DNA of 64,000 bases, taken from Candidatus Micrarchaeota archaeon (GTDB lineage: Archaea; Micrarchaeota; Micrarchaeia; Anstonellales; Bilamarchaeaceae). The notes under the pieces are model-generated. The model was not told the origin of the DNA. It searched no databases and worked only from the letters and a program-made list of their open reading frames with translations. Made by a program: the position numbers and the translations under genes. Where the stretch lies: the NCBI GenBank assembly GCA_014727925.1, contig WJMN01000047.1, positions 41,833 through 105,832 of the forward strand, written 5' to 3'. Positions 1-64,000 of the stretch are shown piece after piece (position 1 is the stretch's first letter; each line of letters begins with the position of its first letter).

Positions 1-55
1 ATAGGCTTTTTCAGGGAAGGAAGAATAGAGAACATGATTCCAAAATGCAGGAGAA

Positions 56-2776
56 TCATTCAAGGATGATTGCAGGCTTTCCCGGAGCAGCTGCAGCCGC
101 CTTCTCGTGCTCTGCTCCTCCCTCCCTTCCAATAACCACTTCAGCACCGGTTTCCCTGGAAATAAATGCTTTTGCATCCTCTAGTGCCCCAAGCTCTTCC
201 TCTTCCCCAAGCACAGCCGGAAGCGAGTGGACTTTTTTAAGGAGGGACTTTGCAAATTTTGAGGCTGCCCCCATATCCTCCACCCTGTTTGCCTTTGCCC
301 ATTCAATCCCTGCACGCATATCCTTCTTTTCCCGCATTTCCCTGTATATCTCCCTTTTCCAGGGCGCGGCAGCATAAATGTAGATTCTGGATGCCTTTTT
401 TCCAAATCGCTTTTCTATATTTTCCACATCCCCCAGCACCCCTAAGATGAGTTTCTCTCCCATCTCAACTGCATCATCTATCGCACCATATTCCGGCCCA
501 GGGTATTTCTGCTCAACAGCCAGCCCATCTTTTTCGCATCCTGACCATATCTCTTCGGCAAGGTGGGGCATGAAAGGAGAGAATGCGATGCACCATTTTT
601 CCAGGAATTCTCCGAGCGCCGGCGTTTCGGAGCGTTTTATGTACCACTGCAATTCCTGGACTGTTTCATAGAAAAGCATCTGCCCAAGCTCCCTTATCTG
701 CATTCCTGAATAAAGCAACTGCGCATCCCTTAGCTTTCTGTTCAGGCGGGAGCGGAGCCATTTTCCTGCCCGCGAGCCATCTCCTGCTTTTCTATATTTG
801 CTCAGGGAAAGCATGTATTCGGCCCTCTCCTTTACCCCCTCAGCAATGCTTGTTTCAAAATTTGTGTCCTGGGGAAGGTCCGCTCCTCCCACTACAGAGA
901 ATCTTACCACATCCGCACCATATTTCCTTATCGCTTCCCTGAGGGGGAGAATGTTCCCAAGCGATTTGCTCATCTTCTTGCCCTCCATGAGCACAAACCC
1001 GTTTACGATTATGCTCTTCGGCCATTGGGCCTTTGGGAACACTGCAGCATGGTTGAAAATAAAGAAGGGGAGGTGATTCCTTACCAGGTCTGCCCCGGAA
1101 TGCCTTGCATCAAGCGGATACCAGTACAGGAATATTTTCCGCAGCTTCTCTGCTTCCGGGTGCACATCTTTGTCCCCTTTCCCCAAAAACACATAATCAA
1201 AAAATTCCTCGGTAAGCTCTTCCGGGGACATTCCTGAAAGCTCATGGGCGATGGTGTAAAAAGCCATGTATATTGTTGAATCCGAAAGCGGTTCCACAAT
1301 CTTGCTCTCATCAAAAGGGAAAGGAGTTCCCAACCCAGAAGACCTTGTGCACGCCTTCTTCTTGAGCCAGTCTACTGTGCGGAGATAGTCCTTTCTGGTT
1401 TTTTCAGGTATAAGCGACATTTCGGCCAGGCACTCCTTTGCCTTTATTTTCCATTCCTCATCCCCATAGTTGATGAACCACTGGTTTTCCACCCTCTTTA
1501 CTGCTATCCTTGTTCCGCATCTGCAGACTACCGGTCCGTTTGCAACCACGTAAATTGTAAATGCCTTGTTTTCTGTTGCAAGTTTTTCTGCAACCCTTTC
1601 CTTTGCCTCCAGCACAGGCATCCCTTCAAATTCCCCAATGGTCATCTTCCCTTTGTGCGCCTCTTTCTTGTAAAGTTCCTTGGTAGCAATCTCTGCTTTT
1701 ACATCTCCCTGTCCCTCAACCCCCAGTTTATCAATAATCCCTTTTGCAGGAATCTCTGTAGCACCGGGAAAGGAGAGAAGGGGGATAGGGGGAAGCTCCT
1801 CCAGCTTATCCAGGTCCCGGAGCGCAAGATAATCATAGGGAGCGTGGGCAGGAACGCTCATTACAATCCCTGTCCCTGCCGAAGGGTCAACAAAGGATGC
1901 GGGAAGCACCGGAACCCCCCTTCCAAGCGGAGTCATTGCTTTTTTCCCCGCAAGCACACTTCCATCAATTTCTCCTAGCACTTCGCCTTCCATCTGAAGG
2001 GAAACCGCCTCCCATGCATCTTTACCGAAATAAAGCACCCCTTCCTTTGTTTTTACCCTGACTATTTTTGATTTGGGGCTTACCCACAAATTTGTAACTC
2101 CATAAACTGTTTCCGGGCGGTAGGTGCTCACAACAAGGAATTCCCCTCCCCCGAGCCCGAACTTTACTGCAGTAACCTCTTCGATTTCCGGGTCCACATC
2201 TCCCTTTGTGTCATGTGAGCTCACTACGTTTCCGCAGGAAGGGCACCAGGCAAGCCTGTGGTTTCCCTGCGTAATGTATCCCAGCTCATGCAGCTTCTTC
2301 ATCTGCCACTGGATAAATTTGCTAAAATACCTGTCAAATGTGTAGAATTTTCTTCTCCAGTCTATTGAATATCCCATTTCCTTCATCCCCTCTTCAATCT
2401 CCCCTGAAAAATACATCACAAGCTTTTTCGGGTCTCCCAGTTCCGCAAGCTTTTCTTCCGGAATTCCATAGATGTCCCTGAATATCCTCAGTAATTCCTC
2501 ATCTTTTTCCCTTATTTTTTTTGCCATGGCCAATATTGGAGTCCCTGTTACGTGGAATGCCATGGGCAGGAGCACGTTTTTGCCCTTCAGCCTTGCATAG
2601 CGCGCATGGATATCCAATATGGTATATGTCCTTCCGTGGCCTATGTGCTGAGGGGAATTCGGGTAAGGGAATGCAGCAGTATAGAACTGCTTTTCCCCAC
2701 CTTCATCCTTAGGATTGTAAGCCCCTCCCTTTTCCCACACTCCCTGCCACTTTTTTTCCATCTCCCTAAATTCCAT
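56..2776 (-). CDS. leuS: Leucyl-tRNA synthetase, archaeal/eukaryotic type
   Basis: 906 aa; AAFPYPNSPQHIGH (HIGH), KMSKS, editing-domain GTGIVMSVPAHAPYD, Zn knuckle CPSC. Confidence 0.96.
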   Translation of the reverse strand: MEFREMEKKWQGVWEKGGAYNPKDEGGEKQFYTAAFPYPNSPQHIGHGRTYTILDIHARYARLKGKNVLLPMAFHVTGTPILAMAKKIREKDEELLRIFRDIYGIPEEKLAELGDPKKLVMYFSGEIEEGMKEMGYSIDWRRKFYTFDRYFSKFIQWQMKKLHELGYITQGNHRLAWCPSCGNVVSSHDTKGDVDPEIEEVTAVKFGLGGGEFLVVSTYRPETVYGVTNLWVSPKSKIVRVKTKEGVLYFGKDAWEAVSLQMEGEVLGEIDGSVLAGKKAMTPLGRGVPVLPASFVDPSAGTGIVMSVPAHAPYDYLALRDLDKLEELPPIPLLSFPGATEIPAKGIIDKLGVEGQGDVKAEIATKELYKKEAHKGKMTIGEFEGMPVLEAKERVAEKLATENKAFTIYVVANGPVVCRCGTRIAVKRVENQWFINYGDEEWKIKAKECLAEMSLIPEKTRKDYLRTVDWLKKKACTRSSGLGTPFPFDESKIVEPLSDSTIYMAFYTIAHELSGMSPEELTEEFFDYVFLGKGDKDVHPEAEKLRKIFLYWYPLDARHSGADLVRNHLPFFIFNHAAVFPKAQWPKSIIVNGFVLMEGKKMSKSLGNILPLREAIRKYGADVVRFSVVGGADLPQDTNFETSIAEGVKERAEYMLSLSKYRKAGDGSRAGKWLRSRLNRKLRDAQLLYSGMQIRELGQMLFYETVQELQWYIKRSETPALGEFLEKWCIAFSPFMPHLAEEIWSGCEKDGLAVEQKYPGPEYGAIDDAVEMGEKLILGVLGDVENIEKRFGKKASRIYIYAAAPWKREIYREMREKKDMRAGIEWAKANRVEDMGAASKFAKSLLKKVHSLPAVLGEEEELGALEDAKAFISRETGAEVVIGREGGAEHEKAAAAAPGKPAIILE

Positions 2777-2787
2777 AAGCGTTGCCT

Positions 2788-2830
2788 CTGATTAAGAGTA
2801 AAGTTTATGTAAATACATTTATATTTGTTA
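2788..2830. promoter_or_regulatory. Divergent AT-rich promoter region between leuS and the six-paralog operon
   Basis: AAAGTTTATGTAAATACATTTATATTT with TATA-like boxes between divergent starts. Confidence 0.5.
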
Positions 2831-2848
2831 GTCGCCAGAAGTATCCCC

Positions 2849-4072
2849 ATGAGCGGGCCATCATTACCCATGCAAGTCCTGCCCCTGCTCCAGGCCGGTG
2901 AGGTTTCATGGCTTGGCCAGGAGGTTTCCCAGAATCCCATGGTCACCAGCCTTCTCCCTATTGCCCTCCTCACTGCAGCATTTATCATAACCCTCTATTA
3001 CCTTATTGGAAAAGCCCTGAGCTCCCCCCAGGTGAATGCATTTGCCACAGAAGAGTTCTCCCAGCTTCTGGTTTCTGTTTTCATCGCAGTTGCCTGGTTT
3101 GCGGTTTATGGAGCGCTTGCAGGGGCAACTTCGCTTGCAATATGCTATCCGGATTACTGCGACCATTTTGACATCGCCTTCTACTCTCTTGATATGCTTT
3201 TCTACAAGCTAATTTCCACCTACATTGGCTACACCACAATAGAGATATTTGTGGGTCTTGTTTCAAGCCTCGGGTTCAGCGTTCCTCTTAAGTCCCCGGT
3301 GCTTGCAGTAAAATTCCTCAGTTTTTCACCTTACTCTGGGATGGGGATGCTTAGCAATTCAATAGTAGGGATACTAGAAAGCCTGGGGATGTTCATCGGG
3401 CTTGTTGTCGGGAGGAAGCAGCTCCTCACCTTTTTCTATGAGATAACCCCGATGTTCCTACTCCCGTTCGGGCTTTTCCTTCGCTCCCTCCCGTTTACCA
3501 GAAAAACAGGCTCCAGCATAATTGCAATAGCTTTTGCAGGATTTTTCATCTTTCCTGCTTCAATAATCCTTTCCCACTATATGATGTTCGGGACAAGCGG
3601 CCACCTCGCCTACATCCCCATGGCCCCCACTCCCACTGGGCTCTGCACGGCCCCGGAAAACCCAGAGGATGAGGCAGCTGCCCTAGCTTACCTAAACCAG
3701 TCAAACACAGAGGTGAGGGAACACCTTGCGGAAGACTTAAGCGCCTCTGCCTCGTATGAAGGCAACTGGTACCAGTTTTCCGGGCTGGCCAATGCCATAT
3801 ATTCCTGGATTGCAGAGGCCCTTGATGAGTCGTGGGGCGTTGTTTCGGAGAAATTTTCATTTTATTCCCTCTTTGACCTGCTCAAGCCCACAACATTCGC
3901 TTATTTCTTTTATTTCCTGATACTAGAGCACCTCCAGGCATTTGCACAGGTTGCAGTAATGACCATAGTCACTTTCGTGATTGAGATAATAATTACGGTT
4001 ACCGGGTACCGCGCAATAGCAGCGGCGCTTGGCGGGGAACTGGAAATTCTCGGCCTCACAAAGGTGGTGTGA
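2849..4072 (+). CDS. Polytopic membrane protein, paralog 1 of 6 (putative CedA/VirB6-like)
   Basis: Multiple TM helices; LPFGLFLRSLPFTRKTGSSIIAIAFAGFFIFP core; C-terminus LGGELEILGLTKVV; start uncertain (2825 TTG, 2849 ATG). Confidence 0.8.
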   Translation: MSGPSLPMQVLPLLQAGEVSWLGQEVSQNPMVTSLLPIALLTAAFIITLYYLIGKALSSPQVNAFATEEFSQLLVSVFIAVAWFAVYGALAGATSLAICYPDYCDHFDIAFYSLDMLFYKLISTYIGYTTIEIFVGLVSSLGFSVPLKSPVLAVKFLSFSPYSGMGMLSNSIVGILESLGMFIGLVVGRKQLLTFFYEITPMFLLPFGLFLRSLPFTRKTGSSIIAIAFAGFFIFPASIILSHYMMFGTSGHLAYIPMAPTPTGLCTAPENPEDEAAALAYLNQSNTEVREHLAEDLSASASYEGNWYQFSGLANAIYSWIAEALDESWGVVSEKFSFYSLFDLLKPTTFAYFFYFLILEHLQAFAQVAVMTIVTFVIEIIITVTGYRAIAAALGGELEILGLTKVV

Positions 4073-5037
4073 TGCCCCTCCTGGAAACATACCTCCCGAT
4101 AGTCGGAATAACTGTGCTTGCAGTTGTTGCATATATCTCAATAATAACTATTGCTGCATTTGCCCTGAGGCGCCCCCAGCTTGCTGCGTATGCAAGGATA
4201 GAGTCCTACCAGCTATTTCTCTCGTTCCTCATACTTGTTGCCGCATTTGCAGCCATGGAATTCTCCAACCTGATTTCTACTATGATTTCCCAGGCACCCC
4301 CAGGGGAAACAGCAATAGACATTTCAGTGGATTTTCTAGAAAAGGTAATCCATGAAGGTATCCTGCCTATTTACCTAAAGCTCGTGAGGATGGAAGTCCT
4401 GCTCACCTACTTCAATGCAGTTGAGTACAGGATGGGTCCTGGAGTATGGAACTGGATAACCAAAGCAGTTCCCGGTCTTGACCCAATAATTTCCCTGGTG
4501 CGGATGCTTGTTTTCACATTTACTGCCCTATATGGAACTCTCAGCGTCCAGATAATAATATTCCACCTAATTGATGCGATTATGTACTTTTATGTGCTGC
4601 CCGCAGGAGTAATATTGCGGTTTTTCCCGCCCACGCGGGACGCAGGGGTCTATCTGATAGTGCTGGCCATAGCTTTCCAGGCATTTTTTCCCATGTTTTA
4701 TGCAATAAACTATGCTGCACTGGATGACATGTGGGAGATGCACGGGTGGGCGGACCCGGACAGCACCGGAACTTACGATAGTTATACTCCGGATATTGAA
4801 GACACCAATTATTTTGAAAGCGTCAACTCGGCACTGGGCACTGCGACAAGCATGGCAGATACTTATTTCAATTGGGCACTTCCTGTGTTCCAGCCCTTCG
4901 CTTTCTCAGTGCTGGTTCCATTCCTTGACCGTATTGCCCAAATTTCCCTGGTCGGGCTGTTTCTCCCGGCCCTTTCAATGAGCATTACAATAGCCTTAAT
5001 TAATGCGGTGACCAAGTTCATCACCGGGAAGGGATAG
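4072..5037 (+). CDS. Polytopic membrane protein, paralog 2 of 6
   Basis: TGATG overlap with paralog 1; core LPAGVILRFFPPTRDAGVYLIVLAIAFQAFFP. Confidence 0.8.
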   Translation: MPLLETYLPIVGITVLAVVAYISIITIAAFALRRPQLAAYARIESYQLFLSFLILVAAFAAMEFSNLISTMISQAPPGETAIDISVDFLEKVIHEGILPIYLKLVRMEVLLTYFNAVEYRMGPGVWNWITKAVPGLDPIISLVRMLVFTFTALYGTLSVQIIIFHLIDAIMYFYVLPAGVILRFFPPTRDAGVYLIVLAIAFQAFFPMFYAINYAALDDMWEMHGWADPDSTGTYDSYTPDIEDTNYFESVNSALGTATSMADTYFNWALPVFQPFAFSVLVPFLDRIAQISLVGLFLPALSMSITIALINAVTKFITGKG

Positions 5038-5038
5038 G

Positions 5039-6301
5039 ATGGTTCTGGAATTGTGGGCGCAATGGGGCGGACTTGCCGGGGTAGGGATAATGCTGGCAGT
5101 TGCATTTGCGGTGCTTGTTTACCTTCTCGGAAGCTTTCTGAACAACGACAGAATGAGGGCCTTTGGGCGGCTTGAGGTTGTAGAAGCTTTCTATTCTGCC
5201 ATACTCCTGATATTAATTTTCTGGATTCTTGCAACAGCAACCGGTGCAGCAGAAACCCTCATAGTGGGCGCCTACCCCGGAGAGATAGGGGCAGCAGTGT
5301 GCGGCTCCCAATACGATGCATACTTCAATGATTATGACGGTGCCTTCCCCTGCCACATGCGCACTGCCCGCTTCTACCTTGACCAGCTATATGCAGAGGG
5401 CAAGGTATTCAATTATGAGCTTCTTTCAATCCACATGTGGTATTCTTTTATGCAGAACATCGGGGTTTCTGCGGATTTCCACGCGCACAGCACCGGCTCT
5501 GCAAATTATTCTCCCCTCGGTTCTATTTTCAGTCTGCCCTCATCCATCTATTCCTACATGTTTGAGATAGGGATGAAGTCCATGATAGTGATACGTTTCC
5601 AGCAGTTCCTGCTGAATTTCATAAACTATTCACTTTTCCCCGTTCTCCTGGTGCTCGGACTTCTTCTGCGCACTTTCCCTTTCAGCCGACGCCTGGGGGG
5701 CCTGCTCATGGCAATGGCAATTTCCCTTTATTTTATTTATCCAATGTTCTATGTGCTAGGAGGCGTAATCTTTGACAATATTGCGATGAAGAGTGCATAT
5801 TATTCCGGGGGCCCCACGGTGGATGAAAACGGAAACATAAAGCGCCCCTCAGTAATCACGTCCCTTGAATTTGACCCTGAGGAGTTTTACGGCAAGGTGG
5901 GCATTACAGATGAAGATGCAGACCTCCTGCCCTCAGGAGACGAAGTGCCGGGCAACAACCAGGACGATGTCAACCTAGACTACCTTGACCAGCTTTATCC
6001 TGAAGAAATGGAGATGTGCAGGAGTTCGGATCTTGGTGTTGTGGACGGGATTTCCATGATATGGGACTGGGCAAAATTGTTCCTTTACGAGGTTGATTTT
6101 ACCGGGCTGATAATCTCAAATGAGAGTTACATAGATTCCCTAATATCCCCCGGTGGGGTGATAGATGCAACCGCCCGCTTTGTATTCTTTTCAATGTTTT
6201 TTGCCCTGCTTTCAATATTTTCCACAGTAGCTGCGATAAGGAGCCTTTCTCCGCTCCTTGGAGGAGACATAGAACTCGCCGGGCTTACCCATCTGCTATG
6301 A
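5039..6301 (+). CDS. Polytopic membrane protein, paralog 3 of 6
   Basis: Core LVLGLLLRTFPFSRRLGGLLMAMAISLYFIYP; acidic external loop; C-terminus LGGDIELAGLTHLL. Confidence 0.8.
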   Translation: MVLELWAQWGGLAGVGIMLAVAFAVLVYLLGSFLNNDRMRAFGRLEVVEAFYSAILLILIFWILATATGAAETLIVGAYPGEIGAAVCGSQYDAYFNDYDGAFPCHMRTARFYLDQLYAEGKVFNYELLSIHMWYSFMQNIGVSADFHAHSTGSANYSPLGSIFSLPSSIYSYMFEIGMKSMIVIRFQQFLLNFINYSLFPVLLVLGLLLRTFPFSRRLGGLLMAMAISLYFIYPMFYVLGGVIFDNIAMKSAYYSGGPTVDENGNIKRPSVITSLEFDPEEFYGKVGITDEDADLLPSGDEVPGNNQDDVNLDYLDQLYPEEMEMCRSSDLGVVDGISMIWDWAKLFLYEVDFTGLIISNESYIDSLISPGGVIDATARFVFFSMFFALLSIFSTVAAIRSLSPLLGGDIELAGLTHLL

Positions 6302-6311
6302 GGTTCCAAAA

Positions 6312-7433
6312 ATGAAGACAAAAGTTTTGTTCCTGGTGCTGCTGTTCCTGTCTGCAGGGTTTGCCCAGGCTGGGGACCAGGCTTTGCAGGAGGCCGAACA
6401 GGATGCAATGGAAACTGCCAGCGAACTTCTTCAGGAGATAGGGATAACCAAGGATACCTGTGCCCCGGAAGAAGGCCCGCTTGACCTGGCCATCCCATCA
6501 GCAATAGCCCTGCTTGTTATCGGGACCGGCCTGGCAATATTCTACATGGCCGCTAGTTTTTTCAATTCCCCGCAGATGATTGCCATGGCAAAGCAGGAGG
6601 GCTTTGAGTTTATCCATACCCTGATAATTGTCGTTTTGTTCCTGAGCTTCATTTCCTTTGCCCAGGGTCTGCTGGGCGTTCACGGAGTTGGCCCCCTTGA
6701 TGTATATTCAAAAGCAATGGAATACTGCGTGGTCATGGTGCAGAAGATAACCGGGGACATGTTCTGGCTGGGCTTTTTCAACAACATTGTTTACCTTGTT
6801 TACAGCTCTCCACTTAGAATAGGCATCCTGCACCAGGCGGTCCACTTCAACCTGGGCGGAATACTCAAGCCCATGGTGGACGGGCTGGGCACCATGGCTT
6901 CCCTTCTTTCATTTGCAATGGGAGAGTGGATTGTACAGCTGATTCTGCTATGCCTCATAAAGAAGCACATGCTCACTGTCTTCCTCCCGCTTGGAATCCT
7001 GCTTAAGACCTTTCCCCAGACCAGGGGAGGGGGAAATGCCATAATCGCCATTGCAATAGCCCTTTCCTTGATCTATCCAATGATGATTCTGATGAATTAC
7101 CAGGCATACCAGTACCGTTATGGACAGATGGATGCAATAAGCGGGATAGGCGAAATCCTAAGCGACTGGACAATTTCCGGCGGAACACTTGCCACGGCTG
7201 CAGTGAGCCTTTTCCTGCTAAAGGGCCTGCTCAAGACTCTGCCCGGCATAGTGCTCCTAAGCTGGCTGGTGACGGTTTTCTTTGACCTTTATGCGGACGT
7301 GATTTACACGGTTTTTGTGCTGAGCATTTTCCTTCCCCTCCTCAACATTTTTGTCACATTCACTTTTGCGAGGGAGATAGCAAAATACTTCGGCACGGAA
7401 ATAAATATCTCAGCTTTCACTAAGCTGATATGA
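6312..7433 (+). CDS. Polytopic membrane protein, paralog 4 of 6, with extra N-terminal signal peptide
   Basis: MKTKVLFLVLLFLSAGFAQA signal; core LPLGILLKTFPQTRGGGNAIIAIAIALSLIYP; C-terminus FGTEINISAFTKLI. Confidence 0.8.
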   Translation: MKTKVLFLVLLFLSAGFAQAGDQALQEAEQDAMETASELLQEIGITKDTCAPEEGPLDLAIPSAIALLVIGTGLAIFYMAASFFNSPQMIAMAKQEGFEFIHTLIIVVLFLSFISFAQGLLGVHGVGPLDVYSKAMEYCVVMVQKITGDMFWLGFFNNIVYLVYSSPLRIGILHQAVHFNLGGILKPMVDGLGTMASLLSFAMGEWIVQLILLCLIKKHMLTVFLPLGILLKTFPQTRGGGNAIIAIAIALSLIYPMMILMNYQAYQYRYGQMDAISGIGEILSDWTISGGTLATAAVSLFLLKGLLKTLPGIVLLSWLVTVFFDLYADVIYTVFVLSIFLPLLNIFVTFTFAREIAKYFGTEINISAFTKLI

Positions 7434-7442
7434 GGTGGAACA

Positions 7443-8483
7443 ATGCCATATGAGATGCTTGCGACACAGGCCTGTTCTCCGGAGAACATGCTGATTCCGG
7501 ACTGGCAGGCCCTGGCAGTTGTTGCAATGGCAGCATCCGCAGCCCTCCTCGGCCTCCTTTATGCAATAAACCGGTTTTTTGGAAACGAAGCAGGAGAAGC
7601 AGCAGTCAAGCTGGAGCTTTTTGAGCTTTTTACAACAGTATTCATAGTTATCGTGGTATTTGCGTTGCTTAATTCTGCATGCGGGTATGATGCTAGCGGC
7701 CTGGTAATCGCCCCAAGCAATTTTGAGGCAGGCACAAATATTTTTGACGGGGCGGCCCAGGTTCTTGATGAATTTTCAACAAAGCTGGTGATAATCGCAT
7801 CTCTTCTCCATACAATCTATATTCCTCTTGATTTTACCACTTCCACCACTCTTACCCAACATCCCCTTGGCATGGGAACTGCCTTCCAGCCCACTGGAGG
7901 CTTTGGGGCTGTCATGAAGCCCCCACTTGTGCAGTCTTTCCAGATGGTTGCAGTTGCATTTGTAATTATACGCGCACAGCTTCTTGTGCTTGATTTTGTC
8001 ACTTTTGCCTTTCTCAAATATTACCTCCCCATAGGGATAATCCTGCGTTCCTTTACCCCTACCCGCAGGATAGGTGGAACAATAATAGGGCTCACAATAG
8101 GCATGGTAATCATCTACCCTCTTTTGATAATACTAAATGGGTTCATGCTTGACGGGCTGGACATAATGGATGTAACCAATCTTCCCGAATACTTCGGGGA
8201 GCTGCTTTCTGCTGCTCTTGAGCCTCTTAGGAATTCAACAAAGGTTCTCTCCCTTTATGAGCCCCTCTCAATACTTCAATTCGGAAAGCTGGCAATAACC
8301 AGCTTTTTTGGGGCACTACTTTCTGTATACTATGGACTGTTAATGCGCACTGCGGCAGTGGCTTTTCTTGTGGGGCTTTTTTTCCCCGCTTTCAATACTC
8401 TTTTACTTGTTACCATGATAAGATACCTCACAAAAACACTCGGTGAAGAGATGGATGTCACCAACCTCACGAGGCTGATATAA
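7443..8483 (+). CDS. Polytopic membrane protein, paralog 5 of 6
   Basis: RBS GAGGTGG; core LPIGIILRSFTPTRRIGGTIIGLTIGMVIIYP; C-terminus LGEEMDVTNLTRLI. Confidence 0.8.
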   Translation: MPYEMLATQACSPENMLIPDWQALAVVAMAASAALLGLLYAINRFFGNEAGEAAVKLELFELFTTVFIVIVVFALLNSACGYDASGLVIAPSNFEAGTNIFDGAAQVLDEFSTKLVIIASLLHTIYIPLDFTTSTTLTQHPLGMGTAFQPTGGFGAVMKPPLVQSFQMVAVAFVIIRAQLLVLDFVTFAFLKYYLPIGIILRSFTPTRRIGGTIIGLTIGMVIIYPLLIILNGFMLDGLDIMDVTNLPEYFGELLSAALEPLRNSTKVLSLYEPLSILQFGKLAITSFFGALLSVYYGLLMRTAAVAFLVGLFFPAFNTLLLVTMIRYLTKTLGEEMDVTNLTRLI

Positions 8484-9526
8484 TGGACGGCTGGATAATG
8501 ATATCTGCGGTCGCGGTTATAATCTCTGCCCTGCTTGCAGCTATCATGATAATGGCCTCCCGCCTCATGCAGCTCCCTGACCTTGAGCAGTGGGCAAAGT
8601 CCGAGCTGGTCTTCTCGCTTTCCACAGTATTTGTGCTCCTTTTCCTAATCTCCATAATTGAGTTTGCCGAGCCCCTCCTAGTAGACATCATAAGGGAGAT
8701 GACTGAATTCAACTTCGGGCAGCAGAGCGGCCAGATACCTGTGCTTCCCCCAGGGGAAGAGGCCACACTCATGGATTACGCCCTTGCGTATATGCATTCT
8801 GTTTTTTCCTGCATAAAATCTCTTTTCAAGTTCCTGCTCAAGCTGAATTTTCCCCTGGAACTGGCCGCCTCATTCAGCGTGGATGTTTTCATGTTTGATG
8901 CGGTGGGAGGCTGGGTTTACAAGGGCCCGGTCCAGACAATTAAGAACATGGCCAATTACATAACATTCACCCTGTTCATCTATTACTTGTTCATACACAT
9001 AATGCGTTTCCTGGAGGCAACTGCACTCACAATATTCATTCCGCTGGGGATAATTCTCAGGCAGTTTCCCCCCACCCGGGGCTCGGGTGCATTCATAATC
9101 TCATTTGCAATCGGGTTTTATATAGTGTTCCCGCTTGCTTACCTCCTCGTGGTCAATGTGGTGCCGCAAACGTTTGCCTGTCCGGTACTTCCGGAGTTTG
9201 AGCATCTAGATGGCCTTACGGCATATGGAATGGGCGACTCCCATACTGCTTCGGACATGCTTCTCTGGTCCGATGCCCACCAGAGCGGAGTCTGGAATAC
9301 CCTGAGCGGAATAGGCGGGTATCTTGCAGGTTTCGATCTTGATTCTTTTGATGTAATCCCGGATGCGGTTGAGTTTACTGCAGGAAGGGTTGCAGGGTTT
9401 TCCATAAACCTTTGCTGCCTCCCCTTTCTTGCAATGATAATAACAATGAGCTTCATCCTCTCCAGCACGAATCTTTTCGGAGCTAATCTTCCTGAGATAG
9501 GAAGGGGATTCATCAAGCTAATCTGA
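8483..9526 (+). CDS. Polytopic membrane protein, paralog 6 of 6
   Basis: TAATG overlap; core IPLGIILRQFPPTRGSGAFIISFAIGFYIVFP; C-terminus FGANLPEIGRGFIKLI. Confidence 0.8.
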   Translation: MDGWIMISAVAVIISALLAAIMIMASRLMQLPDLEQWAKSELVFSLSTVFVLLFLISIIEFAEPLLVDIIREMTEFNFGQQSGQIPVLPPGEEATLMDYALAYMHSVFSCIKSLFKFLLKLNFPLELAASFSVDVFMFDAVGGWVYKGPVQTIKNMANYITFTLFIYYLFIHIMRFLEATALTIFIPLGIILRQFPPTRGSGAFIISFAIGFYIVFPLAYLLVVNVVPQTFACPVLPEFEHLDGLTAYGMGDSHTASDMLLWSDAHQSGVWNTLSGIGGYLAGFDLDSFDVIPDAVEFTAGRVAGFSINLCCLPFLAMIITMSFILSSTNLFGANLPEIGRGFIKLI

Positions 9527-10492
9527 TTTTTTGAACAGGTAGTGATAGAATGGATTTTTTTCCGCCCCCCGCTTAAGCAGCTCAATATCATACCCTTCCT
9601 TCTCAAGTTTTTTTGCCTCCCCCTCTATTTCAGCAGCCTCCATGTAATCCAGCTTTTCAAGCTCTACCGAAAAAAGCTTCCGGCCCAGCACCCTCTCCAC
9701 GAACCCATCCTGTGCCTCAACACTCCCCCTGCATTTTTTCTCAAGCCACCCGAAATCAACATCAACAGTGTACTGCTCCCCGTATTTCCTTACAACTGAA
9801 CTGTTCCATATTTCAGATGTAAGCGCTTCAATTTCCTCTGTTCCGTAGAATCCATACTCAAAAAGGCTCAGCCCCCCTCCATCAGCGAGTTTTCCCTTCC
9901 ATTTTTCCACCAGGCCGATTGCTTCAATGTTCACCGGTACCCAGTATCCCTCCGGGATGTTTTCCATCCTTTCCATGGCAACTGCAGGGGCGCGTGGCTG
10001 TTCCCATGCCGCAAATTCACCGTTGTTCCATCCCACTTCGTAAATTTTCCCCTTCTCTTTTACAAATACTCTTGCAGGAATATCATCCAGAATCTCGTTT
10101 CCCCTTATCCAGAGAGCACTGCCCATTTTTTCCGCTTCTTCTGCAGGGGCACACACGGATTCAATTGCATATTCCCTCAGCTTCTCCTCAGACGCATCCA
10201 GCATTTTCCTGCTTATGTCCCACAGCGTGTATACTACCCTCTTGCCCACCGAATGATCTATCCTGTTAATGTTTTCAAGGAATTTTTTGGCAAAGCTGCC
10301 GTCACCCACACCAAACTCATAAACCCTGAGCTCCCCTTCTGTGTTGCCCGCACTCTCAAGGAATTCCAGTGCACATGCCTTGCCCAGCCTTGCAGATGCC
10401 GCAAAGGTCTTGAAGTCCTGGTAGATGTGCTTGCCCCTTTCCGGATAATACCTGCGGTTGGTCCTCTCCATAAGCTTTGCAATGCTCTCCAT
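9518..10492 (-). CDS. SAM-dependent methyltransferase, MidA/NDUFAF7-like
   Basis: DFKT near N-terminus, motif I VYEFGVGDG, GNEILDDIP, TVDVDF; start placed at MESIAK to avoid overlap with the divergent gene. Confidence 0.75.
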   Translation of the reverse strand: MESIAKLMERTNRRYYPERGKHIYQDFKTFAASARLGKACALEFLESAGNTEGELRVYEFGVGDGSFAKKFLENINRIDHSVGKRVVYTLWDISRKMLDASEEKLREYAIESVCAPAEEAEKMGSALWIRGNEILDDIPARVFVKEKGKIYEVGWNNGEFAAWEQPRAPAVAMERMENIPEGYWVPVNIEAIGLVEKWKGKLADGGGLSLFEYGFYGTEEIEALTSEIWNSSVVRKYGEQYTVDVDFGWLEKKCRGSVEAQDGFVERVLGRKLFSVELEKLDYMEAAEIEGEAKKLEKEGYDIELLKRGAEKNPFYHYLFKKSD

Positions 10493-10544
10493 CACACTTT
10501 TCCTGCTCCGAAACAAATAATAATCATCTCCCTGATTTATCCGC

Positions 10545-11102
10545 ATGCAGCAGTTCGTACTTGACACAAGCCTTTTTGTCAATCCTGACTGCAGGAAGCA
10601 GTTTGGGAAAACCCCCTACTCTTCGGTTTCAGGCTTCATAAAAAAAGCGAAAACAAAAAAGAAAAAGGCAGAGTTCTACATGCCTCCCATCGTGTTCAGG
10701 GAACTTTCCCATTTCACTGAAAAGGGCTCTTCCCGGCTTTCAACTGTAGTTAAAAAGCGAGCCCCGAACCTTTATGGAATATACATACCTGCAGCAATCC
10801 TCTACACCTTCATAGATGATGTAAGGATGCGGGTAAACAAGGGTCTGAGGCTCGCAGAGGAGTTTGCCAGGGACAACAAGCCGGACAACAGGGCAAAGCT
10901 CAACAAACTCAGGGCAAAATACAGGGAGGCTATGCGCAGGGGGATGGTTGATTCCAAGGAGGACCTGGAGGTTATACTGCTCGCGTATGAGCTCGGGGCA
11001 ACAATTGTCACTTCTGATGAGGGGATGGTTGAGATGGCGAACAAGATAGGTGTTGAATGGATAGAGGCAGAGAGGTTCGGCGCCCTTCTCAAATCAATTT
11101 GA
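10545..11102 (+). CDS. RNA-free RNase P (HARP / Aq_880 / MJ0950 family PIN-domain protein)
   Basis: FVLDTSLF, spike helix RMRVNKGLRLAEE...LRAKYREAMRRG, DSKEDLEVILLAYELGA, TSDEG acidic residues. Confidence 0.88.
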   Translation: MQQFVLDTSLFVNPDCRKQFGKTPYSSVSGFIKKAKTKKKKAEFYMPPIVFRELSHFTEKGSSRLSTVVKKRAPNLYGIYIPAAILYTFIDDVRMRVNKGLRLAEEFARDNKPDNRAKLNKLRAKYREAMRRGMVDSKEDLEVILLAYELGATIVTSDEGMVEMANKIGVEWIEAERFGALLKSI

Positions 11103-11147
11103 TTTAAAAGTATTTCTCTAGCCTAATCCCATCGTTTGGTGATTTTT

Positions 11148-11594
11148 ATGCCCCCCAGAAAAATCCATAAATCTGCCCCGCTATCTAACCGCAGCCCTAC
11201 TATAATGAAGGCAGGCGGGATTTCCGGCCTACAGCACCTTCCACGCTGGGAAAAGTACCTTAAGCTGGGGGATGCTGCAGAAGAGCTGGGCCTGGGATTG
11301 GCTCACCTTGAGTGGAGAATCCGGGCATATTTTACTGCGCTGGAGCAGGGGAATTACCCTGCTGCACAGAAGATTGGACTGATTCATTTCACTGATAAAG
11401 AGGTGCGCATTGCCGAAAGCCTCCAGGTGCTTGGGGAGAATGCCCGCTCAGGCAGGCTGAACTCAGAACTCCAGTGCCTTGCTGAGAATGCCCTTGTGAC
11501 CGGAGTGCCGCGGGAGCTGGTTGCATGGGAGCTTGCAAAGCACCGTGCCCCAGATATGACTTTTCTTGAATGGAAACACCATATGCAACCTTAG
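11148..11594 (+). CDS. Hypothetical protein
   Basis: GGTGA RBS then ATG; fills the gap between HARP and the RNA ligase; basic Pro-rich N-terminus. Confidence 0.6.
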   Translation: MPPRKIHKSAPLSNRSPTIMKAGGISGLQHLPRWEKYLKLGDAAEELGLGLAHLEWRIRAYFTALEQGNYPAAQKIGLIHFTDKEVRIAESLQVLGENARSGRLNSELQCLAENALVTGVPRELVAWELAKHRAPDMTFLEWKHHMQP

Positions 11595-11599
11595 CCTTT

Positions 11600-12667
11600 C
11601 TAATCAGCCTGAGCATATCCTCCTATTGCCCTTCTCAGCCTCCTGCTTCCCTTTTTGTAGATTTTCCTGAATTTTATTCGTGTTCCCCCCTCCTCTTTCT
11701 TTTTTGAGTCCACTTCTATCCGGACCTCATCCGACATATGCTCCAGGACCTTCCTCCAGGTCCTGTTTTTTTTCACGAGAACCTCAAAGTCCTCACTTAC
11801 TTCCCCTCTGTTTTTTATTGCAGTGTAAAGATTTTTGTGCAGGGCCCTCCCCAGCTTTCCATCATATTTATCCTTGTCCAGCCCAAGTTCAGAAATGGAT
11901 ATTGCGCTCCTAAAGACACGCTGCTTCATGAACCCTGCCGGCATATCAAATATCATGTGCGAATTTTCTGCAAGGTCCTCTATCTCGGAGGAGGGGACCA
12001 CATATTTTATTATTTTTCTCGGCTTATCCTGCTTTAGCACAATCCCCTCCCCCCCGCTTTTTTCAACCCGAATCGCCGCTTTTTTTAGTTTCCCCGAATC
12101 CGGGCCCCCCATCCTCTCTACCAGGGGCGCGGCTCCCATTCTGTATTCTCTGCAGAGCTTTCTTTTTTCCCCGGTAGGGAGGAAATTGAGCTTTCCGTCG
12201 CTTATGTCAAACACATAATACTTAACATCATAATCCTTTGCGGGAGGGGTGTAGGGAGTGCACCCAACCATCTCAATATGGAGCACCTTTTCCGGGTGGA
12301 TTTTGAAGAATTCCCCTACTTCCTCCCTCTCCGAAATCTTCTCCATTGCAAAATAGTCCAGGAATCCTCCCCGTGAAATGCAGACAACTTTCCCGTGTTC
12401 ATAAGCAACCCTCAGGTTGAACCCGTCAATCTTTTCCTCTGCCCACGTTTCCTTTTTCCCAAGGTTTCTTTCCGCCCCTTCTGCAAGCGAAAAAACCCTC
12501 CTTATTTTTGGGTAACCGTACACAACCCGTTTTCCGATTATCACCGTCCCCCTGGGGATACTCCCTATCCTGTCCGAGAAGCGGTAGATTCCGTCTCTTT
12601 CCTCTACTTTTCCATTTCTGATTGCATCCCTGACCTTTTTCCTCAGCCCCTTATTCAGTTTCTTCAT
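11600..12667 (-). CDS. ATP-dependent RNA ligase, Pab1020/Rnl3 family
   Basis: GYPKIRR, motif I EEKIDGFNLRV, SRGG, YVFDI, EGIVLK; start at MKKLNK after GAGGA. Confidence 0.88.
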   Translation of the reverse strand: MKKLNKGLRKKVRDAIRNGKVEERDGIYRFSDRIGSIPRGTVIIGKRVVYGYPKIRRVFSLAEGAERNLGKKETWAEEKIDGFNLRVAYEHGKVVCISRGGFLDYFAMEKISEREEVGEFFKIHPEKVLHIEMVGCTPYTPPAKDYDVKYYVFDISDGKLNFLPTGEKRKLCREYRMGAAPLVERMGGPDSGKLKKAAIRVEKSGGEGIVLKQDKPRKIIKYVVPSSEIEDLAENSHMIFDMPAGFMKQRVFRSAISISELGLDKDKYDGKLGRALHKNLYTAIKNRGEVSEDFEVLVKKNRTWRKVLEHMSDEVRIEVDSKKKEEGGTRIKFRKIYKKGSRRLRRAIGGYAQAD

Positions 12668-13997
12668 CTTCCTCAACCACTGTTTTCTGGATTTCAACCT
12701 TTTTCTTCTTTTTGGGGTTTTTTGCGGTCTGCCCATCCCCTTTCTCCCCTGCTTCAGCATCTCCCTTTTTTGCAGGTTTTCCGTTGCCGAATATTACTGT
12801 GCCAAGAGTTGTGGCCAGTATGCTTGTAATTATTACCACGAATGCAATCTGGGGAAAAGAGGAGAACATTTTATACAGTATGTTGAATTCCCCTGCCTCC
12901 AGCAGGCTGGATTTTTCCAGGAGCATTGCTGCAGGGTAAGTGGCCATGATTGCGGTTGCCAGCCCCCTCGGCATCAGCACAGTAAGCTGGGGCCGGAATT
13001 CTAGCAGGTCGCTTTTCCAGGTTGAAACCCAGACTGCTGCAGCCCGCACTGCAAGCAGGAGCAGGGTCACCCCAATTCCTACAAGCACCAGCCCCATATC
13101 TGTGATATTTACAATGGTTCCCAGGAATACAAAGAAGAATGTCCGCACAAGGAAGGAGATCTCATTCTGGAATTTGCTTACCCCCGGCTCTTCGGCGACC
13201 CCCTCAAACCTGAGCATCTTTCCGATTTCCCCCATGTTTCCAAGCATGAAACCGAAAACCAGCGCGGCAATTGCCCCGCTCCCTCCGGTAATTTCTGTGA
13301 TTATGTAGAGCACAAGCATTATTGCAAGTGTGAGCATGTAGAAAAAATTCAGCTTCCTGAGCTTGGGGCTCAGCCCTATCCATGCCATTCCAAATATTAC
13401 CCCGAGCACTGCACCTATTGAGAAGCTGGAAACCACGCTTTGCGTAGTGCCCTGGATGCTTGCATGTCCTGAGATGAACGCGCCGGTCAGAGAAAGGACC
13501 AGTACCACTGCAACAACATCAGTTATCGAGGATTCTATGGTTATTGTCTGCCTGGCCTTCTCGCTTATCTTCATTCCCCTGGCTATGGGTATTACTATTG
13601 CGGAGCCGGTTCCTGCCACCACTGAACCAAGGATTATCCCTGAGAAAATGCTGTTTCCCATAATCGCCCAGGCAGCAGCAACCGCTCCTATTGCAAGGGC
13701 AAGCCCCAGCACCCCGAGGATTATTCCCCTCCCGCTCTCATGCACAAGCCGGTATATGTTCAGCTGTGTTCCACCATCAAAAAGCAGTATCAGCAGGGCA
13801 AGCGGGGCAAAGATGTACTCCAGCCCCACCATTGTATCAACATCAACTATCCCTGTTACCGGCCCCAGCAGGTACCCTGTTGCAAGCAGCAAAAGCACAG
13901 AGGGGATTCCATATCTCCTGAATATCAGCTCCCCCAGGAACCCCACCAGGATTATTCCGGCAAAAATTGCAAAAGCAACCAGTGTAGCAAACGCCAT
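12651..13997 (-). CDS. Cation:proton antiporter, CPA1/NhaP-like
   Basis: About 12-13 TM helices; LLFDGG, IESSITDV, FFFVFLG, MPRGLATA. Confidence 0.88.
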   Translation of the reverse strand: MAFATLVAFAIFAGIILVGFLGELIFRRYGIPSVLLLLATGYLLGPVTGIVDVDTMVGLEYIFAPLALLILLFDGGTQLNIYRLVHESGRGIILGVLGLALAIGAVAAAWAIMGNSIFSGIILGSVVAGTGSAIVIPIARGMKISEKARQTITIESSITDVVAVVLVLSLTGAFISGHASIQGTTQSVVSSFSIGAVLGVIFGMAWIGLSPKLRKLNFFYMLTLAIMLVLYIITEITGGSGAIAALVFGFMLGNMGEIGKMLRFEGVAEEPGVSKFQNEISFLVRTFFFVFLGTIVNITDMGLVLVGIGVTLLLLAVRAAAVWVSTWKSDLLEFRPQLTVLMPRGLATAIMATYPAAMLLEKSSLLEAGEFNILYKMFSSFPQIAFVVIITSILATTLGTVIFGNGKPAKKGDAEAGEKGDGQTAKNPKKKKKVEIQKTVVEEDEETE

Positions 13998-14006
13998 GCA
14001 TCTCAC

Positions 14007-14531
14007 CTACCAGGGGACTTTCTTAAGCCCTGCCCTGTTTGCCATCAGGTTTGTGCCCACATGAAGCAGGTAGGATATAATCAGTATGAATGCGATATTT
14101 GGAATCGTGTATATGCCTTTTGCAAATGGGTATGCGAAGACCAGTGCACCCATTACGAAGTCCATCTGGTCTAGCACCCTTGAGTGCATTCCCGGTCTGA
14201 CACCCATCCTCCTTTTTATGAAGCTGCCTCCCGCATCCCCCACCAGGGCTCCCACTGCAAGCATTGAGCCGGAGAGGAAGAGCACCTCGCGGTTTCCAAA
14301 AAGCAGGCCGGGCCACCACAGGGAGATGAGCCCCGATGCAATCACGCCCGCTGCGATTCCCCCTAAAAATCCCTGAACTGTTTTGGTCTTCCCAAACAAG
14401 CCCATTCCGTCTCCAAGCGTAATCCCGCAGTCAAGGCGGCCCCCCCCTCCAACCAGTACAGGTGCGGCATTCGCAATGTAACAGGGAAGCATGAATGCAA
14501 GGAGCTCCAGAAAAATCATTTTATTCTTCAT
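14007..14531 (-). CDS. carS: CDP-archaeol synthase
   Basis: PCYIANAAPV, FGKTKTVQG, GDAGGSFIKRRMG, LDQMDF, C-terminal LKKVPW. Confidence 0.9.
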   Translation of the reverse strand: MKNKMIFLELLAFMLPCYIANAAPVLVGGGGRLDCGITLGDGMGLFGKTKTVQGFLGGIAAGVIASGLISLWWPGLLFGNREVLFLSGSMLAVGALVGDAGGSFIKRRMGVRPGMHSRVLDQMDFVMGALVFAYPFAKGIYTIPNIAFILIISYLLHVGTNLMANRAGLKKVPW

Positions 14532-14616
14532 CACATTCCCAATCAATCTTTATAAAATGAACTCCGTTTTTGCATATCAGTTAAGTATATAAACATTATT
14601 TAACACAATATTTACT

Positions 14617-15687
14617 ATGAATTCCCACCAAAACCCTCCTCACACCCCAAAGCAGCAGGTTGAGGATGCACTGGAAGGTCTTTGTTCTCCCTCTTCTGCA
14701 AACAGAATTACTGCTGCGCAGGAGCTCCAGGAGCTTGCCGCCAGCATGGATCCTGCCCAGAGGCCCCCGGTAATGGCGGCGCTGGCCCAAATGCTTGAAA
14801 GCGCCTCTGAATATACTGAAGTTGTTTTTGGCCTCCATTGCCTGTCTGTTGTGGCCTCAGGGCAAATGCCCGATTATTCAGAAGAAGAGATTTACAGCAA
14901 GGCGACCGCCGCAGAAAAAGTTGTTACAGTCTGCGGCCACATACTCCGGGTTCTTGACAACTCAAAGGAAACCCAACTTATCAGCCTTGGGGCAAAATCA
15001 CTTTCACGCATTTTTAAAACATCAGGAAAAGAAGAAAGAAATTCCTTCCTTTTTAGGGTACTCTCAGGCAGCAAGCTGGAAAAGATGGTTGCCCTGACTT
15101 CAATACATTCCATGGATTACAGGGACGATGCAGTTTCCACCAAGGTCGCGTTCTGCACCCAGGACTGGGACCATGAGGTCTGCACCAGGGCAGAAGAGGT
15201 TTTCCGCAAGATTTCACAGCATACTGAGGATAAGGGCAGATTGATCAAGCATCCCCTCAGGGAACTGGTGCTTGAAGAAAATGAGGAAAAGCTGCCCAGG
15301 CACATTAAGAAGTACTTCAAAAGAAATGGCAAAGACTCCAACGCGGCAGAACTCCTTAAGGCATTTGCAATAACCGGATTTGTAAGGGGCCTTGAAAACG
15401 GCACAACGATTGCAAAAGAGCTTGCGCGCATGGGCCACATTTCAGATTCAGATATTGACAGGCATGGCAAAAACGCCAAAAAAGGCGGGAGCAATCACCC
15501 TTCCCGGCCCAATCCTGATAAGCAGCTGGACCGCCTGCGCTCCCTTGCTTCATCAAAGGCCACATTTTCCGTTCGCCGGAGCCTTCCCCGCAGGAGCAGC
15601 CTTTCTCCTCCCCGCGGCAGGGGGCCAAAACCCCAGAAGAAGATAGAGTTCACTTCCTGGACACTTGCAGGAAGAACGGCTAATTAG
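14617..15687 (+). CDS. Hypothetical helical (HEAT-like) protein with Arg/Pro-rich C-terminal tail
   Basis: 356 aa with its own TATA (TATATAAA); repeats such as LCSPSSANRITAAQELQEL and QDWDHEVCTRAEEVF; basic tail. Confidence 0.65.
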   Translation: MNSHQNPPHTPKQQVEDALEGLCSPSSANRITAAQELQELAASMDPAQRPPVMAALAQMLESASEYTEVVFGLHCLSVVASGQMPDYSEEEIYSKATAAEKVVTVCGHILRVLDNSKETQLISLGAKSLSRIFKTSGKEERNSFLFRVLSGSKLEKMVALTSIHSMDYRDDAVSTKVAFCTQDWDHEVCTRAEEVFRKISQHTEDKGRLIKHPLRELVLEENEEKLPRHIKKYFKRNGKDSNAAELLKAFAITGFVRGLENGTTIAKELARMGHISDSDIDRHGKNAKKGGSNHPSRPNPDKQLDRLRSLASSKATFSVRRSLPRRSSLSPPRGRGPKPQKKIEFTSWTLAGRTAN

Positions 15688-15761
15688 GCACGGGGCCCCT
15701 GAAGCATCCGACCGATAGCTATTTAATTATCATTTTCCATCTTTTACAAACAGGTGGGCTG

Positions 15762-16712
15762 ATGTCTGATAAAAAATATATTCGCCACAATCCAAAGAAA
15801 GAAAAAGGGATAAAATTTCCTTATCTTGTGCTTGCATTCCTTACCTTGGGCTTTCTTGCAATGATTATCTCGGTTTTTGTTTCAATGGCTTCAGAGGGCC
15901 CTGTTTTCGGGGAGTGTGTGGCCGTTGTGGAAATAAATGGGGAGATTACAACCCAATCCTCGCCAACGAGCATGTTTGCTGAAGGGACCTATGGCTCCTA
16001 TGAACTTTCAAAAAGAATAAACGCACTCAATGGGCGCGATGAGGTTTCTTCTGTGCTGCTTGTGGTAAATTCACCCGGGGGCTCAGTTGTTGCAGCAGAT
16101 GAGATTTACCGTTCGGTGGATTCAGTTGAAAAGCCGGTTGTCGCTTATTTCCGGGAAACGGCTGCTTCAGGTGGATACTATATTGCCGCACCCGCGGATT
16201 ACATAGTTTCTGAGCCCAACACCCTTACAGGCTCACTTGGGACAGTAATGTATCTTGCCGAATTCAGCGAGCTTGCAAAGGAGCTAGGCATAAAGGACGT
16301 TGTAATAAAATCAGGGGAAATGAAGGACATTGGAAATCCCATGCGCAATATGACAGAGGAGGAGGAAGCCCTGCTCCAGGAGGTTGTGGAAGAGGCATTC
16401 CAGCATATGAAGTCCAACATAGAGGAGCAGCGCGGAGACTCCCTCGTATACCCTGAGTTCAACGAGGTTCTAGACGGAAGAGTTCTTTCCGGCAGGATGG
16501 CACTTGAGGCGGGCCTTGTTGATGAGCTTGGCTCAAGGGACGATGCCCTTATGAAGGCAGCAGGGCTTGGGGGGACTGAAGCTGCCTCCCCTTCTGATGT
16601 GGAGGTGTGCATGATAAAGACCAAGCCTGAGGCTGCGGGCCTCTTTGACATGAGTTCCTTCATAAGCAGTATTTTCTCAGAGGAACAAACACCTTCACTC
16701 AATTACCGGTGA
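15762..16712 (+). CDS. sppA: Signal peptide peptidase, S49 family
   Basis: N-terminal TM; VNSPGGSV, AASGGYYIA, TGSLG, KSGEMKD, DGRV, GLVDELG. Confidence 0.93.
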   Translation: MSDKKYIRHNPKKEKGIKFPYLVLAFLTLGFLAMIISVFVSMASEGPVFGECVAVVEINGEITTQSSPTSMFAEGTYGSYELSKRINALNGRDEVSSVLLVVNSPGGSVVAADEIYRSVDSVEKPVVAYFRETAASGGYYIAAPADYIVSEPNTLTGSLGTVMYLAEFSELAKELGIKDVVIKSGEMKDIGNPMRNMTEEEEALLQEVVEEAFQHMKSNIEEQRGDSLVYPEFNEVLDGRVLSGRMALEAGLVDELGSRDDALMKAAGLGGTEAASPSDVEVCMIKTKPEAAGLFDMSSFISSIFSEEQTPSLNYR

Positions 16713-17083
16713 ACCCCTTGGAACCAGAAAAAATCCTTGTTGCATCAGTCGCAGTTTTTACAGGGTTGTTGATACTTGTGCTATTTATTTACTTTTTTTC
16801 TTATCCTGGCACCCGCCTGGATTTTTCGCCCACTTCCCTTGACCTGGGGAGCTCAGGCTATGAATGCACTCTAGGAGATGAGCTTCCCTGCACCGATGAG
16901 GGGGGTTGCCCGGGCACCAGATCCTGCCTACACGGAGACTGGTCTTCCTGCACTGTCCGGGAGGAATGCACCCCCGGGGAAACCCGCTTCTGCCCCACCG
17001 GGGGCTGCACCAACGGGGTACAGAGATGCGATGCATGCTCCCAGTGGGGGCCCTGTCTCCCCTCTGGATGCTCCAGCGGATAA
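16709..17083 (+). CDS. Small membrane-anchored protein with two Cys-rich repeats
   Basis: GTGA overlap with sppA; TM then ECTLGDELPC...GCPGTRSC..GDWSSC and ECTPGETRFC...GCTNGVQRC...SQWGPC. Confidence 0.75.
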   Translation: MNPLEPEKILVASVAVFTGLLILVLFIYFFSYPGTRLDFSPTSLDLGSSGYECTLGDELPCTDEGGCPGTRSCLHGDWSSCTVREECTPGETRFCPTGGCTNGVQRCDACSQWGPCLPSGCSSG

Positions 17084-17123
17084 CTCCGGTGTGTTTAAAA
17101 GCTTTTATTTTAGAATTATATCG

Positions 17124-17789
17124 ATGGGAACCAGAAAAGCATTTGTATTTTCCCTTGATTCATTTGTTGCATTTGTGCTTACAGTTGCTGCTCTGTATTC
17201 CCTCCTGTTTTTCGCAACGGTTCCTGCTGCTTATTATTCTTCGCTGACACAGGCAAATTACCTTGCAAAGGATACTCTGCTTGCGCTTGCAACAACCACT
17301 GCAGGTGAAGGGGCCGCCCACTGCAGCGAAGGGCAAACATATCTCGACTGTGTAATTGAAGATAAAAAAGCAGCGAGGATATATATAGGCTCAAAGGGCC
17401 AGGAAGGAGGATACGATGAGAGCGCCCTTGTGCCTGCCCAGTTTGGTTATAAGATTGAGACCCTTGATTTTTCGGAGGGAGACGGGGAAATAAACTTTTC
17501 TGATGCAGACTGGAGCGAAGTTTATAATACGGCAGATGACCCGCAGTCTGCAAACAAAAAAGAATACCACAAGCTCAAGGCAGCTGCCCACGCGCTTTAT
17601 TTTGGCTACAGCCAAGCCCCGGAGGGGGGAGAGGAATCCCCGCTCCACTATGTTAGCTGTGGAGGAGAATACACAATTTGCTCCTGGCCCGAGCCATTCA
17701 TTTATTATGGCAGCTATGACCATGAAGGGAACACTGACATCGTTGGAGATGCATATTCGCGGGTTGTGAGATTCACAGTATATACTTGA
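17124..17789 (+). CDS. Class III signal peptide (type IV pilin-like) protein
   Basis: MGTRKA|FVFSLDSFVAFVL followed by a hydrophobic helix. Confidence 0.75.
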   Translation: MGTRKAFVFSLDSFVAFVLTVAALYSLLFFATVPAAYYSSLTQANYLAKDTLLALATTTAGEGAAHCSEGQTYLDCVIEDKKAARIYIGSKGQEGGYDESALVPAQFGYKIETLDFSEGDGEINFSDADWSEVYNTADDPQSANKKEYHKLKAAAHALYFGYSQAPEGGEESPLHYVSCGGEYTICSWPEPFIYYGSYDHEGNTDIVGDAYSRVVRFTVYT

Positions 17790-17797
17790 GGTTTTCC

Positions 17798-19552
17798 ATG
17801 AACAGAAAAGGGTTTTTCTTCATAATCGTGGCGTTCGTCCTTCTTTCCTACATCCTTACATCTACCTATTTCTGGGTGCGGGCAATAGAGATGGAAGAAT
17901 CCAGGTATTCCGAAGCATTCCGCACAAGCTCCATGGAGATGGCGCTTTCCCAGGTAAATGAGGAAAGCGTAGGAGAATATGTGGACATTTCGGCCAGGTA
18001 TGCATTTTACCGCCTAAACCACCATTCTATTGAAAACCCGGTAAGTGTTCCGGGTGGTGTTGATATTGCAAATGAGGATTCCCTGGATGGCTCCGAGCTT
18101 GAGAACGTCCGTCTCGCGATGCGCGAGCTTGTGCTCTCCGGAACAGCACCAGAGGATTATTTTGAAGGGGAACCGCTAGAATATAGCGAAAATGAAAAAC
18201 TGGTCTATTCTCTGGATGGGTGGAAAAATCAGCTGAATGCATCGCTTGCCGCAGCCGGCTTTGAGCTGGTTGAGCTTTCAATAGATGAGGGTTCATTTGA
18301 GTTCAACCAGGTTAACTTCACCCAGTTTGAACTCGTTTTTGAAATGAACATGACCATTGTGGACAGCCAGGCAGGCTCTTCAACTTCCCTCCACCGCACT
18401 TATGATGTGAACCGCACGGTGGATGCAACAGGCATGGTGGATCCCTACATTGCCCGCGAATCCAAAAATCTGGACCTTGAATGGGAAGGAGAGAGCGTGC
18501 TGGTTGGGAAACCGGTATTTATTGCGCCCTACTGGGAAGATGGCTATGAAGCACTCTGCTCAGGAGGGGAAAACGGCCCCTGCTATTACGAGGATGATGG
18601 CTCAGAAGGCCAGGGCTGGTTTTATGGGCCAGTTGTTATGGCTGAGGATGCCTCCACTGTTCCTGAAAATGCAACCGACAATTATATTCTTGCAGGAAAT
18701 TATTCTGCTATAAAAAGCACTCCGGACTGGGATAAGTTCGGCGCATATATACTCACGAGCCCTCCCACCGAAGAGAATTCCGATTGCCCGGGCGAGAATG
18801 ACCAGGATGATACATTCAGCCCTGTTTATTATGATGGGGACTGTGATGCAGAGCTTGATACCGGATCAAACGATTACATCCAGAAGCCCTTCATGGTCTA
18901 TGAAGGGTTTGATATTGGTGATTATGGGGGAGTGGACCTCCAGAGCGGGGACGAGAATGCCCACAAGCTCCTATTTGTTGCAGGGGCAAACCCCTGGGAG
19001 GTAGAAACAGACCCGGAGCTAAAGTTTGAGGGTGTTTCAGTTTACAATATTGAAAATCTTAGGGATTTTGTAATGTGCGGATACTACATGCCGCGCAACA
19101 ACAGCCCCTCCTTTCTCCACCGCATGTTTGACCTGCAGGGAATGTTTAATGACGAGCTCCCTGCCTACGATGGCTGGCCCGAGAGCCCCTGGGGAATTGA
19201 GACCACTGCAGCAGGAAGGTGGGCAGGGGGAAACCTTGTGGCAGATTCCTGGGATGCCTACAGCAGGGTTGATGTTGAGTTCTTTTCAGAGGTGGAGAAT
19301 ACTCCCCAGAACCCGGTGCAGATGATTAAGGGGATGCCCGGGAACAAGAATATTTATATGTGCAACATGGAGTTTGGCTACGACCCGAACCTGGAGCATG
19401 TGGGCCATTTCAGGCTGAGTGACTGGGCCCAGGAAGACAGGGAAGAATACGATGATATTTACTGGATAGAAACTGATGACAGCCCGGATGTACCGGAGAA
19501 CGACAACACAGGTTGTGATAATGATGAGCAGGCAAACTGCGAGCTCGACTAA
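17798..19552 (+). CDS. Large acidic class III signal peptide protein (putative pilus adhesin)
   Basis: MNRKG|FFFIIVAFVLL; about 585 aa, Asp/Glu-rich, multiple Cys. Confidence 0.75.
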   Translation: MNRKGFFFIIVAFVLLSYILTSTYFWVRAIEMEESRYSEAFRTSSMEMALSQVNEESVGEYVDISARYAFYRLNHHSIENPVSVPGGVDIANEDSLDGSELENVRLAMRELVLSGTAPEDYFEGEPLEYSENEKLVYSLDGWKNQLNASLAAAGFELVELSIDEGSFEFNQVNFTQFELVFEMNMTIVDSQAGSSTSLHRTYDVNRTVDATGMVDPYIARESKNLDLEWEGESVLVGKPVFIAPYWEDGYEALCSGGENGPCYYEDDGSEGQGWFYGPVVMAEDASTVPENATDNYILAGNYSAIKSTPDWDKFGAYILTSPPTEENSDCPGENDQDDTFSPVYYDGDCDAELDTGSNDYIQKPFMVYEGFDIGDYGGVDLQSGDENAHKLLFVAGANPWEVETDPELKFEGVSVYNIENLRDFVMCGYYMPRNNSPSFLHRMFDLQGMFNDELPAYDGWPESPWGIETTAAGRWAGGNLVADSWDAYSRVDVEFFSEVENTPQNPVQMIKGMPGNKNIYMCNMEFGYDPNLEHVGHFRLSDWAQEDREEYDDIYWIETDDSPDVPENDNTGCDNDEQANCELD

Positions 19553-19988
19553 GAAAGGGCAGGCGGCCACTGAAACAATGGTCACCCTTGGAATGATCCT
19601 TGTTTTCGTGATACCCATACTGCTCCTGCTGCTCGTTGGCGCACAGGCCAGGTTTGAGTCTCTCTCCCATATTCAGGGTGGTTCAGTTATCAGGATAGTT
19701 TCTGATTCCATAAATGAGGTATATATAGAAGGCCCGGGCGCTTCAAAAACAGTTGTGGTTAATTTCCCAAGCAACGCCCGCTATCTCAACGTAACTGAGG
19801 ATGAGGTGGTGATGGGGCTGGATACCCGGAGCGGCCCAACAGATATAGTTTCCCCGTTTTTTGGTGAGCTCAACCAGAGCTCCAGGGGCCTGGTTGCACT
19901 TCCTTCAGGGGATGCACCTTCCGGGCTTTATCCAATAAAGTTTTATGCAGACAGCAGTGGAAATGTGGTGGTTGAGCATGGCGGGTAG
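19521..19988 (+). CDS. Class III signal peptide (pilin-like) protein
   Basis: KKG|QAATETMVTLGMILV (Q+1, E+5); SINEVYIEGPGASKTV. Confidence 0.8.
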   Translation: MMSRQTASSTKKGQAATETMVTLGMILVFVIPILLLLLVGAQARFESLSHIQGGSVIRIVSDSINEVYIEGPGASKTVVVNFPSNARYLNVTEDEVVMGLDTRSGPTDIVSPFFGELNQSSRGLVALPSGDAPSGLYPIKFYADSSGNVVVEHGG

Positions 19989-20523
19989 CAGAAAAGGCCA
20001 GATTGCAATTGAGTTCCTGATGTATTCAGGGCTTTTCCTGATAATTGCAATCGGCGCATATGTCCTTACTTCTTTTACAGAAAGAGGGGAGGTAAGCCTC
20101 AGGGAATCACAGCTGCTTGATGCATTCGGCTACAAGTTCGCTTCTGCGCCCACAATTGCCTACAAAGGAGGCGAGGGATTTACCTATGATATCTCTTTTG
20201 CAAAAAAGCTTGACAACCGCCCCTACAATGTTACCTATGCCTGCACAGGAGGCGACTCCAGGAGCTGCTATGTGCAGATTGCCTGGAGGGGCACTTACCA
20301 GGAATTCACCTACCCCTACGTGATTGCACCTGCCTTGTACAAGAAAGGGGAAGGTGCAGGGGATTCAGCTTGCATTGAGGATATAAGCTCAAGCAGCTCT
20401 GTTGACCTTGCTCTCAGGGTGGATTCTGAGTATTCAGATGGGCACCTTATATTCCGCAACACGGGAATCAAGCCAGGAGACGAATATCCCACAGTTGAAC
20501 TATATTGCGAGGTGGATGAGTAA
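19978..20523 (+). CDS. Class III signal peptide (pilin-like) protein
   Basis: RKG|QIAIEFLMYSGLFL (Q+1, E+5). Confidence 0.8.
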   Translation: MAGSRKGQIAIEFLMYSGLFLIIAIGAYVLTSFTERGEVSLRESQLLDAFGYKFASAPTIAYKGGEGFTYDISFAKKLDNRPYNVTYACTGGDSRSCYVQIAWRGTYQEFTYPYVIAPALYKKGEGAGDSACIEDISSSSSVDLALRVDSEYSDGHLIFRNTGIKPGDEYPTVELYCEVDE

Positions 20524-20981
20524 TGAAGGGCCAGTATTTCAGTTTTGATGCAATAATCGGCGCATCCATATTCATCCTCACCCTTGTTGCAATCTTTTCT
20601 TACTGGTATGGGGTGAGCAATTCAATTGAGCAGCAGCAGTCAGCCCTTGCAACAGAGGCAATCCGCATAGCGGATATCCTTTATTCACCAACCGAAGTCC
20701 CTTATGGGGTAACTGTAAACTGGAGCAACAAGCACCTATATGTTCCCAAAGTGGAAGCTCTCTGTGATGAAGAGGCCCCTCCCTCAGATGTGCTGGGCTC
20801 TGAGTATGCGGTTTCAATTGATTTCAACACCCGTGGGGACAATATTTGTACCTGGGGAGAACAGTCCATAAATTCAAATGAGATTTACAGGATGCGCAGG
20901 GCAGGTTCTTACTTAGATGAAGATGGCACAACCAGACTGGGCTATGTGGATATCTTTGTTTATAACCCCTATTCAAACTAA
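20523..20981 (+). CDS. Class III signal peptide (pilin-like) protein
   Basis: MKG|QYFSFDAIIGASIF; TAATG overlap with the previous gene. Confidence 0.8.
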   Translation: MKGQYFSFDAIIGASIFILTLVAIFSYWYGVSNSIEQQQSALATEAIRIADILYSPTEVPYGVTVNWSNKHLYVPKVEALCDEEAPPSDVLGSEYAVSIDFNTRGDNICTWGEQSINSNEIYRMRRAGSYLDEDGTTRLGYVDIFVYNPYSN

Positions 20982-22285
20982 ACAGGCTCTCCAAACAGGC
21001 TCCCATGGTTATATCCAATTATTTTTGCCTTTACCCATTCTCCGATTTTTACATCAGAATCTATGCATACCTGCTTGTAATTGCCCATTCTGCCTGTAGG
21101 TGTTTTCTGCATCTCGGTTATGAGCACGTCCACTGTTTTCCCGAGGTAGCCGGAGTTCCGCCTTTCTCCAAGAATGTGGACCAGCCTGCTCATCTCGGTG
21201 CTCCTCCCCTTTATTTCAGCAGTATCTATTTTTTTCATCCTGCTTGCTTCTGTTCCCCTCCTGGAGGAGAATTTTGAAATGTTCACTATGTCCGGCTCCA
21301 CTCTTTCCAGCAGTTTTTTGCTCTGCTCAAAGTCTTCTACTGTTTCAGTAGGGTAGCCCACAATAATGTCTGTGGATATTGTTGCATCCGGAAACCCTTC
21401 CCTTACTGCGGACACAACTTCTTCAAAATCCTTTACGCTGTGCGCACGGTTCATGCTTTCCCGCACTCTCTCGCTCCCGGTCTGCACAGGAACATGGAGG
21501 AACCTGTAAAATTTCGGGTGCTCCATTATTTCCAGCAGTTCAGGCAGGAATCTTTTTGCATGGCCGGGATTTACCATCCCCAGCCTTATTCTGAAGTCCC
21601 CTTCCACCTCCAGCATTTCTCTAAGGAGTTCAGGCAGCCCTGAACCGATGTCCAGCCCATAAGCTCCGGTGTCCTGCCCGGTTACCTGTATCTCTCTTGC
21701 GCCTTGTTCAACCCCCACCTCAACCCATCTTTTTATAGTCGTTGGGCTCCTGCTGCTCAGTCTCGGCCTGGCTATCTTTGTCTGGCAGAAGCTGCAGTTT
21801 CCCACACACCCATCCTGCGCCGGAATCCTCAGTATTGGCGCAGTGTATTTCCTGGGAAGCAGGCCCTTGTTTTCACCCCCCTCAAAAATTTTATTTTCCC
21901 CCCTTTTTGCGCATTCCACTGCTTCCACTATGCTCGAGAGGGCGTCGGGCATTATTATTGGCGCGTTTGGGCAGGCCCTTGCCACCCTTTTCCTGTTCGG
22001 GCCCATTCCCAGGCATCCTGCAACAACAAGTTTCTTTCCCTCCCCGTGCAGCTGTGAAAGCCGGTAGATGATTTTGTTTTCTGTTGTTTCCTTTACTGCG
22101 CAGGTATTCAGAATAAAAATGTCTGCGTCCGGGAGTGGGGAAGAGTTCGTGCTTTTCCCCCCGCCTCCCGGAATGCCCATATCCTTGAGTACTCGGTAGC
22201 CCGCCTCCTCCAGGATCCCCTCTATTATATCACTGTCCCCGTGGTTTAGCGTGCATCCGTAGGTTTCAATCCAGACTGTTTCCAT
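20978..22285 (-). CDS. tRNA methylthiotransferase, archaeal MiaB-like (MtaB/e-MtaB) radical SAM enzyme
   Basis: TYGCTLN, NTCAV, AGCL (UPF0004 Cys); CVGNCSFC (CX3CX2C); GQDTGAYG; C-terminal TRAM domain. Confidence 0.9.
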   Translation of the reverse strand: METVWIETYGCTLNHGDSDIIEGILEEAGYRVLKDMGIPGGGGKSTNSSPLPDADIFILNTCAVKETTENKIIYRLSQLHGEGKKLVVAGCLGMGPNRKRVARACPNAPIIMPDALSSIVEAVECAKRGENKIFEGGENKGLLPRKYTAPILRIPAQDGCVGNCSFCQTKIARPRLSSRSPTTIKRWVEVGVEQGAREIQVTGQDTGAYGLDIGSGLPELLREMLEVEGDFRIRLGMVNPGHAKRFLPELLEIMEHPKFYRFLHVPVQTGSERVRESMNRAHSVKDFEEVVSAVREGFPDATISTDIIVGYPTETVEDFEQSKKLLERVEPDIVNISKFSSRRGTEASRMKKIDTAEIKGRSTEMSRLVHILGERRNSGYLGKTVDVLITEMQKTPTGRMGNYKQVCIDSDVKIGEWVKAKIIGYNHGSLFGEPV

Positions 22286-22295
22286 CACGCTCACA

Positions 22296-23720
22296 CTACT
22301 TCTTGGAAGAGGGAATTACCAGCTCAAGCTTGGTGGGCTTTTTGCTTACGTTCCCCATTTTTCCTCCCACAAGGACTTTCACTCCCTTGCTTTCTGCAAG
22401 GTCAACCAGCCTCTGGGTTACAATTCCGTCAAAGACGATGGCATGGATTCCCTTAAATTCTTCTAGGGATTTTATCACTTCCCTCACCGGAAGCTCCTTC
22501 ATCATATTGTAATCCTCATCATAGAATCTTGCCTTGAGGGTTTTGGAAAGCTCCTTGAGCTCGTTTTCCAGCTCCTCCTTGGAAAGCTTCTTTTTTTCCT
22601 GCACAGAGGATGCGGCTGCCTCCTTTTCTCCTGTTTTTTCCTCAATCTTCCTCTCCTCTCCTTTCTCTTTTTCCCTGGAAGGTGTTGCTTCATCTTTTCC
22701 CCGTTTTTCCTCTCCTTCTTTGACCGAAGCCTTCATTTTTGCAGCCTCCCTCTCAACTTTTTCAAGGATACTCTCCCTCCTCTTCCTTCTTCCTCCTCCG
22801 GAGGAGAGGCGCTCACTCGGCTGGGGCTGCTGCGGCGCTTTTTGCTCAGGCACATTCATTACAGTATTCCTGTGCGAGGGGATTGGCGAAGAGCCCTTTG
22901 CTTCCTGTTCAAAAGGAACCTTGTTTTTCAGGCATTTCATCACTTCCTTTCTTGTAAGCTCTTCTACTTCCTTTCCTGCAGGCGCCCTTGCAAGGAAGTC
23001 TATGTCTGCACCCGCATTTATCAGCTCACGCAGTATCATGTCTCCTCCGCGGTCGCCATCAAGGAATACCGTAGTTTCCTTTTCCTTTGTGAGCTTTTCT
23101 ATTGTCGGTGGCACTTTTGCCCCCCCTATCCCTACTACGCTGGAGAGGTCTTTCTTCAGGAGGTTTACCACATCTGCCCTTCCTTCAACAAGGATTATCT
23201 CCTCTGCCCTGGATATTCCCGGGCCTGCAGGGAGCCTGTCTTTTCCGTAGGTAGTTATTTCTGCTGCCTTCACTTCTTCCCGCACCATATCCGAGATTTC
23301 CTGGCTTTCGGGAAGCTCAGTGTTTATGAGGTGCCTGAGCAGCCCTTTTGAGCGGGTTATCAGCTGGTCCCGCTTTATGTTGCGGGTATCCTCTATGTTG
23401 CTCGTTTTGATGTTTGCCTCACAGGGCCCAACCCTTTCTACTGTTTCAATCGCTGCTGCAATTATGCAGGTTTCAACCATATCCAGTGAGCTGGGGATTT
23501 TTATTACTCCCCTGGTCTTTCCGCCTTTTGGCTTCAGGTCAACTTCTATTCTCCCTATTCTCCCATTTTTCTGGAGGTCCCTCAGGTCAAGTTCTTCTCC
23601 GAGGAGGCCCTCCGTCTGCCCGAATATTGCTCCCACAACATCTGGCTTATCCACTATTCCATCAACATTTACGTCTGCATAAATGAGGTATTTTACTGTA
23701 TCTATGTATGTTTTTGCCAT
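22296..23720 (-). CDS. dnaG: Archaeal DnaG-like primase (exosome-associated)
   Basis: DVVGAIFGQTEGLLG, GRIGRI, TOPRIM VEGRADV and DGDRGG; C-terminal DGIVTQRLVD. Confidence 0.95.
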   Translation of the reverse strand: MAKTYIDTVKYLIYADVNVDGIVDKPDVVGAIFGQTEGLLGEELDLRDLQKNGRIGRIEVDLKPKGGKTRGVIKIPSSLDMVETCIIAAAIETVERVGPCEANIKTSNIEDTRNIKRDQLITRSKGLLRHLINTELPESQEISDMVREEVKAAEITTYGKDRLPAGPGISRAEEIILVEGRADVVNLLKKDLSSVVGIGGAKVPPTIEKLTKEKETTVFLDGDRGGDMILRELINAGADIDFLARAPAGKEVEELTRKEVMKCLKNKVPFEQEAKGSSPIPSHRNTVMNVPEQKAPQQPQPSERLSSGGGRRKRRESILEKVEREAAKMKASVKEGEEKRGKDEATPSREKEKGEERKIEEKTGEKEAAASSVQEKKKLSKEELENELKELSKTLKARFYDEDYNMMKELPVREVIKSLEEFKGIHAIVFDGIVTQRLVDLAESKGVKVLVGGKMGNVSKKPTKLELVIPSSKK

Positions 23721-23729
23721 AATATTCAC

Positions 23730-24164
23730 CTAATTTTCTTTTAATTCTTCTAATTTTTCCGTATATTTTTTTCCAAAGTTTTCAATGTGCGTAAGCCGGA
23801 GTATTGCCATCAGCCGCTTTCTTGTTTCAAGGTCTGCCTTTATGCTGTTTGCCTCAAGCTCCCCCTTAGTAATCACTGCCAGTTCCTCACCCGCACTGTC
23901 CCTGTCCATTAATACTATTGCTTCTCCCCCTGCCTTTCCTCTGCAGTTGCTGAATATTTCTGAAGCCCTCCTGCAGGCGGTTTCCAGCCTGCCTGCTGCC
24001 TTCAGGATTTTCCCTGATTCCATGTAGGGCTCCAGCGCCCTCTCGTCCTTTTTGCCCTCCACCAGGACAACAGAGTCCCGGAGCCTTTCCATTAGCTTAT
24101 TAAGCTCCTTTTCCTGTGCCTGCTTTTCTGAGTGCGTCAAGGACCTCTTTTTCTTTTCCCTCAA
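23730..24164 (-). CDS. Stand-alone TOPRIM-domain protein (UPF0292-like)
   Basis: VLVEGKKDERAL and VLMDRDSAGEEL; start uncertain. Confidence 0.8.
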   Translation of the reverse strand: MREKKKRSLTHSEKQAQEKELNKLMERLRDSVVLVEGKKDERALEPYMESGKILKAAGRLETACRRASEIFSNCRGKAGGEAIVLMDRDSAGEELAVITKGELEANSIKADLETRKRLMAILRLTHIENFGKKYTEKLEELKEN

Positions 24165-24363
24165 TCTCCAGCACCTTCTTTCTTGCCGTTGCCCCGGAAA
24201 TGAGCCGGACCCCCTTTCCCAGGAGTTTTTCCAGCCCCTTTATTACTGCAGCATTTGCCTTGTTTCCCTCTGCCTTCTCTTTCACGTATATTTTCCATCC
24301 GCCGCTGTTGCTGCTTATCCTGAATTTTCCGGCATTTGGCACCACTCTTACGCATATTTTCAT
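24100..24363 (-). CDS. DUF167 (YggU/UPF0235) family protein
   Basis: VRVVPNA, AEGNKANAAVIK, ISGATARKK. Confidence 0.85.
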   Translation of the reverse strand: MKICVRVVPNAGKFRISSNSGGWKIYVKEKAEGNKANAAVIKGLEKLLGKGVRLISGATARKKVLEIEGKEKEVLDALRKAGTGKGA

Positions 24364-24367
24364 ATCT

Positions 24368-24538
24368 TCACGTGCTGAGGGTTCGGAGAAGCTGCCGCTG
24401 CAAAATGAGTAGGAGTATGAGCTGTGCACTGTTGACGCAACGGTCATCGCTTGAAGCTACCGCGGCCATCCTGTGCACAGCGTGAGCATATTGCATCCGC
24501 CGCCCCTTCAAAACCAAAACAGGGCAGCTGGCTGCCAT
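24368..24538 (-). other. Intergenic element: 56-codon ORF and/or nested-stem structured RNA
   Basis: ORF MAASCPVLV...RTLST fills the gap exactly; inverted repeats 24421-24429/24473-24481 and 24390-24400/24520-24529. Confidence 0.3.
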
Positions 24539-24543
24539 TCTTT

Positions 24544-24972
24544 TCAAACCAGGCCTGCTTCGGCCCTTTCTTCTAGCAGGTCAACAATTGAGGGGAAAAC
24601 ACCCATTATGTCCCCCTCGCTTATCATTCCCACCAACCGGTTGTCTTCACCAACCACGGGAAATCTCTTGAGCCCGTGTTTCCGCATCATGCTTGCAGCC
24701 TCTTCAAGTTTTGTCGCGGGCCGCACAACCTTGAGCGGTGAACTCATTACTTTTTCCGCATTGATTTTTGAAGCATCTGCACCCTCTGCCACGATTTTAT
24801 GTATTATGTCTTTCTCGGTGATAATCCCTTCGGCTTTCTCGTTTTTTGCAACCACTATGGAACCAACATCGTGGGACTTCATGAGCTTTGCAACTTCAGT
24901 AACAGGTGCTGTTTCTTCTATGGAAATAACATCTTTTTTCATTATGTCTCCTACTCGTATTTCCGAACCCAT
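24544..24972 (-). CDS. CBS-domain pair protein
   Basis: VGDIMKKDV, GIITEKDI, KVMSSPL, VGMISEGDI. Confidence 0.92.
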   Translation of the reverse strand: MGSEIRVGDIMKKDVISIEETAPVTEVAKLMKSHDVGSIVVAKNEKAEGIITEKDIIHKIVAEGADASKINAEKVMSSPLKVVRPATKLEEAASMMRKHGLKRFPVVGEDNRLVGMISEGDIMGVFPSIVDLLEERAEAGLV

Positions 24973-25148
24973 GCTGTTTTTATTGCTGGAAAGGTTTTAA
25001 AACCAAAACCTCTCTGCTGTTTTCTATGGTAATTTATGTGCATAAAGCCTTTTAAATCCTCCATTTCCCTCATACTCCCACATCTTCTCCCACCTCGCCC
25101 ACCACACCAAGGAAATGTTTATAATGCTTATTTTAATTATTACTCCTA

Positions 25149-28100
25149 ATGTCTTCCCATTCAAAAAAAGGTTCCTTCAGCTTCAGGCGTTTTGATGAGC
25201 TGACGGTCCTGCTTGCAGTTTTCTTTTTCATCTTTGGATGCATAATCATCCCGGAGCCACCTATACCTGTGGAGCTCAACAAGTTCTCTGACCTCTCTAC
25301 AAGCAAGGAGCTGCAATTTGAGTCCCCCCCGGAGTCCCAGAGTTTCCACCTCAATATCTCCAGATACGCCACAGTGGGAAATTCTTCCATTCCTGCAGAG
25401 GGCAATCCAGGCGTAGTGCAGAATTTCAGCATGCGCATCTGCCCGATTGAGCATATGGGCTCCAATGTATCTAACCTGACTATGCACTGGCCCGGGGGAG
25501 AATCCTACATGTTTTACCCCGGAACCCTGGATTCCTGCGAGGAGGTTTCAATAAACGCATCAGGATTCAATAGCTATCTTTCTGTGCACCAGGCGCCCAC
25601 CATAACAGGGATGCTTTCAAAAATATCTTCGGGTGAGAATGTTTCAATGGAATGGGGAATAAGCATGAAGAACCCCAAGATGAAGGATGTGGATGACCCG
25701 GTAACATATCAATTTATGATAATAGAGCCATCTATTCCCGAGAATTTGATTGAGCAGCTGATTGCAGCTACCGGGACCGCACTTCCACCAGGGTTTGACC
25801 TGCTCACCGATGCCCGCCTTTCAGGAGTGTCCTATACATGCTATGGCTGGGATCAGGTTAGGGAGACCACTTCCCCTTCAGCAGCATACCCTATACAGGT
25901 TTCAGTTCCGGGAATGAACCTGAGTGCGCTTATACCCGACCTTACAATTCCCAATGGGACGGTTGTGATGAATGCTTCTGTTTTTGAGATGGACTGCCCT
26001 GCATACGGCACCCCGGGAAAATACCGCTCAGAAGTCCGCAGGCTCCAGTTGAATCTGAACAATTATACAGGCCCTGTGCCCAGCGCTTCATTTTCAGATG
26101 ATTTTAACAGCCCTTCTCTGAACCCTGCATGGGTATTTGAATATGCGGGAACCCCTTCTGTCCTCGGATGGTATGTTGACAACAGCACACAGAGCACAGT
26201 TGAGCTTTATTCAGAAGGCAACGCTTCTGGCTCATCTGCATATTATTACCGCAACCACACCATTGATTCCAGCGGAGGTGCATTTGTGCTTGAAGCAAAT
26301 ATCTCCACTGCAGGAGAACCGCCAATAAATATGTCCATGCCACTCCCAGAGGGCGCAGGAATGGTTGCATTCACAACCAACCATTCTTACCCTGGCCCCA
26401 TGGCATCCGCAGGCACCCAGCTACGCAGCTTCATAGCCTTTGGAAATAATGCAACTCTCATCGGGTGCCCGGATGGGACCAGGGCATCCATTATCCCCAC
26501 TTCTTCAGGCTACCACACGTTCAGGATAAACATCACAAATGACACTGCAACATATGCTGTGGATGGTGCGCAGGTTTTCCAATGCACAAACCATACCTCC
26601 GCGGAACTCTACCCAATGTTTTCATCTGATTTCCTCACTGATGGGTTTATGGGCAATATTTCAGTTGACTGGATAAACATAACAGCTTACTCTGGCGGCC
26701 CTGGCACATGGTCTGAGGAATGGTCTGAATTTGACCATTTTGATTCCCCACTGGATACTGGCAAGTGGCTTATGCGCAATGTATCTGTGCCTAAACAGAT
26801 ACCATATTATTCCTACCAGCCGTCCCTGAGCAAAATTGACCTCTACTCATACAATACAGATGAAAACGATAACAGCACAGGCATATTAATGTACTATAAT
26901 GAGTCCTTTGCCCCGCCCACAAGCAACGAATCAGGAATTTATTTTACCACATCAGTTTATTTTAATGAATCAAACCCTGCTGCAGCCCCAGGATTCATGT
27001 TTATGAATGATACTGTGTCTCCTGCCGGATTCAGTGAACTGGAAGACAATTACCGGGGAGGGATAATCTACTCAAATGGCTATATTGTGCTGACCTGCCC
27101 CAACACCTCAAAAACTTATGCTGCCAACCTTAGCCAGCTCTCCTACATTATGGGCTGGGGAGAACCCACCGGATGGCACCAGCTGGGTTACTATTCCACG
27201 AATGATACTACTGCATTCTTTTATGATGATATGCCCATGCCCCTGAATTGTTCCCCACATAATGAAAGCGTTTATATTGCTATCACATCTGACCCCACAA
27301 CAGATCTCACAGAAGGCAATGGTTCAGTGCGCTGGTTTGAGGCATACAGTGTTGAATACGAAGAAAACTATTATGGGGAGAAGTGGTTTGATCTTGGTCT
27401 CCTCTCATATATGGGATACATAAACAGGAGCATGTATTCTGATGTTATTGTTTTTGATGCGGACTCAGAAGGCAATTATTATGACAGGGAATTTGAGTTT
27501 GAAGTCACCTCAGATACGCCCGGCCGCCTCCAGATGGATGCCCTCAATATAACATATGGTTCCTTGATTTCATATGGCCCGGGGGGCACAGCACCCACAA
27601 CCACACTGGACCCGGATTCGGATTTCTCCTGGTTTGCGATAAACTCTGAAATAGATAATTCCCACATGCGCCTAAATTCCTTTGCCTACAACTCTACCCT
27701 TACTGATTCTGAGCTTATAATGGCAAGGGCAGACTGCGTGAATATTACAGATTCCAGGCTCCTGTTCTCTGGTGCAGTTTACAATACAGAAGAGAAGCAC
27801 CTAGGTGAGCTGGGGGGGCTACTCGAAGACCTGAACATGACTTCCTGTGATGGAGTAGTAGAAAATTCCGAACTGGAATTTGTTTTCCTTATAGGCGGGA
27901 ATGCATTCAATTCTGAACTCAAGACGCTTCCCGCCATAATTGCAACTGATTTCTATGATGCAACGATGGACAACCTCACCCTTTACAGGGGCAGGATGGT
28001 GATAAACGGGACCCGTGCCCCGGACATGTTCCAGGATGAGCTTGACCTGGGAGATTTTATGGGAATCGGGCTTTCAACCTTTGAGGACAACACCACCCTT

Positions 28101-29369
28101 CCATTCTCCTGCGAGGAGCAGTCAACCATGGCAATAGATGGCGCAGCAGACCTCAGGCTTGCGGATGCCCCTGCCAAAACCGTGAACTGCCGCTTTGAAC
28201 TGCACAATTCCAATTTCACCGTGCAGAACCTTACTTTTGACAACGAGTTCGGGGGAATCCGGGTTTCCCTGGACAACAGTTCCCTCCATGTAAATGATAT
28301 GCCCGAGCCAATAAACCTGACAACATATGGGCAGCTTACAGATGTTGTAATATGGAACCTGGATACCTCACTGCTTTCTGGTCCCCTGGTAGTTTCAGAT
28401 GAAGGGATATACATTGAAACAGGGATGGCTTCTGTTAACAAGACTGCACCAGGAGCAAATATGAGCGAGATTTCAGACCTTTTCAACATTTCCCTGATAT
28501 ATAATAATGTCGGGGAGTGGGACGGCAGCATAACATATTATGGCAATTTCACCCGCAACAGGACACATGCAATGCAGAGTGGAATTGAGTGCCCCGCAGA
28601 CCGCTGCCAGAATGTAGTGTTTGACCGCTCTGCCCACACAATCCGGGTAGATATTTCCAATTTTTCTACATATGTGGTCAATTACACTGAATATGAAGAT
28701 GAGGATGAAGAAGAGGATGACGATGGCCCAGATGATGTAGATTATCAGCTTGAGGTCGAAGGCGCATGCGCAGGCTCTGCAGTAAATTTCACTGCAAGCC
28801 GCTCCGGGCTTGGCACAAGCGGAATCACAATCCGGGTTTATGGCCCAGACAACCAATCCCTGTTTTATGGCCATGATGAAACAGGAAGCCATGGCCGCGC
28901 TTCATTCACCCCCACATTTCCCGGAACATATTACTACTCAGCAGGCGCAGCAGGTTATACGGAAAAAACAGGCAGCATTGAGATACTAAACTGCACCACC
29001 CCCTCCGGGGAAGCCCCTCCTGCCGAGCCAATTCCTGAAGAGGAGCCTCCAGCAGGCACTCCTTCAAAGGAAGAATGCTATTTAGATGCTGATTGCCCGG
29101 CAGGCCATTGGTGCATAGAAAATGAGTGCGTGCTTGCAATTGAGCCTACTGAGGAAGGCCCGGGCCCCGAAATAACCCCGCCTTCCCAGGCCCAGGAGGT
29201 TCCGTCTGTGGCAGAGCCCAAAGAAGAGGCTGGGGAAACCCCTCCATGTTGTCTCGTGGGCATCTGCCTTGAAGTGCTGGGAGTATGCTGGTACTATTGG
29301 GTTGCAGGGCTGGCGATTCTTGGCCTTTTTGTCATTATTTACATCAATTATCCGGGCAAAAAGAGATAG
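25149..29369 (+). CDS. Large cell-surface glycoprotein (1406 aa) with C-terminal membrane anchor
   Basis: N-terminal hydrophobic segment ending FGC; many NxS/T sequons; two similar beta-rich domains; Cys-rich motif; Pro/Glu linker; TM then GKKR. Confidence 0.8.
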   Translation: MSSHSKKGSFSFRRFDELTVLLAVFFFIFGCIIIPEPPIPVELNKFSDLSTSKELQFESPPESQSFHLNISRYATVGNSSIPAEGNPGVVQNFSMRICPIEHMGSNVSNLTMHWPGGESYMFYPGTLDSCEEVSINASGFNSYLSVHQAPTITGMLSKISSGENVSMEWGISMKNPKMKDVDDPVTYQFMIIEPSIPENLIEQLIAATGTALPPGFDLLTDARLSGVSYTCYGWDQVRETTSPSAAYPIQVSVPGMNLSALIPDLTIPNGTVVMNASVFEMDCPAYGTPGKYRSEVRRLQLNLNNYTGPVPSASFSDDFNSPSLNPAWVFEYAGTPSVLGWYVDNSTQSTVELYSEGNASGSSAYYYRNHTIDSSGGAFVLEANISTAGEPPINMSMPLPEGAGMVAFTTNHSYPGPMASAGTQLRSFIAFGNNATLIGCPDGTRASIIPTSSGYHTFRINITNDTATYAVDGAQVFQCTNHTSAELYPMFSSDFLTDGFMGNISVDWINITAYSGGPGTWSEEWSEFDHFDSPLDTGKWLMRNVSVPKQIPYYSYQPSLSKIDLYSYNTDENDNSTGILMYYNESFAPPTSNESGIYFTTSVYFNESNPAAAPGFMFMNDTVSPAGFSELEDNYRGGIIYSNGYIVLTCPNTSKTYAANLSQLSYIMGWGEPTGWHQLGYYSTNDTTAFFYDDMPMPLNCSPHNESVYIAITSDPTTDLTEGNGSVRWFEAYSVEYEENYYGEKWFDLGLLSYMGYINRSMYSDVIVFDADSEGNYYDREFEFEVTSDTPGRLQMDALNITYGSLISYGPGGTAPTTTLDPDSDFSWFAINSEIDNSHMRLNSFAYNSTLTDSELIMARADCVNITDSRLLFSGAVYNTEEKHLGELGGLLEDLNMTSCDGVVENSELEFVFLIGGNAFNSELKTLPAIIATDFYDATMDNLTLYRGRMVINGTRAPDMFQDELDLGDFMGIGLSTFEDNTTLPFSCEEQSTMAIDGAADLRLADAPAKTVNCRFELHNSNFTVQNLTFDNEFGGIRVSLDNSSLHVNDMPEPINLTTYGQLTDVVIWNLDTSLLSGPLVVSDEGIYIETGMASVNKTAPGANMSEISDLFNISLIYNNVGEWDGSITYYGNFTRNRTHAMQSGIECPADRCQNVVFDRSAHTIRVDISNFSTYVVNYTEYEDEDEEEDDDGPDDVDYQLEVEGACAGSAVNFTASRSGLGTSGITIRVYGPDNQSLFYGHDETGSHGRASFTPTFPGTYYYSAGAAGYTEKTGSIEILNCTTPSGEAPPAEPIPEEEPPAGTPSKEECYLDADCPAGHWCIENECVLAIEPTEEGPGPEITPPSQAQEVPSVAEPKEEAGETPPCCLVGICLEVLGVCWYYWVAGLAILGLFVIIYINYPGKKR

Positions 29370-29395
29370 CCCAGAAACCATCCGGAGGTCTCCAG

Positions 29396-30379
29396 ATGAA
29401 TGTGCAGGAATATTCTAATATCAAGCGGAGAAAGATAGACGATTGCCTGCTTTCAAAAATCCCCAGTGAACCTGAACACATCTATTCCATGCTCCGGGAA
29501 TTTATTTTCCGGGGGGGCAAGCGCATCCGCCCAACGCTTACCCTTGCATGCGCAGAAGCCGCGGGAGGCTCGGAATCTGATGCAATGGACTATGCAGTTG
29601 CAGTTGAGCTTTTCCATAATTTTACCCTGATTCATGATGATGTGGAGGACAATTCTTCCCTGCGCAGGGGCAAGCCAACCATTAATGCAGAATATGGAAT
29701 CCCTACTGCAGTAAATGCAGGGGATGCTCTCTACCGGGCAATGTGGTCAGCTGTGCTCTCAAGCAGCGACCCTCCGGATAAGCGACTGGAAGCACTCAGG
29801 ATAATGGTTGACGGGTTTTCTTCTGTTGTTGAGGCACAGGGCACCGAGCTGTTCTGGCAGCGCAACCGCAATTTTTCTGTTTCCGAAGAGGAATATCTCC
29901 GGATGGCATCAGGAAAGACAGGGGAACTTATCGGCCTTGCATGCAAGATGGGTGCATTTTCCGCCGATGCTCCCGAGGAGCTCCAGCTTTCTCTGCAGGA
30001 ATTCGGAAGGAAAATCGGTCTTGCCTTCCAGATAAAGGACGATGTTCTCAACCTGGTTTCCAATGCGGATAAATACAATAAAGAGCCAGGAGAAGACATA
30101 AGGGAAGGAAAGCCAACACTTGTGGCTCTCAAGCTTCTTTTTTCCCTTCCGGAAAACGAGAAGAATGAAGTTCTGCAAATTCTGGGAAAGCATGGAAATT
30201 CCAAAGAAGAGGTTTCCCGCGTCCTCTTTCTTGCAAAAGAGCACGGCTCAATTGATTACGCAAACACAGCTTGCGAGCGCCTCCTTTCCGAGGCAAAATC
30301 CTGCCTTTCTGTTCTCTCCCCCGAAAAGCGCTCCCTTTTTTCCGGCATGGCTGATTATGCAATAAGGAGGGAGGAGTAG
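29396..30379 (+). CDS. Polyprenyl diphosphate synthase (GGPP synthase-like)
   Basis: GGKRIRP, LIHDDVED, RRGKPT, KT, FQIKDD; RBS GGAGGT. Confidence 0.93.
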   Translation: MNVQEYSNIKRRKIDDCLLSKIPSEPEHIYSMLREFIFRGGKRIRPTLTLACAEAAGGSESDAMDYAVAVELFHNFTLIHDDVEDNSSLRRGKPTINAEYGIPTAVNAGDALYRAMWSAVLSSSDPPDKRLEALRIMVDGFSSVVEAQGTELFWQRNRNFSVSEEEYLRMASGKTGELIGLACKMGAFSADAPEELQLSLQEFGRKIGLAFQIKDDVLNLVSNADKYNKEPGEDIREGKPTLVALKLLFSLPENEKNEVLQILGKHGNSKEEVSRVLFLAKEHGSIDYANTACERLLSEAKSCLSVLSPEKRSLFSGMADYAIRREE

Positions 30380-31284
30380 TGCTGGAAAAGCTCAAGAAGG
30401 CAATCTCCATAAGCCGCCCTGTTTTCTGGCTTGGGCCCATGCTTGTTTACCTCGCAGGATTGTTTATGGCTGGGATTCCCCGCGGCCCCCTTGAAACGGT
30501 TGAAATGCTTCTCCTCACATTTCCCTTCGCATTCATAATTTACGGGCTAAACGACATATATGATAATGAGGTGGACAAAAGCAGCCCGCGCAAGGGAGGC
30601 ATGTGGGGCGCAAGACTGGAAAAGAAGGACATCCCATGGGTAAAACATCTCATAATTTTCTTCTCAATTGCAATAATCTTTACTTCCGCCCTCTCCTTCC
30701 AGCCCCTGCATTTCGCATTCTCTTTCCTTATGGTTGCTGTTCCCTACCTATATTCTGCGCCCCCTTTCCGCTTCAAGGCCCGCCCGTTTTGGGATTCTTT
30801 TCTCAGCGGCGGCTATGGAGTCGGCCCATTTATGTTCGCTTATACGCTTTCAGGGGAATTCTTCCCATACCCTGAGCTTTTTGTTGTTTCTGCAGGATTT
30901 TCCGCAATCCATGCAATTGCCACGATAATGGACTACAGGGAGGACAGGAACTCGGGCATAAACACCTTCGCAGTTGGATATGGCCCGGCTGCCCCCGCAC
31001 TTTTCGTACTCCTTGTTTGCATCGTGAATTTCATATATTCCTGGGGCTTTTCATACATTATTTCCGCAGGCATTGGCCTTGCAGGAATTCTGTCTGCATG
31101 GCTTGCATTCTGCCCCACCCCAAAAAATGCAAAAACAGTTTTCAAACTCCTCATTGCTTATGTATTTTTCTGGCTGTTTTACTTCTTCCTTAAGTATTTC
31201 GTGCTGGGCCCATGGTTTGCAGACTATTCAGAAATGGAGTTCCGCACAATTCTCCCCGAAGTTCTTGAGTATGTACGACAGTAG
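30379..31284 (+). CDS. UbiA-family prenyltransferase, lycopene elongase (LyeJ/CrtEb)-like
   Basis: ISRPVFW, YGLNDIYDNEVDKSSPRKGG, YSAPPFRFKARPFWDS, DYREDRNSGINTFA. Confidence 0.8.
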   Translation: MLEKLKKAISISRPVFWLGPMLVYLAGLFMAGIPRGPLETVEMLLLTFPFAFIIYGLNDIYDNEVDKSSPRKGGMWGARLEKKDIPWVKHLIIFFSIAIIFTSALSFQPLHFAFSFLMVAVPYLYSAPPFRFKARPFWDSFLSGGYGVGPFMFAYTLSGEFFPYPELFVVSAGFSAIHAIATIMDYREDRNSGINTFAVGYGPAAPALFVLLVCIVNFIYSWGFSYIISAGIGLAGILSAWLAFCPTPKNAKTVFKLLIAYVFFWLFYFFLKYFVLGPWFADYSEMEFRTILPEVLEYVRQ

Positions 31285-31288
31285 CCCC

Positions 31289-32359
31289 TCATTTTCGTAT
31301 TTTAAAAACCCTGGTCCTTCCGCCTCCCCCTCCTAAAAACACGGCCTCAACGAGCCCCATGCTCTCCAGCTTCCCCAGGCGCATCCGCACGGTTCGCTCA
31401 TTCCTCTCCACCTTTGAATAAATTTCCCCGCTTTTTATCCCATCCTCACCTGCTCCCCTGATTATCTCCACAATCTGCTTGTCCAGCCCATCTAGGCTCT
31501 CAATTTTCTCCTTCTTCAGGCTCCCAAGCACACTTCCCTTGACTGCCTCCACATCATCAACAGTGATTTCGTCCCGCGCATCTTTTTCCGCACTTCTCCC
31601 CGCAAGCCAGAGCAAATTAAGTGCAACTCTTGCATCCCCCCCGTTTTTTGCCCCGAATCCTGAACACATCCCAACAACTTCTTCAGTATATGCTCCGGGG
31701 AAGAGCCCAATCCGCGCACGCTCCCTGACAATTTCCTTCAGCTCAGCAGGGCTATACCGCTTGAATTCCATAAACGACTGCAGCAAAGAGCTCCGCACCC
31801 GGTCATCCAGCTGAGAAAGCACGTCCCCCCTGTTTGTGATTGCAATTACCCCCACATCAATCCCGTCATTTTCTTTCATCCTAAGCAAATCATAGAATAT
31901 TTCCTGCTCTTCATCTGCAACCACGTCTGCTTCATCCAGCACAACTACCGGAACTTTTTTTGCATGCTTTAGCGCACCGACCAGTTCTGCCCTAACCTCA
32001 TCAACTGCTACCCCCCTCCTGGGTATGAATATTCCCACTTCTTCTGCAAGCCTGCTGAGTATGGAAAACCTGCTCGGGTAATTCCAGCAGTTTAGGTAAA
32101 CTGAAAAGCACCTGGAGGTGTATTCGGTTAGCTGACCCAGCACATGCTTCACTGTGCAGGTTTTTCCGGTTCCCGGAGCCCCGTAAATTACTATGCTCTG
32201 GGGTCTCCTGTTCTCTGAAATAGGGCGAAGGGCAAAGGCAAGTTCCTTGATTTCGCTTTCCCTCTTCACTATGTCCTCAGGAATGTACTCCGGCGCAAAT
32301 GCCCCTTCATTCTTGAATATCTTCCCCCCATCCCCAAGCTGCCTGAAAATGTTTGACAT
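31289..32359 (-). CDS. cdc6: Cdc6/Orc1-family AAA+ ATPase
   Basis: PEYIPEDIVKRESE, Walker A GAPGTGKT, YLNC, Walker B LDEAD, LDDRVRSSL, GDARVAL, winged-helix C-terminus. Confidence 0.88.
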   Translation of the reverse strand: MSNIFRQLGDGGKIFKNEGAFAPEYIPEDIVKRESEIKELAFALRPISENRRPQSIVIYGAPGTGKTCTVKHVLGQLTEYTSRCFSVYLNCWNYPSRFSILSRLAEEVGIFIPRRGVAVDEVRAELVGALKHAKKVPVVVLDEADVVADEEQEIFYDLLRMKENDGIDVGVIAITNRGDVLSQLDDRVRSSLLQSFMEFKRYSPAELKEIVRERARIGLFPGAYTEEVVGMCSGFGAKNGGDARVALNLLWLAGRSAEKDARDEITVDDVEAVKGSVLGSLKKEKIESLDGLDKQIVEIIRGAGEDGIKSGEIYSKVERNERTVRMRLGKLESMGLVEAVFLGGGGGRTRVFKIRK

Positions 32360-32436
32360 TTTTTTCTACCCTGCTTAAAGGTTGTCATAATATCTTAATA
32401 AGTGTTATTGTACACGATATTTGAAGGTGGGAGGCA

Positions 32437-33207
32437 ATGGCCAAGAACAATTCGAAAATTACGGAAAACAAGAACATTCCTGTGCTCCGGGTTGCAGGGA
32501 GCTATCTGCTTCGCAACAGCCGGCAGAGCTTTTTTGATTTGTGCAAGCCCGGACCTGACAGGGCAAGGCCAATCTCTTTCACATCTGCAGTGAAGCTGAT
32601 AAAAGCGCTGCACACCCTTCCCTCAACCGATGAATCAACCATAACTGAAAAAGATGGCGGCGTGCTGCTGGAAAACCCTGCCTATTCCTGCTTTATAGAG
32701 GGCATGGAGAGAAAAGGGCTGCTTAACATACTCAGCCATGCCTGCCCCTTCTGGGTTGATGCGCTCCTTTTTGAGTATCCGCACGAAAATCGCCCTGGGA
32801 GAATGTTTTCAGAGCCTGAAGAAAGCCCCTGCAAGGGATGCTCCCTGGAACTCCCTCCAGGCTTTACACCCGGTAAAAGAGGAAGGATAATCCTTGATTC
32901 CGGCTCATGGGAATTCTCAGAACAGGGCCAGGGAGTTTACTTTAGGGCAAAGGAAGGCACAAAGCCTATTCGTGTTGGTTTCAAGAGCGCCGAGCTTTAC
33001 CTTGGTTCTGATGGAAACCTCAGCCCTGATTCTTATTTGAGCAGGAGAAAAACAGACCCGATGGTCACTATTTTTGGGTTAAGGGGAGCCGGGCTTGCCC
33101 CCATGATTGCTGCAATTACTCCAATCTCCGGCAAGCTGATAATACGCGGCTCTGCACTCCCTCCTGGCACAAAGATGGGTGCAATACTTGAGGTTCCCCG
33201 AGGCTAA
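32437..33207 (+). CDS. Hypothetical protein
   Basis: 256 aa with GGAGG RBS, divergent from cdc6. Confidence 0.6.
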   Translation: MAKNNSKITENKNIPVLRVAGSYLLRNSRQSFFDLCKPGPDRARPISFTSAVKLIKALHTLPSTDESTITEKDGGVLLENPAYSCFIEGMERKGLLNILSHACPFWVDALLFEYPHENRPGRMFSEPEESPCKGCSLELPPGFTPGKRGRIILDSGSWEFSEQGQGVYFRAKEGTKPIRVGFKSAELYLGSDGNLSPDSYLSRRKTDPMVTIFGLRGAGLAPMIAAITPISGKLIIRGSALPPGTKMGAILEVPRG

Positions 33208-33270
33208 TCCCCTCCGTTTTCCATATCCTGTAGGGGAAGCATCCTCCTCTTTAGTGGAACCACATCCCCT

Positions 33271-34314
33271 CTAATCATTTCTTTTTCCGTTTTTTCTCCA
33301 GTACTCATTAATATCATTTACAAAATACAGTTCTTCCCCGCATTCAGGACACTTATTGTATCCGTCAACCTTATTCTCAACAACACCAAACCCCCTTCTG
33401 CACACAACCATCTCCCCGCATTTTGGGCAGTAGGTGCTCTCGCTTTTTTCATCCATCCTGTTTCCTGAGTAGGCAAACTTCACTCCCTCATCCATTGCAA
33501 TTTCCCGTGCCTTCAAAAGTGTGTCCAGTTTTGTGCTGGGAACGTCCTCCATCTTGTTTGCAGGGTAAAACCCGATAAAGTGCAGCGGCACGTTGGGGTC
33601 CAGCTCCGCACACCATTTGCTCACTGCGCGCAAATCATCTTCGTCATCATTGTACCCCGGAACAACCAAATTTATGATTTCAATGTGCCCAATTTTGTAC
33701 AGCCCCTTTATGGTTGCAAGCACCCCCTCAAGTTCCACGTCCCCGCAAACATCCCTGTAAATCTTTTCGTTGAACCCCTTTAAATCAATCCGTGAAGCGT
33801 CAATTCTCCCCGCCATCTCAGAAATCGCTGCATCGCTCTCATATCCATTAGTTACAAATACGTTGAAGATGTCCTTCTGGTGCGCAAGCTTTGCAGTATC
33901 CAGCGCATATTCCATGAATATGGTTGGCTCAGTATAGGTATATGCAATTCCCGAAATATTGTTGGAACTGCTGTATTCAACGATTTTTTCCGGAGGCCAG
34001 TCCTCCCCCACAATCCCGGAGTATGCCTGGCTTATTTCCCAGTTTTGGCAGTACTTGCACCTGAAATTGCATCCCACCGTGGAAAAAGAAAAGCAGTCTG
34101 CCCCGGGCATAAAATGGTAAAAAGGCTTTTTTTCAACAGGGTCCACGTTCACTGCTACTGCCTTTCCATAAGGGAGCGTGTAAAGCGTCCCGTCCCTGTT
34201 TTCCCGCACATGGCAGTAGCCTGTTTCCCCAGGCTTTATCCTGCACATCCTCCTGCACAGGTAGCACTGCACATCCCCGCCCTCCTGTTTTGTATAGCAC
34301 ATTGCTTCCTTCAT
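33271..34314 (-). CDS. amrS: AmmeMemoRadiSam system radical SAM enzyme
   Basis: CYLCRRMC..GYCHVREN, DPVEKKPFYHF, GCNFRCKYCQNWEISQ, YTYTEPT, C-terminal CPKC/CPEC. Confidence 0.9.
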   Translation of the reverse strand: MKEAMCYTKQEGGDVQCYLCRRMCRIKPGETGYCHVRENRDGTLYTLPYGKAVAVNVDPVEKKPFYHFMPGADCFSFSTVGCNFRCKYCQNWEISQAYSGIVGEDWPPEKIVEYSSSNNISGIAYTYTEPTIFMEYALDTAKLAHQKDIFNVFVTNGYESDAAISEMAGRIDASRIDLKGFNEKIYRDVCGDVELEGVLATIKGLYKIGHIEIINLVVPGYNDDEDDLRAVSKWCAELDPNVPLHFIGFYPANKMEDVPSTKLDTLLKAREIAMDEGVKFAYSGNRMDEKSESTYCPKCGEMVVCRRGFGVVENKVDGYNKCPECGEELYFVNDINEYWRKNGKRND

Positions 34315-34413
34315 ATTTGCACAACTCCCTGTCTAAGTTTATATTGCTTGGGGAATGTGTCCATTTATGGTTAAAAGAGATACATTTTTAAACCTGAACG
34401 GAGTAAAAAAACC

Positions 34414-35280
34414 ATGAAAATGATGCTCCAGCCCGTGGTGGAAGACCCACATCCTCCGGATGCAGAGAAAATCATGGGCAAATTCCCAAAAAAGGCAATC
34501 CTGCTCTCACCCCATAGCAATGAGAACCCCACGACTCTCTCGGTAATGAAGAGGCTTGCAGAAAAGCTTTTGCAGCGAGGAATTGAAGTTGAGCAGTCCC
34601 ACCGGGAGGGGATGATGAAGAGGATATGGGAGCTAAGAAGCTATATTGATTCCACCAAAGAAGGCAGGGAAGGCCATTTCCCCAAGGATGCCATTTCTCT
34701 GCTCATGAGTGCAGAAGACATACTCTTCAGGCTGGATACACTATCCAGCGCATTTGACCAAAATCCCGAAGGCACTGTTGTTGCAGAGCTGCATGCAATG
34801 AATGCAAATGTTTTCACTTCTGTATATGGTGCCCAGTATTATCTTGAGGAGGGCTTTGAGAAGGTGCCTGATGCGCATGCCCTTTCAATGGGAGACCCTT
34901 TTTGGCATTTTGCTGATACCCTTTCGTTTATCAGGGAGGATTATGGATGCAAAGGGTACCACGATTCAGATTTCTCAGGATTGTTTGAAAAGTTAAAAGT
35001 CCGGTTTGGAATGGCCCTGGACAATATTGTTGAAGAGGCAAAAGGGCTCCTGGAGAAGCTTAGTTCCCACAGGTGGAAAATCCGCCTTTTTGAGTTTCCT
35101 TCATTTGAAGAGCCCCTCTCCAAGGGCCACCCTGCACACCCTGTTCTTTTCAGGAAACCAGATACTCTCCGCAGCATATCAGATTTTGAGAGAACATACG
35201 GCGCTTGCCTCCGCCATGATGCATGCCCGGATGATTCAGAGCTGGAGGCAGTTGCCGAGATGTTTAGGGCAAGGGAGTGA
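34414..35280 (+). CDS. Hypothetical protein (possible M14-like Zn hydrolase fold)
   Basis: 288 aa with its own TATA; SPHSNE, ELH and late FEFP. Confidence 0.55.
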   Translation: MKMMLQPVVEDPHPPDAEKIMGKFPKKAILLSPHSNENPTTLSVMKRLAEKLLQRGIEVEQSHREGMMKRIWELRSYIDSTKEGREGHFPKDAISLLMSAEDILFRLDTLSSAFDQNPEGTVVAELHAMNANVFTSVYGAQYYLEEGFEKVPDAHALSMGDPFWHFADTLSFIREDYGCKGYHDSDFSGLFEKLKVRFGMALDNIVEEAKGLLEKLSSHRWKIRLFEFPSFEEPLSKGHPAHPVLFRKPDTLRSISDFERTYGACLRHDACPDDSELEAVAEMFRARE

Positions 35281-35318
35281 CCCAGCATTTTTTTAATCCT
35301 TAAGCCCTGATTTTCCAC

Positions 35319-36629
35319 ATGAAGATTATCCCCAGCCCTCCCCGGGCAACCTGGTCTAGGCACTGGGTTTTCATTTTGGCATGCATCGGATCCGCGGTTG
35401 GGCTCGGGAATATCTGGAGGTTCCCCTACATTACAGGGCTGCACGGGGGCGGCTCTTTTCTTGTCCTTTACCTGGCAGCGGTGCTTTTTGTGGGTATTCC
35501 TGCACTGCTTGTTGAGCTTACCGCGGGCAAGGCCCTGAGGGCTGAGGCAGTCAATGCTTTTAGGAAGATGCTCAGGGACAAATGGTGGGTTTCAGCCCTT
35601 CCCCTTGCCCTATGCCTCCTCATACTCTCATATTACTTAGTGATAATGGGCTGGACGCTTTTCTACGCATTTTTCTCACTTGGTGGAAACCACATTCCAT
35701 TTTCCGAGGCAGCATCAGGGTGGGCCCTTCCACTTGCAGGGATTGCCTGCCTGGCGCTGGTTGAGCTTGTTTCCAGGATGGACATAAAGGATGGGCTAGA
35801 AAAGGTCAATATCTATCTTTTCCCAATTTTCTTTGGCTCCCTTGTTTTTATTCTCCTGCATTCTCTCACTCTTCCCGGCTTTTCCGAAGCGGTTTCATAT
35901 CTTACTACTATCAATATGGGTGAGGTAACTTCTCCCCTGAATATAATCAATGCAATAACCCAGGCTGTTTTTTCGCTTTCTGTAGGCATGGCGGTGATGC
36001 TCACCTACGGCAGCTATCTCGGAAAAAAAGCAGATGTGTTTCATTCCTCCCTTGCAATTGCGGTTTCTGATGCCGCCATTGCAATAACCGGGGCCCTGGT
36101 GATTTTCACAATCAGCTTCACATTTTCCATCCCGGTTTCCTCCGGGCCCCAGCTTGCATTTGAATCTCTTCCCCTTGCCTTCCTTTCGCTAGAGTATGGG
36201 GAATTCCTGATGCCACTGTTCTTCATACTGCTCCTGAGTGCAGCAATAACTTCTGCGGTTTCCCTTTCTGAAACTCTTGTGGATAACCTTAAAATCAAGA
36301 CCGGCTCCCGCAGAACAGCAAGCGGAGCAATGCTTCTCCTGCTCCTGGTCTTTTTTATTCCCTCTGCGCTAAGCTATAGTCCCCTTGCCGCAGATTTCAC
36401 ACTCAATGGCATCCCCTTCCTTGAGTTCATGGATGCAGAGATTGTAGGCCGCCTCGCCCCCTTGGTGGTTGTTGCAACAATAGTTTCAATTACCTGGGGC
36501 TGGAATGGCTGCCGCAGAGAGCTCCGGAAGGCCCTTCCCGGTTTCCTGGTTTCCCCCGTTTACCTGATGGCAAAATATATTGTCCCTGTCGCAATACTCA
36601 CCCTGCAGGTTCTCGGGTTTTTCTCCTGA
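35319..36629 (+). CDS. Sodium-dependent transporter, NSS/SNF family
   Basis: GSAVGLGNIWRFPY, GGGSF, QAVFSLSVG, YGSY, GPQLAF. Confidence 0.95.
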   Translation: MKIIPSPPRATWSRHWVFILACIGSAVGLGNIWRFPYITGLHGGGSFLVLYLAAVLFVGIPALLVELTAGKALRAEAVNAFRKMLRDKWWVSALPLALCLLILSYYLVIMGWTLFYAFFSLGGNHIPFSEAASGWALPLAGIACLALVELVSRMDIKDGLEKVNIYLFPIFFGSLVFILLHSLTLPGFSEAVSYLTTINMGEVTSPLNIINAITQAVFSLSVGMAVMLTYGSYLGKKADVFHSSLAIAVSDAAIAITGALVIFTISFTFSIPVSSGPQLAFESLPLAFLSLEYGEFLMPLFFILLLSAAITSAVSLSETLVDNLKIKTGSRRTASGAMLLLLLVFFIPSALSYSPLAADFTLNGIPFLEFMDAEIVGRLAPLVVVATIVSITWGWNGCRRELRKALPGFLVSPVYLMAKYIVPVAILTLQVLGFFS

Positions 36630-36671
36630 AGGCAACGAAAACTTTATATTATTCCTTTTTGATACCGCCTC

Positions 36672-37364
36672 ATGGCAAAGAAAAAGCCCTCTGCATGCAC
36701 TATCAGTTCACTGAAGAAAGAGGGAGAGCATTATCTTCTTACGCTGAAGTTTCCAAAGGGCTTCAGGTTCAAGGCGGGGCAGTTTGTCAAGCTCTATCTG
36801 GATTCCAAGCTCATCAGCTTTGAACCATTCTCCTTCTTTTCCGCGCCCGAAGAGAAGGAAACAATGTTCATGTTTAAGCCATCTTCACCATTCAAGCAGG
36901 CCCTTGCAGAAGAGAAGAAGGGCTCCAAGCTTTATTTTGAAGGCCCCTACGGGGATTTTACGATTCTCCCAAAGCCCTCCAGTTCCGTGCTTCTCTGCAA
37001 GGGCCTGGGGCTCATTCCCATCTCTTCAATCGGCAAGTCCCTTATTGAGAAGCGGAAGAAGCTGGAAATCCATCTTCTTTATGAGAACAGGAACCGCAAG
37101 GAGGTCCTGAATGAGAAGCGACTCAGGGAGTTTGACAATCACAAGCGGGTAAACATACTGATGACCATCCTGAATGAGCGCCCCATGGACTGGCCTGGAA
37201 AAGTGGGCCAGATTTCCAAGGATATGCTGAAGAGCTTTGTGCCTAAACCCCGCACAAAGGACTATTATATCTGCGGCCCCTCAACTTTTGTAAACCGCAT
37301 GAACACAATCCTCTCAGAGATGCGGGTTTCAAAGAAGAGGATAAAGTCCGAGCCCTGGGATTGA
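36672..37364 (+). CDS. Ferredoxin-NAD(P) reductase-like flavoprotein (divergent copy)
   Basis: FKAGQF, EGPYG, YICGP; RxYS and GGxGxTP motifs altered. Confidence 0.8.
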   Translation: MAKKKPSACTISSLKKEGEHYLLTLKFPKGFRFKAGQFVKLYLDSKLISFEPFSFFSAPEEKETMFMFKPSSPFKQALAEEKKGSKLYFEGPYGDFTILPKPSSSVLLCKGLGLIPISSIGKSLIEKRKKLEIHLLYENRNRKEVLNEKRLREFDNHKRVNILMTILNERPMDWPGKVGQISKDMLKSFVPKPRTKDYYICGPSTFVNRMNTILSEMRVSKKRIKSEPWD

Positions 37365-37442
37365 ACAGCTCTTTGGGCGGAAGCATAAAAAGAATGATGA
37401 TTAATAGTGGATAGAAAGGCCGTGCTTTCGCGTACCTGCCGG

Positions 37443-38147
37443 ATGTTTGAAATGGAATCAAAGACGTATGTTGTAAAAAGCAACCGCGAGATTGCCGAGG
37501 GCATTGTTTCCCTGAAGCTTGCCCCCGAAGATGGGGAGCAGATAGCCTACACACCAGGCCAGTTCATGCTCCTTACTCTCCCCTCTGAAACAAAGCGCGC
37601 TTATTCAATTGCATCTTCTCCTGGCTCTGAACATCTTGAGTTTGCGATAAAGCTCGTAGATGGGGAATTTACCTCCCGAGTTCCCGGCCTTAAGGAAGGA
37701 GACAGGCTTATAGTGGAGGGTCCCCTAGGCCCGTTTATTTATGAGACCTGCGAGGAGTACGTGCTCATTGCAGGGGGAATAGGGATAACCCCCATGATTT
37801 CCATACTCAGAGACAGGGACGGAAAGTCCGAGTGCCAGAAGGCCATTCTTTTCTATTCTGCAAGGAGAAAGGAGGGGCTTGCGTTTTTTGATGAGCTCAG
37901 GGAGCTTGATTTGCGAAATGAAAACATACGCACGGTTTTTACCCTTAGCCGGGAAGAGCCTCCGGGCTGGGAGCATGAAACCGGGCACTTGGACGGGGAG
38001 ATGCTCAAAAAACACCTCAGCAGCCCGGAAAAGAAAAGGTATTTTGTATGCGGGCCTGCCCGGATGGTGGACGCTTTCCGCAAGCTCCTGCTTGAGGACC
38101 TGAATGTTCCTCAGGAGAACTGCACATTTGAAGGCTGGAATGTATAA
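37443..38147 (+). CDS. Ferredoxin-NAD(P) reductase-like flavoprotein
   Basis: PGQF, RAYSIAS, GEFT, EGPLG, AGGIGITP, VCGP. Confidence 0.9.
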   Translation: MFEMESKTYVVKSNREIAEGIVSLKLAPEDGEQIAYTPGQFMLLTLPSETKRAYSIASSPGSEHLEFAIKLVDGEFTSRVPGLKEGDRLIVEGPLGPFIYETCEEYVLIAGGIGITPMISILRDRDGKSECQKAILFYSARRKEGLAFFDELRELDLRNENIRTVFTLSREEPPGWEHETGHLDGEMLKKHLSSPEKKRYFVCGPARMVDAFRKLLLEDLNVPQENCTFEGWNV

Positions 38148-38204
38148 TTTCATTTTACATTTGTGCCCTCTTTTATAAACTTTGCTGGTTATATGTAGAT
38201 ACTT

Positions 38205-38735
38205 ATGGTTTCAAAGCAAAAAGCTCCAAAGGAAGGAAAAGGCGGCGGAAGGGTTCTTCCCCGCACATGGTCACAAAATCCTTTTTTGAAGAAGGGCCCC
38301 CTCCACCGCATGTTTTATATGGGCAGGGAAACCCGCAGGCTTGTAAACGAAGGCGCTTCGCTTAAGAGGGAAGGCAATCTCGAGGGCGCATTTTCCAAAT
38401 TCCAGCTTGCAGCCTCCGGAGCATCAAATCCCGCGTTTTCTGCCGACCTGCATGAAATGGCAGGAGATATGATGCTAATGGTTTCCAGAAACCATTTTGA
38501 GGGTCTGAAAAGGAGTGCCAGCCTGGAAGCTGCAGCCGGAGAATACAAAAAAGCAGCAGCAAAGTGCAAGGATGCAGAGCCTGAAAGGGCAGCAAAATTG
38601 TATGGGATGGCAGGGGAATTTTTCCAGAAGCTAGGATTGCAGGCTCAGGCCAGAGAATGCTATTGCTTTGCTTCAGGCCTGACTAAACACCAACAATTCA
38701 AAAATTTCCTCAATGCGAGGTCTGATTCCCTCTAG
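38205..38735 (+). CDS. Hypothetical TPR/SNAP-like helical protein
   Basis: Ala/aromatic periodicity: AAAGEYKKAAAKCKDAEPERAAKLYGMAGEFFQKLG; basic N-terminus. Confidence 0.6.
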   Translation: MVSKQKAPKEGKGGGRVLPRTWSQNPFLKKGPLHRMFYMGRETRRLVNEGASLKREGNLEGAFSKFQLAASGASNPAFSADLHEMAGDMMLMVSRNHFEGLKRSASLEAAAGEYKKAAAKCKDAEPERAAKLYGMAGEFFQKLGLQAQARECYCFASGLTKHQQFKNFLNARSDSL

Positions 38736-38935
38736 CTTCTATCTCATGATTAGTGAAAAGAAATGGCTCAGTAGGGCATCAAATTTCGCCCTGGCCAAAT
38801 CCAGCCAGCACAGTAAAAATGGGAAAAGATGGGCTCTTTGCGCCTCCCCGCACAACTGCCGATAAGCGCGCAGATCTTTGAGCGCTTGTGTAATCCTTTT
38901 ATAATTTGTCTTCATATTCTGGAACAGGTGAGTTC

Positions 38936-41299
38936 ATGAAAGATGTTCTTTGGTTTGAAGAATTAGACAAGGGCAGCCTTGCTGAGGCAGGGGGAAAAGG
39001 TGCAAACCTAGGAGAGATGCTGAAGGCAGGCTTTCCCGTGCCCCCGGGCTTTGTAACCACAAGCGGGGCTTATTTCAAGCACCTAGAGCAAAACGACCTC
39101 ACAGAAAAAATAACCGAAATGCTCTCCGGCCTGGATGTAGATGACACTGCAAAGCTTCAGGAAACCGCGGAGAGGATACAGGAATTGATTATTGAAGGGG
39201 AAACGCCCCCGGAACTTGAAGCCAAGATAAAAGAAAACTACCAGAAGCTCTGCCAGATGCGCGGAGAAGAAGAGGTTTATGTTGCGGTGCGCAGCTCTGC
39301 AACTGCAGAAGACCTTCCGGGCGCATCTTTTGCAGGGCAGCAGTCCACCTTCCTCAATATCCATGGCCCTGATGGGGTGGTGAAGGCAGTTAAGGAATGC
39401 TGGGCATCGCTTTTTACTGCCCGTGCAATATTCTACAGGGAGCAGAATGATTTTGATCATATGAAGGTGGGCCTTTCCGCGATAGTCCAGGAGATGGTCC
39501 AGAGCGAAAAGGCAGGAGTCATGTTCTCCGTAAACCCGGTAAGCAACAGGAGGAGCGAGCTGATGATTGAGGCTGCTTACGGGCTTGGCGAAGTTGTGGT
39601 TTCCGGCTCGGTAACACCTGATACTTATGTGGTGGACAAAGACAGCTTTGAAATCCTCAAAAAAGATATTGCGAAGCAGACATGGATGGTAATGAAGCAC
39701 AAGGGGGAGAATGCAAAAGCAGAGATAAAAGACGAGATGCAGGATAAGCAGAAACTGCCGGATGAAGATATTGTGGAGCTTGCGAAATTAGGGGTGAAGC
39801 TTGAGGAGCATTATGAATTTCCCCAGGATGCGGAGTGGGCATATGCGAATGGCGAAATTTACATCGTGCAGTCCCGCCCCATCACTACTCTTACTGAAGA
39901 AGAGCTTCCCGGGCCCTCTGAGCCGGAGGAGATGGAGGAAAAGGACGAGCCTTCGGAAGCAGAGGTTATGCTGCGCGGCTTGGGCTCATCCCCCGGATTC
40001 GGTACAGGAAAAGTCGCCCTGCTTGAAAGCGCAAAGGATATTTCCAAGATGCCTCAAGGGGCAATACTTGTTACGGACATGACCACACCCGATTTTGTCC
40101 CTGCAATGAAAAAGGCAGCTGCAATTGTTACAAACACGGGCGGAATGACTTCGCACGCAGCAATTGTGAGCAGGGAACTGGGAATTCCCTGTGTTGTGGG
40201 AACCCAGCGTGCCACGGATATGCTGAAGGAGGGCATGGATGTCACGGTTGATGGAACACATGGAATAATTTACAAGGGAAAAGTGGCACTCGGAGAGCCA
40301 AAGCCAGCAGGAGAGTCAGCGCCCGCACCCTCTGCTTATGAAGCCCCGGTAACAGGCACAAAGATTTACGTAAATCTTGCAGAAGCAGACCTTGCGGAAA
40401 AAACCGCCAAGCTCCCTGCAGATGGAATAGGGCTCCTCCGTGCAGAGTTCATGATTGCGGATATGGGTGAGCATCCCCGCAAGATGTATGAGGACGGAAG
40501 GGAAAACGAATTCATAAACAAGCTTGCAGAAGGGATGCGGCGCTTTGCATCTGCGTTCTATCCCCGCCCGGTTGTTTACCGCACCACCGATTTCAAGACC
40601 AACGAGTACCGCAACCTGAAGGGAGGGGGGGAATACGAGCCTGAAGAAGCAAACCCCATGATGGGATATCGCGGCGCGGCGCGCTACATAAACGAGCCAG
40701 AAGTTTTCAAGATGGAGCTCAAGGCAATCAAGAAGGTGCGCAATGAACTCGGCCTCACAAACCTCTGGATGATGGTGCCGTTTGTGCGCCGTATTGGCGA
40801 GCTCCGCGCAATCAAGGACATGATGCGCAAGGTTGAACTCTATCAGACCAAGGATTTCCAGCTCTGGATAATGGTTGAGGTTCCGAGCACAGTGATGCAG
40901 ATAGATGAGTTCTGCGAGGAAGGAATTGATGGGATTTCCGTAGGCACCAACGACCTGACTCAGCTGATGCTCGGCATAGACAGGGACAACGCAACCCTTG
41001 CAAAAGGCTTTGATGAGCGCAATAATGCAATCTACCGCGCGCTTGAGCGCGTAATCAAAACCACCCGCAAGTATGGGATTACATCCTCGCTTTGCGGGCA
41101 GGCCCCCAGCGTTTACCCCACGTTTGCGGAGAAACTCGTAGAATTTGGAATCACCTCTATGAGCGTGAACCCGGATGCGGTTGAGCGCACCAGGAAGATT
41201 GTGGCTTCGGCGGAGCAGAAAATGACCCTTAAGTATCTCCGGGACATACGCGAGGGAAACAGGTACAGCGGCCCTGAAGAAACCCGTGAGCGTGATTAG
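38936..41299 (+). CDS. ppsA: Phosphoenolpyruvate synthase
   Basis: GGKGANLGEM, VAVRSSATAEDL, ASFAGQ, phospho-His GGMTSHAAIVSRELG, EANPMMGYRGA, GTNDLTQ; RBS AGGTGA. Confidence 0.96.
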   Translation: MKDVLWFEELDKGSLAEAGGKGANLGEMLKAGFPVPPGFVTTSGAYFKHLEQNDLTEKITEMLSGLDVDDTAKLQETAERIQELIIEGETPPELEAKIKENYQKLCQMRGEEEVYVAVRSSATAEDLPGASFAGQQSTFLNIHGPDGVVKAVKECWASLFTARAIFYREQNDFDHMKVGLSAIVQEMVQSEKAGVMFSVNPVSNRRSELMIEAAYGLGEVVVSGSVTPDTYVVDKDSFEILKKDIAKQTWMVMKHKGENAKAEIKDEMQDKQKLPDEDIVELAKLGVKLEEHYEFPQDAEWAYANGEIYIVQSRPITTLTEEELPGPSEPEEMEEKDEPSEAEVMLRGLGSSPGFGTGKVALLESAKDISKMPQGAILVTDMTTPDFVPAMKKAAAIVTNTGGMTSHAAIVSRELGIPCVVGTQRATDMLKEGMDVTVDGTHGIIYKGKVALGEPKPAGESAPAPSAYEAPVTGTKIYVNLAEADLAEKTAKLPADGIGLLRAEFMIADMGEHPRKMYEDGRENEFINKLAEGMRRFASAFYPRPVVYRTTDFKTNEYRNLKGGGEYEPEEANPMMGYRGAARYINEPEVFKMELKAIKKVRNELGLTNLWMMVPFVRRIGELRAIKDMMRKVELYQTKDFQLWIMVEVPSTVMQIDEFCEEGIDGISVGTNDLTQLMLGIDRDNATLAKGFDERNNAIYRALERVIKTTRKYGITSSLCGQAPSVYPTFAEKLVEFGITSMSVNPDAVERTRKIVASAEQKMTLKYLRDIREGNRYSGPEETRERD

Positions 41300-41327
41300 C
41301 CCCCTCTTTCTTCCTTTTTCTTCTTTC
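41300..41327 (+). terminator. Pyrimidine/oligo-T tract after ppsA (archaeal-type terminator)
   Basis: CCCCTCTTTCTTCCTTTTTCTTCTTTCC directly after the stop codon. Confidence 0.45.
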
Positions 41328-41406
41328 CAAACCGGATGTTCCCAGACCTCCTGATTCCCCCAAGCTATGTATATGCTTTTTTTTCTTTTCTATCCCTTTC
41401 AATAGT

Positions 41407-41604
41407 ATGAAAATCCTGCTGCAGTTTCCCGATCTGTTTCATCTTGCGATGAAATCTCGTGAAACTTTATACTGCAAAACAAGGGTGAGCCCATGAAAAT
41501 CCTGCTGCAGTTTCCCGATCTGTTTCATCTTGCGATGAAATCTCGTGAAACTTTATACTGCAAAACAAGGGTGAGCCCATGAAAATCCTGCTGCAGTTTC
41601 CCGA
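41407..41604 (+). repeat. Perfect 86-bp tandem repeat (2 full units plus 26 bp) covering the dph2 start
   Basis: Units begin at 41407, 41493 and 41579 with ATGAAAATCCTGCTGCAGTTTCCCGA; the two 60-bp remainders are identical. Confidence 0.95.
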
Positions 41605-42490
41605 AGGACTCAAGAAAAATGCACTTTCCGAAGCCCAAAAACTAGAAAAGGAAGGCCAGGAAGTTTACCTTTCCTCTTCTGCATGCTACGGAGCCTGTGA
41701 CCTCCCCATGGAAGAGGCATCAGCCTTGAATATAGACAAACTGATTCATTTTGGCCACTCCCAGTTTATACGCACGAGCCTTCCATTCCAGGTTGAATAC
41801 CGCGAATATTATGCACATCTAGATGTGGAAAAGCTGGAGGGCGCACTCTCCTTCCTTGAAGGAAAAGAGCGTATTGTGCTGGTAACAACAGTGCAGCACA
41901 TTCCCCAGCTGGAGCAGGTGAAATCCTTCCTGGAAAAAGAAGGCAAGGAAGTGCTCATTGGGAAGGGCTGCTTCACCGCGCACCCTGGCCAGGTTCTCGG
42001 GTGCGATCCAACCGCTGCAACATCTGTTTCTGAAAATGCAGATGCAATCCTTTATGTAGGCGATGGCAAATTCCACCCAACCGGAATCCACTCTGATCTC
42101 CCTGTATTCTCCCTCAATCCCTCTTCTGGGCAATGCAGGCAGGTAAATGATGAAATAGAGAAAATACGCAAAAGGAAGAAGGGCAGGATGCTCAAGGCCC
42201 TAGAGTGCAAGGTTTTCGCAGTTCTCCTTTCTACCAAGCCAGGGCAGTTCTGCCCGGAAGTTGCGCGTGAGGCAAAAAGGAAGCTCCAGGATGCAGGCTT
42301 TGCTGCAGAAATCCTTGTCTCAAATGAGTTCAACCCTGTTTCCATCGGGAATTTCCCCCAGTTTGAGTGCTACATAAACACTGCCTGCCCCCGCGTTGAT
42401 GAGGATTCCGAGCTTTTTGACAAGCCCATTATAAATGCAGTGGACCTGGATGAGTTCCTAGAGCTCTATAATGAATCCGGTTCTGGCTAA
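41579..42490 (+). CDS. dph2: Diphthamide biosynthesis enzyme Dph2
   Basis: LQFPEGLK, CYGACD, HFGH, GQVLGC, KPGQ, TACPR. Confidence 0.95.
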   Translation: MKILLQFPEGLKKNALSEAQKLEKEGQEVYLSSSACYGACDLPMEEASALNIDKLIHFGHSQFIRTSLPFQVEYREYYAHLDVEKLEGALSFLEGKERIVLVTTVQHIPQLEQVKSFLEKEGKEVLIGKGCFTAHPGQVLGCDPTAATSVSENADAILYVGDGKFHPTGIHSDLPVFSLNPSSGQCRQVNDEIEKIRKRKKGRMLKALECKVFAVLLSTKPGQFCPEVAREAKRKLQDAGFAAEILVSNEFNPVSIGNFPQFECYINTACPRVDEDSELFDKPIINAVDLDEFLELYNESGSG

Positions 42491-42555
42491 ATTGTGTTTT
42501 TAAGTGTAAGAAAAAGATTTTTAAATAGTTTTGCACCCAATTATTTCCGGTTAAA

Positions 42556-43413
42556 ATGGGATTGATACTCAGTATCATAGACCACATCGAGCGTTTGGAG
42601 ATGGACCCTGCCTTAAGGGCAGAGAGGGGCCCGCGCACCCCTGAAGAACTCCGGCAGCATATTGCTGATTTTTCCAGGGGCTTGAACACACCCGAATTCT
42701 ACACCGCATGCACCCATTTCTACTCTATGCCAAGAGTTCAGGCAGTCCCCGCACTTATTTCAGCATTGGAAAACCTCCACCCAAAAATAAAACAGAGTGC
42801 CGCAGTTATGCTTAGCCTGTTTGATGCGCGAGAGGCAATCGGCCCAATAATTGGAATTTTTAAATCAGATGTTTTCACAGTAAGATATGCGGCAATCTGC
42901 ACGCTTTTCTGGTTTGGAAAAACAGCGATACCCAGCCTGTATAAAAACACCCTAAAAACAAAATCTTCAAAAATTGCAGTAGATTCACTGGCTACTCTCC
43001 TGGCCATTGCAGCATATGCCCCGCGTAGTTATAATGCCGGTTCCGAATGCCTTCTTAATGGAAATCCCCTAACAATTGCTGATCGAAGATCGACTGTGGA
43101 GCAGATGTCTTCCTGGATTATCCACGACCGCACAGTGGAAGCACAGGCTATTTTTTCAGAGGTTAATAGTGGCCCGCGCAAGGAATCTTCTTTTCTTAAT
43201 GTTCTAAAAAGGCACCTGGACGACGCACAACTGATTTTTATAGGAAAGCAGATAAACCGGGCCCTTGTGCCTGAGCCTGAAGAAAAACTGCCGAGACCCA
43301 GGGTGCTGAGGCCGGATTTTAAGCGCTCCAGAACGAGGATTCCGCGCAACCTTCCCAGGAAACAATCTTCTGCCCTGGCTTATCTGAGAAGAGGCCCAAC
43401 CAACAAAACTTAA
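42556..43413 (+). CDS. Hypothetical HEAT-repeat protein with Arg/Pro-rich C-terminal tail
   Basis: AVPALISALENLHPKIKQSAAVML..AREAIGPII..SDVFTVRYAAICTL (PBS-lyase HEAT pattern); basic tail. Confidence 0.7.
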   Translation: MGLILSIIDHIERLEMDPALRAERGPRTPEELRQHIADFSRGLNTPEFYTACTHFYSMPRVQAVPALISALENLHPKIKQSAAVMLSLFDAREAIGPIIGIFKSDVFTVRYAAICTLFWFGKTAIPSLYKNTLKTKSSKIAVDSLATLLAIAAYAPRSYNAGSECLLNGNPLTIADRRSTVEQMSSWIIHDRTVEAQAIFSEVNSGPRKESSFLNVLKRHLDDAQLIFIGKQINRALVPEPEEKLPRPRVLRPDFKRSRTRIPRNLPRKQSSALAYLRRGPTNKT

Positions 43414-43451
43414 AAAAGCTCTTTGCCTAATTCCCCTCCAAGGGTGGAGTT

Positions 43452-44330
43452 ATGGAACCAATTACTAAAACATATCTGGACTTACCGTTAATCCACAAAG
43501 GCAAGGTCCGCGAAATGTATGATTATGAAGATGACAAAATCCTCATGGTTGCAACCGACCGCATAAGCGCATTTGATGTGGTTTTCAATGAAGGAATCCC
43601 CTACAAGGGCGCGGTGCTCTCCACACTCTCCAAGTTCTGGTTCGATAAAACAAAACACATTCTCCCCAACCACCTAATCACCACCCAGATGCCTGACACG
43701 CTTCCAAAATACCTCCAGGGCCGCGCAATGATTGTAAAGAAGGCAAAGCCCCTCAAAATTGAAGTAATTGTGCGCGGCTACCTCACTGGTAGCGGCTACA
43801 AGGACTACAGAAAAACAGGCTCGGTCTGCGGCATAGGCCTCTCTGAAGGAATGAATGACGGGGACAAGCTGCCCGAGCCTATTTTTACTCCTTCCACCAA
43901 GGCTGAAAAAGGCCATGATGTTAATATCACGGAAGGGGCAGCAGCAGAGATAATCGGGCAGGAACAACTGGCTCTTGTAAAGGAAAAATGCCTTGAGTTA
44001 TACAAGTTTGGGCACGAATACCTCCTTTCCCGTGGCCTGGTTCTTGCAGATACCAAGTTTGAGTTCGGAGAACTCCCGTCCGGGGAATTAATACTTATCG
44101 ATGAGGTGCTTACTCCGGACTCCTCCCGCTACTGGCCCCTGGACAAATACAAGCAGGGCCAGCTGGTTTCCCTGGACAAGCAGTATCTCCGCAACTACCT
44201 AGAAACCCTAGACTGGGACAAGACATATCCTCCCCCCGAGTTACCAAACCACGTAATTGAAGTTGTGAGCAACCTTTACCTGGATGTTTACGAGAAAATA
44301 ACCGGGCAGGAGTTTCCAACTGAAGAATGA
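43452..44330 (+). CDS. purC: SAICAR synthase
   Basis: GKVREMY, TDRISAFD, RGYLTGSG, TPSTK, ADTKFEFG, DEVLTPDSSRYW, DKQ. Confidence 0.96.
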   Translation: MEPITKTYLDLPLIHKGKVREMYDYEDDKILMVATDRISAFDVVFNEGIPYKGAVLSTLSKFWFDKTKHILPNHLITTQMPDTLPKYLQGRAMIVKKAKPLKIEVIVRGYLTGSGYKDYRKTGSVCGIGLSEGMNDGDKLPEPIFTPSTKAEKGHDVNITEGAAAEIIGQEQLALVKEKCLELYKFGHEYLLSRGLVLADTKFEFGELPSGELILIDEVLTPDSSRYWPLDKYKQGQLVSLDKQYLRNYLETLDWDKTYPPPELPNHVIEVVSNLYLDVYEKITGQEFPTEE

Positions 44331-44340
44331 GAAATCCGTT

Positions 44341-44805
44341 TTATCCAAGGATTTTCTCAAGGCGGGAAAGTGCTCCCTGCCCCTCTCCCCTGTTCAGCCC
44401 AATCAGAAACCCAATGTGCACAAGTTCCTCCGCAGTGCGCATCTCCCCCTCGTTTTCCGCAAAGCTCGCCACCGCAAAGGGGACCTTGTACTTAAGACAC
44501 ATCCGGGCAAAGTTTCGCATTCGCTTAAGCACAGAAGCCCGCTTCCCCCTGCCTGTTTTGGTTATTTCAGAAAAGTCCAGCAGGAACAACGCGTTTTTCT
44601 CCTCAAAGCCCCGCACTAGCTCAAGGCTCATAGGGTACCCTGAAACTCTCACAAGAACGTTGCGGTTGCGGAGTTTCACTGCTTCCTTTTCGTTTTCTGC
44701 AAATACTATCCTTTCTTTTACAGAATTGAAAAAATAAGTTTTGGAAAACCCGTATTCCTCCGGGCTTTCGCATTCAAATTTCAGGATGTCAAAACAGCCT
44801 TTCAT
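44341..44805 (-). CDS. RNase P protein subunit Rpp30, short form
   Basis: RASVLKRMRNFARMCLKYKVPFAVASFAENEGEMRTAEEL resembles the Rpp30 C-terminal half; ATGA-coupled to rpl15e, a conserved archaeal neighbourhood. Confidence 0.7.
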   Translation of the reverse strand: MKGCFDILKFECESPEEYGFSKTYFFNSVKERIVFAENEKEAVKLRNRNVLVRVSGYPMSLELVRGFEEKNALFLLDFSEITKTGRGKRASVLKRMRNFARMCLKYKVPFAVASFAENEGEMRTAEELVHIGFLIGLNRGEGQGALSRLEKILG

Positions 44806-45371
44806 CTTTTCCTGTACCTGCGGCTCTTATTCTGGTTCCTTTCTTTTTTGTTCTTGGAACCTTTCCTCTGTGCCTTCCTTCCTTTTGCCCTGAGGCCCCG
44901 TGTCTTTTTTCCTGAGCTGCTCATTCCGCGGTAGACCCGCCTTTTGTTTAGTTTCACTTCACTATTACGGCGGGTGTCAACTAGCAGGACCTCAAAGAAC
45001 TTGTAGTTTCCGTCCTCACCTGCGAGGTATGAGTTGAGCACTTCAAGGTTTGAGTATTTTCTGTTTGCCTTCTGCTCTGCTTGTGTCCTGAGGCTTGAGC
45101 CTGGCTGCACATAGAGGTAAGCATGCGCAGGCTTCCTTCCTTTGCCTGAGGTGCGCCTCCTTCTGCGTCCCTTGCCTACCCTTACTCTTGCAACTACGTA
45201 TCCCTCTTTGGCCTTGTATCCGAGGGTGCGTGCACGCACAAGATTAGATGGCCTCTCAACGCCATGCACAACAGGCCCCCGCCTCCAGCGGAAGATCTTG
45301 TCCTTGAGCAATGCGCTCCTTTCCCGGAGCTCTTCCTGGTATGTTTTTTTCATGTATTTGTATGCTCCCAT
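44802..45371 (-). CDS. rpl15e: 50S ribosomal protein eL15
   Basis: MGAYKY, ARTLGYKAKEG, NLEVLNSY, YKFFEV, RGMSSSGKKTRGL. Confidence 0.96.
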   Translation of the reverse strand: MGAYKYMKKTYQEELRERSALLKDKIFRWRRGPVVHGVERPSNLVRARTLGYKAKEGYVVARVRVGKGRRRRRTSGKGRKPAHAYLYVQPGSSLRTQAEQKANRKYSNLEVLNSYLAGEDGNYKFFEVLLVDTRRNSEVKLNKRRVYRGMSSSGKKTRGLRAKGRKAQRKGSKNKKERNQNKSRRYRKR

Positions 45372-45382
45372 AACATTCACCT

Positions 45383-45425
45383 ATAGGGCAGTTCAGGATA
45401 CCACTCCCACATCCGGCCCGTGGAG
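45383..45425 (-). ncRNA. Putative eL15 ribosomal-protein leader (5' UTR element)
   Basis: Minus strand CCACGGGCCGGAUGUGGGAGUGGUAUCCUGAACUGCCCUA directly before the GGUGA RBS; GGGC/GCCC closing stem; CGGAUGUGG and CUGAAC resemble archaeal eL15 leaders (from memory). Confidence 0.55.
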
Positions 45426-45491
45426 TTTCTTTAAGACGAGATAGCTTTAAAAATAGTTATGTCTTAATTCTCATCCCTTAGCGGTGTGGTT

Positions 45492-45824
45492 ATGGAGGAA
45501 AATGACGCTTCATTTATGAAAACAATAGAAGATGTTAAGTCCGCCGAGCAGAAGGCGGAAGAGCTAAGGGAGGATGCCCGCCAAAATGCCGAGAAAATCT
45601 CCCTCTCCGCAAAAAAGAAAGCTGAGGATATCCGGCTGGAAGGGGAAAAGAAGGCCCTTGAGCTCAAAGAAAAACAAATTTCAGAAGGCAAGAAGGCGAC
45701 TGAAAAAGAAGTAAAGAAAATACTTTCTTCAGCAGAGAAGAAAGCAGAACAAATAAAGGGCAAGAAGGTGAATTCCAAAGGGATTTCCAATCTTATGGAC
45801 AATTTTCTGAAGTCTTTCCAGTGA
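45492..45824 (+). CDS. atpH: A-type ATP synthase subunit H (peripheral stalk)
   Basis: Charged coiled coil, first gene of the ATPase operon. Confidence 0.8.
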   Translation: MEENDASFMKTIEDVKSAEQKAEELREDARQNAEKISLSAKKKAEDIRLEGEKKALELKEKQISEGKKATEKEVKKILSSAEKKAEQIKGKKVNSKGISNLMDNFLKSFQ

Positions 45825-45828
45825 TATC

Positions 45829-47727
45829 ATGTTGAAACCCGCAAAAATGCAAAAGGCCAGACTTGTTGCATTAAAATCTGTTTCCCGCCCCCTCCTATCC
45901 GAGCTTCACCGCCTTGGGATGCTTGAAATTCGCAGATTCGGGGGCGATGGTTTTGAAAGCGGGAAAACCATGGAGATCTATGACCGCGTTTCCTCCAGCC
46001 TGGTAAGGCTGCGCTCTATCAAATCAATGCTCGGCCTTTTAGGAAAGCATCCCGAGGATGCCGAGGTGGGGCTTGAAAAAACACTTGAAGAATCAGAGTC
46101 ATTTAATATTGAAGAAGGGCTGCGGGAAAAACACACCCTCCTTGAAAAAAAGCAGAACGAACTTTCCAACATACATTCAAAACTAGAAGACCTGAAAAAA
46201 CTTTCAGGCTTCGATATTGATTTTTCTAAACTGACTTCCGGATCCCTCTCCTTTTCAGTAGGCACTGTGCCCCTGGCAAAGCTCCCTTCCCTTAAGAGAG
46301 AACTTAAAGGAGTCAGCCTGGATTCCCATGTTTTGGGCAGAGAGGGGGTAGTTGCTGTTGCCTACCCATCGGACGAAGCAAAAGTTGAACTGGTGCTCAG
46401 CCGCCACAGCTTCGTTCCCATAGAGTATGATGGGTTTACAACTCCTATGGAAACGGATAACGAACTCCGTGAAAAGGCATCTGAACTAAAGGTTGAGATA
46501 GGAGAAATAAAATCTGGCATAAATGAAATGGCAAATAAATATGGGGAAAAAGTGCTTAAGCTGAATTACTCGCTTGGGCTATGGTCCGAAAGGATGCTGG
46601 CCACAAAAGAAATGGGATTCGGGTCCAAGACCCTTATCCTGGAAGGTTGGGTAAAGGCAGACAATTACGATTCATTCAGGAACACCCTCCAGACAAAATT
46701 CGGAGACAAGGTATATATTGAGAGAATATGCCCCAGAAAGAAGGAAGAATCCCCTGTTGTTCTAGATAACCCTGAGGCAACTTATCCCGCCCAGTTCCTT
46801 GTAAGGCTTTTTTCCCTTCCAAAACCATCAGAGATTGACCCCACCATAATACTCTATGTTACTGTACCTCTTATTTATGGGATGATGCTAGGAGATGTGT
46901 TCTATGGGCTGATATCCCTTCTTCTAGCCGGCTGGCTTCAGAACAAATGGAAGAAAGGCGGTCTTGGATATGGGGTTGCCTCAGTATGGAAATTCTCTGC
47001 AATAGCAGGAATCATTTTCGGGATAATCTTTGATGAGTGGCTGGGCATGTCTTCCTACCAGTTTCTCTTGCTTTTCCAGCAGTGGGGGCTAGTAAATCTT
47101 GCTTCGTTTGGAATAACAGGACCCCTTTACCATGGGTTCCACCGCTCTGCCCAAGTTTCCCTATTGATTGGAATGTCTATTCTGCTTGGGCTAGTTCACC
47201 TGGCGCTTGGGTTCCTCCTGGGCGCAATAAACGAGTGGCACCACAATAGGAAGCATGCCATAGGAAAGCTATCATGGATTTTCATAGAGCTGGGCGGTTT
47301 CCTTGCTGTTGGTTCTATGATGTTCGGTATTTTCCCGGAAGCAGTAGGGATGGCCGGCGCCGGGCTTTTCTTGCTTTCGGTAATCGTGATGGCATTCACT
47401 GAAGGCCCCATAGGCCTAATTGAGATTCCCGGCCTCCTGGGAAACGTGCTATCATATGCCCGTATCGCTGCAGTGGGCTTAGTGGGGGTGCTGCTGGCCG
47501 AACTTATAAATAACTCTTTTGTCCCTGCACCAGAGCAGGGAATTGTTTACGCGGTGCTTATGCTGCCGCTATTGGTGCTTTTCCATGTAATGAACATCGG
47601 CCTGGCAATGGTGGAGTGCGTTGTACAGGGCGGCCGTCTGAACCTTGTGGAATTTTACGGAAAGTTCTTCCAGGGAGGCGGAAAGGAATTCACTCCGTTT
47701 GCAATAACAGCAAAAAATGAAAAATAG
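45829..47727 (+). CDS. atpI: A-type ATP synthase subunit I (a)
   Basis: MLKPAKM, LEGWV, EIDPT, MLGDVFYG, LSYARIAA, RLNLVEFYGKFFQGGG. Confidence 0.95.
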   Translation: MLKPAKMQKARLVALKSVSRPLLSELHRLGMLEIRRFGGDGFESGKTMEIYDRVSSSLVRLRSIKSMLGLLGKHPEDAEVGLEKTLEESESFNIEEGLREKHTLLEKKQNELSNIHSKLEDLKKLSGFDIDFSKLTSGSLSFSVGTVPLAKLPSLKRELKGVSLDSHVLGREGVVAVAYPSDEAKVELVLSRHSFVPIEYDGFTTPMETDNELREKASELKVEIGEIKSGINEMANKYGEKVLKLNYSLGLWSERMLATKEMGFGSKTLILEGWVKADNYDSFRNTLQTKFGDKVYIERICPRKKEESPVVLDNPEATYPAQFLVRLFSLPKPSEIDPTIILYVTVPLIYGMMLGDVFYGLISLLLAGWLQNKWKKGGLGYGVASVWKFSAIAGIIFGIIFDEWLGMSSYQFLLLFQQWGLVNLASFGITGPLYHGFHRSAQVSLLIGMSILLGLVHLALGFLLGAINEWHHNRKHAIGKLSWIFIELGGFLAVGSMMFGIFPEAVGMAGAGLFLLSVIVMAFTEGPIGLIEIPGLLGNVLSYARIAAVGLVGVLLAELINNSFVPAPEQGIVYAVLMLPLLVLFHVMNIGLAMVECVVQGGRLNLVEFYGKFFQGGGKEFTPFAITAKNEK

Positions 47728-47737
47728 GTGAAAAAAT

Positions 47738-47977
47738 ATGGCAGAAGGTTTGTTTGCAGCTGAAGGGCTTATCGCCCTTGGTGCAGGACTGGCGATCGGA
47801 ATCGGAGCAATCGCTACCGGTATGGCGCAGGCGTCTATCGGTTCAAGCGGTATGGGAGTTCTGGCAGAAAAGCCAGAGGAGTTTACCAAGGTACTTATCT
47901 GCCTTGCGCTTCCGGAAACCCTGGTGATTCTTGGTTTCGTGATTGCGTTCCTGCTCATCGGCAAGATCGGTGCTTGA
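47738..47977 (+). CDS. atpK: A-type ATP synthase subunit K (c)
   Basis: 79 aa two-TM hairpin; AEKPE loop; ALPETLVI. Confidence 0.95.
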   Translation: MAEGLFAAEGLIALGAGLAIGIGAIATGMAQASIGSSGMGVLAEKPEEFTKVLICLALPETLVILGFVIAFLLIGKIGA

Positions 47978-48003
47978 GCTTTCCTCACGAGGAAGGTGTG
48001 TGA

Positions 48004-48567
48004 ATGGGTATTGGCCATCTCACCGCCAATATTCTTGCGGAAGCAAGAAAGGAGGCGAAAGCAATAACCGGTGAAGCGGAGGCAGAAAAGAAGCAAGTAG
48101 TAAAGGAAGCCAGGCAGAAAGCTAAGGAACGGCTAGCCGCTGCAGAAAAGAACGCAGAGGAGTTCGTGGAATCCCAGAGAAGGGAGAGGATAGCCTGGGC
48201 AAAGCTTGAAGCAAAAAAGATGGAAGGCGAAGCCCGGGAATCAGTCATTTCCGATGCAATGGACGGCCTTTACAAGAAGCTTTCAGAATTCCGCAAGGGC
48301 AATAGATACCCTGGATTTCTTAAGGAGCGTGTGCATGAGGCAATGGGTGAAATCCAGGTGGATAACCATCTTGTGCGCATTTGCAAGGGAGACAAGGGCC
48401 ACCTTAAAGGAATGAAGGCCGACATCCAGGAAGACCTTTCAGGGATGGGAGGCGCGATTGTTTCTTCCCCCAATGGAAACGTGAGGGTAGACTGCACGCT
48501 TTCTTCCCTTTTTGAGGAGAAGAGAGAATTCCTGAGGAAAAAGCTCTATGAAAGCCTATTTGGGTGA
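48004..48567 (+). CDS. atpE: A-type ATP synthase subunit E
   Basis: N-terminal coiled coil, MGGAIV..GNVRVDCT, ends LFG. Confidence 0.9.
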   Translation: MGIGHLTANILAEARKEAKAITGEAEAEKKQVVKEARQKAKERLAAAEKNAEEFVESQRRERIAWAKLEAKKMEGEARESVISDAMDGLYKKLSEFRKGNRYPGFLKERVHEAMGEIQVDNHLVRICKGDKGHLKGMKADIQEDLSGMGGAIVSSPNGNVRVDCTLSSLFEEKREFLRKKLYESLFG

Positions 48568-48573
48568 TGGAAT

Positions 48574-49692
48574 ATGAATCCGCTTGATGCAATGGGAAAG
48601 CTTTTCTACAACCGCCAGCTTACTTATGGATATGCAGCAGCCAGGGTAAGGGCGAGAAAGGCTTTGCTCCTGCAACAATCATTCTATGAGGACCTCCTTA
48701 ACCAGAGGACTTTTGATGGAATGATTGCAATGCTTGAGCGGACATATTATAAGAAAGTGCTTACCGGAGGGGTGTTGCAGGAGTATTTCACCCCCGGAGA
48801 GGGTTCCCGCTTCATAGAGATGGCCGCAGAGATACACTATAAAGATGTGGTCAATAAGGTTAGGAGTTTCACACCTGAAGATGGCTTGCCCGTGGTGAAT
48901 ATGCTGATGCGCAAGTGGGACATTCTAAACCTCCGCACCATAATCTCTTCTAGGAGGATGGGAAAGAAGTGGGAAGACATCTATCCATACCTTGTTTCCG
49001 CAGGCGAGCTCTCGGTTTCTGACCTGAAGAGGATTGCGGAAAGCGATCCGGAGAAGCTGTATGTAAGAATAAGGTCCACCTCTGTGGGGAGGCAGGTACT
49101 TTCCCATTCCAGCAAGGAGCTTAGGGGCACAGAGCTTGAGCAGATGTTTATAAAGGCAGTAAAGAATGCAGAAGTGCTGAACCAGCTGCAGGTAATCCTG
49201 GATTCTAGCTATTATAACTACCTAGAAGACAGCATAGTTTCTTCGGACAAAGATATCGTATGGATTAAGAATACAGTTTCCAAGGAAATAGACCTCAAGA
49301 ATATAATCAATGTACTTCGCCTCAAGGAACATGGAGTAAATGAAGTTTCAATGCTTGAGCCCCACCTTATAAAGGGAGGAAGGGCTCGCGCAGGATACCC
49401 CGAAGAGCTCCTCAAGGCAGGTAATTATAAGGAGATTGTCCAGATTATCAGGCCACTCTTTAAGCTTGAAAAAGAGGAGTACGGCTCCCTCGCGGAGCTT
49501 GAAACCGCGATGCAGCAGCAGCTTGCAAAGGAGAGGGTGAGGATTTTCTACCGCAACCCGGTTTCCATTGCAACCATTGTCGGCTTCCTCCTGATAAAGG
49601 AGGAGGAAATGAATAACCTGCGCAAAATTGTAAGGGGCAAGGATTACCACCTCTCCCCCGAGGAGATAAAACCAATGCTTGTATACTACTGA
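48574..49692 (+). CDS. atpC: A-type ATP synthase subunit C
   Basis: YGYAAARVRA, WDILNLRTI, EIDLKNI, KEEEMNNLRKI. Confidence 0.9.
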   Translation: MNPLDAMGKLFYNRQLTYGYAAARVRARKALLLQQSFYEDLLNQRTFDGMIAMLERTYYKKVLTGGVLQEYFTPGEGSRFIEMAAEIHYKDVVNKVRSFTPEDGLPVVNMLMRKWDILNLRTIISSRRMGKKWEDIYPYLVSAGELSVSDLKRIAESDPEKLYVRIRSTSVGRQVLSHSSKELRGTELEQMFIKAVKNAEVLNQLQVILDSSYYNYLEDSIVSSDKDIVWIKNTVSKEIDLKNIINVLRLKEHGVNEVSMLEPHLIKGGRARAGYPEELLKAGNYKEIVQIIRPLFKLEKEEYGSLAELETAMQQQLAKERVRIFYRNPVSIATIVGFLLIKEEEMNNLRKIVRGKDYHLSPEEIKPMLVYY

Positions 49693-49700
49693 GGTGCAGA

Positions 49701-50024
49701 ATGTCTGAAAGGATTGCAGTGATTGGGGATGCGGCTCTTGCAACCGGCTTCCGGCTGGCAGGACTTTACCATGTCCATGTTGTCAAGGATGGAAAGGAGT
49801 TTGAGGAAAAGCTCAGAGAGGTTATTGAGGATCCCAAGTTTGGTATTGTAATCGTGAATGAATCTTACCTCCCCGGGATAGACTGGAGGCTCAAGAAGAA
49901 GATAGACAATCTTGCACACCCGGTTGTTGTGGGCGTGGCAGACATCTCAGGAAAGACAGAAGAGGGCGAAGACCTGAGCGAGTTGATCAAGAAGGCCCTC
50001 GGTTTTGACGTTTCAAAAGGGTGA
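49701..50024 (+). CDS. atpF: A-type ATP synthase subunit F
   Basis: IAVIGD, GFRLAG, IKKALGFD. Confidence 0.93.
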   Translation: MSERIAVIGDAALATGFRLAGLYHVHVVKDGKEFEEKLREVIEDPKFGIVIVNESYLPGIDWRLKKKIDNLAHPVVVGVADISGKTEEGEDLSELIKKALGFDVSKG

Positions 50025-50029
50025 TATGA

Positions 50030-51781
50030 ATGGCAGTTAATGGAAAGCTTTCGCGCATTACAGGCCCGGTTGTTGTGGCCAAGGACCTTAAGGGCGCAAA
50101 GCTCTACGACGTTGTAAAAGTCGGAGAGGAAAAGCTCGTAGGAGAGATTATCAAAATTGTAGGCAACGAGTCCGTTGTCCAGGTTTACGAAGACACTGCA
50201 GGCCTCAAGCCGGGCGAAAAGGTCATTTCCACCGGCCAGCCGCTTTCAGTTGAGCTCGGCCCCGGGATACTCCGCTCTTTCTATGATGGCATCCAGAGGC
50301 CCCTAGACAAGATAGAGCAGGCCGCAGGCGCCTTCATTACCCGCGGAATTGATGTTTCCCCTCTTGATCACAAGAAGAAATGGGATTTCAAGGCAACAAA
50401 AAAGAAAGGGGAAAAGGTGCAGGCAGGAGATATCCTTGGTGAAGTACAAGAAACTGATGTGATTACCCACAGGATACTAGCAACAGAATCAGGAAAGCTC
50501 ACTGACATCAAATCCGGTAAATACACTCTTGATGACCAGATTGGCACAATTGAAGCGCGCAACAAGAAGCACCCAGAAAGGCTTTACCACAATTGGGTTG
50601 TGAGGAAGCCCCGCCCCTACCGCGAGAAATTTCCCCCGGTTGTGCCGCTTTCTACCGGAATGAGGATTGTAGACACATTCTCCCCGATTGCAAAGGGAGG
50701 GACAGCATGCATTCCCGGGCCTTTCGGTTCAGGAAAAACTGTTACCCAGCAGTCCCTTGCAAAGTGGTCTGATGCTGAAATTGTGGTTTACATCGGGTGC
50801 GGAGAGCGCGGAAACGAAATGACTGAAGTGCTCAACGAGTTCCCAAAGCTTATAGACCCGAAGACCGGGAAGCCTCTCATGGAGCGCACGGTGCTGATTG
50901 CAAATACTTCCAACATGCCGGTTGCCGCGCGTGAGGCGTCTATCTACACAGGAATCACCCTTGCAGAGTATTACCGCGACATGGGCTATGGTGTTTCCCT
51001 GATGGCCGATTCCACTTCAAGGTGGGCAGAAGCCCTCCGTGAAATCTCAGGAAGGCTAGAGGAGATGCCTGGTGAGGAGGGCTACCCTGCCTACCTCGCA
51101 AGGAAGCTCGCAGAGTTCTACGAGCGTGCAGGAAGGGTAAAGACTCTCGGCTCTCCTGACCGCGAAGGGAATGTAACGGTTATTGGTGCGGTTTCCCCTC
51201 CCGGGGGAGACATTTCCGAGCCGGTTTCCCAGAACACTCTCCGCGTAACGAAGGTTTTCCTTGCGCTGGATTCTTCTCTTGCCCAGAGGAGGCACTTCCC
51301 TGCTATCCACTGGCTGAAGAGCTATTCCCTTTATACAGAAACCCTTGACCCCTGGTATGAGGAAAACATTGCTGCAGACTGGCCCCGCCTCCGCAACGAT
51401 GCCATGGCCCTTCTCCAGAAGGAGGCAGAACTTCAGGAGATAGTCCAGCTGGTCGGGCCCGATGCCCTCCCTGAAAAAGAGCAGGCAATCCTCCTGGTCG
51501 CGAAAATGATTCGTGAAGATTACCTCCAGCAGTCCGCATTCCACGAAGTAGATGCGTTTGCAACCATGAAAAAACAGCACGCGATGCTCAAGACCATCAT
51601 GAGGTTCCACGAGCGCGCCATGGGCGCCATTGACCTTGGCATCCAGCTCAAGACAATTACCGGAATGAAAGTCCGGGAAAAGATTGGCAGGATGAAGGAG
51701 GTTCCTGAAGACAAGCTCAAGGACATAGAAGCTGTATATAAGGAAGTGGACAAGGAGTTTGATGGCCTCAGGAAGGAGTAG
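50030..51781 (+). CDS. atpA: A-type ATP synthase subunit A
   Basis: [42 protein letters not shown]; no intein. Confidence 0.98.
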
Positions 51782-51789
51782 GTGGTACT

Positions 51790-53181
51790 ATGAAAGAATA
51801 CAAAACAGTTTCACAAATTGCCGGTCCCCTTGTATTTGTTGACAATGTTGTAGGTGTCGGATACAATGAGCTGGTTGAGGTAACCCTGCCCAGCGGGGAA
51901 AAGCAGAAAGGGCAGGTCCTTGATATAACCGAAAAGGTTGCGGTTGTGCAGGTTTTCGGCGGAACCTCGGGCCTGAACACCTCCGACACTTCAGTGAAGT
52001 TTCTTGGGGAAACCATGCATCTTGGAGTTTCCGAGGACATGCTTGGCCGCGTTTTCACCGGACTTGGCGAGCCGCGCGATAATGCGCCCAAGCCGGTTGC
52101 AGAAGAGCGCCTTGACATCTCAGGGGCAGCAATAAACCCCTACTCCCGCGAAGAGCCGCGTGATTTCATCCAGACAGGAATATCAACCATAGACTGCATG
52201 AACACGCTTGTGCGCGGGCAGAAGCTCCCGATTTTCTCTGCTTCAGGGCTTCCCCACAATCAGCTTGCAGTGCAGATTGCAAGGCAGTCTAAGACCAAGG
52301 ACCAGAAGGAGGAGTTTGCAGTTGTTTTTGCCGCTGTTGGTATTACTCACGAAGAGGCATCATACTTTATGCGTGATTTTGAGAAGACTGGGGCACTTGA
52401 GCGCGCAGTTCTTTTCCTGAACCTCGCAGATGACCCCTCAGTGGAGCGTATCATTACTCCCCGCCTTGCCCTCACCACTGCAGAGTACCTTGCCTTTGAG
52501 AAGGGCATGCACGTGCTGGTAATCATCACCGACATGACCAATTATTGTGAGGCCCTGCGTGAGATTGCCTCTGCAAGGCAGGAAGTGCCCGGCCGCCGTG
52601 GATATCCCGGATACATGTACACTGACCTCTCCACGATTTACGAGCGTGCAGGGAGGATAAAAGGGCGCAAGGGAACAGTTACCCAGTTCCCCATCCTTAC
52701 CATGCCAGGAGACGACATCACCCACCCAATCCCCGATCTTACAGGATACATTACCGAAGGACAGATTGTGCTTTCCCGTGACCTACACAGAAAGAACATC
52801 ACGCCTCCGGTGGACCCGCTACCCTCTCTTTCTAGGCTGATGAACCTGGGGATTGGGAAGGGCAGCACCCGTGAAGACCACAAGGGAGTTGCAGACCAGC
52901 TTTATGCTGCATACGCAAACGGCCGTGACCTCAGGAGCCTGAGCGCGGTTGTAGGTGAGGAGTCCCTCACGGATATAGACAGGAAGTACCTTCGCTTTGC
53001 TGATGAGTTTGAGAACCGGTTCATCAGGCAGGGCAACACTGAGGATCGCACAATAGAGCAGACGCTTGATCTTGGGTGGGAGTTGCTTTCCGCACTTCCC
53101 GAAGAGGAGCTTAAGCGTGTAAAGCTGGACTTCATACAGAAATACGGCGGAAAGTTCAGGAATAAGGAAAAGAAGGAATAG
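51790..53181 (+). CDS. atpB: A-type ATP synthase subunit B
   Basis: [39 protein letters not shown]. Confidence 0.98.
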
Positions 53182-53190
53182 GCGGTAAGC

Positions 53191-53841
53191 ATGGCTGAGA
53201 AAGCTAATCCAACCAGGATGGAGCTGCTTAAGACAAAGTCCAGAATCAAGCTCGCCAAAAACGGGCACAATCTGCTTAAGCAGAAAAGGGATGCCCTTAT
53301 TATGGAGTTCTTCAAAATCCTCAAGAAAGCAAAGGATTTGCGCGGGGAGCTAAATGAAAAGATGGGGGAGGCATACAAGTCTCTTTCCATTGCCCATGCA
53401 TACCACACAACCTTTGAGCTTGAATCCATAGCTTCCGGCCTTGAGCAAGACCTCGGCCTTGAGGTGAAGTCTAGGAACGTTATGGGAGTCCGCATCCCCG
53501 AGATAAAGGAAGAGATTGAGGAAAAGAAGTTTGGAGAGCGCGGATATTCCGTAATGGGCACTTCTGCCAAGGTTGATGATGTGGTTGAGGATTTCGGAAG
53601 TGTGCTCAGAATTGTGGTTACGCTTGCAGAAACCGAAACCGCAATCAAGCGCCTCATAAAAGAGATTGAAAAGACCAAGAGGCGGGTAAACGCGCTTGAG
53701 TTCGTAGTGATTCCCCGCCTCGAAAAGCAGAGGGACGATATCATTTTCCGCCTTGAGGAGATGGAGCGTGATTCATTTGTGTCCCTCAAGGTAATCAAGA
53801 AGCGCCTTGAAGAGGAGGCTGCCGGCAAGGAGGCCGCATAA
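53191..53841 (+). CDS. atpD: A-type ATP synthase subunit D
   Basis: NPTRMELL, LLKQKRDAL, EIEKTKRRVNALE. Confidence 0.96.
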   Translation: MAEKANPTRMELLKTKSRIKLAKNGHNLLKQKRDALIMEFFKILKKAKDLRGELNEKMGEAYKSLSIAHAYHTTFELESIASGLEQDLGLEVKSRNVMGVRIPEIKEEIEEKKFGERGYSVMGTSAKVDDVVEDFGSVLRIVVTLAETETAIKRLIKEIEKTKRRVNALEFVVIPRLEKQRDDIIFRLEEMERDSFVSLKVIKKRLEEEAAGKEAA

Positions 53842-54311
53842 TGGGAACAAAAACCCTCTCCAAGCGTGAGATAAAAGAACTTTCCCCACAAATTTCTTCC
53901 CTTGTTTCTGTTTCCCCAAAGCAGAAACTGGAAATTATTCAGAAGGATAAATACACAGTTCTCTCTGTGGATGATGAGCCACTTCTCTTTAAGTTTGAAG
54001 ATAAATGGCTCCCACTTTTGCGCCAGCTTTTTTCCGGCCGGATTCTAGTAGATTATCCTAAAGTTACAGTGGATATGGGCGCCGTGAAATTTGTTGCAAA
54101 TGGGGCAGACATCATGCGCCCAGGCATTACCCATGTTGATGAGGGCATTTTAGCAGGGGGCCCTGTCCTGATTGTGGATGAAACCCATGGAAAAACCCTT
54201 GCAATAGGGCTCGCCCTTTTTTCTTCTGAAGAAATCCGCAGCCACGAAGGCGGAAAGGTAATCAGAAGCGCCCACGCAGCAGGAGACCGCCTCTGGGAGC
54301 TTACAAAGTAG
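53841..54311 (+). CDS. PUA-domain RNA-binding protein (MCT-1/Tma20-like)
   Basis: VDMGAVKFVANGADIMRPGI; GD.LW at the C-terminus. Confidence 0.9.
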   Translation: MGTKTLSKREIKELSPQISSLVSVSPKQKLEIIQKDKYTVLSVDDEPLLFKFEDKWLPLLRQLFSGRILVDYPKVTVDMGAVKFVANGADIMRPGITHVDEGILAGGPVLIVDETHGKTLAIGLALFSSEEIRSHEGGKVIRSAHAAGDRLWELTK

Positions 54312-54374
54312 CCATCCCCCTCTTTTTAGAGATGTTCAGAGTATTTTTATCCTTTTTCCAGGAATAGTAGTTAC

Positions 54375-56777
54375 ATGGTGGCCCACAAAAAAAAATTTCC
54401 TGGAGAGGGCAAAAAAAAACTGCTTGATAACCTAATACCACAAAGGGTTTGCAGCAGAATTTCTTCAGAATATTGTGAAAGGGCGAAATTGATTTCAATG
54501 AGAGCAAGCCGTTTGCTATCCTCTCCTTCTTCCAGGGAGTTGGATTCTTTTGTGCAATATTTAAAGGAACTAAAACAAGATGATGAATTTTGGGGCTGGC
54601 TGAGCGAGAACACAAAAATTGATGGATTTTTGGAGGCAGCAGAGGATGAGGAGCGCAGACCCAGGGTACTTTCCATTATAAAAAAAGCATCAGGTGGAAA
54701 TCTTCCTGCGGAATCTGCCAAGTTACAGCAACAGCTTGATGAAGCGATTGCTCCGGAAAGCTGGTGGGAAACAGCTGAGGATGTGGCAGTCAATATTCTT
54801 CTCGCTCCGCTGGCTGTTCTTGGGGCAATTTCGGGTTGTGAGCCCCATTACCAGGAAAAACCTTCCGGGCGTTCTGGAGGCAGTGGTCCACATGAGGGCA
54901 AGCCACCTTCTTCTGTTCAGGAGGACCTGGAATTTATTCCTGAAGGGGATACAGGTTACCTTGATGTTTCTGTGCAGTCCCCCCTCTGGGCCGAACAGGG
55001 GCTGGAATACGAAAACCGCACCCACGCCATCCTTCTTGTGGATATCCCGGATTCTGAGCCTCTCCTGATTTCAGGAGAAGAGGAAGAGCAGCATGTTTCC
55101 GGAGAGTTGCTCTATGTTTGCCCGGGTTCCCAGAGTTCCATCTCTCTCTTTGGAGAAAATATTCCACATGCTTACTATGACCCTTCTGATGAGGCATTTT
55201 ATTGTGCGGTTGCAGAAGGGTATGTCAGGGCGGAAAAGGAAGACCTTGTGTTTACCGAGATGGGGGATATTCCAGTTGAGTTTGAATGGAATTCGTTATT
55301 TTTCTTTGCCCGTGAAATAGATGCCCATGTGGAAGATTTGAAGGAAAATTATCTTAATTATCTTAAGGCCGGAGCAGAAGCGATGGACCTTGGGGCAGAC
55401 TGGTCGTTTTTGGATGAAGGAATATTGATTGAAAACCTGTCACAAATCCAGACTGTTTTTACCCGTGATTCTGTTTATGAGGGAGCAGGTGCAGCCGGCC
55501 ATGCCCACTTTGATTCCAATACGATTACTGCCACAGTTCCCGGGGATTTGGAGAATGCCCAGTATTCCTTTTCTACTTTTACTCATGAATTCACTCATCT
55601 GGTGCTGCATAATGCGGAATTTATTTCTTCAGGAACCCCGCGTTCCCCTTTTGGCCGGGGCCTGCATGAAGGGGAAACGGATTTTTTCAAGGGTCTTGTT
55701 AAACTTGGCATGGGCGGGGAATTTAGCGCTGGCGGCTATTCCCGTCTTTCTTATATCATTGCAGTATATGCACATATTCTTGGTCCAGACACTTTCTTCA
55801 GGGTATGTCTTGATCCCGGAGAAACAGACCTGGATGTGGAGATGGATGCCCTACTTGGAGAAGAGGGCAAACATGAAAAAATTGTAGCATATTTTCGTTC
55901 AGGGGAACTCCGCCCCTCCCTTACAGATGCCGTACCTTTTACAAATAGGATGCTGAGGCTGATGGGGGAGCTAGAAGCCCAAGGATTTAACTGGATAAGC
56001 GCGGTTGAATCAGTTGAACCATATTTCCAGCCCCATGTGCATGAACTTGATTTTTTTGAGAGGTTTGGGGTTGAGGAAGGAGTGCCCCTGCTTGAACAAT
56101 CCTGGCACAGGACACAATACTTATACTGGTCCGCACCCACTCCTGTATTTGATTTGCGGGATGAGCTTGAAAACCCTCCTGAAAATCTCATCCCCGTATT
56201 GGGCGCTGTTCCCATCTTAAATTCCCTGAATTATGAGAATTGTGATCTTCCTACCCAACATGTTGCCCTGGGAGCATGGAGGCATACGGTTGATTCTTTT
56301 GCTGATTACTGGAACGGGCTGAGCCAGGAGGAAAGAGCGAACAGCCAGGAGGATTTAATTTGGTTTTATAAGGCAAGTTATGCCCTGGCCGCACGCTTTG
56401 GAATAAGTGCACCAAGAATATCGGACAAGATAATGAATGCTTCTGCGGGAGCAGATATCCTGATTTCAGGAGATGATTATGGAAACTGGAATCCCTCCAC
56501 CGGCATTTCATTCAGCACTTCAACCCTTGAGTTGTCAGACTGGAGCATTGAATCTCCAGAGAATCCTTCTTTGTCCGAAGCTGTTGGAGATGGGGAGGCA
56601 GTGCTCTTTTCTGTTGAGTCTCCATGGCCACTTGAGCGTACATACTCCATCGGCCCGGACAGGGAATGGGTACTTTCACTTTATTCTGAAGGGGAGATAG
56701 TTGTGCAGTTTGTTGGAGGAGAAGCATCAATTTACGGCCTTGAAATAATTGAGAACAGTCCGCAGTTTTCTGAATAA
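54375..56777 (+). CDS. Hypothetical 800-aa protein with a gluzincin metallopeptidase motif
   Basis: THEFTH then GLHEGETD; internal hydrophobic segment ending ISGC at residue 155. Confidence 0.7.
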   Translation: MVAHKKKFPGEGKKKLLDNLIPQRVCSRISSEYCERAKLISMRASRLLSSPSSRELDSFVQYLKELKQDDEFWGWLSENTKIDGFLEAAEDEERRPRVLSIIKKASGGNLPAESAKLQQQLDEAIAPESWWETAEDVAVNILLAPLAVLGAISGCEPHYQEKPSGRSGGSGPHEGKPPSSVQEDLEFIPEGDTGYLDVSVQSPLWAEQGLEYENRTHAILLVDIPDSEPLLISGEEEEQHVSGELLYVCPGSQSSISLFGENIPHAYYDPSDEAFYCAVAEGYVRAEKEDLVFTEMGDIPVEFEWNSLFFFAREIDAHVEDLKENYLNYLKAGAEAMDLGADWSFLDEGILIENLSQIQTVFTRDSVYEGAGAAGHAHFDSNTITATVPGDLENAQYSFSTFTHEFTHLVLHNAEFISSGTPRSPFGRGLHEGETDFFKGLVKLGMGGEFSAGGYSRLSYIIAVYAHILGPDTFFRVCLDPGETDLDVEMDALLGEEGKHEKIVAYFRSGELRPSLTDAVPFTNRMLRLMGELEAQGFNWISAVESVEPYFQPHVHELDFFERFGVEEGVPLLEQSWHRTQYLYWSAPTPVFDLRDELENPPENLIPVLGAVPILNSLNYENCDLPTQHVALGAWRHTVDSFADYWNGLSQEERANSQEDLIWFYKASYALAARFGISAPRISDKIMNASAGADILISGDDYGNWNPSTGISFSTSTLELSDWSIESPENPSLSEAVGDGEAVLFSVESPWPLERTYSIGPDREWVLSLYSEGEIVVQFVGGEASIYGLEIIENSPQFSE

Positions 56778-56778
56778 G

Positions 56779-57213
56779 TTAGGCAATCATTTTTCCCAGA
56801 AGCGCAGAAATCCATCTCTCAAAAAACAGCTCTTTCTTTTTTTCCAGTGTCCTGGCTTTCTTGAGGTCAATCCACCTGAAGCCAGAGAATTTTTCCGCGG
56901 GCCGGCATTTCATTTTTTTTGCAGTTACCTTGAAAACAAGCAGGGGGACCCATTTTTTGTATTTCCTGCTTCCTGCATTATACTTCCCCTCAAAAATTGC
57001 CTCGTGTATCTCTCCGTCTATTCCAGTCTGCTCCTCAAATTCCCTGTTTATTTCAGATACCGGGTCATCTCCCCCTTGTATTTTTACAAACGGCAGGGCC
57101 AGCCTCTTTTTTCCGCCCCTCTCATGCTCAAGGAACAGCACCCTGCCCCTGTCTTCCAGCATTCCGCAGGCAACTGCCTTTGGATAAGTTACCGGCTTTT
57201 TCCTCCTCCCCAT
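56779..57213 (-). CDS. NUDIX-fold protein with a degenerate Nudix box
   Basis: GRVLFL, LP..., REFEEQTGI, FRWI. Confidence 0.75.
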   Translation of the reverse strand: MGRRKKPVTYPKAVACGMLEDRGRVLFLEHERGGKKRLALPFVKIQGGDDPVSEINREFEEQTGIDGEIHEAIFEGKYNAGSRKYKKWVPLLVFKVTAKKMKCRPAEKFSGFRWIDLKKARTLEKKKELFFERWISALLGKMIA

Positions 57214-57243
57214 AAATAAGCATATCCATGACAAGCGCTATGC

Positions 57244-57663
57244 TCAGAATAGCCCCTTTCCCCGTTTTCCGCGGGGTCTTCCCATTCCCCTGCCTTCTAT
57301 GGGCCGGCAGCCTCCTCTCCCCTTGTTTGCCTTCACTCCTCTACCCGAGCCGTCTCTTTTTGGAACTCCTTTTTCTAAAACCACATAATCTCCTCCCTCT
57401 ATGTTTATCTTCTTCCCGTTTACGATTGCATCCGCAACTTTTTTTCTTGCAGCCTCGAGGATTCTGCAGAAAGTTGGCTGGGAAACGTCCATCTCTTCTG
57501 CTGCTTTTTTCTGCTCATGGTCCTCTAAGTCCTTGAGCCTAAGGGCTTCAAACTCGTCCACGCTCAGGCAGACCGCTGCACCTTCCGGCAGAAAGCCGCA
57601 AGGGCCGAATTTTGAGTAGTGGGGCTCTTTCCAGACTCTGCGGAACCTTCTTCCTCTTGGCAT
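57244..57663 (-). CDS. DUF134 (UPF0251) HTH protein with Gly/Arg-rich tail
   Basis: MPRGRRFRRV, DEFEALRLKD, AAEEMDVSQPTF, ARKKVADAIVNGK..IEGG. Confidence 0.9.
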   Translation of the reverse strand: MPRGRRFRRVWKEPHYSKFGPCGFLPEGAAVCLSVDEFEALRLKDLEDHEQKKAAEEMDVSQPTFCRILEAARKKVADAIVNGKKINIEGGDYVVLEKGVPKRDGSGRGVKANKGRGGCRPIEGRGMGRPRGKRGKGLF

Positions 57664-57694
57664 AGAGTAATAGGCGTTAAACTCTTTTTAAATT

Positions 57695-58831
57695 CTATTC
57701 TATTTCGCCCATTTCTCCGATGCTCTCTAGAACCAGCTTTTCCCCCTCCATTTCCCCATAATACTTTTCTACAATTTCTTTTTTTGCCTTTGTAACCGGA
57801 TTATTTACTGCCACGAGTGAGCAGCAGTCCTGGTAATCCTTTATGCTTTCCACATACGTTCCCATTTTCTCCGCCCAATCTACAATCTCCATCTTGTCCA
57901 TTGAAACCAGGGGCCTAAATACCGGAATCTCCAGCCCGTGCTGCGCTGCTCCGATGTTCTCCAGCGTCTGGCTTGCAACCTGCCCAAGCGAATCCCCGCT
58001 CACAATCCCCCCATATCCGTTTTCCAGCGCCACCTTTTCCGCAAGTTTGTAGAGGTATCTCCTGAATACCACCAGCTCATACTTCCTTTCCACTTCCCCT
58101 GTCCTCGCATAAAACCTATTGTAAGGGACAACGAGCAATTTGCCTTTTCTATGCTGCCAGGAGTCCAGCTCCCTCACCAGCTTCTCAATCTTGCTTCCTC
58201 CCACTTCTGCATTCTTTTCAAAGGGGTGCACGTGCAGAAAATCCACTTCGCACCCCCTCTTCATCATCATCCCCGCAGCAACAGGCGAGTCTATCCCCCC
58301 GCTCATAAGGCACAGCACTTTCCCCCCAACTCCAACTGGAAGTCCCCCCCGCCCCTTCAGCTTTTCAAAATACACAAATGCCTTTTTCTGCAGCACCAGT
58401 ATCCAGACCGTTGCCTCCGGATTGTCCAGGTCTACTCCTGCCCCTGTTTCTTCCTGTATTCTTCCCCCTATTTCCCCGCTCAGTTCCATGGATTTCATCG
58501 GGAAATTCTTATCACTCCTTCTTGTTTTTACTGCAAATGTTTTGCCCTCCACCCGCTTTAGGTTCTTTTTCACGCACTTCCAGATGGATTCCAGCTCCGG
58601 CCTGCACTCTTCTGCAATTGCAAACCACTCAATGCCGAACACTTTGCCCAGCTTTTCACATACATTACTTTCTGCAAACTTTCCTTCCGCAATAACCCTC
58701 TTCTGCTCGATTTTTACTTCCGGCTTTGCAGGAAGCAGTGCTTTCCGCACATTTGCAGCAAGCTTCTCCTCAAAGCTCCTCCTGTTCTTTCCCTTCAGCC
58801 CTATCTCCCCATAATGGATAATTGCAATCAT
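57695..58831 (-). CDS. thiI: tRNA 4-thiouridine synthase (THUMP + PP-loop, no rhodanese domain)
   Basis: YGEIGLKGKNR, GGLPVG, SGGIDSPVA, GQVASQTL, RPL..DK, DCC. Confidence 0.95.
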   Translation of the reverse strand: MIAIIHYGEIGLKGKNRRSFEEKLAANVRKALLPAKPEVKIEQKRVIAEGKFAESNVCEKLGKVFGIEWFAIAEECRPELESIWKCVKKNLKRVEGKTFAVKTRRSDKNFPMKSMELSGEIGGRIQEETGAGVDLDNPEATVWILVLQKKAFVYFEKLKGRGGLPVGVGGKVLCLMSGGIDSPVAAGMMMKRGCEVDFLHVHPFEKNAEVGGSKIEKLVRELDSWQHRKGKLLVVPYNRFYARTGEVERKYELVVFRRYLYKLAEKVALENGYGGIVSGDSLGQVASQTLENIGAAQHGLEIPVFRPLVSMDKMEIVDWAEKMGTYVESIKDYQDCCSLVAVNNPVTKAKKEIVEKYYGEMEGEKLVLESIGEMGEIE

Positions 58832-58867
58832 GCAATAAGATTAAATCAAAACCTAAAAAAAGCGACT

Positions 58868-59812
58868 CTACATCCTGCCCCGCAAAGGCCGCGGCTGATA
58901 AACCCCCCTCCTGCTCTTAACTCTTATATGCGGAGGCCTGAAGGCTCTTTTTCCATCAAAGTATCTTGCTTCTATGGTGTCCCGCACATCCAGCACAGTT
59001 ATGCCTGCAACGCGTGGCGGCCTGAAATCTGTCCTCAGATATGGAAGAGCATAAGTAACCGAAGGGGTGCCCACCACTACCAGTTTTTGTTTCAGCCCAC
59101 ACCCCGAATATGTCCCTGCAAATGGGGAGTGCGCATGCGAGCACAATATGTCTGCCCGGGCCTTCACAATCTTTTCAAGCAGTTCTTTTTTTGCCCAGAG
59201 ATTGTACCCTACTTTCCTGCCCCACCTGTCCGTTACCCATGTTAATTTGTCCGGGGGAAAGTGGGTTGCGACGACCCTCCTTCTGCTTCCACCTGCCCAT
59301 AATTCAGAATCCAGGAAATCAACATCCAGTTTTTCTGGGTGGATGCCCGATAGTAAAATAAATCTTGTTTCGCCGACCATAAAAGATGAGTTGCCGATAT
59401 GCTCTTCCCGGACAGTTCCGCGCAAAACCCCACGGGCAAGCTCTTCGCTCCCATCATGGTTCCCAAAATTCAGGTGGGGAATAAACCCCCTTTCTTTAAG
59501 CGAAATGTATAGCCGCGCAAACTGTTCCCATTGCCACTCCCCATTTATGCATGTTTCTGCAAGGTTCGGAAACTCCAGCATATCTCCGTTGAAGATTAAA
59601 TGGAAACCCCTTTTACCTCCTGAAAGTGAAGCAAGGGACTCAACTAGCGCAGATGCTTTCTCTGAAGGATTGTCCCGTGTAAGGTGCAGGTCCCCCACTA
59701 CAAATATACTGTTTCCGGGCTCAGGCTCTGTTTCATATGAAATCGAAGGGATAAGCTTTACTGCCCCAAATGCAGCTGCGCCCGCAAGAAGTTGCCTCCG
59801 GCTTAGTGCCAT
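58868..59812 (-). CDS. Calcineurin-like metallophosphoesterase with twin-arginine signal
   Basis: SRRQLLAGAAAFGA; GDLH, NGD, GNHD, TH, HAH. Confidence 0.85.
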   Translation of the reverse strand: MALSRRQLLAGAAAFGAVKLIPSISYETEPEPGNSIFVVGDLHLTRDNPSEKASALVESLASLSGGKRGFHLIFNGDMLEFPNLAETCINGEWQWEQFARLYISLKERGFIPHLNFGNHDGSEELARGVLRGTVREEHIGNSSFMVGETRFILLSGIHPEKLDVDFLDSELWAGGSRRRVVATHFPPDKLTWVTDRWGRKVGYNLWAKKELLEKIVKARADILCSHAHSPFAGTYSGCGLKQKLVVVGTPSVTYALPYLRTDFRPPRVAGITVLDVRDTIEARYFDGKRAFRPPHIRVKSRRGVYQPRPLRGRM

Positions 59813-59839
59813 AGAATTAATTTGTGGTTAGAAATGTAT

Positions 59840-60733
59840 TTAAGGTTCAACTACTGTTCCCGCCTTCCCTTCAATCGCTTTTTCAATTTCCACAAGCGCG
59901 CAGATTACAGCCTTTCCCCCGGTGCTATTTACAAATTCTACGCATGCCTCTATTTTTGGCTTCATGCTTCCTTCTGCAAAATGCCCTTCTTCCATAAATT
60001 CCGCAGCTTCCCCGGTGCTTAGCCGGTATAGCCCGCGCTGCCCCTCTTCTCCGAAATCTAAATACACCTTGTCTATAGAAGTTGCAATAACCATCATGTT
60101 CGCGCCTATTTCCTTTCCAATCAGCGCACTTGCCCTGTCCTTGTCTATTACTGCATCCAGCCCGGAGAGCTTTTCTCCTTCTCTGGACACGGGTATTCCC
60201 CCTCCCCCTGCTGCAATTACAACAATTCCTGCATCCAGCAGGCTCTTTATCGCCTCTATTTCAACCACTTTCTTCGGAAGCGGGGAGGAAACGACTTTTC
60301 TCCAGCCTCTGCCCGCATCCATTACCATCCCATCTTCAATTTTTTCCTCATAAAAAGGCCCAACAGGCTTTGTCGGGTTCTTGAAACCTGGGTCGTCCCT
60401 GTCCACCACAATCTGTGTAATTATGGTGGCAACGGTGCGGTGGCTTACTCTTTCAAGCTCGCTTTGTATAAAATATCCAAGTTCCCCCTGGCTCATCGCC
60501 CCGCAGACATCCATGGGCATTGCCGCTACCTCCCCTTTTGCCCTCTCCTGCTGGATTAGGAGATTTCCCACCTGTGGCCCGTTTCCGTGCGTGATTACTA
60601 CCTGATTCCCCTCTTCAATGATTTTTGTTACTGCTTTGCAGGTTTTTGCAATGTTTTCCCTCTGCTCCTCTGCCGTCCCTTTCTGCCCCTTTGCAAGCAG
60701 CGAGTTGCCCCCGAGCGCAAGTACAATCTTCAT
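59840..60733 (-). CDS. arcC: Carbamate kinase
   Basis: ALGGNSLL, THGNGPQVG, NPTKPVGPFY, GGGGIPV, AVIDKD, GSMKPK. Confidence 0.95.
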   Translation of the reverse strand: MKIVLALGGNSLLAKGQKGTAEEQRENIAKTCKAVTKIIEEGNQVVITHGNGPQVGNLLIQQERAKGEVAAMPMDVCGAMSQGELGYFIQSELERVSHRTVATIITQIVVDRDDPGFKNPTKPVGPFYEEKIEDGMVMDAGRGWRKVVSSPLPKKVVEIEAIKSLLDAGIVVIAAGGGGIPVSREGEKLSGLDAVIDKDRASALIGKEIGANMMVIATSIDKVYLDFGEEGQRGLYRLSTGEAAEFMEEGHFAEGSMKPKIEACVEFVNSTGGKAVICALVEIEKAIEGKAGTVVEP

Positions 60734-60837
60734 GCCCAGAATTTGCATCTCACAATTAAAACAGTTGCTTTCTCAGGAACCTGTTTTTTATTGCCTTCGA
60801 TTCATAATTATAGCCATATATCCCAAAAAGTGATAAC

Positions 60838-61707
60838 ATGGAAGAGCTCACAAAACCTCTGCTGAATTTTCTTGATGGAACCCCGGATAAGAGAAAAAAA
60901 TGGATAAAGAAAGTCCTTTCCCACCCTGAGCCCGAGCTCATGATGGGAGCTGCCGGCATGATTTACCCACTTGCAACTCCACGGGAAAAAGAGTTCATAC
61001 GGGATAAGATGGGACATGACCAGGCAGAGAGCATAGTAGAATTCTCCGCTACATTCTACAGGTTTTTCTTCAGGGAGGTGCTTGCAGAGTTTGTCCCAGG
61101 GGAAACAGACAGGATACTCCTTGAAGCACTCAGGTCTCCTGACCCCCATGCCAGGGGGGAAGCGGCAAAGGCCTTTGCAGAAAACAAGGCATACCCCAAT
61201 CTCAAGATTCTCCATGCGCTGACCTTACTTTTGGGGGAAGGTGAAAAGGAGGTAAGAGATTCTGCTGCAGCAGCGCTGAAAAATGCCCACGAGGAGGGGT
61301 TTTCCCTATTCTTGTCTGCATTCCATTCAGGCGAAACCCGCGCAGCCCGCTCAATTGCATTGGGAGTATCCAAGGAGAACTCAGCCTCCCTGCTCATGTA
61401 CCTATGCATGTGCTCTGAACACTTTGGCATACATCCTAGGGAATTGCCCCGCGCGGTGCTTTTGGAGCTTTCTGATTCCTCAAAAATTAATGGGTGGGAC
61501 TTCACAGAGGCGGCCCGGCCCGCTCTCCAGCTTTTCCGCAGCCGCGGAAAAAGCTCTTCATGGTTTGCCAATGGACTTTCCAGGAAAGAGGCATTCTCCC
61601 GCATAAAAAAGATGTTCGGAGATTCAGTAGCTAAGAAGCAAATCCCAAGTAAGAGGATACCTAATTCAATTGCTCCGCCCCCAAGAAAAAACCGCGCACG
61701 CTACTAG
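60838..61707 (+). CDS. Hypothetical HEAT-repeat protein with Arg/Pro-rich C-terminal tail
   Basis: LLEALRSPDPHARGEAAKAF and LLGEGEKEVRDSAAAAL; tail PSKRIPNSIAPPPRKNRARY. Confidence 0.7.
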   Translation: MEELTKPLLNFLDGTPDKRKKWIKKVLSHPEPELMMGAAGMIYPLATPREKEFIRDKMGHDQAESIVEFSATFYRFFFREVLAEFVPGETDRILLEALRSPDPHARGEAAKAFAENKAYPNLKILHALTLLLGEGEKEVRDSAAAALKNAHEEGFSLFLSAFHSGETRAARSIALGVSKENSASLLMYLCMCSEHFGIHPRELPRAVLLELSDSSKINGWDFTEAARPALQLFRSRGKSSSWFANGLSRKEAFSRIKKMFGDSVAKKQIPSKRIPNSIAPPPRKNRARY

Positions 61708-62465
61708 TGTTTCTCAGGGTTCCAGGGAAGAATGGGCACAACTGACAAATCGCCAACAGGGTATATTCTCTCTCCCCTCTCATTCTCAAGGATTCCGCCG
61801 CAGTCTCCTATTCTTTTTACAACTTCCTCCCGCATCCCGGAAAATGCCCCTGCCATCTTTCCCCAGGAACCTCCCCCTGCTATTCCAACATAATCAATAT
61901 CCGAATCCGTAAGGTGGCCTATTCCTACCCTGAGCAGCCCTGTTATTGCAGGGCACATCGGGTCCAGCACTATTGCCCATCCATTATAGTTTTTGAGCCT
62001 CGCTTCAGCCATTGGATATATCCTGCACACCGAAGGCTGGGAACCATACATCCTGCACCTGAAGGGGGCACCCTCTTCCCTGTTCATGGTTTTCTGGAGG
62101 ATTTCCTGGGGTATTGATGCTTCTCCTTCTCCAGCCTCAAGAAAACCGCACCGACTTTCCCCCTTCCCCGGAAAGACCAGAAAAACTCTCTCCTGTTTCC
62201 TCCCCGTAGGTATGACCTTGAATTTTTTGTCTTCTCTTTTTACCCCCTTCATTATTGTTTCATAATGCGGCTCCTTTGCGCTGAAGCTGAAACCTGCGCT
62301 GCAGCATTTTGCGCAGAGCCTGCAGCTGTAGGATGAGAGCACTGCGGCAGCCAGGCCTTGGTTCTCCATTTCCAAAGGCAGCCCCCGTATTATTGCCTTT
62401 CCCCTTATCTTTTCAATCCTGGTTTTGGAATATTCCTTTCGGATCTGCCTTAGGGCGTTCCGCAT
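61704..62465 (-). CDS. YkgJ-family cysteine-cluster (Zn/Fe-S) protein
   Basis: CRLCAKCC ... CGFL ... CRMYGSQPSVCRIYP ... CP. Confidence 0.8.
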   Translation of the reverse strand: MRNALRQIRKEYSKTRIEKIRGKAIIRGLPLEMENQGLAAAVLSSYSCRLCAKCCSAGFSFSAKEPHYETIMKGVKREDKKFKVIPTGRKQERVFLVFPGKGESRCGFLEAGEGEASIPQEILQKTMNREEGAPFRCRMYGSQPSVCRIYPMAEARLKNYNGWAIVLDPMCPAITGLLRVGIGHLTDSDIDYVGIAGGGSWGKMAGAFSGMREEVVKRIGDCGGILENERGERIYPVGDLSVVPILPWNPEKH

Positions 62466-62577
62466 ATGTTTTTAGGGGATGTAAAAGTATATAAAAGTTA
62501 TCTTTTGAGTTTTTTTGTGTGTTGAATTTGTTTGTTTTTTAACTGTTTCCCACCTAATCCTCTACAGGGAGATTCCA

Positions 62578-62739
62578 ATGGCACAGAAAGTTCGAGAAAA
62601 ACCAACGATGGTCCCCACAAGAGTGGAGCAGGAGCACATAGTGCCCAAGAGAGTGAGGAACACCCAGAACAATTTCTTTGTGCAGCGCAGGGAGCGCCCC
62701 CGCAATAGGGGTAGGACAAATGGCATCAGGATTTCCTGA
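62578..62739 (+). CDS. Small basic hypothetical protein (53 aa)
   Basis: AGGGAG before ATG; MAQKVREKP...RRERPRNRGRTNGIRIS; sits in an otherwise empty gap. Confidence 0.4.
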   Translation: MAQKVREKPTMVPTRVEQEHIVPKRVRNTQNNFFVQRRERPRNRGRTNGIRIS

Positions 62740-62796
62740 AGCATGCGCCCTTGTTTTTATTGGTTTTGCCCCCATATAATATGAGGTGTATATCCT

Positions 62797-63819
62797 ATGC
62801 CATATGAATCAAGGGAAACTTCTTTTGAGAAAGGAACTGTTGCCGACCGGCTCGTAAGGCTGGCAGGGGTTGAGCCCCACCTGAAGGTTCTCAGCAATCT
62901 TGAAAACAAGGAGAGCAGGAGCAACTCAGAGGAAATCCTGCGCATGGACCTTTATATGTATGTTCTCAATGAGCTGGATTCTGCAAAGGAAAGCTTTTCA
63001 GGCCCGGAAAAGGAGGACGCTGCCAGGTATGTTGGAAGGCTTAAGGGCGAGTACAGCATAAACACTGAGGATATCCATGAGGTAGGGGGAGAGGGAAATG
63101 CCCTTTCCCAGCAGGACATGGAAAAGGAACTGCTTAATTATTATATTTCAGAGTATCTCCTTGGGATGCGCACACCCGGTGAACAGGGGAACAGGCTCCG
63201 CAAGTATGCAACGAATGAACTGCAGTCTTATCTTAAATCTTCGGGAGCCGGCAGCCTTGTTGAGCTTGGGAAGAAGAGCGGGATTGTTGGCAAGGGCCTG
63301 GATGTGCTGGCATATTGTGACCCCACAGGGCAGGAGTTTGGCAAGCCCACCAGCCCGCCCCCCGAAGAAGAGATAGCAGAAGGCGAAATAATGGACTTTA
63401 CCCAGGATCCTCCACAGGAGATTGCAACAATGGATTTTACAAAAGAGAGGGAAAAAACGCTTGCAATTCCTATAAAGCGTGGAGCTACAGAGGATGACCT
63501 ATCCTCTATAATAGATGCTTACCTTGACGAGAGAAGGGGGGAGCTTTCACTAGATGAGTTCAGAGAAATCAAGGAGAGCGTAGCCAACCTCAAGGAAGCA
63601 TTCAGGAAATATTCCGAATTTCAGAGTGAAGTTGGCGACAGCCCTACCCAGGATCAGCTTGAAGAGCTGGACAATCGGATGGAGAAGATTGAAGAGGCAA
63701 AGAAGGAACTCATTAAGCACATGGACAAAGTTGGCGAAGAAAAAGTCCTTCCCCTGGTAACTTCCCTAAGCGAAAAGTACCGGAAGCAGCGCAAGGAGCT
63801 CGAATCAAAAATGGCATAG
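62797..63819 (+). CDS. Hypothetical acidic helical/coiled-coil protein
   Basis: 340 aa, GAGGTG RBS, Glu/Lys-rich C-terminal coiled coil. Confidence 0.75.
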   Translation: MPYESRETSFEKGTVADRLVRLAGVEPHLKVLSNLENKESRSNSEEILRMDLYMYVLNELDSAKESFSGPEKEDAARYVGRLKGEYSINTEDIHEVGGEGNALSQQDMEKELLNYYISEYLLGMRTPGEQGNRLRKYATNELQSYLKSSGAGSLVELGKKSGIVGKGLDVLAYCDPTGQEFGKPTSPPPEEEIAEGEIMDFTQDPPQEIATMDFTKEREKTLAIPIKRGATEDDLSSIIDAYLDERRGELSLDEFREIKESVANLKEAFRKYSEFQSEVGDSPTQDQLEELDNRMEKIEEAKKELIKHMDKVGEEKVLPLVTSLSEKYRKQRKELESKMA

Positions 63820-63832
63820 AAGGTTTTGATTT

Positions 63833-64000
63833 ATGGATTCTGAAGAGAAGTGGATTAATATAGGAATAGCTGTTTCAGTTTCCCCCGAGAAAAGGGAGGG
63901 GATGGAGAAGCTGCTCAAGCTTTATGCTGATGAGCTTGGCTGGGAAGTTTCCTCCAGGGAAGTTCCCTCTGAAAAAGAGAAGAAGGCGGAGGTATTGATT
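63833..64000 (+). CDS. Hypothetical protein, truncated by the window end
   Basis: ATG at 63833, open to the end (MDSEEKWINIGIAVSV...). Confidence 0.55.
   Translation, partial: MDSEEKWINIGIAVSVSPEKREGMEKLLKLYADELGWEVSSREVPSEKEKKAEVLI

What the first reader, a model, noticed from the sequence alone, without database searches (positions are those of the whole stretch)
2849..9526. Operon of six divergent paralogous membrane proteins: candidate heteromeric CedA/VirB6-like transfer channel
Seen: six co-oriented genes with gaps of 10 bp or less, or TGATG/TAATG overlaps. All have the same three-block layout: an N-terminal hairpin, a core like LP(L/F/A/I)G(I/L/V)xLRxFPxTRxxGxx(I/L)(I/M)xxx(I/F)xxxx(Y/F)P, and a C-terminal TM plus amphipathic helix. 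The external loops differ completely, so this is an old, maintained expansion. Knowledge: crenarchaeal CedA of the Ced DNA-import system is VirB6-like and, from memory, has a similar LG..L..(I/F)P..R..G...IA...(F/Y)..P segment. Inference: the six subunits could form one heteromeric pore of an archaeal T4SS-related apparatus used at the DPANN-host contact, for DNA uptake, nutrient uptake or effector delivery. No VirB4/CedB ATPase, relaxase or mobile-element gene is nearby, and the operon sits beside leuS, which suggests a domesticated core system.
Basis: partly seen in the sequence, partly recalled or inferred. Interest (0 to 1): 0.85.

Follow-up and report, generated by a model that had tools for sequence, protein, structure and literature searches.

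The report
Six CedA-like membrane paralogs, Micrarchaeota
Six back-to-back genes of a tiny host-dependent archaeon encode six ancient, non-interchangeable relatives of the membrane subunit of the archaeal Ced DNA-import machine, and together with a matching motor and pilins elsewhere in the genome they probably build an undescribed cell-contact transfer apparatus.

Summary
In detail: six co-oriented five-helix membrane paralogs (20-30% identical). They group by operon position, not genome, and the genome holds a second, separately assembled sextet whose members mostly pair with positions 1-6, plus a 13th copy in a pilin/paralog/ATPase operon. Homology to crenarchaeal CedA is now tested: profile-profile probability 94.5% (reversed controls below 0.3%), and a CedA profile ranks family members first among 4,526 ORFs. 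The predicted fold's best matches are R388 VirB6 and DotA, at scores that are only suggestive. The motor is a CedB split into two genes (N-terminal part 97.8%). It co-occurs with the family in 133 of 134 carriers among 150 sampled phylum genomes, is missing from all 16 non-carriers, and directly follows the sextet in three genomes. So this is a domesticated, Ced-related type IV secretion-like system. It is not Ced proper: curated cut-offs are missed, the pilins do not match CedA1, and no CedD/VirD4 was found. The 1:1:1:1:1:1 ring, the pore and the cargo are inferred, untested. Nine literature searches found no description. This scan has reported the same array on other genomes (at least 16).

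The parts
2849..4072 (+). Paralog 1 (p1), 407 aa, CedA/VirB6-like five-helix membrane protein
   Evidence: ORF; position-1 clade; position profile vs CedA probability 74
4069..5037 (+). Paralog 2 (p2), 322 aa; lacks the C-terminal GGx(E/D)...GLxxLI tail, as do position-2 orthologues
   Evidence: vs CedA probability 65
5039..6301 (+). Paralog 3 (p3), 420 aa; acidic loop after the core; the position that carries large Cys-rich insertions in the second array
   Evidence: vs CedA probability 94
6312..7433 (+). Paralog 4 (p4), 373 aa; signal-peptide-like N-terminus (by eye)
   Evidence: vs CedA probability 65
7443..8483 (+). Paralog 5 (p5), 346 aa; the modelled subunit
   Evidence: model; fold searches; vs CedA probability 58
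8483..9526 (+). Paralog 6 (p6), 347 aa; best single match to the CedA profile
   Evidence: rank 1 of 4,526 ORFs, E 8.7e-5; vs CedA probability 95
2777..2848 (.). 72-bp AT-rich spacer between the divergent leuS-like gene and p1; likely promoter region (inferred)
   Evidence: sequence printed; no promoter scan run
56..2776 (-). Context only: leucyl-tRNA-synthetase-like gene, divergent; a similar gene borders the array in 8 of 12 relatives' first arrays (by eye)

Best explanation
The six genes encode the membrane core of a domesticated, chromosomal, Ced-related type IV secretion-like machine of Micrarchaeota. SHOWN by computation: each is a remote CedA homologue with a VirB6-like helical layout; the six positions are ancient orthologous groups; the genome encodes hairpin pilins and a CedB split into a membrane/N-terminal gene (X) and an ATPase gene; the C48 ATPase operon is orthologous to the one that follows the sextet in other families. 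INFERRED: the six distinct subunits co-assemble in fixed stoichiometry into one ring in place of a homo-oligomeric CedA/VirB6 (about 0.6); the ring recruits pilins through its N-terminal hairpins and, driven by the cytoplasmic ATPase, builds a short pilus or conduit at cell-cell contacts (about 0.6); the most likely job, by descent from the Ced lineage and the lack of a coupling protein, is import of nucleic acid from a contacting cell, for repair or as a nucleotide source (about 0.4).
Confidence: 0.6

Rival explanations
1. Same machine, different job: the sextet is a pilus-assembly or docking platform for host attachment and general feeding (metabolites, RNA, proteins), not a DNA importer. 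The second array, with its giant Cys-rich neighbours, supplies host recognition.
For: R388 VirB6 is the pilus base rather than an open pore (PMC9259494 passages). Giant Cys-rich proteins follow the second array in G000, G012, G025, G024. A 21-nm barrel of unknown identity in the Microcaldus envelope docks host nanotubes (PMC11329633 passages). A relaxase-less T4SS is essential for epibiotic growth of Saccharibacteria (PMC12102498, PMC12857230 passages), and possible T4SS pili accompany host-RNA feeding (10.64898/2026.06.21.733656 passages). No CedD found.
Against: Closest detectable relatives are CedA and CedB, a DNA-import system. No link between these genes and the imaged barrel was tested. 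16 of 150 genomes lack the system.
Confidence: 0.35
2. The six paralogs are alternative subunits of separate homo-oligomeric (for example pentameric) machines, or a 5+1 assembly, used for different hosts or stages.
For: Single-copy operons exist (9 loci); VirB6 is pentameric; p2 differs by lacking the tail; Rickettsiales keep several VirB6 paralogs (listing; recalled detail).
Against: Number and order are fixed across families, genes are translationally coupled, and the whole cassette was duplicated as a unit; host-range paralogs would be expected to vary in number (inference).
Confidence: 0.25
3. The machine exports: it delivers protein effectors or DNA into the host cell.
For: Most T4SSs export; DotA is among the top fold matches; a VirB4-like secretion role was proposed for nanohaloarchaea (PMC10266531 passages).
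Against: No VirD4 coupling protein in the 88%-complete genome; sister groups are import systems; no effector genes were identified near any array.
Confidence: 0.15
4. The likeness to CedA/VirB6 is convergence among hydrophobic helical proteins and the sextet is an unrelated membrane complex.
For: Negative curated HMMs; weak fold scores.
Against: Decoy, reversal and ranking controls; colinear end-to-end alignment; independent match of the neighbouring gene X to CedB; operon linkage.
Confidence: 0.07

Closest known systems
Ced system of Sulfolobales/Desulfurococcales (CedA and paralog CedE, pilin CedA1, ATPases CedB and CedD) and Ted of Thermoproteales
   Same: Remote sequence homology of the membrane subunit to CedA and of the motor to CedB; hairpin pilin gene next to the membrane gene; pilin resembles the N-terminal hairpin of its own membrane subunit (probability 69), as reported for CedA1/CedA; chromosomal; the single-copy operon has the Ced gene layout.
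   Different: Six position-fixed paralogs, present twice in this order, instead of one or two; CedB split into X and ATPase, X doubled in the full operon; extra conserved genes Y, Z, W and giant Cys-rich proteins; pilins not detectably CedA1; no CedD found; host-dependent organism; no functional data.
VirB6/TrwI of plasmid R388 (PDB 7o3v, 8rt9) and DotA (9ngy)
   Same: Best full-length fold matches; N-terminal membrane hairpin followed by long stalk helices.
   Different: 8-10% identity, rmsd 6-8 A, no TrbL Pfam hit; VirB6 is a homopentamer capped by VirB5; no VirB5, VirB8-10 or VirD4 was identified here (only VirD4 was searched for specifically).
Rickettsiales rvh T4SS with several VirB6 paralogs
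   Same: Tandem VirB6 paralogs, some with large extracellular extensions, in a host-dependent cell (search listing and recall; papers not read).
   Different: Bacterial P-type system with outer-membrane core; no sequence link tested.
Patescibacteria chromosomal T4SS
   Same: Lineage-wide, mostly relaxase-less T4SS with VirB2-like pilins in small epibionts (PMC12102498 passages).
   Different: MPF-FATA type with VirB3, VirB8, coupling protein and an array of pilins rather than of VirB6; no homology tested here.

Membership tests
Ced system | CedA-homologous polytopic membrane protein (remote homology) | tested here: met
   probability 94.5 local, 96.9 global, with reversal, shuffle, decoy and ranking controls
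Ced system | Passes the curated CedA model NF041796 (330 bits) | tested here: not met
   no match at E<=10 in the genome; none for the six
Ced system | CedB-type ATPase with N-terminal domain | tested here: met
   as two genes: X vs CedB N-terminus probability 97.8; ATPases E 4e-28 and 7e-23 to NF041017 but 98 and 81 bits against a cut-off of 700; sister to, not inside, the CedB rows
Ced system | CedA1-type pilin | tested here: inconclusive
   two-helix pilin-like genes present; no profile match to 27 CedA1-like rows; PF18895 E 0.012-0.068, below cut-off; TrwL E 1.2; one Atlas cluster has CedA1 Pfam on 23% of members
Ced system | Separate CedD/VirD4-like ATPase | tested here: not met
   NF053655 hits only HerA and the two CedB-like ATPases; PF02534 none; genome 88% complete
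Ced system | DNA-damage-induced import of chromosomal DNA | not testable with these tools
   no RNA run was listed
VirB6/TrbL family | Pfam TrbL match | tested here: not met
   none for the six at E<=1; not among the 25 of 56 families listed for 83 members
VirB6/TrbL family | VirB6 fold | tested here: inconclusive
VirB6/TrbL family | Pentameric ring that seeds the pilus | not testable with these tools
Conjugative T4SS of a mobile element | VirD4 coupling protein | tested here: not met
Conjugative T4SS of a mobile element | Relaxase and element boundaries | not tested
   no relaxase search was run; arrays lie among housekeeping genes in the loci read; no relative in plasmids

The most novel reading that the evidence does not exclude
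The six paralogs form one obligate 1:1:1:1:1:1 heterohexameric CedA/VirB6 ring, matched to the ATPase ring, that is the symbiont-side port at the Micrarchaeota-host junction (a candidate for the unidentified barrel that docks host nanotubes) and pulls nucleic acid or other cytoplasmic content from a host of another phylum; the duplicated cassette gives this order two such ports with different surface sensors.
Probability: 0.25. Interest if true: 0.9.

Novelty: new variant of a known kind. Interest (0 to 1): 0.72.

Why it matters
How DPANN archaea connect to and feed from their hosts is an open question; imaged junction structures have no assigned genes (PMC11329633 passages). This names a concrete gene set, kept in about nine of ten sampled genomes of the phylum and still annotated as hypothetical, that can be looked up in existing co-culture proteomes and fitted to tomograms. 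It extends Ced-like systems beyond Crenarchaea, parallels the T4SS that Patescibacteria need for epibiotic life, and, if the ring is a fixed six-subunit heteromer, departs from the homopentameric VirB6 rule.

Full report
OBSERVATION. Six co-oriented ORFs occupy 2849-9526, with gaps of -4, +1, +10, +9 and -1 bases and 20-30% pairwise identity. They share an invariant hairpin glutamate and the LPxGxxLRxFPxTRxxG...P core; a loose regex of that core is found in 56 of 83 family members. An AlphaFold2 model of p5 from an 83-row alignment is confident (pLDDT 87.8, pTM 0.82) and gives a hairpin, a long stalk with a small beta-hairpin, two core helices, a last long helix and a tail; five membrane helices with the basic core loop and the tail inside is my inference. 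Pfam and NCBIfam give nothing meaningful. Homologues are labelled Candidatus Micrarchaeota hypothetical proteins and Atlas clusters are mostly Microcaldota.

THE FAMILY IN THE GENOME. The profile finds 16 matches, which resolve into 13 genes: this sextet; a second sextet spread over contigs C37, C28 and C33, whose ends overlap by 141 bases, followed by two giant proteins with Cys-rich repeats; and a single copy on C42 in the order pilin-like gene, paralog, 259-aa membrane protein (X), ATPase, 243-aa protein (Y). A second module on C48 reads X2, ATPase, Z, Y2, W. PF01935 finds just these two ATPases and the ordinary HerA. Two more pilin-like genes lie about 7.5 kb upstream of the second sextet.

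CONSERVATION. 31 of 31 genomes of the order, own included, match. All 12 arrays I fetched around top hits hold six genes in the same order. In a quick IQ-TREE of 85 rows each position is one group (p2-p6 one change each; p1 two, because the second array's first gene nests in it; 0 of 500 shuffles as low), and second-array genes 1, 2, 3, 5 and 6 sit with the same positions (support 99, 82, 86, 92, 85; gene 4 unresolved). A FastTree of 134 rows extends this to three more families; against it, the long-branched copies of G057 and G061 fall outside the positional clades at five of six positions and two position-4 rows stray. Of 33 fetched loci with the family, 22 hold exactly six, 9 one, and 2 are contig pieces; the loci were chosen around strong matches. 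In a phylum sample, 134 of 150 other genomes carry the family and 133 of 150 the ATPase at E<=1e-30; only G158 (89% complete) differs. The 16 without the family also lack the ATPase, and 15 of 16 lack X (one hit at E 0.009). They come from six families, so this is few independent losses. Both tallies include the unpublished genome G054. G159 and G161 have only the single-copy operon.

LINKAGE TO THE MOTOR. G122 and G033 have the whole set in one run: pilin, pilin, p1-p6, X, X2, ATPase, Z, Y, W; G061 has p1-p6, X, X2, ATPase, Z, Y, W. The C48 ATPase groups with those array-linked ATPases (support 99), so it is the likely partner of this window's sextet. In G024 the second sextet is followed by two giant proteins, X and a C42-type ATPase.

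HOMOLOGY TO CED. I obtained crenarchaeal genomes, found CedA-family genes in 28 of 40 and aligned 26. Profile-profile: probability 94.5, 163 columns; reversed alignments 0.13 and 0.27; 25 block shuffles at most 51, scores 35-40 against 64.65. With the crenarchaeal insert removed a global alignment runs end to end, probability 96.9. Position profiles give 74, 65, 94, 65, 58, 95. The CedA profile puts family members at ranks 1-3 of 4,526 own ORFs (p6 first, E 8.7e-5) and 1-28 of 2,848 locus ORFs; 66 other multipass ORFs reach 1.8 bits at most, but 6 of 15 family ORFs, four of them from this window, get no score. In the reverse, blind search of the 40 genomes 7 weak hits appeared, 2 inside CedA ORFs and the best (E 4e-6) in a Vulcanisaeta protein that the CedA profile also hits. 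The curated CedA model finds nothing here. X matches the N-terminal domain of CedB (11 rows) at probability 97.8, reversed 0.27, and the ATPases match CedB from model position 251: the motor is a split CedB. The pilins resemble the family's own hairpin (probability 69) but not CedA1 (0.7). No separate CedD or VirD4 was found.

MECHANISM. See Best explanation. Shown: homology, positional orthology, linkage, co-occurrence. Inferred: one heteromeric ring, pilus or conduit building, inward transfer at cell contacts. Solved VirB6 is a pentameric pilus base (PMC9259494, passages), so 'pore' and 'six-fold' are both departures. CedA and its paralog CedE were already suggested to form a hetero-oligomer (PMC11868833, passages), a two-member precedent.

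LITERATURE. Searches: CedA+DPANN, CedA+VirB6+CedB+archaea, Micrarchaeota+VirB4 (15), Microcaldus/nanotube/DPANN/conjugat, six-term T4SS set, Micrarchaeum harzensis proteome set, Micrarchaeota+type IV secretion, Microcaldota/Nanobdellati set, DPANN+VirB4 (121). None listed a description of this system; the library lacks most subscription papers. Read as passages only: PMC9905601 (no occurrence of DPANN or Micrarchae), PMC10266531, PMC11329633 (no VirB or Ced), PMC11868833 (supplement unreadable), PMC12102498, PMC12857230 (no DPANN or Ced), PMC11823120, 10.1101/2021.04.28.441871 (88), PMC9259494, 10.64898/2026.06.07.730663 (118, not relevant), 10.64898/2026.06.04.730037 (122), 10.64898/2026.06.21.733656 (125). 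PMC2653234 and PMC7648143 were seen as listings only.

EARLIER SCAN NOTES. The same array was reported on other genomes (17 findings in at least 16 genomes). My reading was recorded before the look-up; the notes are not counted as support. This report adds a controlled comparison with actual CedA and CedB sequences.

VERDICT. Real, conserved, and a new variant of a known kind: it works, most likely, like a Ced/T4SS core, but fails membership of Ced or TrbL by curated criteria. Interest 0.72.

Noticed in passing
L017:7610-15677 (G000 C30) and L016:1-746: Two giant proteins with DUF7107/EB-like Cys-rich repeats follow the second sextet; similar large genes follow it in G012, G025, G024 and G029. 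Candidate surface adhesins or sensors.
   Followed up: partly
L015:1605-3866; L040, L042, L050, L051: Position 3 of the second sextet carries a large Cys-rich extracellular insertion (742-1,380 aa proteins).
   Followed up: partly
L020:4519-5247 and L013:6584-7315: Conserved gene Y (N-domain, coiled coil, C-terminal winged helix); the winged helix matches an archaeal ESCRT-III chain, 2xvc_A, at E 0.0022. Could bind DNA or a partner protein.
   Followed up: partly
L217:9450-17402 (G187, Vulcanisaeta) and L219, L220 (G182, Caldivirga): CedA-like genes in element-like regions with P-loop ATPases, a ParA-like gene and a two-helix gene; one bridges the CedA and Micrarchaeota profiles; a second copy in G187 is split over two frames.
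   Followed up: partly
L234-L236, L242-L246: Several crenarchaeal CedB genes are also split into an N-terminal gene and an ATPase gene; X hits the upstream piece in 3 of these loci.
   Followed up: partly
L045:4485-7628 (G033): The array-linked ATPase is 1,047 aa, about twice normal; perhaps an intein or insertion.
   Followed up: no
L014:8125-8741 and L018:10330-10619: Tandem, near-identical pilin-like genes at the C4/C37 junction.
   Followed up: partly
window 16878-20981: Run of five genes with prepilin-like N-termini (by eye); a similar run lies right after the sextet in G012.
   Followed up: no
window 9518-12760: SAM methyltransferase-like gene, PIN_5 nuclease (recalled as the RNA-free RNase P type) and Pab1020-type RNA ligase, syntenic with the array in close relatives.
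   Followed up: no
window 25149-29369: 1,406-aa Ser/Thr/Asn-rich surface protein with a C-terminal anchor.
   Followed up: no
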